Shown here: positions 1 to 64,000 of the stretch, piece by piece
Layout of the letters: each line of letters starts with the position of its first letter
Position numbering within the stretch: the stretch's first letter is position 1
Origin: Alphaproteobacteria bacterium
GTDB taxonomy: Bacteria > Pseudomonadota > Alphaproteobacteria > Micavibrionales > Micavibrionaceae
Assembly (NCBI GenBank): GCA_020848095.1
Contig: JADLAT010000002.1
Span: forward strand, 21,293-85,292
Length of the DNA stretch: 64,000 nucleotides
Direction of reading: 5' to 3'
The notes under the pieces: generated by a model
Told to the model about the DNA's origin: nothing
The model's input: only the letters and a program-made list of their open reading frames with translations
Databases searched by the model: none
Made by a program: the position numbers and the translations under genes

Positions 1-787
1 GGAAGCCAAACATACACGGCTTTACGGCCATATGCTGAGCAAAGAACCCGCTGCGCATGTGCCCGAAATTGTGCCCGAACTCTCCACGCGCCGCCTTTTG
101 ACCTCCACATGGCTTGATGGACAAAGGATTCTCAGCCTGAGTGATGCCCCTCTGGAACAAAGAAACCAGATCGCGCTTAATATGTTTCGCGCATGGTACG
201 TCCCATTCTACGACTACGGCACAATTCACGGCGACCCCCATCCCGGCAACTACACAGTGCGCGATGATCTTTCCATCAATCTTCTGGATTTTGGCTGCGT
301 TCGTGTTTTCCCGCCGGAATTTGTCGGGGGCGTCATCAATCTGTACAAGGCACTCATGACCGGTGACAACGCCTTGGCCGTTCACGCCTACGAAACATGG
401 GGCTTTAAAAACCTCTCCAAAGAGCAGGTTGAAACCCTGAACATCTGGGCAACATTCCTCTACGGCCCTATAATGGAAGATAAAATTCGCATCATCGGGC
501 ATGCCGATGGCGGCGTTTACGGGCGGGAAACGGCTGAAAAAGTACATATCCGCCTGCGGGAGCTTAGCCGGGAAAACGGCGGGATCAGCGTCCCACGCGA
601 ATTCGTATTCATGGATCGCGCCGCACTTGGCCTTGGTTCGGTATTCATCAGGCTGAGTGCGGAAATAAACTGGCACCGGCTCTTTAACGAGCTTATCGAG
701 AACTTTAACGTCGAGACCTTGCGCCAGCGTCAAAAAGAAGCCCTCCATCTTTTTGACCTGAACGACTCTACGCCTGAAAAGCCTTAA
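1..787 (+). CDS. ABC1/UbiB-family atypical kinase, C-terminal part (5' end lies outside the window)
   Basis: The reading frame is open from the window edge. It carries the HGDPHPGNY and LLDFG motifs characteristic of ABC1/AarF/UbiB kinases. Confidence 0.8.
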   Translation, partial: EAKHTRLYGHMLSKEPAAHVPEIVPELSTRRLLTSTWLDGQRILSLSDAPLEQRNQIALNMFRAWYVPFYDYGTIHGDPHPGNYTVRDDLSINLLDFGCVRVFPPEFVGGVINLYKALMTGDNALAVHAYETWGFKNLSKEQVETLNIWATFLYGPIMEDKIRIIGHADGGVYGRETAEKVHIRLRELSRENGGISVPREFVFMDRAALGLGSVFIRLSAEINWHRLFNELIENFNVETLRQRQKEALHLFDLNDSTPEKP

Positions 788-997
788 GAGATTCGCAATA
801 GTTAACGCGCTATCAAAATTGAATATTTTCCGGATTCCGCCTGATTTTTTAAGTATTATGAAATAAATAAGCTGTATCCCCAGATATCCACACCCCTTAA
901 AAGACCTCAATAAGGATTTATAAAGGAATTTCGATCATAATGGAGAGTGAATAAATTTATCTACGGGTAAGCATTGCTTATCACAGGGGACTCTCAA

Positions 998-3900
998 GTG
1001 GACAAAAACAATATGACTCCGAAAACCTCCTCCCGAAAAAATGAGCAGGGAAACGTCTTTTTCGCCCTGTTCGGCGCGGTCGCAATTGTCGGTGTTCTGG
1101 GCGCGGGCATCATGTCCACCATGCGCGGCCCCCTCTCGACAATGGTCGAGGTTAACCGCCGGGAACAGGCCAAGGCCGAAATGCGGGTTGCCGCCAATCT
1201 GATTTTGGCGGGCGCGGCTCTTGATGAATGCGGCGATGCTGACGGCTTTACCGAAGCACCGCTTATGGATACAACCGGCACACATAAGCCGCTAAACGGC
1301 GGGGTAATCCCCGGCTCAATCGGTGCCACCAAAACCGATCCCTGGGGCAATCCATACGGTTATTGCGCCTGGAATCACGGCCCCGATGCCGCGGGACAAA
1401 CCACCTGCGTGGGCACTTTGGACGGAAGCGATAATGCCAACAACATTGCTATTGCGATAATCTCATCCGGCCCAGACGGCGTATTCACCACCGAATGCTA
1501 CAATGACGGCGTGGGGGATGACTATGTAAGACCAGACACCGGCAGCGGCGATGACATCGTTGAGCCCATGACCTATAACCAAGCGGTTGCCAGCACAGGC
1601 GGCCTATGGGCGGTTTCCGGCCCGACCGGTGCCTCCATTGATCGTGAATTGACCGTAACCAGCGCGGGCACATCCTCCTTTACCGGGGCGATAGAAGTCG
1701 GCTCCACAATCAAGGCCTCAACCTCCATCATTACCGATGCCCTCGTACCCATCAACGTAGGAACTCAGGATTACATCGACATCGCGGGCGGTATAAAAAT
1801 CGGTGATGTAACCGTATCGGGCTGCACAGGGGTCGGCGATGTCGGCATGCTGCGCGTCAATGGTACCAATCTTCAGGTTTGTAAGGGTGCTGCAGGCTGG
1901 CAAAGCGCAAGCGGTCAATGGAAAGACGGCGCCGCGGGAAAGATTTACTATGACACCGCCAATATCGGCGTAGGCACGATCACGGACCCGGCGCGCGCGC
2001 TGGATATCGGCGGCACATTCGGCGCAACAGGCGCTGCGACATTGGGTGATACCCTGAATGTCAGTGGCGCAACGACCCTCAGCAGTACACTGGCCGTCAC
2101 CGGCGCAACAACCCTCAGCAACACACTGGCTGTCGCGGGCGATTTTACCATCAATACCGATAAATTCACCGTGGATGCCACAAACGGCGATGTCGATGCC
2201 GCCGGCATTATCAATACCAGCGCGTATTACCAGATCGATGGCGACACCATGCTTCGCTCTGATACAGCCATGAATAAATCCGTTCTGCTCGGCAAGGATG
2301 CCGGCGCGAATGTAACGGGCAACAACAACACGATCCTGGGCGCAAACGCCGCATCCACTCTCACCAGCGGCAGCGGTAATATCGTAATTGGCGCTGGCTC
2401 GACAACCCCACTGGCTGCGCCAGATGTACCGGGCGCCACAACGGATGACTACCTCAATATAGGGAATATCCTGCATGGTAATTTAACAAACAAACGCCTT
2501 GGAATTGGTTTTGCCGATGATTATGACGCCAGCGGCTTTAACGACACACTTGAGGTCAACGGCAACACCGACATAGTAGGCAATCTGGCCGTTTCCGGAA
2601 CTTCCGTCTTTGGAACCACAGTCACAATCGAAAATGACGGTGATATCGTTGCCTCCGGCACAATCGCTGCCGCCGATTACACATGGAATGGCGTAGATTT
2701 CACCCCCCCCGGAAGCTGTAACGCCACGACAGAAAAAATGAACTGGAACGTCACCACCGGCTGGGAATGTATCGCTGATACAGCGGGCGGCAGCGGCGCG
2801 GGCGGTGCACTCAATTTTATCGACCTTGCCGACGTACCCAACAACTATACAGGCGCTGGTGGAAAAATTGTTGTCGTCAATGCCGGAGCAACCGGACTGG
2901 AATTTCTTGCACAAACCGCGCTTGAGGATGCCGGAAAATGGGAAGATTCGCTTGTCGGAGAAACCGATGACATTCGCCGCAACAAGGCCGATGGCGACGT
3001 TTTAATAGGTGCCGCCTCCTCCGCCGCCGTGGGCATTGATGCCAACGCCAGTAGTGATCTATACGTCGAAGGCCTGATAAAAACGGGAAGCAAAATTCTT
3101 GTTCCCGATGGCTCTGCCGCTGCGCCCTCCTACGTTTTCACCACATCGCCCACAACCGGGCTTTATCTGGACGCTGCCGACAGGCTGGGCTTTGCCACAG
3201 CGGGCGTAGCCAGAGCATATATTCTGGCCAATGGCGATGTCGGCATTGGCACCACCAGCGTTCCAACGGGCGTGGGCGGTGCCGGGCAAAATCTGCTCAT
3301 GGCGGTTAACGGCCCACTCGGCGCAACACATTATTGCGATGCCGCCGGCGAAAATTGCTTCACCGCCGCCGGCATAAGCAGCGCAAGTACGCCCGCCGGC
3401 GCCGACCGCGAAATTCAGTTCAACAATAATGGTGTTTTTGGCGCAAGTTCGACATTCAAGCTGATGTCCGATGGCGACCTGCTTCTGACAGGAACCTATA
3501 CCGGCACAGCCAGCGCACCTGTCGCCGGCGCCGGAACGCGCATGTTCTTCGACGCGCAAATGGGTGCCTTCCGGGCTGGATCCGTTGATTCAACACAATG
3601 GGATACCGCCAGTATCGGCATTTACAGTCAGGCCTTGGGCAGAAATGCAAAAGCGGGCGGAAGCTACAGTACGGCCCTGGGCACAAGCTCCAATGCTGAC
3701 GCCGCCTTCAGCCTGGCCTTGGGCCGCGACATAAACATTGCATCCTCAGCACCCGGCTCCGCAGGATTAGGGTTAAACCAGAACGCCGCAACGACAGATC
3801 CCATTATTTCCGGTTCAGAATCCTTTGGCATATTTATGGGAACACATAATAACGTTAACTTCGCCGTGGCAAACACCATGGGCGTATTCGGCGGAAAAAT

Positions 3901-6900
3901 GGTTATTGACCCGGCTATTCCGGCGACACAGCTAACGGCACGCGGCGTGCTTGATCTGGGCGCAGCCACAGATGCGCTTATCCTCCCGCGGGGAACAACT
4001 GCGCAGCAACCCGTCGCTCCCGCGGGCGGCATGATTCGCTACAACACAACGGCCACACCAAAAGATAAAGTCGAGTACTACGACGCAGAATCCACAAGCT
4101 GGATTCAACTCAGCGATGGAACCGGCGGTGCCACCCCAGCCGGCGCTGACCGTGAAATCCAGTTCAACAATAATGGTGTTATGGGTGCAAGCGCCGCGTA
4201 TAAGCTTATGGCTGATGGCGATCTGCTCCTGACAGGAGCTCATACCGGTACAGCCAGCGTTCCCGTTTCCGGTGCTGGTTCACGCATGTTTTTTGATGCA
4301 CAAATGAGCGCGTTCCGAGCCGGGTATGTAAATGGAACACAGTGGAATGATGTCAATATCGGCAATTACAGTACAGCATTCGGATTCGGCACAAGGGCCA
4401 GCGGTGATTCCAGCACAGCAATCGGAAATACAGTACTAGCCAGCGGTAGCAACAGCACGGCAATCGGATTTGGAACACTGGCCAGCGGCAGCTCCAGCAC
4501 AGCAATTGGAGCTGGAGCGGTAGCCAGTGGGACAACAAGTATAGCCGCGGGTGCATCAACGACAGCCAGCGGCATTTATAGCATAGCGATGGGGCGGGCC
4601 GCCGTTGCAGGAGATGGAACCGCCGGAAACGGACTAGGCGATGGCTCCATGGCGATTGGTCTTGTTGATGACAGCATTACCATTACAACAAAGCCCAAAG
4701 TTACAGGAATTCAGTCACTCGGCATTTTCATGGGTGATCAGGACGGCGGTGTTACACTGGCGGATCAAAACACCATGGGCCTGTTCGGCGGAAAAATGGT
4801 TATTGATCCGGCGGTTCCGGCAACGCAGCTCACCGCACGCGGCGTACTTGACCTCGGCGCGGCGACAGATGCCCTCGTCCTGCCCTCCGGCACGGATGCC
4901 CAGCAGCCTGCAGCCGTGAACGGGATGCTCCGTTACAACACGGACAATGGCAAATTCGAAGGCTATCAGGCGGGCGCATGGCAGGACATCCTGACCAGCG
5001 CCATTGCAGGCGGCGCAGCGGCCCCGGACCGAGGTATCCAGTTTAACAATAATGGAGATTTCGCGGCTGATGCTAAATTCACCTACACCACGGATGGCGA
5101 TTTGATTGTCGGCTCAAACCAGATCGATGACACCACCACGGGAACAGAAGATTCCCGCATGTATTTCGATGTGTCCAACAGCGCCTTCCGCGCGGGGAGC
5201 GTTACAGGCGGGGAATGGAACTTCGCGAGCGCCGGAGCGTACAGCGTGGCTTTCGGCTACAATACCATTGCGAGCGGGGTTCTTTCATTTGCAGGAGGAG
5301 ATTCCTCCACCGCGACAAATGCTTTCAGTTTTGCTTACGGCGATCAAAATGATGCGACAGGCCAAGCCAGTACAGCTTTTGGATCCAACAACAATGCATC
5401 AGGAGATTACAGTATTGTTTTTGGATCCAACAACAATGCAACTGGAGGCCATAGTTTTGCCGGTGGGGGAGATTCAATATGGGCAACAGGCGATTCATCT
5501 TTTGCATGGGGGAACTCTTCCCGCGCTGAAGGGGATACAAGTATAGCGATAGGCAATAATGTCAAATCGAGCGGCGTTTACGGGACGGCGTTTGGCAACA
5601 AGGTAGTTGTTGGCAACGGTACAGCGGGCAGTGGTTTTGGCGATGGATCCATGGCGATTGGTTTGATTGATGATGCGGTAACGATCACGACAAGGCCGCA
5701 GGTGACGGGAATCCAGTCGATGGGTATCTTCATGGGCGATCAGGATGGCGGTGTCGTGCTGGCCGATCAGAACACAATGGGCCTGTTCGGCGGCAAGATG
5801 GTCATAGACCCGGCGGTTCCGGCAACGCAGCTCACCGCACGCGGCGTGCTTGACCTCGGCGCGGCGACGGACGCCCTCGTCCTGCCCTCCGGCACGGATG
5901 CCCAGCGCCCCGGAACGCCGGCTGGCGGGATGATCCGCTATAACACAACGGCCACACCAAAAGACGTCATAGAATATTACGACGCAGAAAGCACAGCATG
6001 GATTCAGGTTCCTACCTCTACGACATCCACCCCCGCCGGCGCCGACCGCGAAATCCAGTTCAACAACGCGGGCGTTATGGGCGCAAGCGCCACGTATAAA
6101 CTTATGGCTGATGGTGATTTATTGCTCACAGGAACCTATACTGGTGTTGCCAGTGTTCCCGTAAGCGGCGCAGGAACGCGCATGTTTTTCGACACGCAAA
6201 CATCCGCTTTCCGCGCCGGGTATGTAAATGGAACACAGTGGAATGATGTCAATATCGGCAATTACAGCACAGCAATGGGCGCCAGTAACATTGCAAGCTA
6301 TAACTATGCTGTTGCCCTTGGACAGCAAAACACATCAAGCGGTTCGGCAAGCATAGCACTGGGCTCTTCAAATACAGCAACGGGTAGTGGCGCAAGCGGA
6401 GCGACAGCCATCGGATACAATAATTACTCAATGGGCGATGGCTCAATGGCTTTAGGAAAGAACAACAGCGTTACAAACCATGCCGGTTTTGCGATAGGAT
6501 CATACAATAATTCAGATGGCGAGAATATGGCCCTTGGCTTCTATGCCGATGTCACGGGAGGCGGCTCTATTGCTATTGGAGCCAGCACTGTTGACCCTGC
6601 CACGGATCCTGTCATTTCCGGCGCCCAATCCTTCGGTGTATTCATGGGCAATCATAGCGGCGTAGATTTTTCTGCGGCGAATACGGCAGGATTCTTCGGC
6701 GGAAAAATGGTTATTGATCCGGCGGTTCCGGCAACGCAACTCACCGCACGCGGCGTGCTTGATCTGGGCGCAGCCACAGACGCCCTCATCCTCCCCTCCG
6801 GCACCGATGCGCAACGCCCCGGCACGCCCGCAGGTGGAATGATCCGCTATAACACAACAACCACACCAAAAGACGTCATCGAATACTACGACGCTGAAAG

Positions 6901-9900
6901 TGCGGCATGGATTCAGGTCCCGTTCGCTACAACGGCTGCGCCCGCCGGTGCTGACCGCGAAATTCAATTTAATAATGCGGGTGTTATGGGCGCAAGCGCC
7001 GCCTATAAACTCATGTCAGATGGCGACCTGCTCCTTACCGGAACCTATACAGGCACAGCCAGCGCCCCTGCCACTGGCGCTGGAACGCGCATGTTTTTCG
7101 ATACACAATCTGCTGCCTTCAGAGCTGGCGGCATCACAGCCGCACAATGGGATACGGCCAGTCTGGGAATTTACAGCGTAGCCTTCGGCAAAGATACAAC
7201 AGCCAGCGGAAGCTACAGCGCGGCCTTCGGCCTAAGCAGCACCGCCAGCGGTACACAGAGTTTCGCCGCAGGCAACACCGCCATCGCCAGCAACTCTCAA
7301 AGTGTGTCCATGGGGAATACAACCACCGCCAGCGGCCTCCGAAGCGTTGCCATGGGCTTTACCACATCTGCAACCGCGGCAAGCAGCGTGGCCATGGGAA
7401 ATACCACGCTGGCCAGCGCGACAAACAGCGTTGCTATGGGAAACGCCACGCAAGCCACAGGCGCACACAGCGTCGCCATGGGCAGCTCAACCATCGCCAG
7501 CGGCTCGGCCAGCACGGCCATGGGTGTTTCTACCGTTGCCAGCGGCTGGAATAGCGTTGCCATGGGAAATACAACCACAGCCTCCGGGGCAGGAAGCGTC
7601 GCATTAGGAAGCATCACCACCGCCAGCGGTATTGCCAGCACCGCGCTGGGTGTAAGCGTAGCTGCAGGCGATGGAACTGCGAACAACGGAAAGGGCGATG
7701 GCTCCATAGCCTTCGGCCTGATCGATAATGCCGTTACCATCACCACCCCCTCTCAAGTAACCGGCATTCAATCCATGGGCATCTTCATGGGCGATCAGGA
7801 TGGGCTGGTCGTCTCTGCCGATAATCAAATGGGCCTGTTTGGCGGAAAAATGGTCATTGATCCAGCAATCCCGGCAACGCAGCTCACAGCCCGGAGCGTA
7901 CTTGATCTGGGCGCGGCAACGGATGCGCTTGTTCTACCCTCCGGCACAACCGCGCAGCAACCGGTCACCCCCGCCGGCGGGATGATCCGTTACAACACAA
8001 CGGCCACGCCAAATGACAAAGTCGAATACTACGATGCAGAATCCACAAGCTGGATACAGTTAGGCAGCGGCGGCAGCGGCGGAGCCGCGCTCTCTGGCAT
8101 CACCGCAGCGGTAGCTGCCAACACCATTGGCTCCGGTGATTACGCGCAGGCCTGGAACTGGACACTCACCACCGCAGCAAAATCCGCCATGACGTTCGGC
8201 GAAACTCTGGCCGCCACAAATGGTGCGGGCGCACAATCAGTCGTAAAAATGGCAACACTGGCTGCCTCCACCGCCATGCCCCTCTGGATTCAAAATGCCG
8301 GCAATGGGCTGTCTTTCCGGGTCGATGATGCCGCTTCCGATACAACCCCATTTGTAATTGATGCTGATGGCAAAGTGGGTATAGGCCTAAGTGCCCCAAC
8401 GGCTCCGCTGCATATAAAGGGCGCAAATGCGAATGGCGAATACCTCTTAGCCATGCAACAAAACGACCAGCACGCCGAATATATACAGATGAAAAACTCT
8501 GCAGGAACAACTGTTTTTGATATAGCGGGCTCATGGGGTTTCCCTTACATTAACCTCAGTGACACCTCTGGAACCGCTCGTGTCTCACTAACTACAGGGG
8601 GAGCCGCAGGACCACATCTTGTCGTCTTAACCTCCGTTAACAGACCTGACGGAGGAGAGCCCTACGGATTTGGTATCCGTGTCAATTACCCCAACAGTAT
8701 GGAAAATGGAATTATATTCGGCGATGGGAGCGGAAACGGTGCCTACGGCTCCGCTATTACAGGATATGACGGAGACTCGGGCGGATCGACTGACAATGGC
8801 GGCCTGCGCCTCAAGACAGGAAATGGAGTGCGTCCTACCACACGGGTACAAATTGACCCGGATGGAATAACCCGGTTCACCACCGCAGGCGCAATTGTTC
8901 TCCCCTCCGGCACCGATGCGCAACGCCCCGGCACGCCCGCCGGCGGAATGATCCGTTACAACACAACCGCCACGCCCAATGACAAAGTCGAGTATTACGA
9001 TGCGGAATCCACAAGCTGGATTCAATTGGGCAGCGGCGGCAGCGGCGGCACCATAGATGGCCTGACAGACGGAATAACCGACTATACCACCGACTTTAAT
9101 CTCTTCATGGGGCAAAATGCGGGCGCGGCCATTGCGGCAACCGGGCAATACAATCTGGCCATCGGCCAAAACGCCGGGGACACAATTTCCTCAGGTGATA
9201 GAAACATCGCCATCGGATACGATGTTCTAACCACCGGCGCAACAATGTCTGATAACATCGGCATTGGCTATAACGCGCTAAAACTCAATCAATCAGGGGG
9301 CCAATCCAACGTCGCTATCGGCGCATACGCTCTGGATGCCAACACGACAGGCGACACCAGCATCGCCATCGGCAAGAATGCTCTGGGGGGCAATCAAGGC
9401 GGCGGCGCCAATATTGCAATTGGGGAAGACGCACTTCTTTCCAACGTATCGGGCGTTGATAACGTTGCCATCGGGCCATGGGCGCTGGACGGCAGCACAG
9501 GCGACCGAAATCTGGGGATCGGCAGCGATGCACTGACCTTAACCACAGGAAGCGATAATATCGGCATCGGCTACCTCGCTGGGAACAACCTCACCAGCGG
9601 CAGCGGTAACATCATCATCGGATCCTCAAACGCAGCCACCACCGCGGGCGGAAGTAACCAACTCGACATCGGTGATACAATCTATGGCGACCTGAGTGAA
9701 AAACGCATTGGTATTGGCGCCGTTCCCGCCGCGGGCGTAGAACTGGATGTAACAGGCGACATTCAATACACAGGCACCCTCACCGATGTCTCCGATATGC
9801 GTCTGAAGAAAAACATCAGACCTCTCGGCAAAATGTTAGCTAAAATCAACCAGGTCAAAACCTACAGCTTCGTAATGAAGGACGATCAGGCAGGGCGCAC

Positions 9901-10273
9901 TGAATTTGGGGTAATGGCGCAGGAAATTGAAACCATTTTCCCCGAACTGGTCCGCACAGCCGAAGACGAAATGGGCACAAAGTCGGTAAACTATATCGGC
10001 TTGATTGCGCCGATTATTGAGGCTGTGCACGACCTCAGCACCGAAAATGAAGCGCTCCGCTCCGAAATAAACCTGATAAAGGCGGAAAATACCGAAGTCA
10101 GAGAATCGCTCGCCAGCCTCTCCCGGCAGGTCGAACTGCTCAACCGGGCTGCCAGCAAAAATATTGGCCAGGCCTCAATGCAGCCAATAGCCATAACCGC
10201 ACTTAGCCTGCTCTTGGGACTTATCGCTTTGATAGGCTCTGCTTCATACGCCATGCGCAGGAAAAGAGGCTAA
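998..10273 (+). CDS. Giant chimeric surface fibre/adhesin: pseudopilin-like N-terminal domain, tandem modules with YadA-head (Hep_Hag)-like repeats, S74 intramolecular-chaperone autocleavage domain, C-terminal TM anchor
   Basis: Single 9.3 kb ORF. The start is uncertain: GTG 998 sits 7 nt after AGGGGA, ATG 1013 is the alternative, and the ORF track starts at TTG 974. N-terminus: hydrophobic helix NVFFALFGAVAIVGVLG, then DPWGNPYGY and ISSGPDG, as in GspG-type pseudopilins. Middle: repeats such as NSVAMGNATQATGAHSVAMGSSTIASG. C-terminus: SDMRLKKNI...FGVMAQEIETIFPELV (endosialidase-chaperone/Peptidase_S74 type), a coiled coil, the TM segment ITALSLLLGLIALIGSASYA, then MRRKRG. Confidence 0.85.
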   Translation: MDKNNMTPKTSSRKNEQGNVFFALFGAVAIVGVLGAGIMSTMRGPLSTMVEVNRREQAKAEMRVAANLILAGAALDECGDADGFTEAPLMDTTGTHKPLNGGVIPGSIGATKTDPWGNPYGYCAWNHGPDAAGQTTCVGTLDGSDNANNIAIAIISSGPDGVFTTECYNDGVGDDYVRPDTGSGDDIVEPMTYNQAVASTGGLWAVSGPTGASIDRELTVTSAGTSSFTGAIEVGSTIKASTSIITDALVPINVGTQDYIDIAGGIKIGDVTVSGCTGVGDVGMLRVNGTNLQVCKGAAGWQSASGQWKDGAAGKIYYDTANIGVGTITDPARALDIGGTFGATGAATLGDTLNVSGATTLSSTLAVTGATTLSNTLAVAGDFTINTDKFTVDATNGDVDAAGIINTSAYYQIDGDTMLRSDTAMNKSVLLGKDAGANVTGNNNTILGANAASTLTSGSGNIVIGAGSTTPLAAPDVPGATTDDYLNIGNILHGNLTNKRLGIGFADDYDASGFNDTLEVNGNTDIVGNLAVSGTSVFGTTVTIENDGDIVASGTIAAADYTWNGVDFTPPGSCNATTEKMNWNVTTGWECIADTAGGSGAGGALNFIDLADVPNNYTGAGGKIVVVNAGATGLEFLAQTALEDAGKWEDSLVGETDDIRRNKADGDVLIGAASSAAVGIDANASSDLYVEGLIKTGSKILVPDGSAAAPSYVFTTSPTTGLYLDAADRLGFATAGVARAYILANGDVGIGTTSVPTGVGGAGQNLLMAVNGPLGATHYCDAAGENCFTAAGISSASTPAGADREIQFNNNGVFGASSTFKLMSDGDLLLTGTYTGTASAPVAGAGTRMFFDAQMGAFRAGSVDSTQWDTASIGIYSQALGRNAKAGGSYSTALGTSSNADAAFSLALGRDINIASSAPGSAGLGLNQNAATTDPIISGSESFGIFMGTHNNVNFAVANTMGVFGGKMVIDPAIPATQLTARGVLDLGAATDALILPRGTTAQQPVAPAGGMIRYNTTATPKDKVEYYDAESTSWIQLSDGTGGATPAGADREIQFNNNGVMGASAAYKLMADGDLLLTGAHTGTASVPVSGAGSRMFFDAQMSAFRAGYVNGTQWNDVNIGNYSTAFGFGTRASGDSSTAIGNTVLASGSNSTAIGFGTLASGSSSTAIGAGAVASGTTSIAAGASTTASGIYSIAMGRAAVAGDGTAGNGLGDGSMAIGLVDDSITITTKPKVTGIQSLGIFMGDQDGGVTLADQNTMGLFGGKMVIDPAVPATQLTARGVLDLGAATDALVLPSGTDAQQPAAVNGMLRYNTDNGKFEGYQAGAWQDILTSAIAGGAAAPDRGIQFNNNGDFAADAKFTYTTDGDLIVGSNQIDDTTTGTEDSRMYFDVSNSAFRAGSVTGGEWNFASAGAYSVAFGYNTIASGVLSFAGGDSSTATNAFSFAYGDQNDATGQASTAFGSNNNASGDYSIVFGSNNNATGGHSFAGGGDSIWATGDSSFAWGNSSRAEGDTSIAIGNNVKSSGVYGTAFGNKVVVGNGTAGSGFGDGSMAIGLIDDAVTITTRPQVTGIQSMGIFMGDQDGGVVLADQNTMGLFGGKMVIDPAVPATQLTARGVLDLGAATDALVLPSGTDAQRPGTPAGGMIRYNTTATPKDVIEYYDAESTAWIQVPTSTTSTPAGADREIQFNNAGVMGASATYKLMADGDLLLTGTYTGVASVPVSGAGTRMFFDTQTSAFRAGYVNGTQWNDVNIGNYSTAMGASNIASYNYAVALGQQNTSSGSASIALGSSNTATGSGASGATAIGYNNYSMGDGSMALGKNNSVTNHAGFAIGSYNNSDGENMALGFYADVTGGGSIAIGASTVDPATDPVISGAQSFGVFMGNHSGVDFSAANTAGFFGGKMVIDPAVPATQLTARGVLDLGAATDALILPSGTDAQRPGTPAGGMIRYNTTTTPKDVIEYYDAESAAWIQVPFATTAAPAGADREIQFNNAGVMGASAAYKLMSDGDLLLTGTYTGTASAPATGAGTRMFFDTQSAAFRAGGITAAQWDTASLGIYSVAFGKDTTASGSYSAAFGLSSTASGTQSFAAGNTAIASNSQSVSMGNTTTASGLRSVAMGFTTSATAASSVAMGNTTLASATNSVAMGNATQATGAHSVAMGSSTIASGSASTAMGVSTVASGWNSVAMGNTTTASGAGSVALGSITTASGIASTALGVSVAAGDGTANNGKGDGSIAFGLIDNAVTITTPSQVTGIQSMGIFMGDQDGLVVSADNQMGLFGGKMVIDPAIPATQLTARSVLDLGAATDALVLPSGTTAQQPVTPAGGMIRYNTTATPNDKVEYYDAESTSWIQLGSGGSGGAALSGITAAVAANTIGSGDYAQAWNWTLTTAAKSAMTFGETLAATNGAGAQSVVKMATLAASTAMPLWIQNAGNGLSFRVDDAASDTTPFVIDADGKVGIGLSAPTAPLHIKGANANGEYLLAMQQNDQHAEYIQMKNSAGTTVFDIAGSWGFPYINLSDTSGTARVSLTTGGAAGPHLVVLTSVNRPDGGEPYGFGIRVNYPNSMENGIIFGDGSGNGAYGSAITGYDGDSGGSTDNGGLRLKTGNGVRPTTRVQIDPDGITRFTTAGAIVLPSGTDAQRPGTPAGGMIRYNTTATPNDKVEYYDAESTSWIQLGSGGSGGTIDGLTDGITDYTTDFNLFMGQNAGAAIAATGQYNLAIGQNAGDTISSGDRNIAIGYDVLTTGATMSDNIGIGYNALKLNQSGGQSNVAIGAYALDANTTGDTSIAIGKNALGGNQGGGANIAIGEDALLSNVSGVDNVAIGPWALDGSTGDRNLGIGSDALTLTTGSDNIGIGYLAGNNLTSGSGNIIIGSSNAATTAGGSNQLDIGDTIYGDLSEKRIGIGAVPAAGVELDVTGDIQYTGTLTDVSDMRLKKNIRPLGKMLAKINQVKTYSFVMKDDQAGRTEFGVMAQEIETIFPELVRTAEDEMGTKSVNYIGLIAPIIEAVHDLSTENEALRSEINLIKAENTEVRESLASLSRQVELLNRAASKNIGQASMQPIAITALSLLLGLIALIGSASYAMRRKRG
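3389..9049 (+). repeat. Five large imperfect tandem modules (about 240-375 aa each) plus a sixth partial copy, inside the giant fibre gene
   Basis: Each module opens with PAGADREIQFNN(N/A)GV.GAS..(F/Y)KLM.DGDLLLTG (nt ~3389, 4135, 5020, 6030, 6935). Each closes with GLFGGKMVIDPA.PATQLTARGVLDLGAATDAL.LPSGT.AQ.P...GGMIRYNT....EYYDAES..WIQ (nt ~4110, 4990, 6010, 6915, 8060), and the closing block alone recurs at 8890-9049. The closing blocks are near-identical at DNA level, for example 4810-4905 versus 5816-5910. Confidence 0.85.
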
Positions 10274-10389
10274 AAACAGGAACCTACAGCAGACCCGGCA
10301 AATAAACGCCTCGCCCATGATTAAATAAAATCATTGAAAATTAAAGCCGCACATGGTTTAAAGAGCGCTTGTCCAAGCCTAGGACTAAT

Positions 10390-10465
10390 GCGCCCGTAGC
10401 TCAGGGGATAGAGCACTGGTTTCCGGAACCAGGTGTCGGGGGTTCGAATCCCTCCGGGCGCGCCA
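10390..10465 (+). tRNA. tRNA-Arg (anticodon CCG), CCA encoded
   Basis: Hand-folded cloverleaf. Acceptor GCGCCCG/CGGGCGC, anticodon stem CTGGT/ACCAG with loop TTCCGGA, T-loop TTCGAAT. Confidence 0.9.
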
Positions 10466-10584
10466 TTCCATACAATTGGTTAAATTCAGCATCCTGTCGA
10501 AGGGTTTTTTTAATTCAGAACAAAGGATTGGGCCTTTTAGGCGCAGGTTCGCAAATACGAAATTAATTAATAGCCATTTTTGTA

Positions 10585-11442
10585 TCAAAATCTGGGCTCA
10601 GCCGCCACGCCACGCCCGCCACACAGGATGAATATTTTAGTTTTTGCCCCACTGTCATCCATATGTTCCCCGGTTTTTTCCAAAGAACAACGAAAAAAGT
10701 CCTCTTTCGGCGTTTCCCGCTGCAACACTTCATAAAGCTGTCCAATTGTCATCGACGGATTACGCTCGGACAAAACCTTCTGAATCGTTTGACGGACAAA
10801 CTCCACCGGAACATGCTCAAAGGCCTGCCCCTTTCCGCTCTTATCCCCGTTCCAGCTTTCCCAGAGAAAAGCCACTTCCTTGAGGTTCCAGCCTTCTCCA
10901 TCCATTATGTTCTGCGCAGATTTTGTTACAGCCGACTGCGCCTCTCTCTGGAAATAATCTGCAATCCGCTCCTCTAAAAGAAACTCATTTAAATGCACCC
11001 GCTTCAGCGCTTCCGTTACCAAGGCTCTGGTTTTTGGATCATCGGAAGACACAAAATGCAAAAGCGCCATCCCTGCAATGATTCCAATCTGATTATCTTT
11101 CTGCCCCTGTGCCGTCTGCGCTAACACCGTAAATCGCCTGCAAGTATGATTAAAACCCTTATTAAGGACTTGCTTTTCTACAATGTTTTGTACATCTTTT
11201 TGGGTTACTTGCTTTATCTTCTTACCATCTTCCCCTTCAAATTTTATCGTTTCCATGACCTTATCTGACTGTGTATACGTTATTTCTTCTATATCGAGAC
11301 AATCGGGGGTTATGTGCTGGACAACATTTTTTGTTGGGGGTGTTGAGCAGGCATTAAAAAGCAATGAAAGCCCGGCAGCGACCACAGCCTTCCCTATAGA
11401 AGTCTGCATATAGTAAGAAGAAAAATTGTTCTTTTCAGACAT
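10585..11442 (-). CDS. Hypothetical lipoprotein
   Basis: The N-terminus ...KAVVAAGLSLLFNAC has a lipobox-like Cys. No recognisable domain. The start could instead be the internal ATG at 11409. Confidence 0.55.
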   Translation of the reverse strand: MSEKNNFSSYYMQTSIGKAVVAAGLSLLFNACSTPPTKNVVQHITPDCLDIEEITYTQSDKVMETIKFEGEDGKKIKQVTQKDVQNIVEKQVLNKGFNHTCRRFTVLAQTAQGQKDNQIGIIAGMALLHFVSSDDPKTRALVTEALKRVHLNEFLLEERIADYFQREAQSAVTKSAQNIMDGEGWNLKEVAFLWESWNGDKSGKGQAFEHVPVEFVRQTIQKVLSERNPSMTIGQLYEVLQRETPKEDFFRCSLEKTGEHMDDSGAKTKIFILCGGRGVAAEPRF

Positions 11443-11521
11443 GGCACTTAAAATTCTCAGATAGTTTTCTAGATGGCCTATTTTATTTACATAGAAAGGT
11501 GGTACCTGTCAACATCTATAT

Positions 11522-11553
11522 GAAAAACCGCCGCAAAAATATCTACGGCGGTT
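11522..11553 (-). terminator. Rho-independent terminator downstream of the 11585-12934 gene
   Basis: On the minus strand: AACCGCCG, a 12-nt loop, CGGCGGTT, then a T run. Confidence 0.6.
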
Positions 11554-11584
11554 CTCTCAATAAATAAAGCAGAAAATAAGCGTA

Positions 11585-12934
11585 TTAAGGCGCTGGAGCA
11601 GCAGAAATCGCAATGGGAATCAAATTCTGCTCCCCAAATCCACATCCCGCCATCGCAGATTCTGGATCGCTAACTGGCTGGTACAGGTTACCGTCTTCCG
11701 CCCTGTGAGCTGACTTAATGCTAAACATTGCCATAAGCCCTTCCGTTACAGTTGGGGCGTCTTTCTGATCGGCCGCACCAGTTCCCCCTGCCGCCGCAAA
11801 GCCTTTCAAGCTACATTTTAGCGCCGTCATATAACCAGGCTCAACTTCACCGGTGTAAAGCTGTGCCGTCATTTGCTGCACCGTTCTGGTCCCCTCTTCC
11901 CGGCGCCCAGAAGCATCCCCCCCCCCCTGCAAATTATATTCATGTGTTTGCTTGGCTATCACATAGGCATGTGCCTGCCTCTGGGACTCACGCTGATCCG
12001 CATAAACCTGCCCGGTACACATAGCCAAAGCAATTTTACTATCAGACATGCCTCTTGTCATTGCAGCCCGCTCAAGAGGTTTGGCTATATACAACTCTTC
12101 AGCACTAAAAATAGCACCTGTTTCTTCATCGGATACAAAAACGCCAATAGACGGATGATAGGTAAAGTTAAGACCAGCATAGGCCAAAAAGACCATCCCT
12201 CCGGTAGCCCCTACGCTAAAACGGTTCACACATGTTTGAACTGCAAATCTGGCACTTTCAAGATAATGATTAGCCACATTTGTCGCCGCCCCCCACCTGC
12301 TGCTTACGACTGAATTATATTCAGTACTATTCCCGCTCGCAGTTGGGTTACTATGCAATTGGTTACCACTTGCCCCTGCTGCAGATGTTGTCTGTTGGCT
12401 GCTATTATCCGTAATAGTTTGATTAGTTTTCTGTTCTGTGTGGCTATTATCAATTTGAGTTTGAGTAGGGTTCAATTCTACACGGCTATTATCAATTTGA
12501 GTTTGAGTAGGGTTCAATTCTACACGGCTATTATCCGTAACATTACTTCCTGCCGTAGAAGTAGCGGCTCCACCATGGCCACCGGCTCCACCATGGCCAC
12601 CGGCCGAACTTAAAGCCCCAGGAGCGATAGTGACGTCACCACCATAACCAACACCTTTCCCACCAAGATCGCCAGTATTTATAACAGCTTCAGCGCCTGC
12701 ATTAGGATTCATATTTTCTATTGCAATCCCTGCATTCGCATTATTTTTATTCACGTTATCAATGTCAGGGGCAACGACAGTAGTAACATTAGTCTGGGGG
12801 TTAACTTGGGGGGTATTTGGAAATCCTGGACGATCATGTTCGTATCCGTGCCCACCTGTAGCCGAAGCGCTTGCGCTTGCCAGAACAATTGTTGCCGCAA
12901 CAAGATTTTGTTTCCAATTCTCCGTTAAACTCAT
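11585..12934 (-). CDS. Secreted repeat-containing hypothetical protein
   Basis: ATG 12934 is preceded by AAGGA. Signal-peptide-like LVAATIVLASASASA. Contains a GHGGAGGHGGA duplication and a perfect 14-aa tandem repeat, NSRVELNPTQTQID. No recognisable domain. Confidence 0.6.
   Translation of the reverse strand: MSLTENWKQNLVAATIVLASASASATGGHGYEHDRPGFPNTPQVNPQTNVTTVVAPDIDNVNKNNANAGIAIENMNPNAGAEAVINTGDLGGKGVGYGGDVTIAPGALSSAGGHGGAGGHGGAATSTAGSNVTDNSRVELNPTQTQIDNSRVELNPTQTQIDNSHTEQKTNQTITDNSSQQTTSAAGASGNQLHSNPTASGNSTEYNSVVSSRWGAATNVANHYLESARFAVQTCVNRFSVGATGGMVFLAYAGLNFTYHPSIGVFVSDEETGAIFSAEELYIAKPLERAAMTRGMSDSKIALAMCTGQVYADQRESQRQAHAYVIAKQTHEYNLQGGGDASGRREEGTRTVQQMTAQLYTGEVEPGYMTALKCSLKGFAAAGGTGAADQKDAPTVTEGLMAMFSIKSAHRAEDGNLYQPVSDPESAMAGCGFGEQNLIPIAISAAPAP
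12442..12535. repeat. Perfect 42-bp tandem repeat, about 2.2 copies, in frame
   Basis: GGCTATTATCAATTTGAGTTTGAGTAGGGTTCAATTCTACAC occurs at 12442-12483 and again at 12484-12525, with a partial third copy at 12526-12535. An adjacent 18-bp duplication, GGCTCCACCATGGCCACC x2, lies at about 12564-12600. Confidence 0.9.
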
Positions 12935-13167
12935 AATTCTACATCCTTTTTTTAAAAGCCTCATCCGATTATTTTATTCGGGAAGCAAGATTTTCAATAA
13001 CGCAATTCTCTTCTCATAAGCTTGAGTTTCTGTCAAGAATATTTCGTAAAAATTTTATGGTGAACGAAATTTCCGTAGAGTTGTTCATTTTCATTTGCAT
13101 AAAATAATAAATTTGTGTAAGAGAACCGCACGATATTAAATCTATATGACAAAACAAGGTCAGAAAC

Positions 13168-14529
13168 ATGATAACCCCGCCCCTCATCGAAACTTCTTTG
13201 CAAACAGGTATCTGCACAGTATCCCGCCCTGTAGGCACACAAGGCAATCAGGGACGGCTCCGTCAAGCATTCACCACCATGGCGCAAGCAACTAAAAATA
13301 CTTCACAGATACTAAAAACCCACCTGCGCACAATCCGCCGCGAAGGGCTGCGCGAGACATTCCACAAAGCTGCGCCTGCCTTGAAACATGCAGGATTGAG
13401 TCTGGGCACAATCTCAGCCGTTAAAATCGGAACCATGAGCGCCGCCGGGGCCATCGGAATTTCTGGCCTGAGCGCCGTAGCTCTGGGCGCTGCTGGCGTC
13501 GGGGTCTGCGCAACAAGCGCACAATATGCGCTTGATTGTTATAAGGCCCACAAGGCAGGCGAAAAACGCCCAGAGTTCAGCGTAAAAAATTATGGACTGA
13601 AAGCCCTGTTCACTAGTGCAAGCGCCGCGCTTGGCCTTGAGGCCCTGAATACAGACCCGGAAACGGTTCTGGATAAACTCAAAGCCGCCCTTGAGAAAGT
13701 CTTCACCTTTTTCTCGGGCACTGCGCAGGCCACGACAAATATTATAGCCAGACCAGAACTGAGCTCTATAAAAGATATGAGCCATATCCAGATGTACCCC
13801 CTAAACGATAACGCATCACCCCCAGTCTCCATACTGGATAACGCCGGAATAACACCAAGTGCTTTCTTCTCCGGGCTGAATACAGAAGGCTGGACACAAA
13901 AGGCAAAAGAGGCGCTAACAGCAGCGCAACGCGGACAACCCTGGGGCATGCAGGATATTGCGCACTTTGCAGCAAACGGCGAGCTTGGAAAGGGAATTAG
14001 CAGAAACTACGAATTAGCCGGGCAAGCCGCACTGATGGCAAAAGAATCAGCAGAAGCTCAGGGAAATCATAAAATTCTGGGCTTATCGACAACTTTCTTG
14101 AACGATCTCAGCAAAATAGGCGCTTTTTCGGAAAGCCGTCAGATCCCTCACCCGCTTGTCACAGAGACATCCACAATCGCCGCTTCACTCCCCCCAAAGA
14201 CCCACGAATGCGATCTGGAGCGAACCGTCATAAACAAATACAGCGCAATCACAATGAGTTGTACCAACCCGGACACAACCGTCAATATTGGTGATAAAAT
14301 CAAAGTTATGATTATGACATCAGATAAAATCCATAATGAAACTCATATTTATGAAATTGGCAAAAATCTGGCTGGTCGTGAAATGCCGCTTGGTTCACTG
14401 TTCAACGGAGTTTATATCGCCAATACCAATGAAAATATGGAGCACACACTTGCCCAACGTATTGCACGCAACGCTTCCAATGCAACAGAAGAACAGCTTG
14501 CTTCAGCGCTCCAGCCAAAATTTCCATAG
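13168..14529 (+). CDS. Hypothetical protein with N-terminal Gly/Ala-rich hydrophobic segments
   Basis: Long ORF in the AT-richer region. Hydrophobic stretch LSLGTISAVKIGTMSAAGAIGISGLSAVALGAAGVGVCA. No family recognised. The start is uncertain; ATG 13279 is an alternative. Confidence 0.5.
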   Translation: MITPPLIETSLQTGICTVSRPVGTQGNQGRLRQAFTTMAQATKNTSQILKTHLRTIRREGLRETFHKAAPALKHAGLSLGTISAVKIGTMSAAGAIGISGLSAVALGAAGVGVCATSAQYALDCYKAHKAGEKRPEFSVKNYGLKALFTSASAALGLEALNTDPETVLDKLKAALEKVFTFFSGTAQATTNIIARPELSSIKDMSHIQMYPLNDNASPPVSILDNAGITPSAFFSGLNTEGWTQKAKEALTAAQRGQPWGMQDIAHFAANGELGKGISRNYELAGQAALMAKESAEAQGNHKILGLSTTFLNDLSKIGAFSESRQIPHPLVTETSTIAASLPPKTHECDLERTVINKYSAITMSCTNPDTTVNIGDKIKVMIMTSDKIHNETHIYEIGKNLAGREMPLGSLFNGVYIANTNENMEHTLAQRIARNASNATEEQLASALQPKFP

Positions 14530-14570
14530 CGCACCCGCTCCGATACCCCCTATAAAAGAGTCCATGTTAG

Positions 14571-14780
14571 ATGGTTGACGATATTGTACAGGCGATTGAC
14601 GTAACGAAGAACACGTATTATCGCTGGCGCAAGGAATACGGGGGGATGAAGCATCATCAAGCCGAGGCACACATATTTAAGGCAAACAAGCCTTTCCAGG
14701 TGCCCTCGGAAAATCCGGACGGAGAAGCGCCCGTTGAATATAAAACGCTGGCAGAATTATACCAGAGTATAATCATATGA
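14571..14780 (+). pseudogene. Remnant of an IS3-family transposase OrfA (helix-turn-helix part only)
   Basis: IDVTKNTYYRWRKEYGGMK matches the conserved ...TYYRWRKEYGG... segment of IS3-family OrfA. The rest of the ORF is unrelated, and there is no OrfB or inverted repeat. Confidence 0.5.
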
Positions 14781-14907
14781 TTTAACTTGAAATAACGCCC
14801 ATTATTGGAAGATTGGTAAATAAAAATTTGCAAATTCCATAATTATGAAGTATAAGCTCCGGTATCAAAAATTGCAGGCAGAGTTTTAGAATTTTAAAGG
14901 GAAAATC

Positions 14908-15468
14908 ATGACTGAGTTGAAAGGTAGTAATGCGCAACTGACGCTCGCTCCGGAAGAACGGGCAGTTGTCGAGCAAGGTGGAATTAAAGTTCAATTCAAT
15001 GGCAGTGACAACGTGACCGTCTTGCAGAACGGTGTGACAGTTTATCCGCTTCCCGCCAATGGCAATGCCCCGCAAACGCAACCTGCACTTGCTAATACTG
15101 CTGCGGCGGAAGATCATCCTGTCGGAACCTTAGATGCACCGAACTGGCAATATGCTGGCATTTCACCCACAACCGGCAAGGATTACTGGTTGCAGATAGA
15201 AGATGCTGGAATTATGAATCACTTCAATGCTGTTTCCTATGCGAAAACAAATGGCTTTCGATTAATGTCGGGCGCGGAAGGCATACAGACATATAAACAA
15301 CAAGATCAGTTGCAAGGTGTTTTCAATAAAGAAATGGGCTACTGGCTGGAAGAACACGGCACTAGCAACGCCAGAGTCCAGTGGTTCGACTGCAACATCC
15401 GGGTCAACCTCCACAGGCTCAAAGACCGTCCGGTTCGTTGCGTCCGAGACGATGATCCCCGCTTGTAG
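14908..15468 (+). CDS. DUF1566 (Lcl C-terminal domain)-like protein
   Basis: AAGGGA lies upstream of the ATG. The C-terminal half has the pattern ...NGFRLMS.AEG...GYW...ARVQWFDCNIRVNLHRLKDRPVRCVR, resembling DUF1566 domains, which typically end in VRCVR. Confidence 0.5.
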   Translation: MTELKGSNAQLTLAPEERAVVEQGGIKVQFNGSDNVTVLQNGVTVYPLPANGNAPQTQPALANTAAAEDHPVGTLDAPNWQYAGISPTTGKDYWLQIEDAGIMNHFNAVSYAKTNGFRLMSGAEGIQTYKQQDQLQGVFNKEMGYWLEEHGTSNARVQWFDCNIRVNLHRLKDRPVRCVRDDDPRL

Positions 15469-15492
15469 CGCTAGCGAAAAGCGGGTTTATAT
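15458..15492 (+). terminator. Possible terminator overlapping the stop of the DUF1566-like gene
   Basis: CCCGCTT, a 14-nt loop, AAGCGGG, then TTTATATA. The T run is weak. Confidence 0.35.
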
Positions 15493-15594
15493 ACCCCAAA
15501 TTGACCGGTACAGGGATGGGATTTAGTCTTTAAATTATTGTTTTAAAGTAGTTTTTTATGGTTGTGTTTAGTACATTACCCCATTTGTTACCCC
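15489..15594. other. att-like site: fragment copy of tRNA-Val plus arm-type-like TTACCCC/ATACCCC motifs
   Basis: CGGTACAGGGAT at 15506-15517 is identical to 24276-24287 inside tRNA-Val. ATACCCCAAATTGACCGGT at 15491-15509 aligns with ATACCCCCAAATTTGAGCGGT at 24147-24167. TTACCCC occurs at 15576 and 15588, matching the TTACCCC cluster next to the integrase. Confidence 0.5.
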
Positions 15595-15811
15595 TTAATT
15601 GATTTTTGTAAGGGATTTTATCCAGTGACCGGAGACTAACTCTGAAACTGGTACCAACATGAGGGGCAGCTCATAGGCGATACAAGTAGGGGAGTGCTAA
15701 TGAAAGGTGTGGATGCCAGCGCAGGCTTTAAAGATGAGCCATCATAGTAAATATCTTGTCAGACTAAACAAAAAATTTCAAAGCTCGTTTGACGGGTTGC
15801 CCCACCACCCC

Positions 15812-18800
15812 CTAAACCACGCTCATCTGTCCATTAGAGAGCAGCACCTGCAAATCAAGACCAGCTTGACCTTCAACACGGACGAGGTCCTGCCAGTCAT
15901 AATTGGTGGCGCTGCCATCCCGGTCAATCTTGATAATCACATCACTGCCGGTATCCGTGGCCTGCACAAAATCAGAAAGCGTAGAGCTCAAAGGATCGTA
16001 ACCAGACAACATATTCTCAATAGAAAGACTATCGGCCGCGCCACCAGTGCCCCAATCACGAATAATGTCTGTGTCATCAATTAAGCCGTTTTCATTGAAT
16101 ATGGCGTTGCCATCAAAATGGAAGACATCGCTGCCTGTGCCGCCAAAGAGATAATCCAGCCCCTCCCCGCCATAGAGATGATCAGCGCCATCAAGACCAT
16201 ATAAAATGTCATTCGCCGTGCCGCCATAAAGCGTGTCGTTACCGGCATCGCCGCGCAGCTCATCATCCCCGGCACCGCCATAGAGCATGTCATCGCCAGC
16301 CTCACCGCGCAGATAATCATCACCGGATTCACCATAGAGATTATCGGCGCCTTCACCGCCATAAATACTGTCATTATCAAAGCCGCCATAAAGAGCGTCT
16401 GCACCATCGCCCCCGATCAACTTATCAGCGCCATCACCGCCATAGAGCGTGTCGTCGCCGGCCTCACCCCGTAGCTCATCCAGCCCCGCGCCGCCAGAAA
16501 GGATGTCATCACCATCGCCGCCATAAATCTTGTCAGCACCGGCATCACCGTAAAGGGAATCATCACCGCCAAAGCCCTTGATTTCATCATCACCCTCCCC
16601 GCCAAAAGCGGTATCATTAGCGTTCGAGCTGCCATCATCCGCTAAAATCGTATCATTGCCGCTACCACCGTAAATGGTATCAGCCCCGTCACCACCGCGA
16701 ATAGTATCATTCCCCCCGCGCGCATGGATAACATCATCCAGGGCTTTACCGCGCAGCTCTTCCCCCGCATTGGAGCCCAGAATAAAATCTGCCAGAGCGC
16801 CCGGCACATCACCATTCGCTATACCGCCAGAACCATCAGCAATAACCCACGCAGCAAAGCCCGATATATCCAGCGTTGTACCATCAGACAATGCGAGTGT
16901 TTCAATTACGGCTGCGCCCGCCAGAAGCTGGTCTTTCAATACCAGTCTGTTCGCAGCATTACCGGCAACCGTAATTACAAGATCATTACCACTAACGCTA
17001 AACCCAAGGTCTTCTATTGTAATTCCTTGAGCAAACGCAACGCTATCAATGCCGCTAATATCGGTAATTGTGTCCAACCCAATTGTGTAGAAATATCTAT
17101 CATCGCCCGCGCCGCCGGAAAGGGTGTCACCCCCCTCACCGCCATACAAAATGTCATTGCCATTGCCGCCTTGCAGGGTATCATTACCGCCCCCGCCAAC
17201 CAGCGTGTCATGACCTGCGCCGCCATTCAAAACATCATTACCGCCAAGGCCAATCAAAATATCATCGCCCGCGCCGCCAGTTTTAACATCATTACCAGCA
17301 GAACCCATGACCCAGTTTGCGAACTGCGCAAAGTTAAACCGAAAGCCATCTCCCAGCTCTATAAATTCAATCTTGACGTTACTGGCGCTGTTCTGGCCAT
17401 AAATAAGGGTAGAGGACGCGCCGCCATCAAGCGTGATTTCCAGATTATTACTGTTGGCCGCATTCGCAGCAAAACTGATATTCTCCAGACTCACGCCGCC
17501 GGAAAGCTTTAACACATCCGCGCTACCGGAAGAATCCAGAATATTGTCATTTCCAGCGCTCAGGACATACACATCATCGCCATCATAACCGCGCAGCGTA
17601 TCATCGCCCGCGCCACCATTCAGGATGTCATTGCCAGCATCCCCGTGCAAAGCGTCGTTGCCCTCATCGCCATTCAGAACGTCATCGCCTTTACCGCCGC
17701 GCAGCGTATCATTGCCCGCGCCGCCGTTGAGAACATCATCACTGCTATAGGTATCATTGTCAGAATTACCACCATTCAGCGTATCATTGCCATCGCCCCC
17801 ATAAAGCACGTCATTGTCTTCGCGGCCATAGAGCTTGTCATCACCGGCATCACCATAGATCGTATCCTGACCTTCACCGCCGCGAATAATATCATTCCCG
17901 GCATCACCATGCAGTTCATCATTCCCGTCATCGCCATAGACATTGATATCATCACCAGCGCCGGCATAAATAATATCGTTCCCACCATTGCCGCGCAGCG
18001 TATCATTGCCCGCACCGCCATAAAGCGTGTCACCACCTTCATTACCAAAGATTTGATCATCACCGCCATCGCCGTGAAGGATATCTGCGCCACGATTGCC
18101 GCGCAGCAAATCATTACCCTCACCACCGTTGATGATGTCATCATCATCATCGCCGCGCAGCGTATCTGCGCCCGCACCGCCATTTAAGGTGTCGTTACCT
18201 TTACCGCCATAGCCCTCATCGTTCCCATCATCACTATTGATAATATCGTCACCGTCCTTGCCGAACAACTTGTCATGCCCGCCAAGGCCGTAGATGACAT
18301 CATCGCCATCGCCCCCCACAATATTATCGCCACTCGAGGTGCCGTTGATAACATTCAGGGTTGTCAGCGGTATAAAAACGCCCGCAGAAAAATCATACGT
18401 ACCATCAGAAAATTGAGCATACTCAACCTCGTATAACCAGTCCACCCCGTCTAATCCAACATTATCTGTTATTTTCATAGCATTGACAGCATCTAGAATT
18501 GAATAATTTTGTGAAAAGCCCGAAAACACAGCCGTATCCTGCCCTAAGTCAGAACTATAAGAGTCGCCGCCATACAAAAAATCATTGCCTGCCCCACCAT
18601 CAAGAAAATCATCCCCAAACCCGCCATAAAGCGTATCATCTCCCGCTCCGCCATGAAGCTCATCATTACCGAGTCCTCCATCTAGTGTATCATTCCCCTC
18701 GTTTCCCAAAAGCGTGTCTTTACCAGACCCACCCAAAAGCCTACTACCAAAAGATCCCGCGATCAGCAAATCATCCCCAGTCCCGCCTTCTATGTGCCTT

Positions 18801-21409
18801 ACAGTGTCACCACCTGTGAGCTTGTCATTACCTGCTGCGCCCATTAAATACCCAAATGAAGTTGTTGCTGTATTTGCATCTATAACATCATCACCTGGCG
18901 TACCCTTTAGCTCATAAGGCGTTCCACGAATCCCTCTGTTATTCGGGTTATAAGCCCTAAGCACGTAATTTTCATCAAAATATCGCCCATCGGAAAATAC
19001 AATTTCAGGTGCTTCAGTAAAATTATCAGCCTTAAGCAAATCTGTAATAAAAATGGAGCCACGACCAATAACCTGAACAGATAAATCAAAGTGTATTCGC
19101 CCAAGTTCATCAACAGGCTCAACATTAACTTCATTAATTCTCACATCACCGGGCTCAATGAGGTGTTCCATAAACAAGACCCTAAGGTTATCGGGCCCAC
19201 CACCTGTAGAAATCACGTCATTACCACCACGGTAAGTAATAACATTGTTAGTCCTCAACGTAACGTGATCATCTCCCAACCCCAATTTAGCATAACCTGA
19301 ATCATTGAGGATGATATTGTCTCCATTGTTAGTGCCAATAATAACGGCAAACTGATCAACGCTATCTGTGTTTATACCATCAGTAACTTTCCCTGTTATA
19401 AAGTTGGCGGTGATACTTCGCTCTAGAGAAGAGTAGTCGTATGTTGCTCCTCCTTGATAAACTCGACCAAGATCATGAATTTCAATGACGGACCCTCGGT
19501 TAATATCATTTATTGTTTTTATAATTTCGACATTTATAACCTCTATAGCACCCTCTATTTCGATCTTATCAGTGCTCACAATCATGTCAGAACTCTCAAC
19601 AATTAGTGTATCAATTCCATCTCCACCATCATAAATCCGCCCCCCCAAATATAAACTATTGGTCGCAACAAAAATTTCATCATCAAAAGAAGTCGCTATG
19701 ATCCGTTCCATTCCATCAGCATCTTCCTGCGCACCACTGCCGTCTATGATGTCCGAAAATCTCGTAATTTGAATTCTTGCGGCCTCATCAGCATAGCTCA
19801 GCGTATCAAACCCTAAACCGCTGATGAACCTATCTACTCCTGCCCCGCCAATATAGATATCATTCCCAAAACCACCATACAGAATATCATCACCATCTCC
19901 GCCAACTAGGATATCATCCCCAGCACCACCGTTAAGGATATCGTTACCCATCTCTCCATAGAGCGTATCCTGCCCCTCTCCACCATGCAGAAAATCGGCG
20001 CTGGAACCGCCCCTGAGCGTATCGGCACCGCCCATTCCAAATTGTACTTGAGAGCCAAAAACGGTTTGCGTATTATCATCTCCCGCAGAGCCAACATAAT
20101 ACGTAAAGGATTGATCAAGTGTTGTCATCTCCCCCTCCTGCAACGCAAAAACAACCCGATCGGGAAAAACCACGCCTTGGGATGACAATGACATCGTACT
20201 ATAGATATTATTATAATCACCAGCGTGATTAAGGATGCCATTAAAGATAGCATCTCTGGCAACAATACGTGCGTCAAGACCACCCAGACCCACAGTATCT
20301 AGCCAGTAAGGCACGCTTAGATCAATAGAGAGACTATGTTCTGTCGCATTATTGGTGAAAGTCAAAAGACCATCTAGAGCGGGGTCACCCGCGCCAGCAC
20401 TCCTATCCTTCGCCAGCGCCAATCCCCCGGCGAAGGCGACGATATTTTTGCTGATATCGGTGCCGAGCGTTTCAACCACACTGCCCGCCCCTGCAAGGGT
20501 TATCGCACTGCCCAGATTATTCGCATCGTTATACAGCGCCCGAATAGCTGTATCACCGAACGGGCGTGTTGTGCCTTCGTCAATGGCGGAATAGGCGAGG
20601 ATGGTGCGTAATTTATCAGACGGCGAACTTGCGCCAGCCAAATCAACCCCAATAGATGTGGCAAACGTGTCATCGTATAAAACATCCCACATATATGAAG
20701 AGGCCGCCTTCCAATCCGTCTGCGCCCCGATTTCTGTCTTCGCATAAAGCCCCAAAACGAGCGTAGCTTGCGAGTGCAGATCAACAGCACCTAAATTCGA
20801 CTTATCACCAATATCGACATTAACCAAAGTACTTGGATTGCTAGGAGAAAAAGGTGTCATACCACTTAAAACTTCCCCCTCAACACGATAGGCACCGATA
20901 AAAATATTGCTGTAATCGCTAACCAATTCCGATGCCGCATCTTCATAATCCATGGAATCGTATATTAAAGCCCGCACTGCACTTGGCTGGCCGCTGATCG
21001 CCGCCACCAGCCCCGCCAGCCCGCCGCCCAAGGAATGACCCGTTGTTGTAATGGACGTGCTGGTTGCATTGACAACTTCGTTGTAAAAATCGATTGCCAT
21101 CTGCCCTTGCGCCCCTTCAAAACCACCGCCAAGCGGCCAGCCGTGAAGACCATCCTTCACCAAATCATCCGTACCGCGATACGCAATGGTCGTCTGCCCG
21201 TCATAACTATACGCCAAGGCGTAGAAACTTATATTTTCTGCATCCGCTTGACCCTTCGTCTGCAAAATTGTTGCAGTACCTATTTGAGTAGTTGGAAGAT
21301 CAAATGAATAGTTGTTCGTTCCAGGGTTATCTCCAAAAATCAAACCTGCACCATACCCACGGTTATAGGCATCCATACTTAATATTGCGTGCATCAAAGC
21401 ATTGTTCAT
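15812..21409 (-). CDS. Class-3 lipase domain fused to a very long RTX (hemolysin-type Ca-binding) repeat region, with a type I secretion C-terminal target domain
   Basis: N-terminus: ILSMDAYNRGY...ISFYALAYSYDGQTTIAYRGTDD...TTTGHSLGGGLAG (nucleophile elbow) ...GAVDLHS. Then dozens of GG.G.D.L nonapeptides. C-terminus: DIIRDWGTGGAADSLSIENMLSGYDP...VIIKIDRDGSATNYDWQDLVRVEGQAGLDLQVLLSNGQMSVV, resembling the VC_A0849-type T1SS target domain. Confidence 0.85.
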   Translation of the reverse strand: MNNALMHAILSMDAYNRGYGAGLIFGDNPGTNNYSFDLPTTQIGTATILQTKGQADAENISFYALAYSYDGQTTIAYRGTDDLVKDGLHGWPLGGGFEGAQGQMAIDFYNEVVNATSTSITTTGHSLGGGLAGLVAAISGQPSAVRALIYDSMDYEDAASELVSDYSNIFIGAYRVEGEVLSGMTPFSPSNPSTLVNVDIGDKSNLGAVDLHSQATLVLGLYAKTEIGAQTDWKAASSYMWDVLYDDTFATSIGVDLAGASSPSDKLRTILAYSAIDEGTTRPFGDTAIRALYNDANNLGSAITLAGAGSVVETLGTDISKNIVAFAGGLALAKDRSAGAGDPALDGLLTFTNNATEHSLSIDLSVPYWLDTVGLGGLDARIVARDAIFNGILNHAGDYNNIYSTMSLSSQGVVFPDRVVFALQEGEMTTLDQSFTYYVGSAGDDNTQTVFGSQVQFGMGGADTLRGGSSADFLHGGEGQDTLYGEMGNDILNGGAGDDILVGGDGDDILYGGFGNDIYIGGAGVDRFISGLGFDTLSYADEAARIQITRFSDIIDGSGAQEDADGMERIIATSFDDEIFVATNSLYLGGRIYDGGDGIDTLIVESSDMIVSTDKIEIEGAIEVINVEIIKTINDINRGSVIEIHDLGRVYQGGATYDYSSLERSITANFITGKVTDGINTDSVDQFAVIIGTNNGDNIILNDSGYAKLGLGDDHVTLRTNNVITYRGGNDVISTGGGPDNLRVLFMEHLIEPGDVRINEVNVEPVDELGRIHFDLSVQVIGRGSIFITDLLKADNFTEAPEIVFSDGRYFDENYVLRAYNPNNRGIRGTPYELKGTPGDDVIDANTATTSFGYLMGAAGNDKLTGGDTVRHIEGGTGDDLLIAGSFGSRLLGGSGKDTLLGNEGNDTLDGGLGNDELHGGAGDDTLYGGFGDDFLDGGAGNDFLYGGDSYSSDLGQDTAVFSGFSQNYSILDAVNAMKITDNVGLDGVDWLYEVEYAQFSDGTYDFSAGVFIPLTTLNVINGTSSGDNIVGGDGDDVIYGLGGHDKLFGKDGDDIINSDDGNDEGYGGKGNDTLNGGAGADTLRGDDDDDIINGGEGNDLLRGNRGADILHGDGGDDQIFGNEGGDTLYGGAGNDTLRGNGGNDIIYAGAGDDINVYGDDGNDELHGDAGNDIIRGGEGQDTIYGDAGDDKLYGREDNDVLYGGDGNDTLNGGNSDNDTYSSDDVLNGGAGNDTLRGGKGDDVLNGDEGNDALHGDAGNDILNGGAGDDTLRGYDGDDVYVLSAGNDNILDSSGSADVLKLSGGVSLENISFAANAANSNNLEITLDGGASSTLIYGQNSASNVKIEFIELGDGFRFNFAQFANWVMGSAGNDVKTGGAGDDILIGLGGNDVLNGGAGHDTLVGGGGNDTLQGGNGNDILYGGEGGDTLSGGAGDDRYFYTIGLDTITDISGIDSVAFAQGITIEDLGFSVSGNDLVITVAGNAANRLVLKDQLLAGAAVIETLALSDGTTLDISGFAAWVIADGSGGIANGDVPGALADFILGSNAGEELRGKALDDVIHARGGNDTIRGGDGADTIYGGSGNDTILADDGSSNANDTAFGGEGDDEIKGFGGDDSLYGDAGADKIYGGDGDDILSGGAGLDELRGEAGDDTLYGGDGADKLIGGDGADALYGGFDNDSIYGGEGADNLYGESGDDYLRGEAGDDMLYGGAGDDELRGDAGNDTLYGGTANDILYGLDGADHLYGGEGLDYLFGGTGSDVFHFDGNAIFNENGLIDDTDIIRDWGTGGAADSLSIENMLSGYDPLSSTLSDFVQATDTGSDVIIKIDRDGSATNYDWQDLVRVEGQAGLDLQVLLSNGQMSVV

Positions 21410-22122
21410 TTCTCTTCTCCTTGCTTAAATCTTCCATAGTGTAAAATATTTGATAATTTCAATGAATGTGTTGTTTTGCTACCATCCAAAGTTCCTTGTT
21501 TCACTTGAGGCAACCAAGGAAGAATTTCATTTATTTTCCACGTCACCGGCTCATCCACAATCTCGATGACTATGTCTTTGATTTGCATACCATCACCAAA
21601 CTGTTCTGCAAATCGCCTGACAGGCACTTGTTTTTGTGTCTCTGAATTGAATTTCCAGCCTTGAACAAGCGTCACAGATTTCGGATCATCCCTCTCTGTA
21701 AAAGTTACAAACATCGGCCAGTTCTCTTCCGGCAATGCTGCCTTTGCCCCTGTTTTTAGCCTGTCAAAACCTTCTGTGGTATTGGAAGCATTTGCAACGC
21801 CAAATGCGCTATATAGTTCTCCGTACGATCCATGCTCGATAAGCCCAAAAACCACGCCGCGCGCTCCTAAATCCACCACAACCGCTTCACCCTTAACGCT
21901 GCTGATCCGTGCGCCCGCTTCCGGAATTTTTTCACCAAATATCGTGTTATCACGGTTCGTGACCTCCCGCACCGCCGAGCCACTTTTGATCCCCTCCGGC
22001 GTTTCAATATTGATCGTTATTTTGTAATTCCAGGAATATTGATCAAGACCAACTTGAACAGCCGCATAAGCCGCAACAACGCTGACGACTAAAATCCCCA
22101 AAGCAATGAAACTTACTTTCAT
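21406..22122 (-). CDS. Signal-anchored hypothetical protein, partner 1 (candidate cognate immunity/accessory protein of the lipase)
   Basis: N-terminal TM/signal segment MKVSFIALGILVVSVVAAYAA. ATGA overlaps at both ends (22119-22122 and 21406-21409). Paralogous to 22666-23382, sharing YSW.YK.T..IETPEGI.SGSAVREV and GEAVVVDLG.RG. No known family recognised. Confidence 0.6.
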   Translation of the reverse strand: MKVSFIALGILVVSVVAAYAAVQVGLDQYSWNYKITINIETPEGIKSGSAVREVTNRDNTIFGEKIPEAGARISSVKGEAVVVDLGARGVVFGLIEHGSYGELYSAFGVANASNTTEGFDRLKTGAKAALPEENWPMFVTFTERDDPKSVTLVQGWKFNSETQKQVPVRRFAEQFGDGMQIKDIVIEIVDEPVTWKINEILPWLPQVKQGTLDGSKTTHSLKLSNILHYGRFKQGEEK

Positions 22123-22676
22123 GCTGCTTTCCTTACATCTTGTTCATTGTCATTCACGGCTTTAGCATAAAGCATGTCTTCCCGCTCCGCCAGCCCGCCA
22201 CCGAGAGAGTGACCTGTCAGGCTCACATCCCCCGAATAAATATTACCAAGACCGCCGCCGAGAGAATGCCCGGTAAAAGAGATATCGGCCGTATAGGAAT
22301 TTTCCTGACCGCCAATTACATTATGATAAAACGCGAAGGCCATTTGCGCCTGCCGGGCCTGTGTCGACCCGCCACCAATGAACCAGCCATTCCAGACATC
22401 ACCATCAGTCCACAGGCTGGTCCAGCTGCCAAAGGGATCGTCCGTCCCGCGATAGGAGATGATCTTTTTACCGTTATAATCATATGCAAGGGCATAAAAG
22501 CTAATATCGTCATCCAACCTATCATTTCCGTCCTGAAAAATCCTAGAATCAACTACTATGGTTGCATTGCCAACTTGCACTCCAAAATCGCTGGGCAACT
22601 CAATAGCGCGATCATACCCCCTATTGTATGAGTCCATGGATAGAATAGCATTGAAGACATTAAGATTAAGTGTCAT
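22119..22676 (-). CDS. Truncated class-3 lipase N-terminal cassette (L2); ends shortly after a duplicated GHSLGGGL motif and lacks the Asp/His part
   Basis: Aligns with residues ~1-135 of the 1,865-aa protein (AILSMDSYNRGY, ISFYALAYDYNGKKIISYRGTDD). It then reads FTGHSLGGGLGNIYSGDVSLTGHSLGGGLAERE... and stops. Confidence 0.7.
   Translation of the reverse strand: MTLNLNVFNAILSMDSYNRGYDRAIELPSDFGVQVGNATIVVDSRIFQDGNDRLDDDISFYALAYDYNGKKIISYRGTDDPFGSWTSLWTDGDVWNGWFIGGGSTQARQAQMAFAFYHNVIGGQENSYTADISFTGHSLGGGLGNIYSGDVSLTGHSLGGGLAEREDMLYAKAVNDNEQDVRKAA
22204..22257. repeat. 54-nt repeat, copy A, spanning lipase nucleophile-motif codons
   Basis: 51 of 54 positions are identical to 23475-23528 in my hand alignment. 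It encodes GNIYS(G/A)DVSLTGHSL. Confidence 0.85.
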
Positions 22677-23382
22677 TTTTTCTCCCTATTTTAAATTGAA
22701 GCAAATCAGCTTTTAGCATTTTTTCTTTTAAACTAGCTTCTTGCCACCACTCTTTAAAATTTTCGTAATATTCATCCGTTAAATATTCATCAATTTTTTG
22801 AGTGATTGACTCCTCCGTCATTTCAACTGTAATGCTCTTTAACCTCACGCCTCCTCCGAAATATTCCTCAAAACTGTCAACTTGATCTTGTCCGTTTGCA
22901 TATGTTTTATCAACATAAACAAGCTTTACAGTTTTTGGATCGTTCATATCTGTGAACGTTACCATTTTGGGACAATAAGGATGGCCATCACATTTAAATT
23001 CCGTCTTACTTCCAACAGGTAATTTTGCAGCATTTTCATATCCTGTAACATCAAAAGCACGCAAAACATCGGCATAAGCCCTATCATCGATCAAAGCAAA
23101 AATCTTGCCGCGCTCACCAAGGTCAACAACGACAGCCTCTCCGGAAACATTTCTTTTTGTCGAATAATGAGGCTTCTTATTAACATCACTCCAACCAATT
23201 ACTTTTTGGGTAATATCAACCTCCCGCACCGCAGAGCCGCTTCTGATCCCCTCCGGCGTTTCAATCTCCACCGTCATTTTATAGCGCCAGCTATAAACCT
23301 TATCCTGCTCCCGTTGCGATGCCGCAAACGCCACAGCCCCCGCAATCAGAACAAGTGCCAGTGTCATAAATCCATATTTCAT
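22666..23382 (-). CDS. Signal-anchored hypothetical protein, partner 2 (paralogue of 21406-22122)
   Basis: ATG 23382 is preceded by GAGGGA; the ORF track starts at 23400. TM/signal segment MKYGFMTLALVLIAGAVAFA. Shares the ETPEGIRSGSAVREV and GEAVVVDLGERG blocks with partner 1. Its 3' end overlaps the start of L2 by 11 nt. Confidence 0.6.
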   Translation of the reverse strand: MKYGFMTLALVLIAGAVAFAASQREQDKVYSWRYKMTVEIETPEGIRSGSAVREVDITQKVIGWSDVNKKPHYSTKRNVSGEAVVVDLGERGKIFALIDDRAYADVLRAFDVTGYENAAKLPVGSKTEFKCDGHPYCPKMVTFTDMNDPKTVKLVYVDKTYANGQDQVDSFEEYFGGGVRLKSITVEMTEESITQKIDEYLTDEYYENFKEWWQEASLKEKMLKADLLQFKIGRKNDT

Positions 23383-23413
23383 GAATTCCCTCGTTCGCAT
23401 AATTTATTCAGCA

Positions 23414-23699
23414 CTAATGTATGGTTGTGTGTGTGTCAAACTTTTTACTGACCATCCCACCAAGACCACCACCAAGAGAGTGACCTGTCAGGCTCACATC
23501 AGCCGAATAAATATTACCAAAACCGCCGACGACTTTCTGATAAAACGCGAAAGCCAATACACCTTGGTCGACATCCGGCGCCCCAACACCAACACCATAA
23601 CGATGCAAAGTATCTAAAGGTACATTATCCGCCCCCCCGGTAAGCGATAATAGTTCCCGCACCGCCTATATTATAAGAACCGCTACAGCCTGATGAGAA
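23414..23699 (-). pseudogene. Third class-3 lipase 5' cassette (L3): lacks its own N-terminus, frameshifted, ends after GHSLGGGL
   Basis: In one frame, ...SYNIGGAGTIIAYRGGG stops. In the next frame, GADNVPLDTLHRYGVGVG...AFAFYQKVVGGFGNIYSADVSLTGHSLGGGLGGMV. Together these align with lipase residues ~65-135. The frames join at a C7 run (G7 on the coding strand) at 23632-23638. Confidence 0.7.
23475..23528. repeat. 54-nt repeat, copy B (see 22204-22257)
   Basis: Same as copy A with 3 mismatches. Confidence 0.85.
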
Positions 23700-24098
23700 T
23701 ACGTTTAATTCCAGCCCTTTCATTATTTTATATGCGTAATTATCGCTCCAGCGCTCTTTATTGAGTTCGTGCCATTCCAGCGCCACGGCTTTGAAGGTGT
23801 TCTCTACTTTGCGGATAGCTTGGCGTTTGTTGTCTTCCTTGTGCGCCATGGGGTCTATGGGCGGGTTTTGAAGCAAAAGGCGTTTTGCGTTGTCTCTGGC
23901 CTGCCGCGCCTCTGCCAGCGATATGAGGGGATATTGCCCTATTGAGAAAACCTTCTCTTTTTTCAGGTAACGATATTTGAGTTGCCAGAGCTTTGAGCCG
24001 TTTGTTCTCACCAGAAGGTACAGGCCCCCACCGTCAAACATCTTGTATTGCTTGTCTTTGGGTTTGGCGCTTTTACAGGCTAAATCGCTTAATTTCAT
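23700..24098 (-). pseudogene. int: Tyrosine integrase, P4-like; N-terminal (DUF4102-type) ~133 aa only, catalytic domain missing
   Basis: MKLSDLACKSAKPKDKQYKMFDGGGLYLLVRTNGSKLWQLKYRY...FKAVALEWHE...WSDNYAYKIMKGLELNVF is the typical N-terminus of tRNA-associated island integrases. Homology stops near nt 23700, where the ORF runs into lipase-cassette sequence. Confidence 0.8.
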
Positions 24099-24103
24099 TT
24101 ATA

Positions 24104-24167
24104 TTACCCCCATAATGTGAGCGTTACCCCTATCAATTACCCCCTGATACCCCCAAATTTGAGCGGT
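24104..24167. promoter_or_regulatory. Cluster of TTACCCC/ATACCCC repeats between the integrase start and tRNA-Val (possible arm-type integrase sites and int promoter region)
   Basis: TTACCCC at 24104, 24124 and 24137. ATACCCCC at 24147, followed by AAATTTGAGCGGT. The same motifs recur at 15491-15594. Confidence 0.4.
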
Positions 24168-24268
24168 TAATAATGATCGGTTATGATTAATGATGGAATG
24201 AAAGCTCTTGATAGCCAAGGCTTTTGCGATTAATAATGATTGTGAATGAATGTTAACGAAGAGGGAAA

Positions 24269-24343
24269 TGGTGGGCGGTACAGGGATCGAACCTGTGACC
24301 CCTAGCGTGTCGAGCTAGTGCTCTACCGCTGAGCTAACCGCCC
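24269..24343 (-). tRNA. tRNA-Val (anticodon GAC), CCA encoded; anticodon loop reads TCGACAC (C at position 33)
   Basis: Reverse complement: GGGCGGT TA GCTC AGCGGTA GAGC A CTAGC TCGACAC GCTAG GGGTC ACAGG TTCGATC CCTGT ACCGCCC A CCA. The cloverleaf is perfect. Confidence 0.85.
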
Positions 24344-24402
24344 ACACGTGCGGTAACGCGTTATTTCTTATAGGCTGTCGCTTGAAAATTCAAGCCCTAA
24401 AT

Positions 24403-24774
24403 TCAAGCCGCCAGTAAAGTCTCCACCTGCACTACAAGATCATTAAGATGGAAGGGTTTGGAAAGAATCTTGCTCTTCTCCGGGTGGAAATCCTCCCGCC
24501 CCAGCGCCACAGCGGCAAAGCCGGTAATAAACATGACCTTGATATCAGGGCGCAGGCGCGAAACCTTTTGTGAGAGCTCAATGCCATCCATACCCGGCAT
24601 AACAATATCCGCCAGCAAAAGATCAAACGGCGCGTCCGGTGTTTCATCCTGCAACACCTGCAAGGCCGCCAGCCCGTCATGCGTGACCGTCACGCTGTGC
24701 CCGGCCTTTTGAAGCGCCAACGTCAAAAATCCGCACATTGAGCGATCATCTTCCGCAAGAAGGATATGAGCCAT
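24403..24774 (-). CDS. cpdR: Single-domain response regulator CpdR
   Basis: Receiver domain with LLAEDD...DLLLADIVMPGMDGIEL...VMFITGFAAVAL...SKPFHL..L, the characteristic CpdR signature of alphaproteobacteria. Confidence 0.85.
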   Translation of the reverse strand: MAHILLAEDDRSMCGFLTLALQKAGHSVTVTHDGLAALQVLQDETPDAPFDLLLADIVMPGMDGIELSQKVSRLRPDIKVMFITGFAAVALGREDFHPEKSKILSKPFHLNDLVVQVETLLAA

Positions 24775-24883
24775 ATTTCAAAAACCCCTGTAGCCATAAA
24801 AACATATAAGATTAATCTTCATTATGCATTTTTTTGCAGCATACGCGCCAGAAAATAAAAACCTAAAACCCTGTTTTTTACCC

Positions 24884-25843
24884 CTACCCCCCGACCCCGG
24901 CTGCGGAAGCCTGAATACCGGCTGGACCCAAAATAATGATAAACAAGGCAGGAAGGAAAAATAAAATCATCGGAACCGTCAGCTTTGGCGGCAGGGAAGC
25001 CGCCTTCTGCTCTGCCGTAGCCATCCGCATTTCCCTGATTTCGTCAGACATAACGCGCATAGCCTGAGAAACCGAAGTCCCGTATTGTTCCGCCTGAATA
25101 AGCGCCGTAGCAAAACTTTTTGCCGCACCACTTCCCACACGGCGCGCAAAGTCCTGCAAGGCCTGCCGCCGATCATTCAACATCGCCATTTCCGCGCTTA
25201 AAATTCCAAGCTCCTCAGCCAGAACCTCAGAATGATCCGATACTTCCTGCGCCACGCGGTCAACCGTTTGCTCCAGGCCAATCCCCCCCTGCACACAAAT
25301 CAACATCATATCCAGCGCATCCGGAAAGCTCAGATTAATTTCCTGCTGGCGTTTAAGGATACGGTTTTTAATCAAAATATCAGGCAATTTATACCCGCTC
25401 ACCGCCGCAACAAAAATAAAAAGCAGCTTCATAAGGCTGGAAATTTCTTTCTCGCTGCCGGAAATTACCATCATGGTCAAGACGCAAAACACCAAGGGCA
25501 GCACCCCTTGCGCAATCATGAATTTTATAGGTGCGGATGGATTACGTATCCCGGCCTGCAGCATTTTATCACGCATTTTTTCGCCCATCTCACCGGCCAT
25601 CTTTTGCATCTTATAAAGAGAGGCCATGGAATCCCGTGCAGATGTCGTTGCTTGCTGTGCGCGGCCACGGTGAATGCTGCCGTCTTTTGTTGCTTCAAAC
25701 AAAGCCTTTCGTCGTTTTTCAATAACGGCTCTAAAGCGTTCTTTTTTCTCTGACCGGTTTAAAAACGGCAAGGCAAACCCCACGAACGAAGCCGCAGCAA
25801 AAACAGCGCTCAAAAGCGTTATAACGGTTTGATCATCCATCAA
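24884..25843 (-). CDS. tadC: Flp pilus assembly inner-membrane protein TadC (T2SS F family)
   Basis: Polytopic membrane protein immediately after tadB in the cpaF-tadB-tadC order. T2SSF-like segment FPDALDMMLICVQGG. Confidence 0.85.
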   Translation of the reverse strand: MMDDQTVITLLSAVFAAASFVGFALPFLNRSEKKERFRAVIEKRRKALFEATKDGSIHRGRAQQATTSARDSMASLYKMQKMAGEMGEKMRDKMLQAGIRNPSAPIKFMIAQGVLPLVFCVLTMMVISGSEKEISSLMKLLFIFVAAVSGYKLPDILIKNRILKRQQEINLSFPDALDMMLICVQGGIGLEQTVDRVAQEVSDHSEVLAEELGILSAEMAMLNDRRQALQDFARRVGSGAAKSFATALIQAEQYGTSVSQAMRVMSDEIREMRMATAEQKAASLPPKLTVPMILFFLPALFIIILGPAGIQASAAGVGG

Positions 25844-25853
25844 AGCCTCCCAA

Positions 25854-26837
25854 TTAAATTTTAAAGTTAATCATTACTTTCATCACAAGGATGCCGATCA
25901 ACATCCAGACAATCGCAATCGTCAGCAAAATTTTTCCAAACGGGTCGGTAAATAAAACACTGATATATTCATAGTTTGTAAAATACATCCCCGTAGCCAC
26001 GAGCAAAGGCAAAGCGCCAATAATGCTGGCCGAGGCCACCGCCTCGGAAGAAAGCGCCTTGATCTTGCGCTTAAGCCGAAAACGCGAACGAATAACGCCT
26101 GAGAGATTCATCAAAACCTCCGAAAGAGAAGAACCGGTCTGCGCCTGAATAGAAAGGCCCGTGGCAAACATCTGCATCTCGGTTAACGGCATCCGGCGCG
26201 TAGCCAGCAATGCGGCCTCATGCAGCGGCACCCCGATTTTCTGCTGGTCATATATGCGTGACATTTCCTCCCCCACCGGGCCGGAAAATTCACGCGCAAT
26301 CATGGAAATCGCCTCAGCCACCGGCATACCGGCCTTAAGCAGCCTGACTGTTGCCTCCAGAGCATCGGGAAACTCCGAAAGAAATTTTTTCTGACGCTTC
26401 GCGGCAAAGCGTTTGAGCATAAAACGCGGCACACCAAGCAACCCTATAACCCCTGCCAATAAAATAATATGGGGGGCCTGCCCCATAATCTTCGCCATAA
26501 AAACAAGAAAAAACATGGATATAAAAGATAAAATCCAGAATTTTTTAATGGAAATAGACAGGCCTGCCTGCTCTATTTGCTGCGAAATTGGTGTCTTCTT
26601 TTTATCTGATTTTTCATCGCCCTCACGGCTGTCTTTCAGCTTTCTGGCAATTTCTGCTCTGCGTTTATCCTGCTGCCCCTTTTGAAAGCCAGAGCTCTGC
26701 GTTACGGCACCCTGCCCCCTGATTTTTTCCAGCATCTTTTTTTTGCGCGCATTATCTTTGTTCACAATGAACAATAGCCCCGTCGCAACCGCAATCAGAG
26801 CAATAAAAGCAACCAGCACAATTTGTATCAGGCCCAT
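25854..26837 (-). CDS. tadB: Flp pilus assembly inner-membrane protein TadB (T2SS F family)
   Basis: Follows cpaF. T2SSF-like segment FPDALEATVRLLKAGMP. Confidence 0.85.
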   Translation of the reverse strand: MGLIQIVLVAFIALIAVATGLLFIVNKDNARKKKMLEKIRGQGAVTQSSGFQKGQQDKRRAEIARKLKDSREGDEKSDKKKTPISQQIEQAGLSISIKKFWILSFISMFFLVFMAKIMGQAPHIILLAGVIGLLGVPRFMLKRFAAKRQKKFLSEFPDALEATVRLLKAGMPVAEAISMIAREFSGPVGEEMSRIYDQQKIGVPLHEAALLATRRMPLTEMQMFATGLSIQAQTGSSLSEVLMNLSGVIRSRFRLKRKIKALSSEAVASASIIGALPLLVATGMYFTNYEYISVLFTDPFGKILLTIAIVWMLIGILVMKVMINFKI

Positions 26838-26882
26838 TTCAAACTATCCGCAAAAAATATATATGCCGCACGAAAACGGCCA

Positions 26883-28448
26883 CTAATCAAATGCCTCCTC
26901 CATTGCATCCAAAACCAGTTTATCAACGCCGAATTGGCGCGCCTTATCAAAAAATTTCGGGCGCAATCCGGTTGATCTATGCTTCGTGATCAATTTCCCC
27001 TTATCGTCTTCACCTAATATATCGAGCACAAAAAGATCCTGCATGGACACGACATCGCCTTCCATGCCTGTAATCTCTGTGACATGCGTAGTTTTACGCG
27101 ATCCATCGCGAAGACGCTGCACCTGAATAACCACATTCACCGCCGAGGCAATCTGTTCCCGCACCGCCTTTTGTGGCAAATTCAAACCACCCATCGCGAT
27201 CATATTTTCCATACGACTCAGGGCTTCTCGCGGGTTATTGGCATGCACCGTTCCCATAGAACCATCATGCCCCGTATTCATCGCCTGCAGCAAATCAAAC
27301 GCCTCCGGCCCGCGCACCTCCCCCACAATAATCCGCTCCGGACGCATCCGCAGACAATTCTTAACCAGATCACGCATCGTGACCTCACCCACGCCCTCAA
27401 GATTGGGAGGCCGCGTCTCCAGCCGAACAACATGCGGTTGCTGCAACTGTAGCTCACAGGCATCCTCACACGTAATGATCCGCTCACCCTGTTCGATATA
27501 GCGTGTAAGACAATTCAGCATTGTCGTCTTGCCGGAACCAGTCCCACCGGAAACCAGAACATTCACCCGCGAGCGTCCAACCGCCATAATCAGCTTAGCG
27601 CAGGAAGGCGTCATAGAGCCAAATTCCATCAGCTTTTCTAACGTCAGCTTATCTTTGGTAAATTTCCGGATCGTCATACACGCGCCGTCCACAGCCAAAG
27701 GCGGAATAATAACATTCACGCGGCTGCCGTCGGGAAGTCGCGCATCGCAAATCGGAGAGGATTCATCAACCCGGCGACCAATGGCGCCGACGATACGTTG
27801 ACAAATCGTTGTTAAATGCTGGTTATCTCTAAACTTTATAGACGCTCTCTGGATTCTTCCAGACACCTCTATATAGGTCGTACCCGGGCCGTTGATCATG
27901 ATGTCGGCAATATCATCGCGCTCTAACAATTCTTCCAATGGCCCGAAGCCAAGCATATCATCAGCGCATTCCTTCGCTATGGATTGCAGCTCTGCCGGGG
28001 TCAGGTCAAGATTACGAAAGCGGGCAATTTCCTCAACTGCGGAATAAACCTCATCCCGCGCCGATTTGGAATTCATACCGGCCAGCGCCTTTAAGTCAAT
28101 CCCGTCCCGTAAATCCAGCCAAATGCGGTTACGCGCCCTTTGCAGTCGTAGCGCAGTAATGGAATCGCTGCTCCCCGTCCCTGCATTTCCACGTGCCTCA
28201 TCTGCGGCACTATCAATAAACCCTTGAGCGAAAGGGTCTTCCTCTGTTGAGATTTTTTGTTTTTCTTTATCTTTTTGTATGGGGCTTTCGGAAGCCTTTT
28301 CAACCGCAACATTTTCTTTCAATGCCGCAGGCTTCTCCACCAAAGATGGAGCCATATCTTCACTCGGTTTTGGCTTTTCCGGAGGCTTGCTCGCAAAAGA
28401 GTCTGATCTTTGCTGCGCATCAGAAGAGGATGTTTTTTTACCAAACAT
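26883..28448 (-). CDS. cpaF: Flp pilus assembly ATPase CpaF/TadA
   Basis: Walker A VSGGTGSGKTT plus the secretion-ATPase Asp/His boxes (RIITCEDACEL, MRPERIIVGEVRG, NTGHDGSMGTVHAN). Confidence 0.95.
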   Translation of the reverse strand: MFGKKTSSSDAQQRSDSFASKPPEKPKPSEDMAPSLVEKPAALKENVAVEKASESPIQKDKEKQKISTEEDPFAQGFIDSAADEARGNAGTGSSDSITALRLQRARNRIWLDLRDGIDLKALAGMNSKSARDEVYSAVEEIARFRNLDLTPAELQSIAKECADDMLGFGPLEELLERDDIADIMINGPGTTYIEVSGRIQRASIKFRDNQHLTTICQRIVGAIGRRVDESSPICDARLPDGSRVNVIIPPLAVDGACMTIRKFTKDKLTLEKLMEFGSMTPSCAKLIMAVGRSRVNVLVSGGTGSGKTTMLNCLTRYIEQGERIITCEDACELQLQQPHVVRLETRPPNLEGVGEVTMRDLVKNCLRMRPERIIVGEVRGPEAFDLLQAMNTGHDGSMGTVHANNPREALSRMENMIAMGGLNLPQKAVREQIASAVNVVIQVQRLRDGSRKTTHVTEITGMEGDVVSMQDLFVLDILGEDDKGKLITKHRSTGLRPKFFDKARQFGVDKLVLDAMEEAFD

Positions 28449-28465
28449 ATCTGACTACGCCCCTC

Positions 28466-29719
28466 TCATTTTGCAGAACGCTTTTTTAAAAATCCGCTCA
28501 TAAAACCGGATTTCGCCGCCGCAGAAACGCGTTTGTCCTCTTTGCCGAAAATATCCAGCGTTTTACCAACAACCGGCAACAGGGTTTTTTCAATCAAAGC
28601 CCGCGCATTTTTATCTTCTGTCAGCTTCCTGCTCTCATTCTCGTTACCAAGGAACATCTTGGAATCAAACGGTATAAACGCCGCCACAGAACATTCCATG
28701 GCTTTTTCTATTTCCCCCTTTGGAACCTCACTGGCTCCGGCCATGCCCTGCATATTGATAACCAGATCCAGGCCCTCTGCACTGCCGCCGCGCATATCTT
28801 TTAATTCCGACATCAAACCACGGGCCAGCCGCAACGCCGGTAAAGTCGGAGTGGCCGCCACAATAATCTGATTAGCACGGCTCAAAACTATCCTGCGCAA
28901 TGTTTCCGGAGCCTGTGAAAGGTCAACAATCACCACCGGATACCTCACCATTAACATATCAATCAGCTTTTCAAGCGGCGCCGCATCAACCGCCGAGCCC
29001 AGCATAGAGTCGCCACCGGTCGCAAGAACGCTCAGGCGCTCACTCGCGCGAAACAACATACGTTTTAAACTATCTTCTTCATTGTTCTCCGCAACACGCA
29101 TGGCCTGCGCCAAAGTCGCCGTCGGCTCAAACCCCAGCCCAACCCCAAATGTTGACCAACCACCCGCCAGATCAAACAAAGCTGTTTTTTGCTCCAGAAT
29201 GTCCGACACGCCGCAGGCCACCGCCGCAGAAAGCATGGAAACACCAACGCCCCCTTTTGCACCCAGAAAAGCCACCAGCCGGCTTCCTGTCACGCCTATT
29301 TTTTCAATCATCGTTTTGGCAATAATATTGGCCAGAACCGGTGTTTCGACCGGGCGCACGATATAATCGCTCACCCCCATATCAATCAGCCTGCGGTAAA
29401 GATTAACGTCATTGTCGGGGCCTATAACAATAGCCGCCGTCCCCTCATCGCAGCACCCGGCTAGCTCCACCAGATTATCCGTAAACCCGGCATCAATTGT
29501 CTCGGTCTGAATAATCATCAGGTTAGGAGAGGCCTGCGTGCTCATCGAAGCGATCGCCGCCTTCACATCACCTTCATGAATTTCCATCTTAACGCGCGCA
29601 AAACGCCAGTCTGCTGCCATATTTCGAGCGGCCTGAAGCGTCTCCTGATCCTGTGAATACACAAGAATCGAAGATGCCGGAAGAAGAACAGATATTATAT
29701 GAGTGTCCACATCGCTCAT
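28466..29719 (-). CDS. cpaE: Flp pilus assembly protein CpaE/TadZ (receiver-like N-domain plus ParA/MinD-like ATPase)
   Basis: Deviant Walker A, LGAKGGVGVSM. Sits between cpaD and cpaF. Confidence 0.9.
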   Translation of the reverse strand: MSDVDTHIISVLLPASSILVYSQDQETLQAARNMAADWRFARVKMEIHEGDVKAAIASMSTQASPNLMIIQTETIDAGFTDNLVELAGCCDEGTAAIVIGPDNDVNLYRRLIDMGVSDYIVRPVETPVLANIIAKTMIEKIGVTGSRLVAFLGAKGGVGVSMLSAAVACGVSDILEQKTALFDLAGGWSTFGVGLGFEPTATLAQAMRVAENNEEDSLKRMLFRASERLSVLATGGDSMLGSAVDAAPLEKLIDMLMVRYPVVIVDLSQAPETLRRIVLSRANQIIVAATPTLPALRLARGLMSELKDMRGGSAEGLDLVINMQGMAGASEVPKGEIEKAMECSVAAFIPFDSKMFLGNENESRKLTEDKNARALIEKTLLPVVGKTLDIFGKEDKRVSAAAKSGFMSGFLKKRSAK

Positions 29720-29803
29720 GGATCGCCGTAATCGCCTCTTATAATTGATTGTGTGTTACCCAGACTTTAGCCTACCGAGTATAACCGACAATTGGTTAAC
29801 ACA

Positions 29804-30445
29804 TTATTTATCCGAGGCGCTTTCCCCTTCCAAAGGCTGATTTGGGGTTCCCGTACGATAGCGCTCGACAATATTGGCTGCACGGCGCCCGTCTGTCAGA
29901 CCGCCATCTGTCTTTTGCCCGAGCAGATCCTTGGGCCGCGCAATCTGCCGCGCAACCAGTGTATCAACGGTGCAACCAAGCTTATAATCAGCCTGCGCAT
30001 CAATTCTCCGCCCCTGTAAACCCGGCATAACTTCGCAATCCGCCGGTGGCAATGCACTGTAAAAAGTATAGGAGAACAAAGCCCGCATCTCATCGCCGGA
30101 ATCCATAACCGGCAGAATATCCGCCTTGATTTGCTCCACGCCATTCTTTTTCAACAACTGCGCAATCCGCACGGCTTCCTCATCTGCGCGCCGGGCGGTC
30201 GCCTTCGCAGAATAAGGGTCATAAGTAACGGTCAGCTCTACCGGCCCATCCCCATGCTTGGCAAAATGCGCCGCCAGCGCTTCAACGCTACGCTCGTCAA
30301 ATTGCGAAACCGGAATGCTTTCGGAAAACTGCTCTTCCTGCACCTGCAAACGATTATCCGTAAAATGATCGGGCGCAGAAAGCGTACAACCCGCCAAAAG
30401 CACGGCTACCGACAATATGTTTAAAATCGTGATGCTTGTTTTCAT
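29804..30445 (-). CDS. cpaD: Pilus assembly lipoprotein CpaD
   Basis: Start taken at MKTSITILNILSVAVLLAGC (lipobox). C-terminus: GCTVDTLVARQIARPKDLLG...RAANIVERYRTG, as in the CpaD family. Confidence 0.8.
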   Translation of the reverse strand: MKTSITILNILSVAVLLAGCTLSAPDHFTDNRLQVQEEQFSESIPVSQFDERSVEALAAHFAKHGDGPVELTVTYDPYSAKATARRADEEAVRIAQLLKKNGVEQIKADILPVMDSGDEMRALFSYTFYSALPPADCEVMPGLQGRRIDAQADYKLGCTVDTLVARQIARPKDLLGQKTDGGLTDGRRAANIVERYRTGTPNQPLEGESASDK

Positions 30446-30464
30446 CTTAAATCCTGCTCTCACC

Positions 30465-32042
30465 TCAATCCGGGAGATAACCAAAACGACCATCTTCAGG
30501 GAATACACTCGAATCCTTCAGATTATAGATACGCCGCACATTATCCATGAACAATCCAGATAGCGCCTTTTGGCTGCGTTGCTGCGGCTTGTTTTGTGGA
30601 AAAACCGGAACGGAGGATGCCCCCGACAGGGAAGGCAACACCTTTGTAGAAACCGGGTCGTTTGTCACATGCTCCGCCCGATCTTTCTCCGCATAAGGCT
30701 CAACCAGATAAGGCGTAACAATAACCACAAGCTCTGTCTCGTTGCGCTTGAAACCCTCCGAGGAAACAAGCTTACCCAGAACCGGTGTTTTTGAAATCCC
30801 CGGCAGACCCGCCATACTCTTGAGATTCTCAGATTGCAAAAGCCCGGCGATCATCAAACTGCCACCACTGGGGATTTCCACAGTCGTGTCAGCCCGTCGC
30901 ACATCAAGCCCCGGAATAACCAGATCACCGGACGAAACCGGGTTAGAAAAATCGAGGGAAGAAACCTCCATTTTCATCTGCATATTGATACGGGATTCCG
31001 ATAACACAACGGGCTTGAAATTCAACGACACACCAAAGGGTCGAAACTCAATTACAATATTGCCAACCTGATCCCGGCCCACGGGAACGGGAAACTCACC
31101 CCCGGCCAAAAATCCTGCCGTTTCACCAGAAATAGCGGTCAAGTTCGGCTCCGCCAGCACGTTAATCAGCTTTTCTTCCTCAAGCGCGTTCAACACCAGC
31201 TCAATTTGCCCCAGACCCCGAATACCCGATTCAGCCAAAATGCGCCCCACACCCGTAGGCTCTTGCGAAAGCGCAATACCCGCGCCCGTACGAAACAACG
31301 CGGAATCACCACGTCCGGTGCTGCTCCCCGCCTGAAAATTACCAAAAATTGTGGAGGTCGAAAGCTCATTCAAATCATTGGCATTCGTCTTTAAACCAAG
31401 CTCTTTCAACACATTGCGCGTTGCCTCAACGATCCGAACCTGCAACATAACCTGCTGTTCGCCGCGCACATCCATCAAATTGGAAACAAGCTCATCCACA
31501 GGCTTGGACTCCCCTTGCAGATCACCGACATAATGCCCAACCAGATTAGCAATACGAGAGGACACGTCCGGATTCGAAACCGTGCCCGTCAAAAGAATCT
31601 GGTCATGCAACGCGCTTATTTTCACGTTTTCCTTGGGAAACAATTCACCGACCAGAGCCTGCACCGCCTGAAGATCATACGTCACATGAATATCAATGCG
31701 CTTAAGAACATCGCCCTTATCATCCAGCACGATAATATTCGTATCCCCAACCTTGAGGCCAACAACATACAGCCGGTCACTCTGCACGGCCTGAACGTCA
31801 ATCAAGGAAGGATCGGCCACCATCACATCGGAAACGTTTCCACCGACATCAACCATTTCGGCCTTACCCAAAGTAATACGCATGGGCTTTTTAAGCGAAG
31901 ATGACTGGCCGCCGACAGAGAGCAGATCCCCCTTCGCCGCAAAAACCGGCACACCGGGCACAAGCATAAAAGCCGATGCGCACAAAAGCGTCAGCAGAGC
32001 ACACTTCCCAAGAAAAGGTTTTATCAAGCCGGAAAAAGGCAT
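30465..32042 (-). CDS. cpaC: Flp pilus secretin CpaC/RcpA
   Basis: Signal peptide, BON-like N-domain and secretin C-domain (...LMIAGLLQSE....GLPGISKTPVLGKL...). Confidence 0.9.
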   Translation of the reverse strand: MPFSGLIKPFLGKCALLTLLCASAFMLVPGVPVFAAKGDLLSVGGQSSSLKKPMRITLGKAEMVDVGGNVSDVMVADPSLIDVQAVQSDRLYVVGLKVGDTNIIVLDDKGDVLKRIDIHVTYDLQAVQALVGELFPKENVKISALHDQILLTGTVSNPDVSSRIANLVGHYVGDLQGESKPVDELVSNLMDVRGEQQVMLQVRIVEATRNVLKELGLKTNANDLNELSTSTIFGNFQAGSSTGRGDSALFRTGAGIALSQEPTGVGRILAESGIRGLGQIELVLNALEEEKLINVLAEPNLTAISGETAGFLAGGEFPVPVGRDQVGNIVIEFRPFGVSLNFKPVVLSESRINMQMKMEVSSLDFSNPVSSGDLVIPGLDVRRADTTVEIPSGGSLMIAGLLQSENLKSMAGLPGISKTPVLGKLVSSEGFKRNETELVVIVTPYLVEPYAEKDRAEHVTNDPVSTKVLPSLSGASSVPVFPQNKPQQRSQKALSGLFMDNVRRIYNLKDSSVFPEDGRFGYLPD

Positions 32043-32129
32043 AAAACGAAGACTTCCACTTAAAAATACAAAAGAGCCGTAAAACTACGCAGGGAACTTG
32101 GTTAATCACAAGGCCAGAACAAGAACGCT

Positions 32130-33014
32130 CTAGCGCGCCGGCAGAGCCATAACATCTCCGCCGCTATAGATTCTCACAATATTGCCATTTATGCCATCTT
32201 CTTTTTTGATTTTTTCATATTCCTGATATATCTCTCCGACGACACTGGTCAAACGCTGATCAGACACCGTCGGCCAGTTTTTTTCAACCTGCGCGGAATC
32301 ACCTATACCGCGCAGCGCCAGAGTAAGCTCCCCAATATCCGCCGCCAGAGAAAGCCGCTCAGCATCCTCGGAGTTAACCGCCACAGTCACCGTTTTTCCA
32401 ACCTTTATCTTATTATCAGCCGCCCGCTCCGCAGTCTGATCAATCGCCAGCACCTTAACGTTTTGCAAAATCGTCTCCGTTGCCCGCTTATCCAGATTAA
32501 GCTCGATCATTTTCTGAACGCGCGGATCCTCATCATCAGCATGCATTGTGGCTTTGTAAGTCAAAATAATGTCCACGAAATCACCGGGACCGATAAATCC
32601 GCCCACCATGGTTGAGGCCGAAACGCCAATCGCCACAGCGCGCATACCCGGCTCAAGACTGGCCGCCACCATATTGCCCTTAACCTGCTCCAAAAGCGCA
32701 GATTTCGTTACCGGCTCATCCTTGGCAATATCCCGCGCCAGACGGCCCTTCAAAGCCTCCTCAGGCTTTTGCTCACCCTCACGAATAACCGCGCCCGGAA
32801 AAACGCTCGCCTTGGGCCATTCCTGCCAGCGCGTATCCCCTGCCTTCAATTCGCGCCCGATATTAAGATCACCATTGGCCAGCAAAATATGAACCTTGGC
32901 CTCGGAAACGACTTGTTCGCGCTTTTTACCGCCCAGACTTACCTGAACCAGAACAGCAACCAGCACAGCAACCAAAACCGCGCCCCCCAGAACAACAAGG
33001 ATATTTTTGTTCAT
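32130..33014 (-). CDS. cpaB: Flp pilus assembly protein CpaB/RcpC
   Basis: N-terminal TM segment and SAF-like domain. Sits between cpaA and cpaC. Confidence 0.9.
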   Translation of the reverse strand: MNKNILVVLGGAVLVAVLVAVLVQVSLGGKKREQVVSEAKVHILLANGDLNIGRELKAGDTRWQEWPKASVFPGAVIREGEQKPEEALKGRLARDIAKDEPVTKSALLEQVKGNMVAASLEPGMRAVAIGVSASTMVGGFIGPGDFVDIILTYKATMHADDEDPRVQKMIELNLDKRATETILQNVKVLAIDQTAERAADNKIKVGKTVTVAVNSEDAERLSLAADIGELTLALRGIGDSAQVEKNWPTVSDQRLTSVVGEIYQEYEKIKKEDGINGNIVRIYSGGDVMALPAR

Positions 33015-33069
33015 AATTTAAAGCCTCATCCGATGCGGAAATTTCATTAAAAGCGCAAGAACGCCGCCG

Positions 33070-33618
33070 CTATTGCAAGAGAAAGGAAGACAGAACCTCC
33101 GGCCCAAGATACCCCAATTTAACAAAAGATGCCAGAGCACCTGAAAATATGGCCACGCCATAAGGGACACTGTTTTCGCCAGCCTGCACACGGGCAACCC
33201 AGCTCCCCTCTTTGGCATTGGGAATCAGCTTCCATTTCCGGAGCACCAGCGCCAGCACACCCAGCGCGCCACCGACAAGCGCCATATAAAACAAAAACGG
33301 CACAAGCCCCTTCAAACCGACCCACAGCGCAAAAGCCGTACCAAATTTAGAATCCCCGGCGCCTAGCCCCTTAAAGAAAAACATCAAAAGCGTGAGACAA
33401 AAAACAATCAACGCCGCAACAACATGCGAGAGGAAAGGCGCAAACACATCATCCCGCCCCCCAAACCACAAAACCACATAGACAAGGAAAAACGCCGAAA
33501 TAATAATAACACTCAATACGTTAGGAATAACCATCCCCCGCAAATCCGAGAGGGCCGCCAAAACACCCGCCGCCAGCGCAACAAAAACGAAAGCCAAAAA
33601 AAAGGTAAGAAGCATCAT
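33070..33618 (-). CDS. cpaA: Prepilin peptidase CpaA/TadV (A24 family)
   Basis: Polytopic membrane protein with a GAGDSKF-type aspartyl motif, immediately downstream of flp. Confidence 0.85.
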   Translation of the reverse strand: MMLLTFFLAFVFVALAAGVLAALSDLRGMVIPNVLSVIIISAFFLVYVVLWFGGRDDVFAPFLSHVVAALIVFCLTLLMFFFKGLGAGDSKFGTAFALWVGLKGLVPFLFYMALVGGALGVLALVLRKWKLIPNAKEGSWVARVQAGENSVPYGVAIFSGALASFVKLGYLGPEVLSSFLLQ

Positions 33619-33656
33619 ATCCGGACCATTATAAAACAGAATAAAACATCAGGGAA

Positions 33657-33692
33657 CAAAAAAGCCCGCCCTGCACAACAGCAAAGCGGGCT
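33657..33692 (-). terminator. Stem-loop plus T-run between flp and cpaA (terminator/attenuator)
   Basis: On the minus strand: AGCCCGC, loop, GCGGGCT, TTTTTTG. Confidence 0.65.
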
Positions 33693-33711
33693 CTTTCATA
33701 TTCAAAAAATA

Positions 33712-33921
33712 TTATGGCGCACCATTATCCAAATTGGCATTGGCACCAGCCATAGCCGCTTCCATTGTGTTAAATGTCTCTTCAAGCTGATCACCAAAGG
33801 TGAAGACCACAGCCACAATAGCCAGAGAGATACCCGCCGCGATCAAACCATATTCAATGGCCGTCGCGCCCTTAATATCACTCAAATAAGCATCTTTAAA
33901 AGCAAGCAGTTTATGTAACAT
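33712..33921 (-). CDS. flp: Flp-family type IVb pilin
   Basis: ATG 33921 is preceded by AGGAGA. Flp motif KG/ATAIEYGLIAAGISLAIV. Confidence 0.9.
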   Translation of the reverse strand: MLHKLLAFKDAYLSDIKGATAIEYGLIAAGISLAIVAVVFTFGDQLEETFNTMEAAMAGANANLDNGAP

Positions 33922-34123
33922 TTTTAATTTCTCCTGTAAGATTTTTTTAAATTCCGGCTTTACCCTTGATCCCCCGAAATCGCCAACAGCGTTCCAAGAC
34001 ATCCAACCGTTATACCTATAGAGTATCAGATATATATTTAAAGGAAGGTTAATGAATTAGTTATTTTACAATTATATCAAAAAAAATATTTTTACTCAAT
34101 AAAAAATTTTATTACTCTTAATA

Positions 34124-34138
34124 TTAAATTTTATTTAA
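34124..34138. promoter_or_regulatory. Candidate CtrA box (TTAA-N7-TTAA) in the AT-rich flp upstream region
   Basis: TTAAATTTTATTTAA is an exact match to the TTAA-N7-TTAA consensus, about 205 nt upstream of the flp ATG. The surrounding 34020-34150 is extremely AT-rich, so a chance match is possible. Confidence 0.3.
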
Positions 34139-34179
34139 TTTTTAAAACACAGACCATCCACAAACACACACTCTCACTT

Positions 34180-35706
34180 TTATTGCTTGATATGAAGGTT
34201 ACTAAGCTCGCGGGCAATGGCGTCAAACACCTCTAACAGTTTTTCCTGTGTTGGCGCGTCGTAATATTGCGATTCACTGCTGGCACAATCGCGATAATAG
34301 GCTTTGGTATTATCACTCGTCCCCGAAGCAAAGGTGATCGTATAGATCAGCACGCCTTTTTCTTTCAAATCTTCACAGGTTTCCCCAAAGCGCGTATTAA
34401 ATTTCGTAACATTCATATTATGCTTGTTGGCAAACCAGTAATTTGAATACGTTCCGTCACTGGTGTTGTCCCCATCGGTCATCATAATAATTGCTTTTTT
34501 CCAAAATTCATTACCCCAGGAACTTCCTTCAGTAAAAGGCGGCTCCGGCGAAATCAAACGCGAGCCCCAGAGCATACCAACATTCCCCAGCGTGTTACCC
34601 TCTGGCACCATATCATCTACCCGATCAAGCAATGTTTCCTGATCGCTCGAGAGTGGGATGATATACGCATAAGGACATCCACGGTTGGGCGTGCTGTTGC
34701 GGCAATAACAATAACTTGAGTTACATCTGTTGTTGTTCCCGGTACAATCACTGCACCGGGAAGAGCTATAGCCCGATCCGTTACAATACTCGCCATTGCT
34801 GACGACCTTACCGTACATATAAATATCCCACGGCCCGTCATGCTGGTCGAGCACATCAAAATCATAAGGGTCATTGGACGAACTTCCGGGATTCCAGCCA
34901 TGCCCTTTCCAATTACTGCTATAGCGCCAAAGCTGGCCATAAGCATTATTCACAGGGGTCGCCGAAGATTGATAGCCGGACTCCATATGCTCAACCACAC
35001 AACCGTACCAGCCCGAACTGCTATCATGATTAGTCGTGTAACTAACGCCGGGCGGCAGAATCACAAAGACATCCCCATCACCATACACCTGACCATCCGG
35101 TGTATAGCCCAGACCATAACGCCCGATCCGCACACTATTGCTATAGGGAACCATGCCAATGCGCACATAATCCGGATTGGACGTGCGCTCAAAAAGAATA
35201 TTAATAAAGGATTTGGTCGCACTCTTAAGCGTGCCGATATTATCATTCGTAGCCATAGAGCCGGTATTATCAAGCACAAGAGCAACCTCAAGCCCTTGGA
35301 CCTCCCGCTGCACAACCGTATAGGCATTCACATCAATTTCATTAATGCCAATCAAGGTCAAAAAGCTGGTGTGGTAACGCGCCCGGCCACCAACACGGAT
35401 TTCATCACCGACAATTTCAACTTCCGGATCAAACGTAGCGCCCAGCTTTTCCGGCGGATAATTCGCCTCAAAAAATTTCCGAATGCGGTTTTCAATCTCC
35501 GCCGCATCCGAAGAAGAAGCCGCGCCGGCCAATGCCGCAGAATCTATAGCCTGCGCTAATCTTTGCTGCACCAGATAAGCGCCGGCAAAATCAATCGCCA
35601 TCCCGGCTGAACCCACAACAACAGGCGCCATCAATGCAAACATAATAACAATCGCGCCTTTAGCCTGGCGCAGATACAGCGATAACTTTTGTCTATATGT
35701 TGTCAT
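34180..35706 (-). CDS. tadG: TadG-like pilus-associated protein with a vWA domain
   Basis: TadE/G-like N-terminus KGAIVIMFALMAPVVVGSAGMAIDFA. MIDAS-type DNTGSM and later MMTDGDNT. Contains a Cys-rich insert. Confidence 0.8.
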   Translation of the reverse strand: MTTYRQKLSLYLRQAKGAIVIMFALMAPVVVGSAGMAIDFAGAYLVQQRLAQAIDSAALAGAASSSDAAEIENRIRKFFEANYPPEKLGATFDPEVEIVGDEIRVGGRARYHTSFLTLIGINEIDVNAYTVVQREVQGLEVALVLDNTGSMATNDNIGTLKSATKSFINILFERTSNPDYVRIGMVPYSNSVRIGRYGLGYTPDGQVYGDGDVFVILPPGVSYTTNHDSSSGWYGCVVEHMESGYQSSATPVNNAYGQLWRYSSNWKGHGWNPGSSSNDPYDFDVLDQHDGPWDIYMYGKVVSNGEYCNGSGYSSSRCSDCTGNNNRCNSSYCYCRNSTPNRGCPYAYIIPLSSDQETLLDRVDDMVPEGNTLGNVGMLWGSRLISPEPPFTEGSSWGNEFWKKAIIMMTDGDNTSDGTYSNYWFANKHNMNVTKFNTRFGETCEDLKEKGVLIYTITFASGTSDNTKAYYRDCASSESQYYDAPTQEKLLEVFDAIARELSNLHIKQ

Positions 35707-35747
35707 TTTTTATTATACCTATCCATAAATGGCATCGAGCTTTCCGT

Positions 35748-36296
35748 TCAAATCCTTGAAACAACCGCACTCTTTCGCCCTCTTGCGAAGGCAACTTCCT
35801 GCATTTGAATCTCATCCACGACAAACCCGGCAAAAATTGGCTCAAAAGAAAACTCAACCACCACCACCATAACACCACCGCCCGGTTCCGCCAACGCGCT
35901 CACCCGGTCCAGAACATCGGCAACTGCCGTCATATTACGGGTCTCACGCCAGACAATCTGCGGGTTGGAGTCATCATCAAAGCTGATACTGACCATATCC
36001 ACGCCATAGCTATTCGTAGAAAAAGGCGAAAAAGCCAAACGGCTGGCCTCTATGGCTTCGTCAATCATGGCGCTATCCACACTGCGCGTACGCGTAACGA
36101 GATCTGCAGCAATCTGCGAAGCGCGAATAGTCTTTTGGTTGGATAAAATCGCATTGCCCATATCAAACGTCCCCAGAAGCAACGTCATCAATAACGGAAA
36201 AACCATAGCGGCTTCAATCGCAGCAATGCCATCCCGCGCCCTAAGCCAGCGTTGAAAAAATCCGGATAGCTTCGTAATTTTAATACCCCTAAACAT
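35748..36296 (-). CDS. TadE/TadF-like pseudopilin
   Basis: RDGIAAIEAAMVFPLLMTLLLGTFDMG matches the TadE-like N-terminal motif. The start is uncertain: the ORF track extends to 36356, while ATG 36296 overlaps the upstream gene by only 8 nt. Confidence 0.7.
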   Translation of the reverse strand: MFRGIKITKLSGFFQRWLRARDGIAAIEAAMVFPLLMTLLLGTFDMGNAILSNQKTIRASQIAADLVTRTRSVDSAMIDEAIEASRLAFSPFSTNSYGVDMVSISFDDDSNPQIVWRETRNMTAVADVLDRVSALAEPGGGVMVVVVEFSFEPIFAGFVVDEIQMQEVAFARGRKSAVVSRI

Positions 36297-36831
36297 CGCC
36301 TTGAAACTCATAAGGTTCGATCTGTAAAACAATAGTAGAGAGAAAAAGCCTTTCATTACTCGGTCCGGCTAATAAACGGCCAATAAACGGCGTCATCATC
36401 TCATAGCGATAGGCAACTCGAATTAAAACGCGTTCATCCGATCCTCCTGCATTAAATCCGCTGCTGATCATATCGCCATTTTCATCAAATTGAGGCCCCA
36501 TCCCCCCCGCATCGTAAAAACTGGCAAGAGGAGAAACCTCAAGCTGGATATCATTACAGCGAATTAAAACAGTTGCATAATCGCACAAGGCCTGCCGAAA
36601 CATCTCCTCCGGATCAGCCCCAGATTGCTGCAATTGACCCGTGCGCACCAGCCGCGATGCGGAGCTTGTAGCCCCCTCCAGCAAACTGGCCGAAGCATAC
36701 ATAACCGAAAGCTCGATAATGCCGAGCGTCAAAACCATATAAGGAACAATCATAAGACTAAACTCTATGGCCGTAGTGCCAGCGGAGTCTTTTAGCCACT
36801 TTTTTAAAAACCTGCCCGGCATCGTCTTCAA
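36289..36831 (-). CDS. TadE-like pseudopilin
   Basis: AGTTAIEFSLMIVPYMVLTLGIIELS matches the TadE-like N-terminal motif. Confidence 0.75.
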   Translation of the reverse strand: MKTMPGRFLKKWLKDSAGTTAIEFSLMIVPYMVLTLGIIELSVMYASASLLEGATSSASRLVRTGQLQQSGADPEEMFRQALCDYATVLIRCNDIQLEVSPLASFYDAGGMGPQFDENGDMISSGFNAGGSDERVLIRVAYRYEMMTPFIGRLLAGPSNERLFLSTIVLQIEPYEFQGDV

Positions 36832-36873
36832 AACTATCCCGTTTTTATCTCAAATTTTGTCTATATCGAAGGC

Positions 36874-36899
36874 ACAAAAAAAGCGGCGAAAACCGCTTT
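36874..36899 (-). terminator. Rho-independent terminator after the pseudokinase/membrane-protein pair
   Basis: On the minus strand: AAAGCGG, TTTTCG, CCGCTTT, then a T run. Confidence 0.6.
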
Positions 36900-36951
36900 A
36901 TCTCCGATACACCCGCTACAACCATTATCGATCACAATAATGAATGAACCC

Positions 36952-37491
36952 TTAATACGCAGAAGAATCCATTCTATTAGACGTATCCGAAAGCGGAAAA
37001 CCCTCCGCATCCAGCGGAATAGTGCCGTTAACCTCCAGGCCCCAGCGTTCTATAAGCGCAGCCTGACGCTCCTCAATTGCTTTTTTTCTGGAAATAGCCC
37101 GCTGATAAGCCATACTGGCCACAAGCGAGGTCAAGGTCCAGTCGATCAAATATCCAACGCCCGCCGCTGCGTAAACGACAATAATGGCCATAGGGTCCAA
37201 AATAATATCAAGAGATTTCTCCAGCGTATGATCGCTCGTCCAAAGCTCCATCAAAAACGGCATACAACCCGCCATATTCATAGCCCCAACCGTAACGGTT
37301 TTAAGCTTCTTCTTTGTTGTATCAATAAAAAACGCCGCGAACATGGGCATCAGACTAATAAAAAGCAGCACTGCCGTCGGCAGAAAAACCGCAGAAAGAA
37401 GCAAAAATCCGATAAGGAATATCTGCACCTTAAACTTGGCCCCGGATCTTTTCTTCTTTTTAGCCTCTTTTTTTTCTGTTTTCTTTGCCAT
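36952..37491 (-). CDS. Small polytopic membrane protein with a Lys-rich N-terminus
   Basis: ATG 37491 is preceded by AAGG and lies 8 nt after the stop of the upstream pseudokinase gene. Several hydrophobic segments. No family recognised. Confidence 0.6.
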   Translation of the reverse strand: MAKKTEKKEAKKKKRSGAKFKVQIFLIGFLLLSAVFLPTAVLLFISLMPMFAAFFIDTTKKKLKTVTVGAMNMAGCMPFLMELWTSDHTLEKSLDIILDPMAIIVVYAAAGVGYLIDWTLTSLVASMAYQRAISRKKAIEERQAALIERWGLEVNGTIPLDAEGFPLSDTSNRMDSSAY

Positions 37492-37499
37492 CTTAACCT

Positions 37500-39605
37500 T
37501 CAAAAAAGCGGTTTATCTGATAAAAACATTGTCGCAATGACCATAATTGCTATAGCAGCGATCGCACAAGATACAATCGCCGACCACTCACGCCCCGACT
37601 CCAGTCCAAATTTATCTTTACCCGCAAGCCCGGCTTCAAGCGCATAACGCTCTTTTTCAATAACAGCAAACTCAAGCATAGCCCGCCGGAAATCGGTAAA
37701 ATCCCGGCTAATGGTTTCAGGGTTCTCCAGCAAAGCCGACATCTTCTGAAGATCCCCCTTCTCCGCGTATTCAGCCGCGCTCTTTTTAAGCTTCTCCCGC
37801 AGCGTACGATCATGATAACGCTCAAAAACGGAAGAAATCATGGAAAAGAGTGCCTTGGTTACAAAAGGAACCCCGCCCGTATCGTGACGTTTTTGTATAG
37901 CTGCCAGACATTTTAAATTAACCAAAATCGCCTTACGCCGATCTTTTGTATTCAAATCAAATACATAAGGCTCAATCACCTTTGAATCCCGCTGCATCAA
38001 AAATCCGACACTGTGACGATCCAAAAACATGCTCGGCACCTTGTTTTTCCGGCACAAATCCTCAAAAGCCAGCAAAAGATCGCCGGTTCTCATAACATAG
38101 TAATCTTTGACAATATCGCTCAAACAATAGGAATCGGGACAAAGCACATACAAAACCCGCTCCAGCCCCTCTCCTATTTTATTACTGCGCAAAAATCTGC
38201 GGCAGGCCTCAAAACGACTGTGAAGCCCTACCGTATCCACGCTGGGATTATCCTGCATAGCCAGCCAGTTCGTAGCAATACCGCTGCCGATCATCTCCGC
38301 AAATGGTGCCAAAGGCTGCTTTAGCACAACATTTTTAGCCAGCGCCGTGCCAATTCCATCCCCTGTAGTGTGAATATTCTTGTACCTGATCGGCGCATTA
38401 GGATCCAAAGCAATGGATAAATTGGCCGCCAGCCGCTCTTCATAGCCCGGCCCCACCCCGGGTAATTTAGCGCTCATCAACGCCTTGTCAAAGCGCAGAC
38501 TAAGCTCCTCCTCCCCAATCGCACGATCAAGCCATTGAAACAGGGAATCATCTTCAACAATCGTTCTTGTTTCCGAAAGATTACGCCCCAACTCCATAGC
38601 CAGCAACGGCGTAAGGAGTATTTTATCATTCGCAAAACTAATCGCTCGCCGGGCTTTCTTGACAACAATCGATTGCTTGGGCGTCAGGCGTCGCCCATCC
38701 AACCATGCCTGAATCTCATCAATTTTCCACCTTTGGACCGGGTCATCATGCAAAAGCCCACGTAATAATTCGAGCGTTTCGCCCTTAAAGCGCTCCTTAC
38801 CTGTCACGGTAATATAACTTCCCGCCGAAATTTTATTACGAATAACCTCCGCGCTCTTCATCTCGAACAGCGGATCATATTGCCGTAAAATCACGGCCAG
38901 AGACACGCCAAACGCATACAGATCATCCGCTTGCGTCCCTCGCCCTCTGGCAACCGGGTCAGCGTGCGCCCGCTCTACAGATAAATAAAGCGGGGGCTGC
39001 GTATAAAAACTTGGCGCCGAGAGACATTCGCCCAGCATAATCTTCTTAGGCGCATCGGGCGGAGCCATATTGAACATATTCGATGGACGGATTGCCCCGT
39101 GAACAAAATCCTTATCTCTGAAATCCATAAAGACCTCGAGCATCGGCTTAACAATCGCCTGCACAACTTCCTCTTGCCGCCACCCCAGAGCCGCCCGCTC
39201 TCCTTCTTTAAAAATAGCCTGTCCGGGGTTATCGAAATAAAACAGAACAAAACGTTCCTGCTTGGCTGGTGGCCAATATATTTTTCCATAGCGCACAAGC
39301 TGCAAAAGAAAAGGGTTGGATATACTGCCATAAGCGCTAATGCTCGAAATGCGGGGAATTAAATGCGGCTCGCAAATAACCGCGACAAGAGGCGTGCGCG
39401 CCTTATCTACGGCAATGGCTCGATAAGCTTTGTTCTCCGCAACATCAAGACGCGCAATATTCTGTCCGTAATAAATCTCAATCTTGTCTTCAAAAAGAAC
39501 AAAAGGCTGGCCGCCGCCTTTTTCAGCTGACATTTTCCTATCAGCGGGCTGGGCTGCCGAACCGCCAACATTATGTGCAACGTCTCTGGTGTCTTTATCG
39601 GACAT
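37500..39605 (-). CDS. Membrane-anchored protein with a degenerate Ser/Thr-kinase-like (pseudokinase) domain
   Basis: HGAIRPSNMF in place of HRDLKPxN. No DFG (KIMLGECL). DDLYAFGVSLAVIL (subdomain IX-like). LLHDDPVQRWKIDEIQAWL (subdomain XI-like). ~350 aa of unknown sequence follow, then the C-terminal TM segment WSAIVSCAIAAIAIMVIATMFL. Confidence 0.6.
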   Translation of the reverse strand: MSDKDTRDVAHNVGGSAAQPADRKMSAEKGGGQPFVLFEDKIEIYYGQNIARLDVAENKAYRAIAVDKARTPLVAVICEPHLIPRISSISAYGSISNPFLLQLVRYGKIYWPPAKQERFVLFYFDNPGQAIFKEGERAALGWRQEEVVQAIVKPMLEVFMDFRDKDFVHGAIRPSNMFNMAPPDAPKKIMLGECLSAPSFYTQPPLYLSVERAHADPVARGRGTQADDLYAFGVSLAVILRQYDPLFEMKSAEVIRNKISAGSYITVTGKERFKGETLELLRGLLHDDPVQRWKIDEIQAWLDGRRLTPKQSIVVKKARRAISFANDKILLTPLLAMELGRNLSETRTIVEDDSLFQWLDRAIGEEELSLRFDKALMSAKLPGVGPGYEERLAANLSIALDPNAPIRYKNIHTTGDGIGTALAKNVVLKQPLAPFAEMIGSGIATNWLAMQDNPSVDTVGLHSRFEACRRFLRSNKIGEGLERVLYVLCPDSYCLSDIVKDYYVMRTGDLLLAFEDLCRKNKVPSMFLDRHSVGFLMQRDSKVIEPYVFDLNTKDRRKAILVNLKCLAAIQKRHDTGGVPFVTKALFSMISSVFERYHDRTLREKLKKSAAEYAEKGDLQKMSALLENPETISRDFTDFRRAMLEFAVIEKERYALEAGLAGKDKFGLESGREWSAIVSCAIAAIAIMVIATMFLSDKPLF

Positions 39606-39757
39606 TCAGGACTTTTCCATATCTAAAATCAATAGAGCCAGAACAAGGCAGACAAACCACCAGACAGGCCATTGTAAGGCCAATCCACACAAAAGTAAAA
39701 CGGCTTACCTTCGCTTTAAGCAACCATCCGCACTGCCTTTTAAAAATACGGCAGATT

Positions 39758-41059
<1,302 letters not shown>

Positions 41060-42220
41060 CTAAATCTCCTGAATTTTTCCGTTTTTATAAATTGCTTTAA
41101 AATCCTGCGTCGATGGCCGCTCATCCGCTCCCCGAATAACAACCCACCCGGCATCCTGCAACATCTTCACACAAGACCATCCCTCGGCCTTGGGCACGTA
41201 AATGCGCTGCGTTAGCGTTTCATCTTTCATAGCCTGGCGCAACGTATCCATATAAAAGGTAAAACCTGCGGCACTGGTATCCGCGCCTTGTCCGCCCGGC
41301 ACACGATAGCGCCCTCCCCGGCCCAGCTCTCCGCGAACATCTTTGGAAAAGAAAGTAAAGGCAACACCATCATGGTATTCAAACCCTCTGCTTTCAAGCG
41401 GATCGATCGTTAAACTGACACCGCCCAGCCCGAGCGCCTGCGCCGCCTTTTCAATACCCGTCACCACGTCACGCAAACGGGCTGCCAAAGACGCCGCCGC
41501 ACCGGGCAGATCAAGAGCCTCCAGCTTCGGCAAAGCACGATCAGAAGCCCCCGACGCATGCAAAAGCCCTTGCAAAATAGCGCGAAGATCGAGGTCTTCA
41601 ACCGTTTCCAAAACCTGCTCGTCCCGGCTTTGAAGGCGCCTGCACAAATCCCGCCTCTGCGCCGGGTCCATGCCGTAACTCTCCAGCACGGCCTCTAAAA
41701 GGCGGGGAACGGCAAAATCAATACTGACAGATCCAAGCGCCAGAGAGGCTAGACCATTAAGCGCCACAATCACAATCTCGACATCCGAATCCGCATCATC
41801 CGTCCCGATCATCTCACACCCGACTTGCGTAAACTGTCGCAAGGTGCGCTGCTGACTGGCACGCGTACGAATCACATCATTGGCATATGTCAAACGCAAG
41901 GGGCGGGAGGCCCCCGGCAAACGCGAAACGGCTATCCGCGCGATCTGCGCCGTTATATCGGAACGCAGCCCCATCATACGATGCGAGACCGGGTCCATAA
42001 CCCTGAATGTTTCCTGCGAGAGCGCCGCGCCCGGTCCGGTGGACATAAGCGATTCCTCAAACTCCGCCAAAGGCGGCTTGACGCGCTCATACCCGAAACG
42101 GCCAAAGGCCGACATCAATGTTCCGATTGCCTGATATTCCCTCTGCGCATGCGGCGGCAGAAGATCCTCAAACCCGCTCGGCAGGAGCGCCCGCTCTCCG
42201 GCTTTTTCATTCATAGACAT
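41060..42220 (-). CDS. hisZ: ATP phosphoribosyltransferase regulatory subunit HisZ
   Basis: HisRS-like fold without an anticodon-binding domain. LLPSGFEDLLP start, directly upstream of purA. Confidence 0.85.
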   Translation of the reverse strand: MSMNEKAGERALLPSGFEDLLPPHAQREYQAIGTLMSAFGRFGYERVKPPLAEFEESLMSTGPGAALSQETFRVMDPVSHRMMGLRSDITAQIARIAVSRLPGASRPLRLTYANDVIRTRASQQRTLRQFTQVGCEMIGTDDADSDVEIVIVALNGLASLALGSVSIDFAVPRLLEAVLESYGMDPAQRRDLCRRLQSRDEQVLETVEDLDLRAILQGLLHASGASDRALPKLEALDLPGAAASLAARLRDVVTGIEKAAQALGLGGVSLTIDPLESRGFEYHDGVAFTFFSKDVRGELGRGGRYRVPGGQGADTSAAGFTFYMDTLRQAMKDETLTQRIYVPKAEGWSCVKMLQDAGWVVIRGADERPSTQDFKAIYKNGKIQEI

Positions 42221-42262
42221 AAACCCGTTGTCTTCATTGTGGTTGTTAACTAAGGCCTGACC

Positions 42263-43624
42263 CTAGGACGAACAGGCAACTTTTTCAATAACGGCGCATA
42301 AATCGCCTACAACATTCTCAACCATCTCCGGATCATCCCCCTCGGCCATCACCCGGATCACCGCCTCCGTCCCGGAGGCACGCACCAGAACCCGGCCTTT
42401 ATGGACCAAAATATGTTCCGCCGCTAAAATGGCTTTTTGCACTTCGGTTTTCTCCAGCGGCTTACCGCCTTTAAAATGAACATTCCTCAAAATTTGCGGC
42501 AAGGGCGTAAACACGTTCAGTGCCTCACTGGCCTTTTGCCCCGAGGTCTTCAAAATTGATAAAATCCTGAGCGCGGCCATCAACCCATCACCCGTGGTCG
42601 AATAATCGGAAAGAATAATATGCCCGGATTGTTCTCCGCCAAGGGAATAACCACCGGCGCGCATTTCTTCCATCACATAGCGATCACCGACCGCTGTTCG
42701 CAAAAGCCGTATATTTTTTTGCTCCAAAAACCGTTCCAGCCCCAGATTAGACATCACGGTCGAGACAACCGTATTACCAACCAGACTTTCCTGCTCCTGC
42801 AGGGTTGTTGCCAAAATACCCATCAGCTGATCGCCATCAATCTTTTGACCGCGCTCATCCACCACAATCAGGCGGTCCGCATCCCCATCAAGCGCGATAC
42901 CAATATCCGCCTTACGCTCCACAACCATCTTTGAAAGATTCTCAATCGCCGTTGCGCCATAGCCATCATTGATATTCCGGCCATTCGGCTCATCGCCTAT
43001 AGAGATAACATCAGCTTCCAATTCCCAAAGCACCTGCGGCGCAACCTTATACGCGGCCCCATGCGCGCAATCGACCACAACCCGCAGCCCCTCAAGAGAT
43101 TCCCCGCGCGGCAAGGACCGCTTGACACTCTCGGCATAACGGCCCAGCGCATCATCCAGTCGCGCCGCCTTCCCCAGATCCCCCGGCAATGCCAGAGCAG
43201 CACTCATGTCCTGCTCAAGCTGCGCCTCAATCTCGCGCTCAATGTCATCATCCAGCTTATAGCCATCCGCGCCAAAAAGCTTGATGCCGTTATCCTGAAA
43301 CAAATTATGAGAGGCCGAAATCATCACGCCCAAATCGGCGCGCAAGGACCGCGTGAGCATCGCCACCGCGGGCGTTGGCACCGGCCCGGTCAAAATTACA
43401 TCCATACCCATGGAAAGAAACCCGGCGGTCACCGCCTGCTCCAGCATATAACACGACAGGCGTGTATCCTTACCAATCACAACCCGGTCCGTTGGCTGCC
43501 CGCCGCGCCGCGCCCGCAAGACACAGGCCACCGCCATAGCCACCCTCAGCACCATTTCCGCCGTCATAGGGTACGTATTGGCCTCGCCGCGAATACCATC
43601 CGTTCCAAAATATCGCCGTGTCAT
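42263..43624 (-). CDS. glmM: Phosphoglucosamine mutase
   Basis: YFGTDGIRG and the active-site segment [14 protein letters not shown]. Confidence 0.95.
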
Positions 43625-43662
43625 GAAAACTCACTTATCCGTAACAAGCCAAAAACCAGTGA

Positions 43663-45573
43663 TCACGCCCCTTGAGGAATTTCACCGCTGCCACTGCTGC
43701 TCGGCACCGAAGAGCGCGGCTTGGCATCCGAAGGCGCGTCTGAATCATCCCGAATAATTGGTTTCCCGGCCAGAATACTTTTAATCTCATCCCCGGAAAG
43801 CAACTCATATTCGAGCAACGCCTTGGCCAGTTTATGAAGATCATCAAGATGATCCGTCAATATTTGCTTGGCACGCGCATAGGCCTTTTCAACGATCTGC
43901 CGAATTTCAGAATCAACAATCGCTGCGGTTTCATCGGACATATTCTTGGTCTGGGTCACGGAATGCCCCAAAAACACTTCTTCCTGATCGGAGGCATAAC
44001 GCAACGGGCCTAATTTATCGCTCAAACCCCATTCCGTCACCATACGCCGCGCCATGCCGGTCGCCATGGAAATATCACTCGAGGCCCCGGTCGTAACCTT
44101 CTCGTAACCGAAAATAAGCTCCTCCGCCACGCGCCCGCCCATAGCCACAGCCAGATCCGCATGCAACTTCTCCCGCGCCATAGACAAACGGTCGCGCTCC
44201 GGCAGGCGCATCACCAGCCCCAAAGCCCGGCCACGCGGTACAATTGTTGCCTTATGCACCGGGTCGGATGCTGGCTCATGAATAGCCACCAGCGCATGTC
44301 CCGCCTCGTGATAAGCGGTCAGCTTTTTCTCGTCCTCGCTCATCACCATGGATCGGCGCTCGGACCCCATAAGAACCTTATCCTTCGCCTCTTCAAATTC
44401 TTCCATCGCCACAACACGTTTGCCGCGCCGCGCCGCCAGAAGAGCCGCCTCATTCACCAGATTCGCAAGATCCGCACCGGAAAAACCGGGCGTTCCCCGC
44501 GCAATCACATGCGCATCGACATTGCTGGACATCGGCACTTTTTTCATATGCACCTGTAAAATCTTCTCGCGGCCCTTGATATCAGGCAAAGGCACGACAA
44601 TCTGGCGGTCAAAACGCCCCGGACGCAAAAGCGCAGGGTCCAGAACATCCGGGCGGTTGGTCGCCGCCAGAATAATCACGCCTTCGTTGGATTCAAAGCC
44701 ATCCATCTCCACCAGAAGCTGATTAAGCGTTTGTTCGCGCTCATCATTACCACCGCCCAGCCCCGCGCCACGATGGCGGCCTACAGCATCAATTTCGTCG
44801 ATAAAGATAATACACGGGGCATTCTTTTTGCCCTGTTCAAACATATCCCGCACGCGGCTTGCGCCGACGCCCACAAACATCTCCACAAAATCAGAGCCTG
44901 AAATGGTAAAAAACGGTACATTGGCCTCACCGGCGACCGCGCGGGCCACCAGCGTTTTTCCCGTACCGGGCGAACCCACAAGCAACGCCCCCTTGGGAAT
45001 TTTCCCGCCCAGACGAGAGTATTTCTGCGGGTCTTTCAAAAACTCGACAATCTCCTCAAGCTCCTGCTTGGCCTCTTCAATCCCGGCGACATCCTCAAAA
45101 GTCACGCGCCCGTGTTTCTCAGTAAGCAACCGCGCTCTGGACTTTCCAAACCCCATAGCGCCGCCACCGCCCTTACCCTGCATCTGGCGCATGAAAAACA
45201 GCCACACACCGATAATCAAAAAGGCCGGCAACAGGGAAATAAAAACCCCCATAAAGCTGATGCGATTAGGGTCGATCTGCTCGGCGGTAATTTGCACCGA
45301 AGTTCCCTGCAAGCGTTCCACCACATTTTCATTCGGAGGGACCATCACCTTAAAGGTCTCACCATTGCTGGCAAAAACCCCGGAAAGCTCATCACCTTTG
45401 ATGGTAACCTTGGAAATTTGCCCGGCACGCGCCTGCGTCATAAACTCGCTGTAAGATAAGCCGGAGGCATGACCGATCGTAGATTTCTGCTCACCCTGAA
45501 ACACATTAAATAAAAACAGGGCCAGCATAACCACTGCCAGCCAAAAAACCGCATTTTTTCCCAATCCGTTCAC
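43663..45573 (-). CDS. ftsH: ATP-dependent zinc metalloprotease FtsH
   Basis: Two N-terminal TM segments, the AAA+ Walker A GSPGTGKT, and the HEAGH zinc site. Confidence 0.98.
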
Positions 45574-45663
45574 GTCACGCCCTACCTTTCAAACCCGCAT
45601 CAACTCTTTGCTAACGCCGTCATAATGAACTAATCCGTTTAGGCTTGCAAACAAGAATCCGCT

Positions 45664-46743
45664 TTATTTTTTGGCCGGCTTTACAGGCTTGTCCGGCGCC
45701 TCCACCCGAAAAATAATTTTGACGGATTTCTCCGCCCGCAAAGGGCGTTCAATAATCACCCCGCCCAACGTCCGCTTTCTAAACAGATCGCTATGAAGGA
45801 GATCGGAAAAAATCCCCTCCAGACGCTCCAGACGCGGCGCGTAGTCACGCTGCAGACCCAGAGTCCGGATCGCCTTGCACAAACACCGGAAGGCAATCTC
45901 TTCAGGCTGCTCTTTAAAGACACCAAAATCAAATTCGATGCGGCTCGTATCGTTTACCATCGCCATCTGCATGTACGACTTTTCGGTAACGATTTCAAGA
46001 GCCTCTCTGGCACGGGACATACGGCGCGCCGTTGCACAAAGCCGGGAGGAACTTAATCCCTCGCGCTCTAAAACCGCCCGCGCCCGGCGCACACGTACAC
46101 GGGCAAATGCTTCATATTCATTGGATGAATCCATAACAAAAGGCACATTGGCCTGTCGGCATGTCTCCAACAATCGCGCCTTGGGAATACTCAACAAAGG
46201 CCGCAATACGGTAATACCGTCCAGAACCTGCGCCGGGCGCATCCCCGCCAAACCATCCAGGCCGCTACCGCCGGCAAGACGAAGCAAAAATGTTTCCGCC
46301 TGATCATCCTGATGGTGTCCTGCAAATAAAAATCGTGAACCCTGCGCCGCACATTGTTCCGCCATCAAGGCATAACGCGCCTTACGAGCCTTCTCTTGAA
46401 TACGATTTTCAACTTTTTCGTGATGCCACTTCATTATAGCGGGCTGGATGTGTGGCCATAGCCGGAGTGTTTCTTGAATCTGCGCCGCTTCATCTGCCGA
46501 TTCCGCCCGCAATCCGTGATCAACAATCAAAGCCTGTATAATCGGTACCCTGCACTGCATATTGGCCCAGCGGGAGAGCAAAAAGGCCAGCGCCATACTA
46601 TCCGGGCCACCCGATACCGCCACCGAGAGCACCGCCTGATCGGAGATATCCGCCGCAAAGGGCTCCAGAAGCGCCGTAAATTCCTGTAGTGTTAACGCAC
46701 TCATAATTGCCTTTTGCGCAGAAGACAAAGCCTCAGCAGCCAA
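45664..46743 (-). CDS. tilS: tRNA(Ile)-lysidine synthase
   Basis: PP-loop SGGPDS. Sits between cpoB and ftsH. The start may instead be ATG 46704. Confidence 0.9.
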   Translation of the reverse strand: MAAEALSSAQKAIMSALTLQEFTALLEPFAADISDQAVLSVAVSGGPDSMALAFLLSRWANMQCRVPIIQALIVDHGLRAESADEAAQIQETLRLWPHIQPAIMKWHHEKVENRIQEKARKARYALMAEQCAAQGSRFLFAGHHQDDQAETFLLRLAGGSGLDGLAGMRPAQVLDGITVLRPLLSIPKARLLETCRQANVPFVMDSSNEYEAFARVRVRRARAVLEREGLSSSRLCATARRMSRAREALEIVTEKSYMQMAMVNDTSRIEFDFGVFKEQPEEIAFRCLCKAIRTLGLQRDYAPRLERLEGIFSDLLHSDLFRKRTLGGVIIERPLRAEKSVKIIFRVEAPDKPVKPAKK

Positions 46744-47701
46744 TACGCGTCATTTCCTGCCCGGCACGACGGATAACGGGGGCTGCGCCCGCAATATTCT
46801 CATTTTGCAATTGCCGAAGCGCTATACAGGCGTCATCTTTATGACCCAAAGCGTGCAGGGAAAGCCCCAGCTTCAGCAAATTATCAGCAGCCTTCGAGCC
46901 CTTCGGATATTCCTTGTACCCTTCTGCGAATATGCGGGCGGAATCTTCGTATTTACCCTTCGCGTAATATGCCTCACCCAGCCAATATTTGGCATTCCCC
47001 GCCAGAACATGGTCCGGGTAACGCTTTAAAAAATCCTCAAAACCGCTCCGGGCCGAATCAAAATCACCGCTCTTGATCATCGCAAAGGCATTCTCATACG
47101 CCATCGCCGCATCATCCGAAGACGGCAAGGAGCGAGATGTGGAGCCCGACGAACTATCCGCACCGCGCGCCGCACCGGATGTGCCCCAGCGATAACCCTC
47201 ATCTTGCGATTCCGCTGGAGCCCCCTCAAAAGCCCGCTCCTGATTCGGCACATCATTCACATAACCATGATCTCCAGAGCCGCTCCTGCTATTAGAAGCG
47301 CCACCGCGCCCCTCAAGCTCGTTCAACCGAAGCTCCATATCCCCCGTTGCCCGCTCTAACTGATCACGCAACTGGCGTATTTCATGTGACTGCTCTTCAA
47401 CGCGGCCACGCATTTCCTGCAAATCCGCCTCCATACGCTGCAAACGAACTTCCATATCTGCGGCATTCGCACTCACGCCCGGAGAAATCGCCCCCGCCGG
47501 AGGCTGCTCCCCCTTGTACAGAGCGCGGCTTAAGGTCTGGATATCATTTTCCATCCGGTTAAGCCGGTTATTCATTTCTCGATCGGATTGCGCCCACGCT
47601 GCCCCCGGCATTACAACCAGACAAATCAACAGCAAAAGACACAAAAGGCCCGGAATACTCCAGGCCTTTTGATCCGAAAATGCACAATAGCCTCTAGCCA
47701 C
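46733..47701 (-). CDS. cpoB: Tol-Pal system protein CpoB/YbgF
   Basis: Signal peptide, coiled coil, C-terminal TPR (YWLGEAYYAKGKYEDSARIF). Immediately downstream of pal. Confidence 0.9.
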   Translation of the reverse strand: MARGYCAFSDQKAWSIPGLLCLLLLICLVVMPGAAWAQSDREMNNRLNRMENDIQTLSRALYKGEQPPAGAISPGVSANAADMEVRLQRMEADLQEMRGRVEEQSHEIRQLRDQLERATGDMELRLNELEGRGGASNSRSGSGDHGYVNDVPNQERAFEGAPAESQDEGYRWGTSGAARGADSSSGSTSRSLPSSDDAAMAYENAFAMIKSGDFDSARSGFEDFLKRYPDHVLAGNAKYWLGEAYYAKGKYEDSARIFAEGYKEYPKGSKAADNLLKLGLSLHALGHKDDACIALRQLQNENIAGAAPVIRRAGQEMTRIGC

Positions 47702-47727
47702 TGGCTTCTCCTTTTTTATAAATTATC

Positions 47728-48240
47728 CTAATCGACCTTGGTCACACCACGGCGATTTTGTGCGAAAGACGTCTCATCACTACCCGGTACAGCAGGACGT
47801 TCCTTGCCGTAGCTGATGGTGTTAATACGATTCGCAGCAACACCGGAGGCCACCAGAAAGTTTTTCACGGAGTTTGCACGACGCTCGCCCAGAGCAAGGT
47901 TGTATTCCCGTGTACCGCGCTCATCAGAGTGACCTTCAACCGTCACGTTCAGGTTAGGGTACTGCTGCAACCAGGAAGCCTGCTTGTTCAAAGTCATCTG
48001 CGCTTCGCTGCTGATATCATAACGGTCATAGCCGAAGAACACACGGTCGCCGACATTCACAACCAGATCAGCCTGCGTACCGGGCGCTGCGCCGCCTTGC
48101 ATGTCGCCTTGATAGGATTCATCAAACGGGGCGGAAGCCATTCCATCTTGATTGGTAACGAGCATATCCTCAGCCGCCGGATCATCCGAAGAACAGGCCG
48201 AAACCGTAAACATTACGGCAGCAACCAGACACAAACGCAT
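47728..48240 (-). CDS. pal: Peptidoglycan-associated lipoprotein Pal
   Basis: Start taken at MRLCLVAAVMFTVSAC (lipobox). OmpA-like domain VEGHSDERGTREYNLALGERRA. Confidence 0.93.
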   Translation of the reverse strand: MRLCLVAAVMFTVSACSSDDPAAEDMLVTNQDGMASAPFDESYQGDMQGGAAPGTQADLVVNVGDRVFFGYDRYDISSEAQMTLNKQASWLQQYPNLNVTVEGHSDERGTREYNLALGERRANSVKNFLVASGVAANRINTISYGKERPAVPGSDETSFAQNRRGVTKVD

Positions 48241-48430
48241 CAAAGGCGAACGATTTTTAGAGACTTGACGGGATACAGAGAGATACATGAGGTTTTCTCC
48301 TTAAAAAAAACTGTTTTTGTAATGGGCCCCTGCAAAAGGCACGTTGTTATATCTTGCAATGACAAAAGTATTAGCACGTACGCACAAGGACGCAAGAGTG
48401 TTCCGCAAACAGAATGAAAATAATCGTGAT

Positions 48431-49288
48431 TCAATTCAACGCATCAACCAATTGCCGTAAAAAAAGCTCCGCTTCCCGGCGCTCCACCGGGTCCGGTGTT
48501 TGCGCAACATACCGCTCTAACATGCCGATTGCCGCCACTGGCTGCCCGGTGCGGGCGTATAAAACCCCGGCATCCAGAAACAATCTGTATTCCTCCGGCG
48601 CAAAAAGGCGCATCCGCTCAACCGTTTTCAAAGCGGCGTCATAATCCTCCAACTCGACCTGACGACTTTTAATGTTGTTCTGAAGCCGCAACAAAATTTC
48701 CCGATTCTCGGCAGATTCGTAATACGAAGCCGAAAGCTCAGCCTGCGGTCCCAGGGCTTTCTTCACCAGAAATCTTAAATCCGGAGCCTCCAGCAACCGG
48801 CACGAATCAAAGGGATCAAAAAGCGCCCTCTGACCAGCCTTTTCAATCCGGCAGACAAAATGGCCGGGAATATTCAAACCATCCATATGCCATCCCTGCG
48901 CGCGCGCCACGTGAATATAAAGAATACACAGCACAACAGGCAGCCCCAGACTCCGATCAATCGTACAAATCAGGCTCGCATTTTGTAAATCATCATAATG
49001 GCGAACATCCCCCGTATAGCCATGAGAATCATATAAAATATGTTTAAGCGCCGCCAACTGGGTCATCACATCATCAACGGCCCCGCCCTCCAGCAAATGA
49101 AGGTGTCGTTCCCCCACCTCAGCCACAAGCCTCTTTAAATGATGAAAATACGGCCCCGGCGAAATCCCCGGCCTATCCAGAAGTGCCAAAGCCAGCGCCG
49201 CTTGCGCCAGATCAATTTCCTGATCCGGCAAAGCCCCGACTAAAGAGAGATAATGCTCCGGGTCAAATAATTGCGCCTGATCCATCAC
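48431..49288 (-). CDS. SirB1/YchA-family protein (transglutaminase-like N-domain plus TPR)
   Basis: GLPVVLCILYIHVARAQGW...GHFVCR pattern and a C-terminal TPR-like helical region. Confidence 0.7.
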   Translation of the reverse strand: MMDQAQLFDPEHYLSLVGALPDQEIDLAQAALALALLDRPGISPGPYFHHLKRLVAEVGERHLHLLEGGAVDDVMTQLAALKHILYDSHGYTGDVRHYDDLQNASLICTIDRSLGLPVVLCILYIHVARAQGWHMDGLNIPGHFVCRIEKAGQRALFDPFDSCRLLEAPDLRFLVKKALGPQAELSASYYESAENREILLRLQNNIKSRQVELEDYDAALKTVERMRLFAPEEYRLFLDAGVLYARTGQPVAAIGMLERYVAQTPDPVERREAELFLRQLVDALN

Positions 49289-49299
49289 CTCGTCCTCAC

Positions 49300-50115
49300 T
49301 CAGTTCAGAACCTCACTTTCAATACCCTGCCTTTGCATTCCACCGGAAGAGGACGTAGGCACATTATAAGCGGGCGCTTCGTAAGAGGACGGTGCTGGCG
49401 AATTTTCCTGACCATAACTCTGCGTCTGCGTGCCGTAACTTTGCGACTCATAATTCTGTACCGGAGCCGCCGCAGGAGAAGCACTATACCCCGCATTATT
49501 GCTGTTCACACTTCCCGAATCGCCCAGATCACCCCCGACAAATTTAACGTAGCTCACCACGTTTTTAACGCCATTTATCGTGCGCGCCTTTTCCAAAACG
49601 AGATTAAGCTCCAGCTTATCCTGCGCGTATCCCATAAGATAAACAGTGCCCTGCACCGTATCGATCGAATAATTGATCGACTGCACTTTCTTGTCAAAAA
49701 TCAAAGCCGTCCGCAGACGTGCAGAAATCCAGGTATCCTTGGCATAGCCGGTAATGCCCTCGCTATTGGCCACACGAATTTCATTTATAACCTGTTTAAC
49801 GCCCTTGGGCTGCCATGCCAGCCTCACCGCCTCGACCCGGTGTTCCGGATTTTGGACAACCCCGGTAATCAGGACGCGGCCCTCATTAATCGTCAAATCC
49901 AGCTTGGAAAACATATCAACGTTAGAGCGAAACCACAGATCGTTAATTTCCACCTGAATGCGGGCATCCGTCGCCGCGCGCGACAAACCACCCTCCTGTG
50001 CGGCGGCAACGCCCATCGTTGCCCCTACGCCGGCGGCAACCCCGACCGGGGCGCAAGCGGGCAAAACAAGAACCAGAGCCAAAGCTGTAGCAATCAAACC
50101 GAAATTTTTGTGCAT
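49300..50115 (-). CDS. BON-domain lipoprotein (DolP/YraP-like)
   Basis: Start taken at MHKNFGLIATALALVLVLPAC (lipobox). Two BON-like segments, with a low-complexity C-terminus. Confidence 0.75.
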   Translation of the reverse strand: MHKNFGLIATALALVLVLPACAPVGVAAGVGATMGVAAAQEGGLSRAATDARIQVEINDLWFRSNVDMFSKLDLTINEGRVLITGVVQNPEHRVEAVRLAWQPKGVKQVINEIRVANSEGITGYAKDTWISARLRTALIFDKKVQSINYSIDTVQGTVYLMGYAQDKLELNLVLEKARTINGVKNVVSYVKFVGGDLGDSGSVNSNNAGYSASPAAAPVQNYESQSYGTQTQSYGQENSPAPSSYEAPAYNVPTSSSGGMQRQGIESEVLN

Positions 50116-50167
50116 GATAAAAAACCAATCTGAAAGATGATCCGGGATAAACAAGATACAGGTTTCA

Positions 50168-50539
50168 TTATTGTCCTTCAAACCACGCATTGTCCAGATG
50201 CAGAACGGAAATAGCCCCCGAAACTGCGACAACGTCAAAACTCAGACTAAAATCGACATATAAAGGATGAGCAGCCAGAAAATACCGGGCCGCCTTTTCA
50301 ATCCGCCGCCGACCTTGCGGCCTCACCGCCTCCAGAGCGTCCCCAACCGCCGCGCGGGCTTTCACCTCGACGATAGCCAGATGGTTTTTCCTGCGGGCGA
50401 TTATATCAATCTCACCAACGGGCGTTTTATACCGCCGCCTGAGGATCTTATACCCCTTAAGGCACAGCCAGAGCGCGGCAACCGTTTCGGCCCACAGCCC
50501 GTAATCATAGCTTTTGCGCAGATCCCCCATCGTGTTCAC
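50168..50539 (-). CDS. yraN: YraN-family (UPF0102) endonuclease-like protein
   Basis: GEIDIIARRKNHLAIVEVKAR core motif. Confidence 0.85.
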   Translation of the reverse strand: MNTMGDLRKSYDYGLWAETVAALWLCLKGYKILRRRYKTPVGEIDIIARRKNHLAIVEVKARAAVGDALEAVRPQGRRRIEKAARYFLAAHPLYVDFSLSFDVVAVSGAISVLHLDNAWFEGQ

Positions 50540-51420
50540 TTCACATCCAGCGCCAAAGCCATGGCATAAAGCGTTTTACGAGGAACGCCGGTTTGCACGC
50601 TGATAAAGGCCGCGGCATCTTTTGTCCCCATCCGCAGGAGAGCGTCTTTCAGCAACACCTCCAGAGTCTCGGTAGAATGAGCCTCCAGCGCAGGCGGCGC
50701 AATCACCAGCACAATCTCCCCCTTGGGCAGACCGTTTTGCGTATAATGAGCGATCAACGCCTCCGGCTCGTCCAGCCTGATTTCCTCAAACATTTTGGTA
50801 AGCTCCCGCGCCACCGCAACGCGCCGCCCTCCTAATACATCTTGAATATCGGCCAGACTTTTTAATAAACGGGGAGCCGTCTCAAAGGCAAGCAATGTTC
50901 CGGGCGCCGTTTTCCACTCCGCCAGCAAAGCCCGGCGCGCGCCGGATTTTGGCGGTAAAAATCCAATAAAGGAAAATCGGTCCGAAGGTAGACCGGAAAG
51001 CTGCAACGCTGTTACGGGCGCGCTCGCACCCGGAACACTGGTAACATAAAGCCCGGCGGCCCTGATCTCCTCCGCAAGCCTGTACCCGGGATCGGAAATA
51101 AGAGGCGTCCCGGCATCACTCAACAGCGCCAGCGCCTCACCGCTTTCAATTCTCTCAATGATGGCCTTACGCTTTTTATCATCGCTGTGATCGTTATAAA
51201 CCACCAGCTTCGCCCGTATATTATAGCGAGAGAGCAACTTGCCGGAAACCCGCGTGTCCTCACATAAAACAGCCGAAACCGCCGCCAGCGTATCCAGCGC
51301 CCGCAAGCTCACATCACCCATATTGCCTATAGGGCCGGAAACGAGATACAACCCCGGCCTCAGAGCGCCAATGCGTGAATCGGGTAGTAGCCAGCCACGT
51401 TCTTTTTCTGTAGTGTGCAT
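50536..51420 (-). CDS. rsmI: 16S rRNA (cytidine1402-2'-O)-methyltransferase RsmI
   Basis: GLYLVSGPIGNMGDVSLRAL....LCEDTR. The start is taken at ATG 51420/51426. The ORF track start at 51687 would overlap the divergent promoter. Confidence 0.9.
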   Translation of the reverse strand: MHTTEKERGWLLPDSRIGALRPGLYLVSGPIGNMGDVSLRALDTLAAVSAVLCEDTRVSGKLLSRYNIRAKLVVYNDHSDDKKRKAIIERIESGEALALLSDAGTPLISDPGYRLAEEIRAAGLYVTSVPGASAPVTALQLSGLPSDRFSFIGFLPPKSGARRALLAEWKTAPGTLLAFETAPRLLKSLADIQDVLGGRRVAVARELTKMFEEIRLDEPEALIAHYTQNGLPKGEIVLVIAPPALEAHSTETLEVLLKDALLRMGTKDAAAFISVQTGVPRKTLYAMALALDVK

Positions 51421-51523
51421 ATACATCCTTGATATAACCATAGTGAACAATTTTGAAATCCGTGGAAAGCCGTATTTATAAAAACAAACGCGCATTCCGG
51501 GAATATTTTCAGGAAGATTTAAA

Positions 51524-52774
51524 ATGAGACCTGCCGGATCGCACCTGACTGCCGCTTTGTTTTCAATCGTTGCCATAGGGCTGTTAAGCGCCTGCGGTGG
51601 CAACAATACGCCGCGAAGCGCCGGCCCACGGGCGGAAATGCAAACGCCATCAACCGGGGCACAAACCCCCATGAACGCCATGAACACGCCCGGGGCGCAC
51701 GATCTTCCGCCCGTAAAGGTGGGGATTCTCCTCCCCCTCAGCGGTCAAAACGCCGCGCTGGGTGCGGCCATGCTTCAATCGGCGCAATTGGCCCTTTTCG
51801 ATACCGGCTATACGAACTTCGAGCTAATCCCGCGCGATACCGGCGATTCGCCGGACACAGCCCGGCAAGCGGCGCAATCGGCCATCGCTGACGGGGCGCA
51901 GCTGATCCTGGGCCCCATATTCTCCGCCTCCGTACGGGCTGTAAAACCTGTCACTGAAAACGCTCGCATTGGCATGATTGCTTTTTCCAACGATTGGAAA
52001 TTAACGGGAGGCAATACCTACATCATGGGCTTCACCCCCTTTGATCAGGTAGAGCGAATCACAGACTACGCCGCCAGAAAAAATATCCAAAGAGTTGCCG
52101 TACTTTCTCCGGCGGATGAATATGGTCAGGCCGTCACTGGTGCCTTCTCGGCACTGGCGCCGCGCTACGGCATAAGCATCCCGGCAAAGGCGAGCTTTCC
52201 AGCCAACGGCACTAATTTTGAACCGATCATACAAAAATTCTCCCCCGCCGCGGCGCAGGCGCAGGCGCTCCTCCTCCCGGCAGACACACGCCTGAGCGCC
52301 AGTCTCTCCGAACGCTTTAGCGCCGCTGGGCTTCCCCCCTCACGGCTAAAACGTCTGGGCACCGGGCTGCTGGATGAAAACGGACAAAACGATGCCATCG
52401 CCCGCAATCCCGCCCTGCAGGGCACGTGGTTCGCGGCGCCGCCTACCGCTCTACGGGACCAGTTTGAACAGCGCTACCGCGCAACCTACGGCAGCACACC
52501 ACCAAGACTGACAACGCTCGCCTATGACGCCACAGCCCTTGCGGCCGCCCTTGCGCGCAAGGGGTTTGAAAGCGGAACAAATGCACCGGCATACAATCGT
52601 AACGCTATAACCGATCCAAATGGCTTTTCCGGCCTCGATGGTATTTTCCGTTTCCGGTCTGACGGGCGCGCGGAACGTGGGCTCGCCGTTTTTGAATTTC
52701 AAAACGGACGCCGCGTCATAATCGAGGATGCACCAAGAACGTTCCAAACGCCAAACCAGACACCCCGCTCGTAA
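51524..52774 (+). CDS. Penicillin-binding protein activator-like lipoprotein (LpoA/LppC C-domain type, type-1 periplasmic binding fold)
   Basis: Lipobox LLSAC. Leu/Ile/Val-binding-protein-like fold (KVGILLPLSG). Divergent from rsmI, as in the E. coli yraL-yraM arrangement. Confidence 0.7.
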   Translation: MRPAGSHLTAALFSIVAIGLLSACGGNNTPRSAGPRAEMQTPSTGAQTPMNAMNTPGAHDLPPVKVGILLPLSGQNAALGAAMLQSAQLALFDTGYTNFELIPRDTGDSPDTARQAAQSAIADGAQLILGPIFSASVRAVKPVTENARIGMIAFSNDWKLTGGNTYIMGFTPFDQVERITDYAARKNIQRVAVLSPADEYGQAVTGAFSALAPRYGISIPAKASFPANGTNFEPIIQKFSPAAAQAQALLLPADTRLSASLSERFSAAGLPPSRLKRLGTGLLDENGQNDAIARNPALQGTWFAAPPTALRDQFEQRYRATYGSTPPRLTTLAYDATALAAALARKGFESGTNAPAYNRNAITDPNGFSGLDGIFRFRSDGRAERGLAVFEFQNGRRVIIEDAPRTFQTPNQTPRS

Positions 52775-52990
52775 GTATTTGAAAAGACGTACACGCCTAT
52801 TTTCTGCTAAAACTCAAGAAGAATTTGTGCACAATAGTGCAAATAAAATTCAAAATATTCCTGCTCGCACTCTTGCCTTTTGAGAAAAAAAACGACATTC
52901 TTCCAAAAAAAATTATACGTTTTTATAAAATACGATACGGCCAGTATAGAAATACAGATTTAAGACCTTTCAAAATATTTAAAAGGATGT

Positions 52991-53632
52991 GTGATGATAG
53001 AAGCAGCGCTTGATAACGAAGATCACAACGAAGAATCTACGGATAATCAAATAGGCCCCCTGACAAAAAAGGGCCGACCGCGCAGCACCCAATCTAAAAA
53101 AGCCATCCTAAAAGCCACCAACAGCCTCCTGCTGCATATGACGGTGCAGGATCTCTCAATCGAAGCCATCGCCAAACGCGCCAAAGTTGGAAAAACTACA
53201 ATTTATCGCTGGTGGCCCAATAAAACCGCCGTCGTGATGGAAGCCCTCATCAGCCAGCCCGGCATACAAAGCCCGCTGCCTACGCCAAAAAACAATGCCG
53301 AGGCCATCATCATGCAGCTCGATAAATTGATTCGCCTGCTCAACTCTAAAAACGGGGAAACAATTTCTCAGCTTTTCAGTGAGGCGCAAAGTGATAAGAC
53401 AGCCCATAATATTTTCACCGGAACCTTCCTCTCCCCCCTCATCGATGCCATTGAATTCAGCGTCGAACAAGGCATGCAGGACAAGGAATTTCGATCCACG
53501 CTCAATATAAAAATGGCCGTGGATATCTTATGCGGCCCCATCTTTTTCCGCCTCATGGCCCATCCATCCGATCTGGATGACGAATTCAGGGAAAACTACC
53601 CCAAGGAAGCCATACGCCTGATCAGTGCTTAA
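52991..53632 (+). CDS. TetR/AcrR-family transcriptional regulator
   Basis: N-terminal HTH: SIEAIAKRAKVGKTTIYRWWPNK. Confidence 0.9.
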   Translation: MMIEAALDNEDHNEESTDNQIGPLTKKGRPRSTQSKKAILKATNSLLLHMTVQDLSIEAIAKRAKVGKTTIYRWWPNKTAVVMEALISQPGIQSPLPTPKNNAEAIIMQLDKLIRLLNSKNGETISQLFSEAQSDKTAHNIFTGTFLSPLIDAIEFSVEQGMQDKEFRSTLNIKMAVDILCGPIFFRLMAHPSDLDDEFRENYPKEAIRLISA

Positions 53633-53644
53633 AATCTGAGTTTT

Positions 53645-54190
53645 TTAAACGGCGGCGGCGACAGGAAAAGCCTGCTCCGCATCCAGTATCGCAGCCAAGG
53701 CATGCACAACGGAGGCAACACGTACAGCTGTTTGAATCTGCTCCGCCGGGACATTATGGGCCTTAAGCCCCGCCTCGTGCGAATCAATGCACATACCGCA
53801 GCCATTAATTGCCGACACGGCCAAAGACCACAGCTCAAAATCAACCTTATCCACGCCGGGCCGGGCCAGCGCGTTCATCCGCAATTTAGCGGGAATCGTG
53901 GAATACTCTTCATTCGAGGCCAGATGCACAAACCGGTAATAGATATTATTCATTGCCATAATGGATGCGGCCGTCCGTGCGGCGTTCAAGGCCTCCGGCG
54001 TAAGCTTTTCTGCCGCCACCGCGCCAATCTCGGCAATCACCTGCGCTTGGCGTGTCGCCAGTGCGGAAACAAGGAAAGTACCCCAAAGCTGTTGCTGCGT
54101 AAGCGTTTCATCATCGGCCAGCGAAGAAAAATTAAGCTTTATATCTTTCGCATAATCCGGAACAAGGGCTTTTAGGGTTTCTATAGACAT
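53645..54190 (-). CDS. ahpD: Alkyl hydroperoxide reductase AhpD
   Basis: Start taken at MSIETLKALVPDYAKDIKLN. CxxC motif GCGMCIDSH. Downstream of ahpC. Confidence 0.9.
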   Translation of the reverse strand: MSIETLKALVPDYAKDIKLNFSSLADDETLTQQQLWGTFLVSALATRQAQVIAEIGAVAAEKLTPEALNAARTAASIMAMNNIYYRFVHLASNEEYSTIPAKLRMNALARPGVDKVDFELWSLAVSAINGCGMCIDSHEAGLKAHNVPAEQIQTAVRVASVVHALAAILDAEQAFPVAAAV

Positions 54191-54285
54191 AGCGGGGCCT
54201 TCATACATGTCTTTTAAGGGATCGGACGAAGCGAAAAAGCCAAATCATGGCCAGCCCGCTCCGTCCGCATCAACATTTTCAAAAA

Positions 54286-54867
54286 TTAAGCGGCTATTTT
54301 CTCAGCTTCCGCAGAAACATTAATCGTCTCGCCGCCCACAGCCCGGTTACAAGGGCAGAGCTCATCGGATTGCAACGCATCCAAAATACGCAAAATTTCC
54401 TTTGGATTCCGGCCAACATTCAACCCATTAACCGAAACATGTTGAATCACATTATGGGGGTCGACAATAAACGTCGCCCGCAAGGCAACGCCGGCTTGCA
54501 AATCCCGAATGCCCAGCGCATCCACCAATGAACCATTTGTATCGGCAAAGGACCATTGAGCAAGGCTTTCAAGATCTTTATGCTCCCGGCGCCAGGCCAG
54601 CTTACAAAACTCATTATCCGTCGAGCCGCCCAGAACAACACAATCCCGGTCTGAAAATTCACCATTAAGGCGCGCAAACTCTGCAATTTCCGTAGGGCAG
54701 ATAAAAGTGAAATCCTTGGGATAGAAGAAGAAAACCTTCCACTGTCCTTCAAAGCTTTTCTCTGTAATATCTTCAAACGCAGACTGACCGTTTTCCTCAT
54801 GCTTGTTAAAGCCGGGTTTTACGCCCTTGATTTTAAATTCTGGAAGTTTTTCACCGATACCGAGCAT
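54286..54867 (-). CDS. ahpC: Peroxiredoxin AhpC (2-Cys)
   Basis: FFFYPKDFTFICPTEI peroxidatic-Cys motif. Confidence 0.95.
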   Translation of the reverse strand: MLGIGEKLPEFKIKGVKPGFNKHEENGQSAFEDITEKSFEGQWKVFFFYPKDFTFICPTEIAEFARLNGEFSDRDCVVLGGSTDNEFCKLAWRREHKDLESLAQWSFADTNGSLVDALGIRDLQAGVALRATFIVDPHNVIQHVSVNGLNVGRNPKEILRILDALQSDELCPCNRAVGGETINVSAEAEKIAA

Positions 54868-55040
54868 TTTTTTCTCCTAAAAATATGAAACGAAAGCTTA
54901 AACCCCCGCGTTGCGCTGCAACTGACCAAAGGACAAAAAGACCCTGCACGGATTCACATCAAAAATCCAACAAGAAATTTCACTACTCTTTATTTAAAAA
55001 ATCGATACTAAATATAATTATATTTTGATATTATCAATGA

Positions 55041-55937
55041 ATGATCCGCCCAACCCTGCGCCAGCTCGAATACCTCACCGCCATCGAGGATACCGGCTCC
55101 TTCAGCCTTGCCGCTGAACACTGCCACGTCACACAAAGCACGCTCAGCGCAGGAATAAAGGAACTTGAAACCACCCTCAACCAAAAAATGGTGGAGCGCG
55201 GCGGGCGGGGCCGCGGCGTAACCCTGACCCCGTTCGGCCAATACACCGCCGATTGCGCGCGCCTGATTTTCACCCAGACCGATAACATCCTTGCCCATTC
55301 ACGCGCTCTGGCCGCCCCCCTTAGCGGCCCGCTGCGTCTTGGGGTCATTCCCACGATCGCGCCCTATCTTTTGCCCGGCATCCTGCCGGTCTTACAAAAA
55401 AAATTCCCGGCCCTCGAACTTCAGCTTCACGAAGATCTGACAGACCGGCTTTTAGAAGCCCTGCGCCGGGCGCAGCTTGATGCCGTGCTCATGGCCTTCC
55501 CTTTTGATACGCCGGGCATGACCCGCAAACATCTGTTCCATGAAAATTTTCTGGTCGCCGCCCCCAAGGGGCATGCGCATACATCCCCCTATAAAACCGA
55601 GGATTTAAACGGTGAAAAACTACTTCTGCTGGAGGACGGCCATTGCCTGCGGGATCATGCGCTCTCCGCCTGTGGTATTCAGCGCCCGCGCCAGCGCAAA
55701 ACCTTCAGCGCCACCAGCCTGCCAACCATCATTCAGATGGTTAATCACGGTTTTGGCATAACATTACTGCCGGAAATGGCGGCAAAACACGGCTTTTTAC
55801 CAGACGGGCTAACGCTCATCCCCTTCAAATCCGCCGCACCGGGGCGGGAAATCGCGCTAACCTGGATGCAGGACCACGCAAAAGCCGAAGATTTTATGCT
55901 CCTGAGTGAAACCATCATACAGTTGCAAAATTTATAA
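55041..55937 (+). CDS. oxyR: LysR-family peroxide-sensing regulator OxyR
   Basis: The HTH, plus LLLLEDGHCLRDHALSAC, which matches the OxyR redox-Cys segment. Divergent from ahpCD. Confidence 0.9.
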   Translation: MIRPTLRQLEYLTAIEDTGSFSLAAEHCHVTQSTLSAGIKELETTLNQKMVERGGRGRGVTLTPFGQYTADCARLIFTQTDNILAHSRALAAPLSGPLRLGVIPTIAPYLLPGILPVLQKKFPALELQLHEDLTDRLLEALRRAQLDAVLMAFPFDTPGMTRKHLFHENFLVAAPKGHAHTSPYKTEDLNGEKLLLLEDGHCLRDHALSACGIQRPRQRKTFSATSLPTIIQMVNHGFGITLLPEMAAKHGFLPDGLTLIPFKSAAPGREIALTWMQDHAKAEDFMLLSETIIQLQNL

Positions 55938-55957
55938 AATCCCCTTATAAAACGGCC

Positions 55958-56857
55958 ATGAACTGGAAAGTCGCCGCCCTTTATAAATTCACGCCCATCG
56001 CCGATATCCCGGCCTTGCGCGCGGAAATCTATGCCTTTACGCAAGAGCATACGCCCAAAATATGCGGCACGCTCCTGCTCGCCCCCGAAGGGGTTAACGG
56101 CACGCTCGCCGTACCGGATTCACAAATGGAAACCCTCATCGCTTTTCTGGATAAAAAACTGGGCATCACAACGGGCGAATTAAAATACAGCCCGTCCAGC
56201 TGCCAACCCTTTAACCGCTTCAAAGTGCGTGAGAAAAAAGAAATCATCACCCTCAAGCGCCCGGAAGCCGACCCGACAAAACTGGTCGGACAATATGTCG
56301 AGCCGAAAGACTGGAATACCTTGATAAACGACCCCGATGTCATCCTCATCGACACCCGCAATGATTATGAAACAAAAGTCGGTATTTTCGAAGGGGCCAT
56401 CGACCCGAAAATGAAGGTCTTTACTGAGTTCCCGGATTGGGTTGAAGAAAATCTCGACCCGGCCAAAGACAAAAAAATCGCCATGTTCTGCACCGGCGGC
56501 ATTCGCTGTGAGAAAGCCAGCGCCTATATGCTCGCACACGGATTTGAAAATGTTTACCACCTCAAAGGCGGAATTTTGAAATATCTGGAAACCATTCCGG
56601 CGGAACAAAGCAAATGGCAGGGTGATTGCTTCGTATTTGATCAACGCGTTGCCGTTGGCCACGCACTCACAGAAAGCGGCTGGGCCGTTTGCCACGCCTG
56701 CCGGGAGCCTCTATCCACGCAGGATCTCGCACATCCCGCTTTTGAATCCGGCATCTCCTGCCCGCATTGCATTGAATCCCTGACCCCGCAGCGCGAAGAA
56801 TCCCTACGCGCGCGCCAAAAACACTACGCCGAGAAAAACAGCAAATCAGGCGCATAA
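55958..56857 (+). CDS. trhO: Rhodanese-domain protein TrhO/YceA (tRNA U34 hydroxylase family)
   Basis: UPF0176 N-domain and the rhodanese loop FCTGGIRCEKAS. Confidence 0.85.
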   Translation: MNWKVAALYKFTPIADIPALRAEIYAFTQEHTPKICGTLLLAPEGVNGTLAVPDSQMETLIAFLDKKLGITTGELKYSPSSCQPFNRFKVREKKEIITLKRPEADPTKLVGQYVEPKDWNTLINDPDVILIDTRNDYETKVGIFEGAIDPKMKVFTEFPDWVEENLDPAKDKKIAMFCTGGIRCEKASAYMLAHGFENVYHLKGGILKYLETIPAEQSKWQGDCFVFDQRVAVGHALTESGWAVCHACREPLSTQDLAHPAFESGISCPHCIESLTPQREESLRARQKHYAEKNSKSGA

Positions 56858-56899
56858 CGCACACGCACCGCCTCGTCTTTCTTTTTAAGAAGCTCACCC

Positions 56900-57406
56900 C
56901 TATTCTTCGGAAGATTTTTTCTTCTCTTCCTCTGCCGGAGCATTAAGGCTCCGAGGTGTGCGGTCACGATGGACGCGCTTTTCCCAGCCACCACCAATCA
57001 CCTGCGTCATGCGCTCGGCCATTTTACGGCGATCCTCCACATCTAATGTAGACGCAACCTCTTTGGTTGCTGCGATTTTGAGCGTCGTCATTTCTCCGCG
57101 CATGGTCGCCAGCTTTTGCGCAACCGCATCAAACGCCTCGGGATCAAAGGTTTCTGCCGATAAAATGACCACCATCTCGGCTCTGGCCTTACGGGCCTCA
57201 TCCCCCACGCTGCGAATATCTCTAAAGGCATTTTGAAAAATACGTGCCGCCTGATTTCTGGCCGTCGGCGAGAGCTCCTGACGCACATCCTGCCAGGGGT
57301 GATGCTTCCATTTTCTGTAGGCATGACCACCAAGCACGCCCAAAAGCAACATATTCAAAATCAGGGAAAATGTAAAAATAGCCCGTATACTGTTTCTCAT
57401 AACCAC
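56900..57406 (-). CDS. Periplasmic Spy/CpxP-like (heavy-metal-sensor type) protein
   Basis: Signal anchor plus a helical Lys/Arg/Glu-rich domain. Third gene of the ECF sigma/anti-sigma operon. Confidence 0.55.
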   Translation of the reverse strand: MVMRNSIRAIFTFSLILNMLLLGVLGGHAYRKWKHHPWQDVRQELSPTARNQAARIFQNAFRDIRSVGDEARKARAEMVVILSAETFDPEAFDAVAQKLATMRGEMTTLKIAATKEVASTLDVEDRRKMAERMTQVIGGGWEKRVHRDRTPRSLNAPAEEEKKKSSEE

Positions 57407-57774
57407 TCTCCAGCCACAAACCGATCATCAATCGTTAAAAACCCTGCGAGATCTTCAGGCATCAATTCAGGCATCAAAGCAGGAAACATACTGGAGGTAT
57501 CCATGAAAATCCCGGCGGATAACCCCAAAAGCAAAAACACGGCCAACGCAAAAACCGGGCGCGGAATGGCAAATAACCTGCCAAACTCCGCAAAAAAACC
57601 ACCCACAGCGCGGCGAAGCCCGCCGCCCGCCTGCGGATGCGTGGAAGCGGCCGCCACTATGGCGTGCGCAAGATGCACCGGAGCCTGCGGCACGTGCCGG
57701 TTTCTCAACGCCCGGTCCAGCATTTTTTCAATCTCATCATCCTGCATGGAAAATCTTTCGTCCATCATCATCAT
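57397..57774 (-). CDS. Putative anti-sigma factor (single TM)
   Basis: Small protein overlapping the 3' end of the ECF sigma gene, with one TM segment (VFALAVFLLLGLSAGIF). The start is uncertain. Confidence 0.55.
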   Translation of the reverse strand: MMMMDERFSMQDDEIEKMLDRALRNRHVPQAPVHLAHAIVAAASTHPQAGGGLRRAVGGFFAEFGRLFAIPRPVFALAVFLLLGLSAGIFMDTSSMFPALMPELMPEDLAGFLTIDDRFVAGEWL

Positions 57775-58342
57775 TGTTGTTTCCTAACAAATCGGATTTT
57801 TCCAGAGCCGTCCGCAAGGCGGCCTTGGCCCGCATCAATAGCGATTCCAGAGCCTTCACTCCAACACCCAGAACCTCTGCGGCCTCTTTATTACTCAAAC
57901 CTTCATAGAAACACAGATTAAGGGCAATTTTCTGGCGCTCCGGCAAGGCTTGGACGGCCTGCTCAATCACCTGCGCGCGCTCACGCTCAACCATCTGCAG
58001 ATCAATTGAAATCACCTTATCTGCAACCGTATCCAGCATCGCCGCATCCACAAATTTTTTCCTGCGGCGCATTTTGTCGATAGCCAGGTTAGTCACCACG
58101 CGATAAAACCACGTTGTGAACTTCGCGCCTTTAGCCGGATCAAAAGCGCCAGGCTTGGACCAGAGCTTCAAAAACGCCTCCTGCACAATATCCTCCGCTT
58201 CTTCCGTTTGGCCGCACATACGCCACGCCGCCGCAAAAAACAAATTTGCATGACGATGAACCAAAACGGCAAAAGCCCGCCGATCCCCGTTCAAAACGCG
58301 GCCCATCAGGTCTTCATCGATCTGATCTTCATATCCGGCCAT
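57737..58342 (-). CDS. ECF-type RNA polymerase sigma-70 factor
   Basis: Region 2 (AEDIVQEAFLKLW) and region 4 (LPERQKIALNLCFYEGLSNKEAAEVLGV). Confidence 0.9.
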   Translation of the reverse strand: MAGYEDQIDEDLMGRVLNGDRRAFAVLVHRHANLFFAAAWRMCGQTEEAEDIVQEAFLKLWSKPGAFDPAKGAKFTTWFYRVVTNLAIDKMRRRKKFVDAAMLDTVADKVISIDLQMVERERAQVIEQAVQALPERQKIALNLCFYEGLSNKEAAEVLGVGVKALESLLMRAKAALRTALEKSDLLGNNNDDDGRKIFHAG

Positions 58343-58412
58343 ACCGTTTTTTCAAGGCCCCTTCCCGCGCGGCCGCCGAAATACCGGCGACCGCATCAGA
58401 AAGCTTCACAAA

Positions 58413-58733
58413 TTATTCAGCCGCCGGAGCCGCCTCATCTGTTGTTACGGACTCATCATCCGCCCCATCAGACTTCATCTCTTCGTGCTTTTTGCGCATT
58501 TCTGCTTTTGCGGCCTCAGCTTCAGCCTTGGTAACTTTTCCATCACCATCGGCATCCATTTTTGTAAAACGCTCTTCATGCGCTTTTACAAACTCCTCCT
58601 TGGTCACAGCACCATCCGCATCGGCATCCATTTTTTCAAACATATTATGCCCGGAACGCTCATGATGCCCTGCCAGAGCCGGCATGGACGAAAATGCAAA
58701 CGCACACACACTCAGCATAAGTAATTTTTTCAT
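58413..58733 (-). CDS. Secreted EF-hand Ca-binding protein
   Basis: Signal peptide and two EF-hand loops, DADADGAVTKEEF and DADGDGKVTKAEA. Confidence 0.8.
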   Translation of the reverse strand: MKKLLMLSVCAFAFSSMPALAGHHERSGHNMFEKMDADADGAVTKEEFVKAHEERFTKMDADGDGKVTKAEAEAAKAEMRKKHEEMKSDGADDESVTTDEAAPAAE

Positions 58734-58822
58734 AGGTTTAATCCCTTCAGGTTAAAAAGTTTCAATAACTCTGATACGAGAGGAAATCATATTCCCTTCG
58801 CCATTCAACGCAAAACTTATAA

Positions 58823-59785
58823 TTAAAGCGCAGAAATGTCCAAAACGATCCTGTGACCGGATGTTTTATCAGGGTCAATTGCCGACTTCATCACCAGTTT
58901 TGCCGCTTTTCTCAACTCCACGACCAAACGGGACCCATCACCGGAGGGCTGCACCGTGTAACGCTTCAAAAGCGGATGCGCCGGGAATGTCTTTTCTGGA
59001 GCCGTGTTCCACTGCACACCGGGCAACTCCACCACAAGCAGCTTTTCACGCGAATCCAGATCGGCAGAGAATTTAGAGGCCGCACTCACATCCAGAACAA
59101 GACGCGTTTTGCCCGGATGCTCCCCGGTTCTAAACGCCTGAACCGCGACAGCGCCATGAGCCGGGGCCGGCGTTTTCTCCGCCATACTCTGCGGTTTTAC
59201 GGGCGCGGGCAACTCTGTGACCTTTGGGGCCTTCTGTGGCTCTTCCGGCGTAATAACCATGGGCGGCGGCGGAATATCCGATCTCATCTGGCTTTTAGGA
59301 GCGGCGGCAACAACCGGCATCTCAACCAGCGGCACATCAGGTGCAAAACTAAACTCATCTTCATTCTTTTCATTTTGAATCTCTGCGATCGCGGCTTTCA
59401 ACGCTTTTCCGGATTTTTTATCCTCTGCCAGAGGCGGAAGAATTTTATCAAAATCACCACGGAGCGTTTTCATCTGCCGCTCCAACCGTAACACCCGAAA
59501 ATGTATATCCTCATCAACATGCGGGGAATTAGCGGTCTGCGTATAGCTTGCACTGCTTTTTTGGGGATTAACCTGCCGCCGTGTCTGCATATGCTTTTGC
59601 TCCGGCGTCGGGCTTGCCTCTTCCTCGACCAGCTTCCATTCCCCTTCCGCATTCAACAAGGCCTCCGGGCTTCCCGGTTTTGCCGTCTGCGGAGAACAGG
59701 CCGAAACCATAAGCAAAGTCGCCAAGCCCAGACAAAGACCGCCGGTTAAACGAAAACCAGAGGGTAAGCGAATCAGTCCGAGCAT
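58823..59785 (-). CDS. Lipoprotein with a C-terminal AMIN-like domain
   Basis: Lipobox LMVSAC. C-terminus: VQAFRTGEHPGKTRLVLDVS...LVVELPGVQW...RLVVEL, resembling AMIN domains. Confidence 0.5.
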   Translation of the reverse strand: MLGLIRLPSGFRLTGGLCLGLATLLMVSACSPQTAKPGSPEALLNAEGEWKLVEEEASPTPEQKHMQTRRQVNPQKSSASYTQTANSPHVDEDIHFRVLRLERQMKTLRGDFDKILPPLAEDKKSGKALKAAIAEIQNEKNEDEFSFAPDVPLVEMPVVAAAPKSQMRSDIPPPPMVITPEEPQKAPKVTELPAPVKPQSMAEKTPAPAHGAVAVQAFRTGEHPGKTRLVLDVSAASKFSADLDSREKLLVVELPGVQWNTAPEKTFPAHPLLKRYTVQPSGDGSRLVVELRKAAKLVMKSAIDPDKTSGHRIVLDISAL

Positions 59786-60085
59786 AAAAACCTCACCTTT
59801 TTTAAAAAATCACAAAATCACGATATGCCATTTAAGACCGCAAGACCTTACGCGTCAACGCCGCCGCGATAGACAGACCGCCTTATCCACACGGGCTGCC
59901 CCTATTTAAAAAACAGGCCGCCAGCCCATTAACTAAATTTTAACTTTGGCGCTGTAAAACAAAAGGTAAGGAAAGACTAACAAAACGGACAAACGGCTCA
60001 AAACAAAAACAAAAATAATAAGAAAATTAAAAAAAACTTAGGTGTGTAATTAAAAAAATCGGCAAAAAGCCACTAATAAAAAAAC

Positions 60086-60700
60086 ATGAATATAGAGGGT
60101 GTAATAATGAATAAAGAGGAAACACGTCAAAATATGCTGGGCTGCCTTGAAATAGCGTTGTTTATGCCACGCGGCGCAGCCCGGTTTTCCTCTTCTGTTG
60201 AGGGGCTTAAAAAATCCTTTCTGCTCCCTGTTATTCTGCTTCCCTTGAGCATCGCGACCGTTCTGGCCGCCCATCCTGCGGCGGGAAATCTTAATGATGG
60301 TTCGGCACAGACTCTGGCCATTATTTATGCGGTGCGCCTGTTCATATCGCTGGGTCTGTTTCTGGGGCTTGTATATTTCATGGCCCGAAAAATGGACAAA
60401 ATGGAGGAGTTTTACCGCTTTGCCACCGCCAATAACTGGCTTGTCTTACCTGCTGCGGCTTTAATGCTTCCGCTTTCACTGTCTTTCATGGCTGGAAATT
60501 ACAGCTTTAGCGAGATCTATCCGCTCATGGTTTTCATCACGCTTTATTCCTATGCCTGCACCGCCTTCATGGCTGCGCATGCTCTGCGCATCCCGATGGA
60601 GCTTGCCTGCTTTGTCGCCATTGCCGGTATGGCCATCAACCAGACATCTCTGGATGTTCTGAAATTCGTAGCCTCCGGCACCTTGATGATGTTCTCATAG
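60086..60700 (+). CDS. Hypothetical polytopic membrane protein
   Basis: About five hydrophobic segments; no motif recognised. The start is uncertain. Confidence 0.5.
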   Translation: MNIEGVIMNKEETRQNMLGCLEIALFMPRGAARFSSSVEGLKKSFLLPVILLPLSIATVLAAHPAAGNLNDGSAQTLAIIYAVRLFISLGLFLGLVYFMARKMDKMEEFYRFATANNWLVLPAAALMLPLSLSFMAGNYSFSEIYPLMVFITLYSYACTAFMAAHALRIPMELACFVAIAGMAINQTSLDVLKFVASGTLMMFS

Positions 60701-60704
60701 GATA

Positions 60705-61805
60705 TCAGGCGCCAAGTGCGCAAAGCCGCCTTACGCGCGAAAGCAGGCCCGTATAATTTTCAATATTTTTTGAATAAGCCATATGAGCCAAAATACCGGC
60801 GATCCATAAACTTGAAAGCAAAAACAAAGGCACGCCCGCTGCCGTGCCCATAACCCCGATTCCGCCCATAATAAGAACGATCAAATGAATCAAGGCACTT
60901 GCCAGTCCCGGTGAAAACCCGGCCCGGATAAAATGATGGTGAAAATGGCCTAAATCCGGCCAGAAGGGATGATGCCCCTCACAGACCCGGCGATAAAACT
61001 GCGCACATTCATCCCATATCGGCACAGCCATAACCCAGGCCACCGCCATAGGCTCCAAAATCCGCTGCTCCGGCGATGAAAGGGCGATAGCATACCAGCC
61101 AAGCAGCAACCCGAGAGACATGCTCCCCGCATCCCCCATAAAAATCGAAGCTTTAGAGCGCCACGGCGTGCGCATGTTATAAAACAAAAAACCCGCAATC
61201 CCCGCCATCAAAATAGAAAGAGAATGCGCATACGCGCCGCCGGCACCGCTCATTATACAGGCCGCTAAAAACCAGCCCAGAATAATAAACACCACCCCGC
61301 CCGCCAGACCATCCAGCCCATCCATCAGATTAACAGCATTAATCAACAAAACCACGGCCACGATTGAAAACGGCAGGGAAGCCCAACCAAGCGCAAAAAC
61401 GCCAAAACCGAACAAATTCCCTAAATCATGAATTTGCGCCCCGCCCGGCATAACCACCAGAGCGGCGGCAATAAACTGCATTCCAAATTTTATAAAGGGG
61501 TGAAGGTGAATCTTGTCATCCATCGCCCCGGTCAGAAGCAAAAGCAATACAGCGCTGTATAACGGCCAGTTTTCTAAAAACCCCGCCCCGCCCACAACGG
61601 AAACAAGAATAAAAACCGGCAAAATCACCAGACCGCCGATTAACGGCACCGCGCCTTCATGGTTTTTTCGGGCGTCAGGCCGGTCCATAAGCCCCAGTGC
61701 GGGGGCCAGCGCCCTGAACACAGGCATAAGCGCCATCACCAGCAAAAAAGCCGGGCCAACCGTCCAAAACGCACTCAAGATAAAATCGTTCTTCATCGCC
61801 GGCAA
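60705..61805 (-). CDS. Glycosyltransferase family 4 (WecA/MraY-like undecaprenyl-phosphate sugar-phosphate transferase)
   Basis: GAMDDK and NLMDGLDGLAGG motifs in a polytopic membrane protein. Confidence 0.85.
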   Translation of the reverse strand: MPAMKNDFILSAFWTVGPAFLLVMALMPVFRALAPALGLMDRPDARKNHEGAVPLIGGLVILPVFILVSVVGGAGFLENWPLYSAVLLLLLTGAMDDKIHLHPFIKFGMQFIAAALVVMPGGAQIHDLGNLFGFGVFALGWASLPFSIVAVVLLINAVNLMDGLDGLAGGVVFIILGWFLAACIMSGAGGAYAHSLSILMAGIAGFLFYNMRTPWRSKASIFMGDAGSMSLGLLLGWYAIALSSPEQRILEPMAVAWVMAVPIWDECAQFYRRVCEGHHPFWPDLGHFHHHFIRAGFSPGLASALIHLIVLIMGGIGVMGTAAGVPLFLLSSLWIAGILAHMAYSKNIENYTGLLSRVRRLCALGA

Positions 61806-61855
61806 TCATACCCGCGATACCACTTTCTAACCAGAACGATTTTACGACTGATAAA

Positions 61856-62746
61856 CTAAAACAGCTCAGCCAGCATACAACGCGCCGAACCGCCACCATA
61901 CTGCTCCAGCGTAGAAAGGGGCGCACTCAGGATTTTTGTAAAATGGCGCTCAATCTGTTCAATTTGCGCCGCCGTCATGGAATCCAGCGCGCCTTCGGAA
62001 ATAGCCAGCATCTTCTCCCCCGCCGACCCGGCCACCTCAAGCGCATTCCCGCAAAATGTACGAAGCTGCGCCGCTGTAAATCTAACTACATCATGGGTTT
62101 CAGACAACGCGCCCACAATCCGCTCCCGGCCCGGCCCAACAATCACCGAATCACATATCCCGGCCAGACTTGAGCCAATCCACATCACGCAATCGGTGTG
62201 ATAAACGGGAATTTCTGCATGGCTGCGCGTCTCAAAAATTTCGATAGAATACCCCCGGTGCGCCGCCCATTGCCGCGCCAAAGCTTCATCCGTTCGTGCC
62301 GAAAGCGCGGCATAGGCACGCTTGTTAACATGATCCGATACAATGCTGGCCGTACTCTCCAGCGCTCTTCCATCTGCCTCAAACCCTGTCCAGTCCAGTG
62401 TTTTCGGGTAAAGCCCTTGTAGTATCTGTTTCAATTCCTCCGTCCGCTCGGCCTGACGGTTTTTATTATTCATGGGGCAAAATATGACCTCACCGCTATC
62501 ATGTGTAAAAAACCAGTTGGGAAACACCATATCCGGGGAACCGGCAATCCCGTGACCTTGCGTAATCCGAACGCCTGCCGCCTTCAAAACACCTTGAAAG
62601 GCCTCAAATTCAGCCAGCGCCTTTTGAAAAATTTGTGAATCCGGCTGCCCCGGCCCGGCCTGATACGCATTCGTATCTGCCGTCTCCGGATTGGCATAAA
62701 ATTCAACCGGTTTGATCATCAATAAATGGTTTGTAGATTGCCTCAT
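61856..62746 (-). CDS. Amidinotransferase-superfamily protein (arginine deiminase-related/CtlX-like)
   Basis: C-terminal GGGSARCMLAELF catalytic-Cys segment, typical of the guanidino-modifying superfamily. Confidence 0.7.
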   Translation of the reverse strand: MRQSTNHLLMIKPVEFYANPETADTNAYQAGPGQPDSQIFQKALAEFEAFQGVLKAAGVRITQGHGIAGSPDMVFPNWFFTHDSGEVIFCPMNNKNRQAERTEELKQILQGLYPKTLDWTGFEADGRALESTASIVSDHVNKRAYAALSARTDEALARQWAAHRGYSIEIFETRSHAEIPVYHTDCVMWIGSSLAGICDSVIVGPGRERIVGALSETHDVVRFTAAQLRTFCGNALEVAGSAGEKMLAISEGALDSMTAAQIEQIERHFTKILSAPLSTLEQYGGGSARCMLAELF

Positions 62747-62807
62747 ATGAAATTATACCCGGCCCGAGCTTAACAATTAACGAAGATTGTTTTTAAAGTA
62801 CGCAGCC

Positions 62808-63458
62808 TCAAATCATTTTCGACCCAAGGGCACTCTCAATATTTTTCATCTCATCCCGATCTTCCTGCCGGCGTAAAATCCGGCTGACGATGCGGCCAGT
62901 AACCGGAAAGTAATGAACACGCCGAACCTGTGCGCCGCCAGTATCATCGCTAAACACCCGAAGCCCCTTGCGCGCCAGATGCTCTCTCAGGAAAGTCGCA
63001 TTTTTAATGCCCGTATTGTCCTCCTCCCCGCTCAGCGTCGCACCGCCAGCCAGACGAATACGCATCCTGCCCCTGCCGGAGCCTCTTTCTTGCATCTGCG
63101 CCAGTGCCTCATCAATCGGTCGCAAAGCCTCCGCCAGCAATGCAGGATCAACACGGTCAAAATACGGAAAAACGCTCAAAGCTGCGGCAGGCAATAAAAC
63201 ATAGCTCAACGCGCCGACCTTAAGCTCCGGATCACTGATAGCGGCCAAAACCCCCGATCCAACCTGCGCCACCAGCATTTCATCCGGCGCGCCGGAATAG
63301 CGCGTCTCCCCCGGCCCAACCAACACAGGGTGCGCGCTAAATTGCGCGTTAAAATAATCCTCATAGTCTATAAGCTGACGGCGGTCCTGCCCGGCGAACG
63401 GACGGCCTTCAACAAACAAAGAGAGAGAGGAAGAAGAATCAAATTCAGAATCGCTCAT
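62808..63458 (-). CDS. CheD-like protein lacking the canonical catalytic Cys/His
   Basis: VGSGVLAAISDPELKVGALSYVLLP aligns with CheD LG(S/T)C(V/I)A...GG..H.(M/L)LP. The C-terminal DDTGGAQVRRVHYFPVTGRI aligns with CheD D.GG...R.v.f....G. Confidence 0.5.
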   Translation of the reverse strand: MSDSEFDSSSSLSLFVEGRPFAGQDRRQLIDYEDYFNAQFSAHPVLVGPGETRYSGAPDEMLVAQVGSGVLAAISDPELKVGALSYVLLPAAALSVFPYFDRVDPALLAEALRPIDEALAQMQERGSGRGRMRIRLAGGATLSGEEDNTGIKNATFLREHLARKGLRVFSDDTGGAQVRRVHYFPVTGRIVSRILRRQEDRDEMKNIESALGSKMI

Positions 63459-63487
63459 CGGACATTCACTCTATCTCATTCAAAAAA

Positions 63488-64000
63488 TCAGGCAACGCTC
63501 CGCGCATCAACGCCATCACCCACATAACAGACCAAAAAAGCCTCATAAGCCTGCGCCAAACCCTGCGCCAGCGGAATTTGCGGCTGCCATCCGGCCTCCC
63601 GAATACGCGCGCTGTTCATAACTTTACGCGCCGCGCCATCGGGCTTATCCGCATCAAACACAACACCACCCTCAAACCCCACCGCCTGCGCCACACTCTG
63701 CGCTAGCGCGCCAATACTGATTTCCTGAGCCGAACCAATATTCAACGGCCGCAAATCCGAATAATGGGCCAGCGAAAAAACCAAAGCATCGGCCAGATCA
63801 TCCACATGCAGAAACTCCCGCAAAGGCTGGCCGCTGCCCCATACGGTAAAATTCTGCGCCCGGCGCATTTTTGCCTCATGCGCTTTCATGATCAGGGCCG
63901 GAATTACATGCGAACGCGCCAGATCAAACCGGTCCCCCGGTCCGTATAAATTGCACGGCATCACTGAAATATAATCATGTCCGAATTGCGCGCGGTAAGT
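63488..64000 (-). CDS. fcl: GDP-L-fucose synthase, C-terminal part (5' end lies outside the window)
   Basis: The frame is open to the window edge. ...YISVMPCNLYGPGDRFDL..SHVIPALI......VWGSG.PLREFLHVDDLA is typical of Fcl. Confidence 0.85.
   Translation of the reverse strand, partial: TYRAQFGHDYISVMPCNLYGPGDRFDLARSHVIPALIMKAHEAKMRRAQNFTVWGSGQPLREFLHVDDLADALVFSLAHYSDLRPLNIGSAQEISIGALAQSVAQAVGFEGGVVFDADKPDGAARKVMNSARIREAGWQPQIPLAQGLAQAYEAFLVCYVGDGVDARSVA

What the first reader, a model, noticed from the sequence alone, without database searches (positions are those of the whole stretch)
998..10273. Chimeric ~3,090-aa fibre combining pilin-like, trimeric-autotransporter-head-like and phage-tailspike elements
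**Architecture seen in the translation.**
- A pseudopilin-like N-domain.
- Long Gly/Ala/Thr-rich beta-type sequence.
- Five modules mixing Hep_Hag/YadA-head-type 14-mers (SVAMGN.T.ASG...) with a conserved neck (GLFGGKMVIDPAVPATQLTARGVLDLGAATDALVLPSGTDAQRP..GGMIRYNT....EYYDAES..WIQ).
- A C-terminal Peptidase_S74 intramolecular chaperone domain (SDMRLKKNI cleavage-site motif).
- A TM tail.

**Why it is odd.**
- There is no YadA-type beta-barrel anchor, so it is not a canonical trimeric autotransporter.
- There are no neighbouring phage genes, so it is not a prophage tail fibre.
- S74 domains drive trimerisation and then cut themselves off in phage tailspikes. Cellular fibres using them have only recently begun to be characterised.
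- How this protein would cross the outer membrane is unexplained by anything in the window.
Basis: partly seen in the sequence, partly recalled or inferred. Interest (0 to 1): 0.7.

Follow-up and report, generated by a model that had tools for sequence, protein, structure and literature searches.

The report
Giant pilin-anchored tail-fibre-like surface fibre
This is an intact 3,086-residue gene for a long surface fibre built from phage tail-fibre parts and bacterial adhesin heads; it belongs to a large, apparently undescribed family found mainly in Micavibrio-like (predatory) bacteria, and its pilin-like front end and membrane-tethered self-cleaving rear end suggest a testable route for assembly and export.

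Summary
One uninterrupted ORF (998/1013-10273, +) encodes about 3,090 aa.
- **Supported domains:** YadA_head (E 2e-36), Peptidase_S74 (4e-16, with an S2927-D-x-x-x-K2932 dyad), five head+neck modules and a C-terminal TM helix + RRKRG.
- **Neck:** it is a phage module (PHROG hits to 7e-46), not a trimeric-autotransporter neck.

The gene is not a one-off.
- Its N-terminal 215 aa define a family of at least 1,132 protein clusters, and the domain is N-terminal in all 150 hits listed.
- In 60 of 83 fetched loci, mostly Micavibrio-like MAGs, the gene sits directly after ubiB.
- Of 43 S74-bearing ORFs in those loci, 28 end in a TM helix plus basic tail.

The N-domain looks pilin-like, but homology is weak.
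- It has a basic leader, a near-invariant Gly and no Glu5. The model shows a 55-residue helix followed by β-strands.
- EpsG and PulG rank first in the sequence and fold searches of the PDB, but neither hit is significant.

Best reading: a chromosomal mosaic trimeric adhesin. It folds against a membrane-tethered S74 chaperone, is cut free, and is then held or extruded through its pilin-like N-terminus. It is a new variant of the Bdellovibrio MAT-fibre / modular-pilin theme.

The parts
998..10273 (+). Whole fibre gene. Start is GTG 998 with an AGGGGA Shine-Dalgarno at 985-990, or ATG 1013. Stop codon at 10271-10273.
1013..1051 (+). Basic leader, aa 1-13 (MTPKTSSRKNEQG), ending in the near-invariant Gly13.
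1052..1210 (+). Long N-terminal helix, aa 14-66. The first ~24 residues are hydrophobic (NVFFALFGAVAIVGVLGAGIMSTM). There is no Glu at +5.
1211..1657 (+). Globular part of the conserved N-domain, aa 67-215. Motifs: DxDG..E, GG.IP, DPWGNPYGYCAW, ISSGPDG, GDDIV, GGLW. Conserved Cys118 and Cys162.
1658..3391 (+). Proximal stalk, aa 216-793. Gly/Thr-rich beta-type repeats. Contains a relic 'fibre-end' segment (aa ~435-500) that is 40% identical to the pre-S74 segment.
3392..4135 (+). Module 1, aa 794-1041: adaptor, YadA-like head repeats and neck.
4136..5023 (+). Module 2, aa 1042-1337.
5024..6031 (+). Module 3, aa 1338-1673.
6032..6940 (+). Module 4, aa 1674-1976.
6941..8092 (+). Module 5, aa 1977-2360. 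It has the longest head, which gives the best PDB match (BpaC head, E 8.6e-14).
8093..8887 (+). Intermediate domain, aa 2361-2625, with no family assignment.
8888..9082 (+). Sixth copy of the phage-type LPSGT.AQRP...RYNT...W module, aa ~2626-2690.
9083..9790 (+). Distal beta-helix-type repeats (N.AIG..AL), aa 2691-2926. This would be the fibre tip after cleavage. Matches phage tail fibre and tail spike PHROGs.
9791..9955 (+). Peptidase_S74 intramolecular chaperone domain, aa 2927-2981, with the S2927/K2932 dyad.
9980..10162 (+). Heptad-like, coiled-coil-type segment after S74, aa ~2990-3050.
   Evidence: weak TIGR04211 coil+anchor-like hit
10187..10270 (+). C-terminal TM helix, aa 3059-3081, followed by the RRKRG tail.
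2..787 (+). 3' part of ubiB (ABC1 kinase), the conserved upstream neighbour of the fibre gene.
10390..10465 (+). tRNA-Arg(ccg) directly downstream. The same tRNA lies on the same strand just past the fibre gene's S74 end in L027 and L038, and farther downstream in L014.
24884..36831 (-). Complete Tad/Flp type IVc pilus locus. This is context and a candidate export machine, not shown to be linked to the fibre gene. Genes: TadC, TadB, CpaF, CpaE, CpaD, CpaC secretin, CpaB, CpaA prepilin peptidase, Flp pilin (33712-34002), TadG-VWA, and two TadE-like genes.

Best explanation
The gene encodes a chromosomal, vertically inherited mosaic trimeric surface fibre, most likely an adhesin. The host is a Micavibrio-like alphaproteobacterium, a group whose cultured members are epibiotic predators.

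**Proposed mechanism**
1. **Insertion (inferred).** The N-terminal basic leader and hydrophobic helix insert N-in into the inner membrane, as a type IV pilin does. About 3,020 residues are translocated to the periplasm. The C-terminal TM helix with its RRKRG tail stops transfer, so both ends are tethered in the inner membrane.
2. **Trimerisation (domain shown, action inferred).** The membrane-tethered S74 intramolecular chaperone plus coiled coil brings three C-termini into register. It nucleates trimer folding of the beta-helix, the phage-type modules and the YadA-like heads.
3. **Cleavage (motif shown, cleavage inferred).** S74 cuts at Ser2927. This leaves a ~160-aa chaperone/TM stub in the membrane and frees the distal tip, much as MYRF is released from the ER membrane.
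4. **Display (inferred, least certain).** The mature ~2,900-aa trimer is now held only by three pilin-like N-domains that lack Glu5, as tip subunits such as GspK and TadG-type pilins do. A type IV filament machine takes it up and pushes it through a secretin. The Tad system 14.6 kb away is the only such machine in the window. The fibre is then displayed as a long prey- or surface-binding filament.

The variable number of head/neck modules tunes length and specificity.
For: **Domains**
- YadA_head E 2e-36 and Peptidase_S74 E 3.9e-16.
- The PDB sequence search hits BpaC, UspA1 and EibD heads, and the S74-bearing phage T5 long tail fibre 6f45.
- PHROG tail fibre and tail spike families match aa 2650-3038. 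The neck module hits phage families at up to 7e-46.
- The SDxRxK motif is conserved in 43 family ORFs. Of these, 28 have a C-terminal TM helix plus basic tail.

**Family and inheritance**
- The N-domain profile finds 1,132 cluster representatives at E<=1e-3 and 675 at E<=1e-30. The domain is N-terminal in all 150 listed hits, in proteins of 238-6,785 aa.
- 220 genomic matches, nearly all in Micavibrio or alphaproteobacterial MAGs.
- ubiB lies directly upstream in 60 of 83 loci, and in the window.
- Many loci repeat the layout N-domain...heads/necks...S74 within one ORF.

**Pilin-like N-end**
- Near-invariant Gly13 after a basic leader, and never Glu at +5.
- AlphaFold2 models show helix 12-66 followed by three beta-strands. 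pLDDT is 69 (full 334 aa) and 75 (trimmed); pTM of the trimmed model is 0.76.
- EpsG pseudopilin is the first of two PDB sequences matched by the family profile, aligned across GG.I..DPWGN.Y.Y.
- PulG pseudopilin is the top Foldseek hit.
- EpsG versus the family exceeds all 60 shuffles: 192 members at E<1, against at most 40 for any shuffle.
- An unrelated lineage combines a canonical N_methyl prepilin motif (24.1 bits, cut-off 21.2), YadA_head and S74 in a single protein, P0259.

**Machine in the window**
- A complete Tad locus with CpaC secretin and CpaA prepilin peptidase.

**Precedents**
- Bdellovibrio MAT fibres (PMC10769870).
- Trimeric alpha1N-bundle Tad tips in Myxococcus (PMC12075869).
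- Modular pilins (PMC8179133).
- MYRF, which has S74 followed by a TM helix (PMC3742443, PMC3742440).
Against: - **Pilin homology is not statistically established.** The EpsG hit has E 0.72. The PulG hit has E 0.91 and TM-score 0.24-0.34. hhalign aligns only 21 columns. No N_methyl, T2SSG or Tad Pfam/NCBIfam hit was found.
- **The leader is non-canonical.** It reads G|NVFFALF, with no Phe1/Glu5.
- **Tad genes are rarely nearby.** They lie within 10 kb of the fibre gene in only 2 of 83 related loci (L061, L062). In the window a 13.8-kb low-GC stretch separates them from the fibre gene.
- **Geometry is a problem.** A folded fibre of this size, probably more than 150 nm by scaling from Bd3182, is much longer than the periplasm is wide. 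Folding in the periplasm before export is therefore awkward.
- **No direct data.** Trimerisation, cleavage, surface display and expression were not and could not be tested here.
Confidence: 0.55

Rival explanations
1. Same fibre, but no pilus is involved. The N-terminal helix is only a signal-anchor, or an unusually long Sec signal. The conserved N-domain binds a cell-envelope component, as proposed for the N-domain of Bdellovibrio MAT fibres. The fibre reaches the surface by an unidentified route.
For: - No significant match to pilin models.
- No conserved linkage to pilus genes.
- MAT fibres use a plain signal peptide plus an anchoring domain with an unknown partner (PMC10769870).
- A short relative, P0171, carries an ordinary signal peptide in front of the same modules.
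Against: - The hydrophobic stretch is ~24 residues long and continues as one helix to residue 66 in the model. That is TM/pilin-like, not Sec-signal-like.
- A T2SS pseudopilin ranks first in both PDB searches.
- The conserved Gly precedes the hydrophobic stretch.
- No known route takes a protein anchored in the inner membrane by its N-terminus to the surface, other than type IV filament assembly.
Confidence: 0.3
2. The gene is a prophage, tailocin or other mobile-element tail fibre gene, or a remnant of one.
For: - S74, tail-fibre PHROGs and phage-type neck modules.
- An integrase fragment and a low-GC island lie downstream.
Against: - No virion genes in the window.
- The gene's GC content (53-57%) sits at the top of the window's non-island range, not with the island's 45-47%.
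- The same ubiB-fibre arrangement is seen in 60 loci from different genomes.
- The N-domain occurs once in 2.9 million viral contigs, and that contig has no virion genes.
- No viral fold match.
Confidence: 0.03
3. The gene is a canonical type Vc trimeric autotransporter whose beta-barrel anchor was lost to mis-assembly or a frameshift, or is supplied in trans.
For: - YadA_head repeats, and weak NCBIfam Ata/YadA/BimA hits far below cut-off.
- Some sources name relatives 'trimeric autotransporter adhesin'.
Against: - No YadA anchor anywhere in the ORF.
- The ORF ends in S74 plus a TM helix, and this ending is conserved in 28 related complete ORFs.
- Repeats are too diverged to cause assembly collapse.
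- TAA heads sit at the N-terminal, distal end. Here polarity is reversed: the C-terminus is distal after cleavage.
Confidence: 0.02

Closest known systems
Bdellovibrio bacteriovorus MAT (mosaic adhesive trimer) fibres (Caulton et al. 2024, PMC10769870)
   Same: - Chromosomal, not prophage, fibres of a predatory bacterium.
- Mosaic of phage-like beta-helix segments.
- 13 of 21 MAT fibres end in an autoproteolytic S74 chaperone with SDxxxK.
- VG(G/N)...P...L-type loops occur near the S74 end (here IGIGAVPAAGVEL).
- A conserved N-terminal domain is presumed to hold the fibre on the cell.
- The export route across the outer membrane is unknown.
   Different: - MAT fibres have a cleavable signal peptide followed by a ~130-aa beta-rich N-domain. 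This fibre has a basic leader, a 55-residue helix and a GspG-like alpha/beta domain.
- MAT fibres are ~1,000 aa; this one is ~3,090 aa with five YadA-type head modules.
- The sections of the MAT paper read here do not describe a TM helix after S74.
- The phylum differs: Alphaproteobacteria versus Bdellovibrionota.
- N-domain homology between the two was not tested.
Modular type IV pilins and pilus tip complexes (S. sanguinis PilB, PMC8179133; Myxococcus Kil/Tad Tips with TadG/KilN, PMC12075869; GspK-type tip pseudopilins)
   Same: - An N-terminal pilin-type helix fused to a large functional C-terminal part.
- Tip subunits lack Glu5.
- The base of Tad Tips is a bundle of three alpha1N helices, which a homotrimeric fibre would also provide.
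- In Myxococcus, tips are interchangeable determinants of prey range.
   Different: - Known tips are heterotrimers of different minor pilins encoded in pilus operons. This would be a homotrimer encoded away from pilus genes.
- The appended part is about ten times larger.
- The leader is not a canonical prepilin motif, and homology to pilins is only weakly indicated.
Phage tail fibres and tailspikes with a C-terminal intramolecular chaperone (K1F endosialidase, T5 pb1; Peptidase_S74)
   Same: - S74 domain with a Ser/Lys dyad.
- A preceding triple beta-helix-type repeat region.
- PHROG tail fibre families match the last ~400 aa.
   Different: - Not in a virion gene cluster.
- The N-terminus is a membrane/pilin-like domain instead of a tail-attachment domain.
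- S74 is followed by a coiled coil and a TM anchor.
MYRF (eukaryotic membrane-bound transcription factor, PMC3742443, PMC3742440)
   Same: - An S74/ICA domain is followed by a TM helix.
- Trimerisation-dependent self-cleavage releases the N-terminal trimer from its membrane tether.
   Different: - Eukaryotic ER protein.
- The released part is a DNA-binding domain, not a fibre.
- It has no N-terminal membrane helix.
Trimeric autotransporter adhesins (YadA, BpaC, UspA1, Ata)
   Same: YadA-type left-handed beta-roll head repeats. The best PDB sequence match is the BpaC head (E 8.6e-14).
   Different: - No beta-barrel translocator.
- No TAA neck or stalk families detected.
- Opposite polarity relative to the membrane anchor.

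Membership tests
Trimeric autotransporter adhesin (type Vc) | C-terminal YadA-type 12-stranded beta-barrel anchor (4 strands per chain) | tested here: not met
   Pfam and NCBIfam scans of the full protein give no anchor hit. The C-terminus is S74 + coiled coil + TM.
Trimeric autotransporter adhesin (type Vc) | YadA-like head repeats | tested here: met
   PF05658 at E 2e-36 with 12 stretches. PDB matches to BpaC, UspA1, Hep_Hag and EibD heads.
Trimeric autotransporter adhesin (type Vc) | TAA neck/stalk connectors | tested here: not met
   No neck or stalk Pfam family at E<=0.1. The conserved 'neck' matches phage PHROG families instead.
Peptidase_S74 intramolecular-chaperone fibres | S74 domain above the curated threshold | tested here: met
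   59.5 bits against a cut-off of 22, at aa 2927-2981. Also matches phage T5 fibre 6f45.
Peptidase_S74 intramolecular-chaperone fibres | Catalytic Ser...Lys dyad (SDxxxK) | tested here: met
   S2927-D-M-R-L-K2932. The motif is conserved in 43 family ORFs.
Peptidase_S74 intramolecular-chaperone fibres | Trimerisation-dependent autocleavage | not testable with these tools
   Requires protein expression of wild type versus S2927A.
Phage/tailocin tail fibre (as a virion component) | Encoded among tail/baseplate genes of a (pro)phage | tested here: not met
   No virion genes in the window. Conserved ubiB synteny. The N-domain is essentially absent from viral contigs.
Bdellovibrio MAT fibres | Conserved ~130-aa beta-rich N-domain directly after a signal peptide | not tested
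   No MAT sequence was compared. The predicted N-end here (55-residue helix plus sheet) does not fit the published description.
Bdellovibrio MAT fibres | Mosaic fibre ending in S74 (or an alternative tip), chromosomal, in a predatory bacterium | tested here: met
   The predatory lifestyle is inferred only from the Micavibrio-like relatives.
Type IV pilin / pseudopilin (type IV filament subunit) | Class III signal peptide: short basic leader, Gly at -1, hydrophobic stretch (N_methyl motif) | tested here: inconclusive
   A basic leader and near-invariant Gly13 precede a 24-residue hydrophobic stretch. No PF07963, TIGR02532 or Tad model hit was found.
Type IV pilin / pseudopilin (type IV filament subunit) | Glu at +5 | tested here: not met
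   Position +5 is Ala, Thr or Ser across the family. From general knowledge, tip subunits of the GspK/PilX type also lack it. The window's own TadG lacks it too.
Type IV pilin / pseudopilin (type IV filament subunit) | ~50-residue alpha1 helix packed on an antiparallel beta-sheet | tested here: met
   The AlphaFold2 models show helix 12-66 and strands 116-121, 145-151 and 182-187, at moderate confidence.
Type IV pilin / pseudopilin (type IV filament subunit) | Detectable homology to known pilins | tested here: inconclusive
   EpsG is the first of two PDB sequence hits (E 0.72). PulG is the top Foldseek hit (E 0.91). hhalign gives 79% probability over 21 columns. The result exceeds 60 of 60 shuffles.
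Type IV pilin / pseudopilin (type IV filament subunit) | Cleavage by prepilin peptidase and incorporation into a filament | not testable with these tools
   Requires biochemistry or cryo-ET.
C-terminal sorting signals (PEP-CTERM, LPXTG, GlyGly-CTERM and similar) | Signature motif + TM + basic tail recognised by a sortase-type enzyme | tested here: not met
   NCBIfam finds no sorting-signal model. The only match is a weak TIGR04211 coil+anchor resemblance.

The most novel reading that the evidence does not exclude
The family is a homotrimeric giant 'modular pilin'. Three Glu5-less pilin-like N-domains would form the cap of a type IV filament (Tad, T4a or a T2SS-like pseudopilus). Micavibrio-like bacteria would then display a 150-250 nm phage-tail-fibre/YadA-head filament on the end of a pilus to catch prey. 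The S74-coiled-coil-TM tail would act as a disposable inner-membrane assembly jig that is cut off before extrusion. This would be a new way to build and export a surface fibre. It might also suggest how MAT-type fibres leave the cell.
Probability: 0.3. Interest if true: 0.85.

Novelty: new variant of a known kind. Interest (0 to 1): 0.62.

Why it matters
- **A testable route for a known gap.** S74-terminated cellular fibres were first characterised in Bdellovibrio in 2024. How they are anchored and how they cross the outer membrane is still unknown. This family pairs such a fibre with two conserved membrane elements, a pilin-like N-terminus and a TM-tethered chaperone. Together they point to a concrete assembly pathway that can be tested.
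- **A candidate prey-recognition determinant.** The gene sits in one conserved chromosomal slot across Micavibrio-like genomes. Its central modules vary widely between genomes, which is what one expects of a determinant of prey or surface specificity. No paper found in the library searches here, including the Micavibrio ARL-13 genome paper and a 2025 predation review, mentions this family.
- **Convergent use of S74 self-cleavage.** S74 followed by a membrane anchor (as in MYRF), by a T9SS sorting domain, or by nothing suggests that evolution repeatedly uses S74 self-cleavage to discard a targeting or tethering tag.

Tried and rejected
- **Exact-sequence look-up** of the 3,086-aa protein: not on record.
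- **Foldseek with the full 334-aa N-terminal model:** nothing meaningful. The trimmed model gave PulG first, but not significantly. The viral fold library gave nothing.
- **Pfam scan of 17 N-domain homologues:** no pilin family. T2SSG reached only E 0.14, in one member.
- **hhalign against EpsG:** only a 21-column local match.
- **att-type direct repeat** that would delimit the low-GC stretch between tRNA-Arg and tRNA-Val: none found. The idea that the fibre gene and the Tad locus were once adjacent therefore remains conjecture.
- **Tad genes in the flanks of 83 related loci:** found only in L061 and L062. In L062 they lie just beyond the ubiB synteny block. Linkage is at best loose.
- **Context of the canonical prepilin+S74 family (P0259, P0297):** housekeeping neighbours and no pilus genes.
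- **Prophage reading:** rejected.
- **Repeat mis-assembly reading:** rejected.
Full report
**1.

The + strand carries one open frame from 974 to 10273. Likely starts are GTG 998, with AGGGGA 7 nt upstream, and ATG 1013. I number from ATG 1013, which gives 3,086 aa.

- **Composition.** Gly, Ala, Thr and Ser make up 47% of the residues.
- **Hydrophobic segments.** There are exactly two: aa 14-37, after a basic leader, and aa 3059-3081, followed by RRKRG.
- **Pfam.** YadA_head at E 2e-36 (12 stretches) and Peptidase_S74 at E 3.9e-16 (aa 2927-2981). There is no YadA anchor.
- **NCBIfam.** Only far-sub-threshold Ata, YadA and BimA head similarity.
- **PDB sequences.** The protein matches BpaC, UspA1, Hep_Hag and EibD heads, and the S74-bearing long tail fibre of phage T5.
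- **Modules.** Five modules start at aa 794, 1042, 1338, 1674 and 1977. Each ends in GxFGGKMVIDP...LPSGT.AQ.P...RYNT...W. The first 50 neck residues are 82-96% identical between copies. A sixth copy of the second half sits at aa 2648.
- **Catalytic motif.** S2927-D-M-R-L-K2932. Cleavage there would leave a 160-aa C-fragment.
- **Assembly.** DNA identity between modules is 63-87%, so an assembly artefact is unlikely.

**2. What the 'neck' is**

The conserved connector is not a trimeric-autotransporter neck. Its LPSGT...RYNT...W half hits many phage protein families: phrog_25721 at 7e-46, and also phrog_2803, 38538, 1325, 5636, 5621 and others, each with 4-6 stretches. The last ~400 residues hit phage tail fibre and tail spike families (phrog_1980, 5481, 4636, 33119).

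Residues ~435-500 are 40% identical to the segment just before S74. This looks like a relic fibre end inside the stalk, and so a trace of mosaic evolution.

**3. Not a one-off: a large family in a fixed chromosomal slot**

- A word-indexed search with the first 334 aa found 16 relatives, all with the same ~215-aa N-domain. One of them also carries S74.
- A profile of the domain, run against 1.84 billion representatives, finds 1,132 proteins at E<=1e-3 and 675 at E<=1e-30. In all 150 listed hits the domain lies at the N-terminus (starting between residues 1 and ~114), in proteins of 238 to 6,785 aa.
- In species-representative genomes there are 220 matches. Most of the best 80 are Micavibrio or unclassified alphaproteobacterial MAGs, and the best identity is 52%. 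The window therefore probably comes from a Micavibrio-like alphaproteobacterium. This is an inference.
- In these loci the same order recurs within single ORFs of 1,000-3,400+ aa: N-domain, then heads and necks, then S74.
- The SDxRxK motif occurs near the C-terminus in 43 ORFs. Of these, 28 then end in a TM helix plus a basic tail, as the window's protein does. The rest end in a coiled coil.
- Clustering of flanking ORFs shows ubiB (ABC1 kinase) directly upstream on the same strand in 60 of 83 loci, and in the window (70% identical). Further upstream lie a DotI/IcmL-like gene, gapR, COQ9, EVE, tsaD, gpsA and acs.
- tRNA-Arg(ccg) follows on the same strand in the window, just past the S74 end in L027 and L038, and farther downstream in L014.

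This is vertical inheritance with a rapidly changing middle, not a mobile element.

**4. Not phage**

- The window has no virion genes.
- The N-domain occurs once in 2.9 million viral contigs. That contig carries resolvase, Fic, ArdA and AAA_13 genes and no virion genes.
- The viral fold library gives nothing.

**5. The N-terminal domain**

What the sequence shows:
- Alignment of 53 members gives a basic leader, then near-invariant G13, then N-V-F-F-(A/T)-L-F-G-A-V-A-x-V-G-V-L-G-A-G, then G39-P40.
- Further on come D77, E81, GG.xP, D109-P-W-G-x-x-Y-G-Y-C-A-W, ISAGPD, G-D-D-I-V and GGLW. Cys118 and Cys162 are conserved.
- Position +5 after the Gly is never Glu.

What the models show:
- AlphaFold2 predicts one helix from residue 12 to 66, followed by three beta-strands and a short helix.
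- pLDDT is 69 for the full 334-aa model. The trimmed domain gives pLDDT 75 and pTM 0.76.
- This is the topology of a type IV pilin.

Homology is suggestive but not established:
- The family profile matches only two PDB sequences at E<=10. The first is the T2SS major pseudopilin EpsG (E 0.72), aligned from the end of alpha1 through GGyI..DPWGNeYqY.
- The top Foldseek hit of the trimmed model is the pseudopilin PulG (E 0.91), and a type IVb pilin ranks third.
- hhalign gives 79% probability, but over only 21 columns.
- EpsG was run against 258 family N-termini. It gives 192 hits at E<1 and a best E of 7e-4 without its TM segment. The best of 60 shuffles gives at most 40 hits and E 3e-3.
- By eye, the later GspG motifs also have collinear counterparts: 'φxφφ(S/T)xG(A/P)DG' matches IAIAIISSGPDG, and 'G.G..DI' matches GSGDDIV. 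They are separated by lineage-specific insertions. This is my reading, not a statistic.
- No Pfam or NCBIfam pilin model matches.

Independent support for the concept: P0259 comes from an unrelated lineage. It combines a canonical prepilin N_methyl motif (AFTLAEMMVV; 24.1 bits against a cut-off of 21.2), YadA_head and S74 in 725 aa. It has a small family of relatives.

**6.

A complete Tad/Flp type IVc pilus locus lies on the - strand at 24,884-36,831. It contains:
- TadC and TadB
- CpaF ATPase
- CpaE (MinD-like)
- CpaD
- CpaC secretin
- CpaB
- CpaA prepilin peptidase
- an Flp pilin (G|ATAIEYGLIAAG)
- TadG with a VWA domain
- two TadE-like pseudopilins

Between it and the fibre gene lie tRNA-Arg, a 45-47% GC stretch with an RTX-lipase and lipase paralogues, an integrase fragment, and tRNA-Val. 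I found no att repeat, so former adjacency is conjecture.

Among related loci, Tad genes occur within 10 kb only in L061 and L062. The Tad system is therefore a candidate partner, not a demonstrated one. The M. aeruginosavorus genome paper reports T4a pil genes, a highly expressed Flp pilin, and a T2SS that lacks GspC, G, H and K (PMC3189940).

**7. Mechanism**

- **Shown:** the domain set, the catalytic motif, the two-TM layout with positive charges at both cytoplasmic ends, and their conservation across the family.
- **Inferred:**
  - Pilin-like insertion of the N-terminus.
  - Translocation of ~3,020 residues, with stop-transfer at the C-terminal helix.
  - C-terminal nucleation of the trimer by a membrane-tethered S74 and coiled coil.
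  - Self-cleavage at S2927, which leaves the chaperone stub in the membrane. This has the same logic as MYRF, where an S74/ICA domain next to a TM helix releases a trimer from the membrane (PMC3742443, PMC3742440).
  - Extraction of three Glu5-less pilin-like helices into the cap of a type IV filament and passage through a secretin.
- **Precedents:**
  - A bundle of three alpha1N helices is exactly the predicted base of Tad 'Tips' in Myxococcus (PMC12075869).
  - Modular pilins with appended adhesin domains are established (PMC8179133).
  - One Bacteroidota-type relative has S74 followed by a T9SS sorting domain (P0212). This suggests that what follows S74 is generally a disposable targeting or tethering tag.
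- **Weak points:** pilin homology is not significant, there is no conserved linkage to a pilus machine, and it is unclear how a fibre far longer than the periplasm is wide would fold before export.

**8. Comparison and novelty**

The closest known system is the Bdellovibrio MAT fibre family (PMC10769870).
- **Shared:** the same idea (chromosomal, mosaic, S74-terminated trimeric fibres in a predator) and the same open question about anchoring and export.
- **Different:** the N-end (signal peptide plus beta-rich domain in MAT). The sections of that paper read here describe no post-S74 TM helix and no YadA heads.

This protein is not a trimeric autotransporter, because it has no barrel. It is not a virion fibre.

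My library searches found no description of this family. A 2025 review of contact-dependent predation discusses fibre adhesins only for Bdellovibrio.

I rate it a new variant of a known kind, with interest 0.62. The most novel reading not excluded is a phage-fibre-tipped pilus built with a cleavable membrane jig. I give that a probability of about 0.3.

Noticed in passing
window 10,466-24,268: A low-GC (45-47%) stretch lies between tRNA-Arg(ccg) and tRNA-Val(gac). It holds an integrase N-terminal fragment (23625-24098, -), a 1,865-aa RTX/lipase protein with 25 RTX repeat stretches (15812-21409, -), three lipase-like paralogues (21406-23400, -), and four ORFs with no family match (10585-15468). 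It looks like a degraded genomic island, but no flanking att repeat was found.
   Followed up: partly
window 24,884-36,831 (- strand): A complete Tad/Flp type IVc pilus gene cluster, including an Flp pilin at 33712-34002 and a TadG with a VWA domain.
   Followed up: yes
window 37,500-39,605 (- strand): A 701-aa ORF next to the Tad cluster. It has no Pfam or PHROG hit and only a weak, far-sub-threshold resemblance to the kinase region of LanL.
   Followed up: no
window 46,733-48,288 (- strand): Tol-Pal genes: CpoB/YbgF (TolA_bind_tri + TPR) and Pal (OmpA domain). In Bdellovibrio, CpoB marks the vesicle in which MAT fibres were found. Probably a coincidence here.
   Followed up: no
window 2,315-2,509 versus 9,545-9,718: Residues ~435-500 of the fibre are 40% identical (E 5e-10) to the segment just before S74. 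This is an internal relic of a fibre terminus and points to module shuffling.
   Followed up: partly
P0259 / L084 10001-12178; P0297 / L086: An unrelated small family combines a canonical prepilin N_methyl motif with YadA_head and S74. It sits after panD in a housekeeping context with no pilus genes nearby. In L086 the gene is split into three called pieces.
   Followed up: partly
P0212: An S74 domain followed by a T9SS Por_Secre_tail sorting domain. The segment after S74 seems to serve as a removable targeting tag in different phyla.
   Followed up: no
L045 7530-8339 and 52 other loci: A DotI/IcmL-like gene (Pfam 49 bits, NCBIfam 58 bits) is conserved just upstream of ubiB, on the opposite strand, two genes before the fibre gene. 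The published M. aeruginosavorus genome is reported to lack a type IV secretion system.
   Followed up: no
L052, L054, L066, L078: Tandem arrays of three or four shorter paralogues (1,000-2,800 aa). Most have the same N-domain and S74 but end in a coiled coil without a TM helix.
   Followed up: no
L001 10001-15251: The family member here is called as two overlapping genes (424 aa N-domain + 1,330 aa with S74). This is probably a frameshift or sequencing error. It is followed by a Fibrinogen_C-domain gene.
   Followed up: no
P0008, P0010, P0012, P0013 / L002: Short family members (~440-470 aa) carry the N-domain, an 'ATKKYVDD' motif typical of phage fibres, and a Cys-rich C-terminal domain instead of S74. 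In L002 three ~900-aa paralogues with no family hit lie upstream on the other strand.
   Followed up: no

Follow-up and report, generated by a model that had tools for sequence, protein, structure and literature searches.

Partner genes and lipase stubs stacked upstream of an RTX lipase gene suggest a toxin-and-antidote system of the type I secretion pathway

The array described here comprises one large gene, L1, which encodes a lipase fused to RTX repeats, and, stacked upstream of it, units that each consist of a gene for a predicted exported partner protein and a short 5' fragment of a lipase gene (hereafter, a stub). This layout suggests an undescribed toxin-and-antidote system that uses the type I pathway. 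The reading that we favour, with a confidence slightly better than even, is that L1 is a phospholipase toxin exported by a type I secretion system (T1SS), that the partner is a periplasmic immunity protein, and that the arrays constitute an immunity repertoire reshaped by recombination. Counted in its favour are the tight pairing of partner and lipase, the homology of the lipase head, the T1SS features of L1, the diversity of the partners, signs of recombination, and a weak co-variation between partner and head. Counted against it are a partner unlike any known immunity family, the ankyrin-repeat neighbours of the homologous T6SS and XVIPCD lipases, a window devoid of T1SS genes, and a Lipase_3 match that falls just under threshold.

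All coordinates given below are positions in the window, that is, the whole 64,000-nt stretch of contig JADLAT010000002.1 that was analysed; the features described lie within positions 15812-24343. The genes are on the minus strand in the order tRNA-Val, truncated integrase fused to stub L3, partner 2, L2, partner 1, and L1. L1 (15812-21409) encodes 1,865 amino acids, partner 1 (21406-22122) 238, L2 (22119-22676) 185, and partner 2 (22666-23400) 244. The gene order, the coordinates, and the coupling of these four genes proposed in the initial annotation were all recovered, with overlaps of 11 nt between partner 2 and L2, 4 nt (ATGA) between L2 and partner 1, and 4 nt (ATGA) between partner 1 and L1. 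The L3 open reading frame spans 23414-23662, and the lipase-head remnant to which it belongs spans 23414-23690, also on the minus strand.

Upstream of L3, the remnant of a P4-type integrase (23700-24098, minus strand) retains only its first ~135 codons, with an Arm-DNA-bind_3 domain (E = 1.3e-23) and a Phage_int_M match restricted to positions 1-34 of that profile. This remnant lies directly 3' of a tRNA-Val (GAC) gene detected by ARAGORN (24269-24343, minus strand), and its frame continues into L3 as far as a stop at 23625. The tRNA-Val gene is likely the integration site of a putative island that bears the array. The GC content is 45-48% in the block whose end holds the array, vs 50-56% in the flanks; a repeat search of the window for an att repeat of tRNA-Val and for the limits of the island found no att-like direct repeat of at least 16 nt. 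In a promoter and terminator scan of the array, no convincing internal terminators were found. The same region contains one sigma-70-like match, a match at the level of the consensus only, on the integrase/L3 junction. There were no matches to PADLOC models of anti-phage defence.

The build of L1 agrees with the initial description of a class-3 lipase followed by RTX repeats and a type I secretion end, with PF00353, TIGR03661, and Foldseek in accord. The class-3-lipase-like, or 'phospholipase-like', head covers amino acids 1-440 (20090-21409, minus strand). It is followed by an RTX region of nonapeptide GGxGxD repeats, ~1,340 amino acids long (16070-20089, minus strand; PF00353, 25 stretches, 492 bits), in which repeat families D1-D4 are located, and by a type I secretion C-terminal target domain at amino acids 1781-1862 (15824-16069, minus strand; TIGR03661, 30 bits for a cut-off of 17.6). 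An AlphaFold model of the head (pLDDT 84, pTM 0.89) was matched by Foldseek to fungal class-3 lipases and a feruloyl esterase (1usw, 6qpp, 4tgl, 6xok) with a probability of 1.0 and target TM-scores of 0.40-0.48. The head scores 19.4-21.9 bits with Lipase_3, whose gathering threshold is 22, and 21.1 vs 21.1 with the Mbeg1-like profile; PF26363 ('Phospholipase-like') is present among the precomputed matches of its relatives. The nucleophile elbow GHSLGGG corresponds to residues 124-130 of L1 (GHSLG, 124-128), and Ser126 and His212 are invariant in an alignment of 36 heads.

The only sequence relative of this head in the PDB is the T6SS effector Tle of Enterobacter cloacae (PDB 7UBZ; phmmer E = 1e-4 over L1 residues 99-184, including 'YRVEGE'). 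Tle is an antibacterial phospholipase that acts in the periplasm and is accompanied by a periplasmic immunity protein, and its catalytic triad is Ser/Glu/His (PMC11470151). Because the VEGE motif of L1 aligns with the Glu-containing motif of Tle, the catalytic acid of L1 is probably Glu177 or Glu179. In addition, the PF26363 domain is fused in Luteimonas to X-Tfes_XVIPCD, XVIPCD being the signal of antibacterial type IV secretion effectors. By these sequence relationships, the head of L1 is homologous to proven antibacterial lipases. No T1SS genes were found in the 64-kb window; at the related locus L012, an operon encoding TolC (OEP), an ABC protein with a C39-like domain, and HlyD lies directly upstream of an array in the order partner, stub, partner, lipase-RTX.

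Partners 1 and 2 are divergent paralogues, as first proposed, with 41% identity (E = 8e-43); partner 2 matches the partner HMM with E = 1.6e-74. As read from the sequence, their N-termini contain a helix at residues 2-24 and AxA-type sites (AYA/AV, AFA/AS), and in the AlphaFold model of partner 1 (pLDDT 86, pTM 0.81) the hydrophobic helix is followed by a beta-rich domain. On these grounds the family is predicted to be exported. With 4,889 clusters at 50% identity the family is a large one, and partner 1 itself is identical to NCBI MCC6597232.1, which is labelled 'hypothetical protein'. The initial annotation had been unable to assign the partners to a family, and our searches lead to the same outcome: there was no match in Pfam, NCBIfam, or PADLOC and none by sequence in the PDB, and Foldseek returned for partner 1 a best E of 4.6e-3 with a TM-score of 0.15, all matches being weak and LolA/LolB/RseB-like. 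A LolA/LolB/RseB-like fold was dropped, as TM-scores of ~0.15 amount to no match, and a PDB profile match to a designed 'circular tendon repeat protein' was spurious. The partner likewise has no sequence or fold similarity to the known immunity or chaperone families of lipases (Tli ankyrin, Tli1-5, Lif foldase).

L2 is a 5'-anchored lipase stub in which the nucleophile elbow occurs twice. It matches the head HMM at positions 2-135 (E = 3.9e-54), with a second elbow match at 120-136, and its tail overlaps the start codon of partner 1 (ATGA). L3 matches positions 82-148 of the same HMM (E = 2.2e-17). Both had been described as homologous to the first ~135 amino acids of L1; this holds for L2, but L3 is also cut at its 5' side and corresponds to approximately residues 68-131 of L1 plus a 15-codon tail. 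At ~23700, L3 is joined to the first ~135 codons of the integrase; its 'IIAYRG' homology is read in frame with the integrase, and the frame changes at a run of 7 G near 23640. The 3' ends are as originally reported, L2 stopping 23 codons and L3 15 codons after GHSLGGGL, and the otherwise invariant His212 is missing from both. The DNA of the second elbow of L2 (22192-22261) shares 90% identity with the elbow region of L3 (23463-23532) but just 63% with the first elbow copy of L2 itself (22249-22318). This 70-nt repeat, repeat family D5, is a recombination scar. As for the tail that recurs among stubs, it consists of the segment FDNMxFExAAN(D/N) of the head, at ~residue 165, followed by the ribosome-binding leader of the partner, and the L2 tail 'EDMLYAKAVNDN' agrees with this reading, which is simpler than that of '...ANDN x(8-10) AA*' as a promoter -10 box or a recombination site.

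The association of partner and lipase, and the upstream stacking of partner-plus-stub units, are not confined to the window. In a census of 105 partner genes at 80 loci (79 related loci and the window), at least 15 loci contain multiple partners. A full lipase head, nearly always running on into RTX repeats, follows 18 partners, and a stub follows 39; all 39 stubs are 5'-anchored. Another partner comes after 16 of these stubs, and the other 23 are terminal. At 42 of the 105 partners there is no lipase, and frequently, or at least in some cases, these partners lie beside housekeeping genes. Of the 99 partner genes that could be scored, 57 have a head or stub that begins within ~20 nt of the partner stop. 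Stacks of orphan stub and partner are found in the window, in L001, L006, L012, L014, L024, L026, L050, L060, and L072, and at other loci. An impression that stubs vastly outnumber full genes had come from the best 120 relatives of L2, all of which are short; it was discounted and the census preferred, because many of the contigs concerned are 1-3 kb long, because the tail of L2 biases the ranking, and because the collection lacks the exact L1 sequence.

The layout is common to Micavibrio-like, Bdellovibrio-like, sphingomonad, and rhizobial genomes. Many of the related loci belong to Micavibrio MAGs, and several carriers are predatory. Among cultured carriers, a full pair occurs in Sphingopyxis sp. 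LK2115 (locus L019), and partners are found in Roseospira, Bosea, Rhizobium, and Bradyrhizobium. The link between co-varying partners and heads that was first suggested from the window is detectable but weak (Mantel r = 0.19, p = 0.0025, for partner vs downstream head), and linkage alone could be its source.

Under the toxin-immunity reading, L1 would be a phospholipase or lipase toxin exported in one step by a T1SS encoded elsewhere in the genome, with its catalytic head at the N-terminus because the RTX repeats and the secretion signal fill the C-terminus. Partner 1, translationally coupled upstream of L1, would be a Sec-exported periplasmic protein and, we infer, is most likely the cognate immunity protein of L1. 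It would neutralise lipase that arrives at the periplasmic side of the envelope, whether released by siblings or competitors or derived from what the cell itself has secreted. T1SS substrates skip the periplasm of the producer and are unfolded in its low-calcium cytosol. A periplasmic antidote would thus be useful only against incoming toxin, which in turn argues for an antibacterial role, and bacterial prey or competitors would be the target. The partners appear immunity-like because of their predicted export, the divergence of paralogues inside one array (median identity of 47%), and the many solitary copies without a lipase. The stacked units may represent former toxin-immunity pairs, in which deletion and recombination shortened the lipase genes, in many cases at conserved motifs of the head (the G-rich elbow, for example), and the partner genes were retained as an immunity repertoire. 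We propose that the stubs remain open and coupled so that the genes downstream of them are still translated.

With the Tle/Tli effector-immunity pairs, and with that of E. cloacae (PDB 7UBZ/9CYS) in particular, the array shares a homologous phospholipase domain (elbow, YRVEGE, PF26363), a class-3-lipase-like fold, a neighbouring gene whose product is exported (predicted in the present case), and orphan copies of this neighbour. The two differ in delivery, by RTX/T1SS here and by T6SS there, and in the N-terminal position of the head and the tandem arrays with toxin 5' stubs seen here. Unlike the ankyrin-repeat Tli, the neighbour here is a beta-rich protein of ~240 amino acids with no similarity to it, encoded upstream and translationally coupled.

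Arrays of orphan toxin tips and immunity genes are known from CDI (cdiA-CT/cdiI), Rhs, and MafB systems, and orphan-immunity arrays of the T6SS from the auxiliary clusters of Vibrio cholerae and the AID islands of Bacteroidales. The present arrays resemble both groups in having immunity-type genes with toxin fragments beside one complete pair, as well as diverged paralogues, a probable location on mobile islands, and recombination footprints. Compared with CDI, Rhs, and MafB, however, their polarity is mirrored, the stubs being 5' fragments located upstream, and export is by T1SS. Moreover, a single homologous lipase family is found instead of unrelated tips on a constant stalk, and stub ends are variable, with no sharp motif such as VENN or PxxxxDPxGL. 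A single head HMM matches every head and stub of the 80 loci, the heads are 35-73% identical along their whole length, and no demarcation motif was seen in them. The array had been called polymorphic-toxin-like; this is apt for the orphan modules of fragment and partner stacked by the main gene, but there are no unrelated interchangeable toxin domains, and since all heads belong to one family the system is not a classical polymorphic toxin.

Family I.3 lipases exported by T1SS (Pseudomonas fluorescens TliA/LipA, Serratia LipA), and RTX proteins generally, offer a further parallel, with an N-terminal lipase, C-terminal RTX repeats, and an uncleaved T1SS signal. These lipases, ~50-65 kDa in size, lack a partner gene and are not regarded as toxins; L1, in contrast, is 3-6 times larger and has a head of the Tle-like lipase family. 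In Micavibrio aeruginosavorus, islands encode large 'Hemolysin-related' RTX proteins with a T1SS signal, which were proposed to be predation factors (PMC3189940). By description, these resemble L1, itself probably island-borne, in their large size, their T1SS signal, and their place on islands; they come from a predatory alphaproteobacterium, and many loci related to the window come from Micavibrio MAGs. No lipase head, partner gene, or arrays were recognised in that study (PMC3189940). Literature searches, in which journal coverage was incomplete, found no description of RTX-lipase/partner arrays, in line with the initial statement that none had been described.

The stubs are central to two other readings, both of which we consider unlikely. 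According to the first, the array is neutral wreckage: tandem pairs on a dead island, the lipases of which were lost by random deletions, with stubs that have no role and partners that are perhaps also being lost. Stubs that end anywhere between HMM positions 25 and 315, and the 23 of 39 that are terminal, are consistent with this, as are the frameshift of L3 and its fusion to a truncated integrase, the frameshifted stubs elsewhere (e.g., L048), and the split partners of L041 and L067. However, the sequence that the stubs retain is undegraded. Against a full-head HMM, the median score over the first 95 residues is ~92 bits for stubs vs 86 for full heads, and by nearest-neighbour similarity stubs are interspersed among full heads. 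Almost all stubs also have an open frame, with a start or stop coupled to neighbouring genes; nearly every locus has intact partner ORFs; and the layout is repeated across all the genome groups named above. Simple 'remnant' status leaves a conservation equal to that of full heads unexplained. Judged by these scores, the stubs are not a decayed class, and the possibility raised initially, that L2 and L3 are random decay products, is not supported. Displacement, which had been put forward as the mechanism generating the arrays, may have produced them, but stub end points vary widely and many stubs are terminal; deletion and unequal recombination, with the partner kept, fit the stub data equally well.

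The second reading, which we find equally improbable, is that the units, rather like pilS cassettes or CDI/Rhs orphans, form a reservoir of cassettes used in switching. Through recombination at NRGY, GFYALAY, YRGTD, and GHSLGGG, the variable N-terminus of the lipase and its linked partner would be brought into the expressed gene, and toxin/immunity specificity would thereby be altered. Two pairs of stubs from different samples (P0140/P0143 and P0156/P0187) are indeed mosaic: they break sharply at GFYALAY, with 100% identity from this motif to the end of the stub and high divergence upstream of it, and the downstream partner is 100% identical in one pair and 86% identical in the other. A dN/dS value of ~0.44 obtained on these pairs was abandoned as meaningless because they are mosaic, with the 3' two-thirds identical and the 5' third divergent. 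The elbow scar shared by L2 and L3, the conservation and interspersion of stubs described above, and the position of the most variable segment of the head consensus, between NRGY and GFYALAY and thus beside the partner, also agree with switching. On the other hand, no full-length gene was found to begin with the sequence of a stub, and the identity of stubs to full heads reaches 73% at best; many stubs are of 25-47 residues, too short to carry much specificity; and neither a dedicated recombinase nor a repeat site was found. A broader proposal, which we regard as tentative and rather doubtful, is that T1SS RTX phospholipases and their ~240-aa exported partners constitute an overlooked and widespread antibacterial or predatory toxin-immunity class, in which the upstream units are a functional cassette store. 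Such a class would be an N-terminal mirror image of CDI/Rhs orphan switching, with an immunity gene that travels with the N-terminus.

Less probable still is a reading in which the partner serves the lipase as an accessory factor, whether as its specific chaperone, as an activator, or as an aid to secretion, on the model of Lif foldases and their T2SS lipases, and in which the arrays are duplicated operon fragments. In its favour, the partner is strictly adjacent and translationally coupled to the lipase, and its modelled N-terminal anchor recalls the Lif topology. Against it, T1SS substrates avoid the periplasm, which is the predicted location of the partner; the partner matches neither Lif nor any other Pfam family; a dedicated helper would be of no use where there is no lipase (42 of 105 partners) or only a catalytically dead stub (39 more); and arrays of diverged paralogues are characteristic of immunity repertoires rather than of chaperones. 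The precedent for such a role is E. cloacae Tle, a lipase of the same family that needs its neighbour, being activated by cytosolic Tli (PMC11470151).

If the partner is an immunity protein, as the reading we favour proposes, T1SS RTX proteins would join those of the T5, T6, T4, and T7 systems as carriers of immunity-protected antibacterial enzymes, and a function would be offered for an unannotated family of ~4,900 clusters at 50% identity. The mirrored arrays would also allow a test of the idea that orphans pile up at the toxin-domain end, whichever end export spares, and the existence of cultured carriers (Sphingopyxis sp. LK2115 and others) opens array biology to experiment. Many of the carriers are Micavibrio- and Bdellovibrio-like predators, and the system offers a possible explanation for the way in which epibiotic predators attack the membranes of their prey while leaving themselves and their kin unharmed.

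The layout of partner genes and lipase stubs in the window is real, non-random and recurrent. The initial annotation had described the array correctly, and its gene order, coordinates, overlaps, L1 domains and partner similarity were all confirmed. On the minus strand, two genes for predicted exported paralogues, partner 2 (23400-22666) and partner 1 (22122-21406), precede respectively the lipase stub L2 (22676-22119) and the full lipase-RTX gene L1 (21409-15812), with overlaps of 11 nt (partner 2/L2), 4 nt (L2/partner 1) and 4 nt (partner 1/L1). L1 contains 25 RTX stretches, and its C-terminal domain for type I secretion (TIGR03661) scores over the cut-off. Its N-terminal lipase head (440 aa; AlphaFold model pLDDT 84, pTM 0.89) matches fungal class-3 lipases, and Ser126 and His212 are invariant among 36 aligned heads; L2 and the second stub, L3, end short of His212.

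The array occupies that end of a low-GC block where the integrase lies. After tRNA-Val(GAC) (24269-24343, minus), the same strand carries a P4-type integrase remnant of the first ~135 codons (Arm-DNA-bind_3, E = 1.3e-23), in which the match to the central domain covers just its positions 1-34. At ~23700, its frame reads into lipase-like L3 sequence (YNIGGAGTIIAYRG). A seven-G run near 23640 (window 23625-23700) divides the L3 homology into two frames, the second continuing as 'ADNVPLD...GHSLGGGL' plus 15 codons; L3 is therefore frameshifted and truncated at both ends. Six G in place of seven would leave an integrase-L3 fusion ORF open, and an error in the MAG assembly or slippage could account for the frame change. 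A sigma-70-like match (TTCTCA-18-TATAAT, 23699-23670, minus) falls exactly at the integrase/L3 junction. Four ORFs of the low-GC block (285, 459, 453 and 186 aa; 10585-15468) had no match in Pfam, NCBIfam or PADLOC, and the 459-aa ORF holds an exact 18-nt tandem duplication (12565-12600) within a Gly/His-rich stretch. No T1SS genes were found within the 64-kb window. Core genes, among them those of the Tad pilus, FtsH and purA, make up its right flank, which is marked directly past tRNA-Val by a Tad/Flp pilus cluster (24884-35706, minus) with two T2SSF genes, a T2SSE ATPase, a secretin and TadE/G-like genes. A 3,099-aa ORF (974-10273, plus) encodes a giant phage-tail-fibre-like or trimeric-adhesin-like protein that has repeats of the YadA-head type and, at the C-terminus, a Peptidase_S74 intramolecular-chaperone domain; tRNA-Arg (10390-10465) lies shortly after the end of this ORF.

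Seventy-nine related loci were taken from species-representative genomes, mostly of Micavibrio-like alphaproteobacteria, the other carriers being Bdellovibrio-like MAGs, sphingomonads, rhizobia and Rhodospirillales. Across these loci and the window, an HMM census counted 105 partner genes: 18 are followed by a full lipase head, nearly all running into RTX repeats, 39 by a stub with its 5' end kept (HMM end positions 25 to 315) and 42 by no head, while 6 lie at contig ends, where the census is limited. Nearly everywhere the head starts at most about 20 nt from the partner stop, and another partner follows the stub in 16 of the 39 cases. The comparison of related genomes that had been proposed earlier recovered stacked units of partner and 5' stub, in L001 (four units), L012, L014, L024, L026, L050, L060, L072 and other loci. 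In L012, a TolC/ABC (C39-like)/HlyD operon lies immediately upstream of the array; further loci adjoin an integrase, a relaxase or a type I R-M system.

Decay does not set the stubs apart as a class: their first 95 residues score at least as well as those of full heads against the full-head HMM (medians ~92 and 86 bits; p = 0.054). The nearest neighbour is a stub for 13 of 18 full heads and a full head for 10 of 17 stubs, with a best stub-to-full identity of 73%. Random decay of the stubs, which the initial annotation regarded as contrary to its interpretation, is not indicated, and it seems rather unlikely that the array is neutral wreckage, even with stub end points widely scattered and over half of the stubs terminating an array without an intact lipase. 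Given these last two features, displacement by insertion is not supported as the origin of the stubs; deletion or unequal crossing-over with the partner kept fits the data at least as well. Nor is the array polymorphic in the strict sense that defines classical polymorphic toxins, as all heads belong to a single family and show no constant/variable boundary. What holds of the earlier interpretation is its toxin-immunity logic and the mirrored stacking of orphans, which recurs in other loci.

Two stub pairs from unrelated metagenomes (L080 77-565 and L081 43-516; L082 32-562 and L083 276-776) are mosaic: identity is 100% between the GFYALAY motif and the stub end, and upstream the sequences are highly divergent; the downstream partner is 100% identical in one pair and 86% in the other. 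The breakpoints lie inside the lipase head, and recombination at conserved head motifs is therefore ongoing. The second copy of the nucleophile elbow in L2, with 90% DNA identity to that of L3 and 63% to L2's own first copy (D5), is a scar of inter-unit recombination and a local example of this process. It is rather unlikely that the units form a cassette store actively used to switch heads and immunity, a reading which would extend the toxin-immunity reading and not exclude it. Many stub tails (P0121-P0240; window 22119-22190) finish '...ANDN x(8-10) AA' before a stop overlapping the ATG of the next partner. This tail is joined after GHSLGGGLAG(L/F)VG or, as in EDMLYAKAVNDNEQDVRKAA of L2, after FDNMxFExA, and may reflect either the spread of a single old truncation or a junction formed repeatedly at GGCGGC microhomology.

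The partner family, whose profile gathered 4,889 clusters at 50% identity (E ≤ 1e-3), has no relative in Pfam, NCBIfam, PADLOC or PDB, and is not a member of known immunity or foldase families. Partner 1 exactly matches a 'hypothetical protein' in NCBI, from an alphaproteobacterial MAG, and is 41% identical to partner 2 (E = 8e-43). Paralogues inside one array are mostly very diverged (median identity 47%), and a few are recent duplicates. In L016 (8178-11505), for example, a partner-only unit was recently amplified in tandem: three of the four partners are 89-92% identical, and between them lie stubs of just ~12 codons ('LFNAILSMD' and stop) with near-identical leaders. Partner-like domains within far longer ORFs in L054 (8945-11500, 851 aa), L062 (9737-11146, 469 aa) and L068 (1082-2557, 491 aa) could be fusions or mis-called starts.

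In PDB, the head has a single sequence relative, Tle (7UBZ, E = 1e-4), a T6SS lipase effector of Enterobacter cloacae; the aligned region spans the elbow and a 'YRVEGE' motif. This antibacterial enzyme is a phospholipase A1/A2 whose triad is Ser-Glu-His, and it is paired with the immunity protein Tli, a lipoprotein of the periplasm (PMC11470151). Head relatives carry PF26363 ('Phospholipase-like'), which in Luteimonas is fused to XVIPCD, the signal of antibacterial type IV effectors, beside ankyrin-repeat genes. In L. panaciterrae (L084, 4255-8470), two tandem effectors of this kind have 219-aa ankyrin-repeat genes on either side, an arrangement that parallels E. cloacae with its ankyrin Tli. 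In T4SS/T6SS contexts, this toxin domain thus has a different, unrelated neighbour family. By the Tle homology and the XVIPCD fusions, the head family is a toxin domain common to several delivery systems, carried in the window on RTX/T1SS. The partner-lipase system would function like Tle/Tli effector-immunity pairs and like CDI/Rhs/MafB or T6SS orphan-immunity arrays; with family I.3 T1SS lipases, the head-RTX layout is the sole shared feature. In the Micavibrio genome paper, 'hemolysin-related' RTX proteins encoded on islands are proposed as predation factors, with no lipase head or partner recognised there (PMC3189940), and our literature searches found no description of an RTX-lipase/partner array.

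An immunity role for the partner is suggested by the head being homologous to effectors with proven antibacterial action, by partners found alone or beside dead stubs, by the arrays of diverged paralogues, and by the predicted periplasmic site, which would be of no use in a T1SS substrate's own export and make sense only against an incoming toxin. Partner-head co-variation is weak (Mantel r = 0.19, p = 0.0025), compatible with immunity without being discriminating. Adjacency to the head could also suit an accessory chaperone or activator, a reading that we consider quite unlikely. On balance, we lean towards an RTX phospholipase toxin exported by T1SS, with a Sec-exported periplasmic immunity partner that would be translated first via translational coupling; the arrays would then be repertoires of immunity genes that retain 5' toxin remnants and have been remodelled by recombination.

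Follow-up and report, generated by a model that had tools for sequence, protein, structure and literature searches.

Organization of the lipase array

The window examined here, a stretch of 64,000 nucleotides from the genome of a Micavibrio-like, predatory alphaproteobacterium, carries on its minus strand a full-length lipase-RTX gene (L1) preceded by two truncated lipase heads (L2 and L3) and two partner genes (I2 and I3). In minus-strand order the elements run tRNA-Val, truncated integrase, L3', I3, L2', I2 and L1 (truncated heads primed):

24269-24343, minus strand: tRNA-Val(GAC), the island border
23625-24098, minus strand: truncated P4-type integrase with the Arm DNA-binding domain only, adjoining tRNA-Val
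23414-23699 (end approximate), minus strand: L3, lipase fragment truncated at its 5' and 3' ends, matching lipase model positions 83-152
22666-23400, minus strand: I3, paralogue of I2 (41% identity), likely start ATG at 23382
22119-22676, minus strand: L2, truncated lipase head of 185 aa with an intact ORF, lacking Asp151 and His212
21406-22122, minus strand: I2, signal-anchored partner of 238 aa and presumed immunity protein, directly upstream of L1 and translationally coupled
15812-21409, minus strand: L1, full-length lipase-RTX protein of 1865 aa
21017-21040, minus strand: L1 nucleophile elbow with Ser126
within 20951-20965, minus strand: L1 Asp151, nearly invariant
within 20756-20782, minus strand: L1 His212, invariant

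The reading frames interlock, with ATGA overlaps joining the L2 stop to the I2 start (22119-22122) and the I2 stop to the L1 start (21406-21409), and with I3 overlapping L2 by 11 nt (22666-22676). The series L3'-I3-L2'-I2-L1 has the layout of orphan units, in which head fragments devoid of the RTX/T1SS part, Asp151 and His212 stand together with intact partner genes beside a full-length gene; L3 is, in addition, frameshifted and 5'-truncated. The island at tRNA-Val is best explained as holding older units of I plus lipase head upstream of the current I2-L1 pair.

Downstream of its head, L1 consists of RTX repeats (HemolysinCabind, E = 1e-151, 25 stretches) and ends in a TIGR03661 T1SS target domain (31.6 bits against a cut-off of 17.6), and we predict from this domain content that the protein is secreted by a type I system. 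The head itself scores 19.4 bits with Pfam Lipase_3, under the 22-bit cut-off, and L2 scores 23 bits with the same model. A sequence-profile search of the PDB relates the L1 head only to the Enterobacter cloacae T6SS lipase effector Tle (E = 4e-5), and Foldseek pairs its structural model, which is of moderate quality (pLDDT 67), with phospholipase A1 and Tle at a probability of 1.0. All 18 full-length homologues keep both Ser126 and His212, and Asp151 is nearly invariant in them. L1 is thus predicted to combine an RTX chassis with a phospholipase head of class 3 (Tle-like), in which the GxSxG elbow, acid and histidine are all present, and, as both L2 and L3 stop before Asp151, neither of the two can be an active enzyme.

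The partner proteins I2 and I3 share an N-terminal hydrophobic helix followed by a mainly beta-strand domain (model pLDDT 90). Searches of Pfam, NCBIfam, PDB sequence profiles and, with Foldseek, PDB structures gave no significant match for I; the best Foldseek matches were LolA/LolB-like and reached E = 4e-3 with TM-scores <= 0.2. We regard I as a periplasm-facing partner and most likely an immunity protein.

L2 carries a second nucleophile elbow copied from L3-type sequence

The truncated head L2 reads ...ISFT-GHSLGGGL-GNIYSGDVSLT-GHSLGGGL-AEREDMLYAKAVNDNEQDVRKAA up to its stop codon, so that its own elbow (A) is followed in frame by an inserted unit, GNIYSGDVSLTGHSLGGGL, of 57 nt that ends in a further elbow (B). 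The features of L2 and their counterparts in L3 are as follows:

22248-22271, minus strand: elbow A, the native L2 nucleophile elbow GHSLGGGL
22191-22247, minus strand: L2 insert GNIYSGDVSLT-GHSLGGGL, 57 nt, 19 codons, in frame
22191-22214, minus strand: elbow B, inside the insert
22161-22190, minus strand: L2 tail AEREDMLYAK, assigned by colinearity and the common (L)YAK
22122-22160, minus strand: leader of L2, AVNDNEQDVRKAA, its stop overlapping the I2 start
23462-23518, minus strand: L3 pre-elbow and elbow GNIYSADVSLT-GHSLGGGL, of the donor type for the L2 insert
23417-23461, minus strand: L3 tail GGMVSKKFDTHTTIH, with a (TG)n run at about 23424-23437

The first-pass annotation of this DNA had described GHSLGGGL as duplicated in L2, the inserted part as a 54-nt block nearly identical to the end of L3, and both truncated copies as ending just beyond the elbow. 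The duplication is borne out, and the identity between 22204-22257 and 23475-23528 is exactly the 51/54 stated, with the size of the insert to be corrected from 54 to 57 nt. Both ends also lie where described, as L2 stops 23 codons past elbow B and L3 stops 15 codons past its elbow. The L2 tail AEREDMLYAK is probably a degenerate continuation of the lipase, as judged from its position, at which full-length homologues have AGLVGATYAK. Because the insert is in frame, L2 is still translatable up to the stop codon that overlaps the I2 start, and selection for this translational coupling may be the reason why only an in-frame scar survives.

The shared block is part of a longer similarity tract, 22192-22261 versus 23463-23532, in which 63/70 positions are identical (repeat family D8). 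Local DNA alignment of L2 and L3 yields this sole tract, with sharp edges, in agreement with the earlier statement that the two cassettes otherwise differ heavily. Over the elbow itself, every pair of copies is identical at 16-20/24 nucleotides. It is the 33 nt before the elbow that set one pair apart: L2 copy B and L3 are identical at 31/33 positions, and every other pair at 9-18/33. The tandem copies A and B within L2 agree at only 44/70 positions, from which it follows that B does not derive from A. Copy B is thus copied from L3-type sequence and not from copy A, with a similarity far beyond chance, and the 7/70 differences between L2 copy B and L3 indicate either that the event is not recent or that the donor was a relative of L3. 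Read on the coding strand, roughly the first 45 nt of the insert are L3-like, and the sequence then becomes L1/consensus-like (GGC GGG CTG GCG), with 5/6 of the nucleotides after the elbow shared between L2 copy B and L1. The annotation had named as a refuting case a shared segment that proves to be a more widespread repeat; a dispersed repeat is ruled out by a blastn-short search of the 1.99-Mb genome, which matches only the L2 and L3 copies and no third.

Anatomy of the junctions and a model for their origin

At the left junction, the L2 sequence directly preceding the insert is ...CTC GGC GGC GGT CTT GGT (SLGGGLG), and its L3 counterpart before the shared segment is ...GTC GTC GGC GGT TTT GGT (VVGGFG). 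These glycine codons provide a 15/17-nt microhomology between L2 and L3 (TCGGCGGCGGTCTTGGT versus TCGTCGGCGGTTTTGGT), a match which places the pairing of the L2 and L3 cassettes on Gly-rich codons, 57 nt out of register. Toward the right junction, copy B tracks L3 through GGT CAC TCT CT and then continues as GGT GGC GGG CTG GCG G, which resembles L1 (GGC GGC GGG CTG GCG G), also fits the family consensus GGGLAG and differs from L3 (GGT GGT GGT CTT GGT G). The Ser codon precedes this second switch by about 10 nt, and L2 is therefore a mosaic of L2, L3-like and L1-consensus-like sequence within about 100 nt.

We consider it likely that the insert is the scar of an ectopic, misaligned recombination beside the Ser codons, in an array built by displaced units of I plus lipase head and with conserved lipase DNA, chiefly the elbow block, serving as homology. 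A 57-nt piece of the end of an L3-type cassette would have been joined behind L2's own elbow through the Gly-rich codons, and within the following stretch of Gly codons the copy would have reverted to sequence of the L1/consensus type. Two routes fit these junctions equally well: a microhomology-mediated join may have placed DNA of the form "[L3-type end]-leader-I2-L1" behind L2, or a two-step template switch or gene conversion may have carried L3 sequence into L2. Arrays of this kind probably grow when homology-facilitated illegitimate recombination anchors one end in conserved lipase DNA and microhomology joins the other, and they would later be reshaped by recombination between conserved islands of the head, chiefly the TGHSLGGGLAG(L/Y)VG and N-terminal AILSMDxYNRGY blocks. 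The direction and order of these events, the mode of acquisition and the immunity function of I are what we infer in this model. The earlier proposal of homologous or unequal recombination at the conserved motif stands insofar as the insert is a recombination product of lipase cassettes next to the Ser codon; in place of an in-register crossover, the junction is out of register and rests on the 15/17-nt microhomology.

Neither junction contains inverted repeats. A site-specific, integron- or shufflon-like mechanism is ruled out by this absence together with junctions that vary by 0-15 codons and a sole nearby integrase that is truncated; in the 158 related loci described below, no homologue of the island integrase was found within about 5-6 kb.

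Stacked lipase cassettes in related loci

Scans with I profiles recovered 78 loci from species-representative genomes, with titles naming Micavibrio and other Alphaproteobacteria, and 80 from metagenomes (158 in all; numbered L023, L024 and so on), and the I and lipase-head HMMs were mapped on six-frame translations of these loci. A lipase-head match was found in 5/60 relatives, four with a full-length gene and one with a stub only, and I lies directly upstream in each, as it does in all genome-collection loci that contain L. In the source genome itself, a third I lies on contig 11, with a lipase stub of 91 aa behind it. A genome of the same genus has no lipase homologue, and the metagenome scan with I2 returned no close relative. 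Arrays of the form [I-L']n-I-L are common (L023, L024, L033, L039, L041, L053, L054 and L055), and the L3'-I3-L2'-I2-L1 layout of the window recurs in L023, L041, L053, L054 and L055; among the loci mapped, none has a full-length L directly followed by I-L.

Elbow-containing frames in these loci are bimodal: one class stops 22-31 residues past the start of the last elbow, and the other continues as a long gene or up to a contig end. The short class comprises nine stubs in 5 genomes (two in the window, three in L053 and one each in L023, L039, L055 and L078). When stubs are sorted by whether another I follows nearby, the post-elbow end points fall mainly among the array-internal ones:

Stubs with another I within 500 nt: n = 27, of which 9 end 0-10 model positions past the elbow
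Terminal stubs: n = 54, of which 1 ends 0-10 model positions past the elbow

The difference (9/27 versus 1/54) is significant by Fisher's exact test (p = 1.4e-4), with counts that are approximate, since the metagenome set repeats a few of the genome loci and a single genome supplied both L053 and L078, and with an apparent clustering that is inflated by the tendency of HMM local alignments to end at conserved motifs. A second, similarly large cluster of stub ends lies after the N-terminal AILSMDxYNRGY, with the rest scattered; the elbow-class ends were checked by reading the sequences, the N-terminal class by reading part of them. The expectation that breakpoints in related loci would centre on the GHSLGGG codons is therefore supported by the post-elbow excess and limited by the comparable YNRGY cluster and the scattered remainder, and the post-elbow spot is a recurrent, but not the sole, joining place of stacked lipase/partner cassettes. 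These two motifs are also the most DNA-conserved 30-nt windows of the head, with mean pairwise identities of 0.73 (YNRGY) and 0.72 (elbow) versus 0.38 overall in 18 full-length genes.

In L053, repeats of 230-280 nt that are 75-92% identical lie between units, start about 30 nt before the elbow and extend through the leader and the intergenic spacer into the I signal peptide, and the cassette interiors differ. These repeats are the window's 70-nt patch in longer form and an independent replicate of it. No other double elbow was found among the 158 loci, which marks the L2 scar as a one-off. The elbow junctions of L053 (all three), L055 and L078 are of one junction type, and descent from a single event is possible for them.

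The first-pass annotation had further envisaged that recombination at the motif exchanges head cassettes, and this was not borne out: no pair among 16 full-length genes shows discordant head and body identity, in a comparison that has little power because all pairs are distant (32-59% identity). Mean identity in these 16 genes is 46% for heads and 40% for bodies, so that heads are no more variable than bodies.

A conserved in-frame leader links stubs to the next partner gene

Most array-internal stubs run in frame past the elbow into a short conserved leader peptide, whose stop codon overlaps or shortly precedes the start of the next I. The leader of L2 is given above; those of five related loci, each followed by a stop codon, are:

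L039: AVNDNNQDIRKAA
L023: AANDNQQQMKKRAA
L053: ENDNFNITKSQVM
L055: VNDNHCAIKSKVA
L122: ANTNNPVSKNLTFRKKCAA

Leader codons vary at synonymous positions. The tail of L3, GGMVSKKFDTHTTIH followed by its stop codon, differs from the leader of the other stubs. Besides the elbow, the leader is joined to the lipase after YNRGYV (L078), after FVQF at about model position 372 (L097) and at the first RTX repeat (L075); in L075 the leader segment ANDNI is colinear with GNDLL of the full-length gene next to it, in that gene's second RTX repeat. With a right end that is nearly constant and a left end that is variable, the junction could be a single old one that recombination has spread, or it could result from nested deletions that reach a Gly-rich site derived from RTX. 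The leader was also considered as the native C-terminus of an upstream lipase: both end in ...AA before the stop, but complete genes have a T1SS domain of about 90 residues after the last NDN-type motif.

Alternative explanations

One rival account is a decay of tandem longer lipases, of which the upstream copies would have lost their interiors through nested deletions between Gly-rich A-G sites (YNRGYxAG, GGGLAG, AGLVG and FVQFAG) and an RTX nonapeptide (...G-N-D-x-L) just before the next I. The post-elbow cluster would then reflect microhomology between elbow and RTX codons, with no import or exchange of cassettes, and the L2 insert would be a by-product of the same mispairing of Gly codons. 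A leader of the form A(A/V/E)NDN...(K/R)xAA and a stop does follow lipases broken at very different points (L078, the elbow class, L097 and L075), ANDNI is colinear with GNDLL in L075, and the left ends sit where the native sequence goes on with A-G or G. However, no locus has the full-length L directly followed by I-L, the leader measures about 13 codons compared with the roughly 90-residue T1SS domain that ends complete genes, and the I paralogues of an array are only about 40% identical, which would make any duplication ancient. Nested deletion alone also leaves the 31/33 identity of L2 copy B and L3 unexplained, and we regard it as a rather unlikely account of the array. A further rival origin of the insert, by local tandem duplication through replication slippage in L2 with the L3 likeness as convergence under motif constraint, or by an assembly artefact, could draw on a tandem insert of exactly 19 codons and on the GGCGG/GGTGG repeats at its flanks. 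Slippage duplication is nevertheless ruled out by the A/B identity of 44/70 against 63/70 for B/L3, the likeness to L3 lies mainly in weakly constrained pre-elbow codons (31/33), synonymous sites included, and a chimeric assembly would give 100% identity where 90% is seen; as a whole this explanation is scarcely credible.

The array could also be a device for programmed or high-frequency head switching, in which elbow-plus-leader modules fuse a silent head (L2 or L3) to the expressed RTX body. The resulting change in toxin/immunity specificity would resemble the antigenic variation of pilins or the activation of orphan Rhs genes. The intact and translationally coupled L2 ORF (ATGA overlaps and the 11-nt overlap), the recurrence of post-elbow junctions, the long and highly similar inter-unit repeats of L053 and the precedent of orphan Rhs toxin expression selected via recombination (PMC3967940) would all suit such a device. 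Yet elbow homology in the window amounts to only 16-20/24 nt, a poor RecA substrate, mosaic full-length genes were not found among the 16 compared, and L3 is frameshifted and 5'-truncated; junctions, moreover, vary by 0-15 codons, are without inverted repeats and, in 158 loci, have no island-type recombinase nearby. We hold switching of this kind to be highly improbable. A related reading, which we think very unlikely, takes the elbow-plus-leader junctions as functional recombination modules: predatory and other Gram-negative bacteria would have a polymorphic lipase/immunity system of mirror-image type, in which silent upstream heads and their partners can be fused to a single RTX chassis inside the catalytic domain, at the elbow. 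If this were true, module recombination would produce chimeras of the enzyme and let members of a population switch their toxin/immunity type. Misaligned recombination beside the Ser codons, in an array of displaced units, remains the reading that we favour.

Comparison with known toxin/immunity arrays

By analogy of gene order and domain order, the closest published architecture is that of TslA/TilA of Staphylococcus aureus, a T7SS phospholipase toxin system with a reverse domain arrangement (Garrett et al. 2023, PMC10730906). There too the protein opens with the phospholipase and closes with the secretion domain, the toxin gene is directly preceded by its immunity gene and, farther upstream, by a stack of non-identical immunity paralogues whose number varies, and recombination across a conserved stretch reshuffles the immunity genes (PMC10730906). 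TslA is, however, a Gram-positive T7SS protein with a helical, LXG-like tail, whereas the L1 tail consists of RTX repeats and TIGR03661 and is predicted to direct type I secretion; TilA is a DUF576 lipoprotein, whereas I has no Pfam, NCBIfam or PDB match; and neither lipase-head stubs between immunity genes nor elbow junctions are described for that system (PMC10730906).

The orphan arrays of CDI and Rhs systems resemble the window in that displaced units of toxin fragment and immunity gene adjoin the full gene (Poole et al. 2011, PMC3150448; Koskiniemi et al. 2014, PMC3967940), and in that the fragments keep a short conserved junction sequence, at which, in Rhs, recombination can fuse an orphan to the main gene. 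In those systems the variable part is C-terminal, the orphans lie downstream, the junction falls at a domain-boundary motif (VENN or PxxxxDPxGL) and the toxin domains have unrelated folds, whereas here heads and partner genes lie upstream, the junction falls inside the catalytic domain at the Ser elbow and the heads are, without exception, homologous halves of a lipase (mean identity 46%). As the heads are homologous and the toxin is N-terminal, we view the present array as a mirror-image variant of orphan toxin/immunity arrays rather than as a member of that class.

Similarly, immunity arrays of the Vibrio cholerae T6SS grow by insertion of new effector-immunity modules while old immunity genes are kept, and homology-facilitated illegitimate recombination without a dedicated integrase has been proposed for them (Kirchberger et al. 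2017, PMC5361080). They differ from the window in their T6SS context and opposite gene order, and here the illegitimate junction can be read (15/17-nt microhomology and 57-nt duplication). At the level of the enzyme, no solved structure is closer to the L1 head, by profile or by fold, than Tle of the E. cloacae Tle/Tli pair (PDB 7ubz/9cys; PMC11470151), an alpha/beta hydrolase of class-3-like type whose nucleophile elbow carries the Ser and whose immunity partner is periplasmic. Identity in the Foldseek alignment is nevertheless 21%, Tle is delivered by a T6SS, head-stub arrays are not described for it, and Tli is described as entirely helical (PMC11470151), whereas I is modelled as mainly beta-strand. 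None of the published accounts compared here has a T1SS/RTX chassis, head stubs between partner genes, elbow junctions within a catalytic domain or a conserved in-frame leader.

On the reading that we favour, the L2 scar would be a direct record of rearrangement in a toxin/immunity-like array, in which microhomology, copied tract and switch point can all be read, and two conserved stretches of the enzyme's own DNA, one of them encoding the catalytic Ser, would underlie the organisation of the arrays upstream of lipase-RTX genes in Micavibrio-like predators. The displacement model developed for CDI, Rhs and T6SS would thereby extend to N-terminal toxin domains on type I-secreted proteins, in parallel to the Gram-positive TslA/TilA. 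The model predicts that elbow-to-elbow deletion products occur and that each I is specific for its cognate lipase head, and, if the I proteins are immunity factors, the arrays would also record lipase variants that a predator lineage has carried or met. As an event the scar is of an ordinary type, and it is its setting that is unusual.

Junctions between lipase and presumed immunity genes

An array independent of that in the window, at the related locus L053 from an uncultured alphaproteobacterium, carries direct repeats of 230-280 nt and 75-92% identity between its units. These cover the pre-elbow codons, the nucleophile elbow (GHSLGGGL), a short in-frame leader, the spacer and the signal peptide of the I protein (the presumed immunity partner), and the cassette interiors that they separate are different from one another.

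Direct repeats between L053 units
L053:4262-4489
L053:5714-5996
L053:6981-7260

The leader, A(A/V/E)NDN…(K/R)xAA-stop, is conserved and in frame directly 5' of many I genes in several genomes, its stop codon frequently overlapping the I start, and its codons show synonymous variation. It is fused to the lipase at widely differing points, namely the N-terminal YNRGY motif, the elbow, FVQFA and the first RTX repeat, and may have originated from an RTX nonapeptide (GNDxL).

Leader copies
22122-22160, window
L039:735-776
L023:~4965-5005
L097:~2490-2530
L078:~660-699
L075:~5755-5796
L028:~5955-5995

Unlike this NDN-type leader, the tail of the truncated lipase head L3 (window 23417-23461) reads GGMVSKKFDTHTTIH before its stop and includes a run of TG dinucleotides, (TG)6, at about 23424-23437; its GGMVS..KKFD may represent a shortened form of the native GG(Y)VA…KLFD(A/N)M segment.

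At many loci, most I genes that lack a full lipase gene have behind them a very short stub of lipase sequence, ending right past AILSMDxYNRGY(D/G)AG. This post-YNRGY site is a second junction hot spot, located on the head's other most-conserved DNA island. At a second locus of the source genome, on contig 11 (L008:8315-9275), a third I paralogue (221 aa) precedes a 91-aa lipase stub, which is cut off ahead of the elbow, immediately past the RGTD motif.

Examples of very short post-YNRGY stubs
L039:1483-1572
L037:5855-6001
L105:4231-4314
L033:6416-6538

In some arrays two to four I paralogues are consecutive, separated by nothing more than tiny lipase stubs (13-25 codons) or by no stub at all.

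Arrays with consecutive I paralogues
L037:5855-7408
L024:4136-7543
L039:749-2300

The I protein family

For the I family (I2, window 21406-22122), modeling from an alignment of 69 sequences yielded a confident structure (pLDDT 90, pTM 0.83), in which an N-terminal helix is followed by a mainly beta-strand domain. Fold and sequence comparison with the PDB gave no significant match, no Pfam or NCBIfam family was matched, and the I proteins seem to form a family not described before, distributed over Alphaproteobacteria and beyond.

Whereas the I2 and I3 proteins are elsewhere 41% identical, their genes share 82% DNA identity over 77 nt encoding the family's most conserved motif, ETPEGIxSGSAVREV.

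Similar 77-nt stretch of I2 and I3
21962-22038, window
23219-23295, window

This stretch is reminiscent of the Staphylococcus aureus til1 immunity genes, which recombine across a conserved central segment of ~130 nt (PMC10730906).
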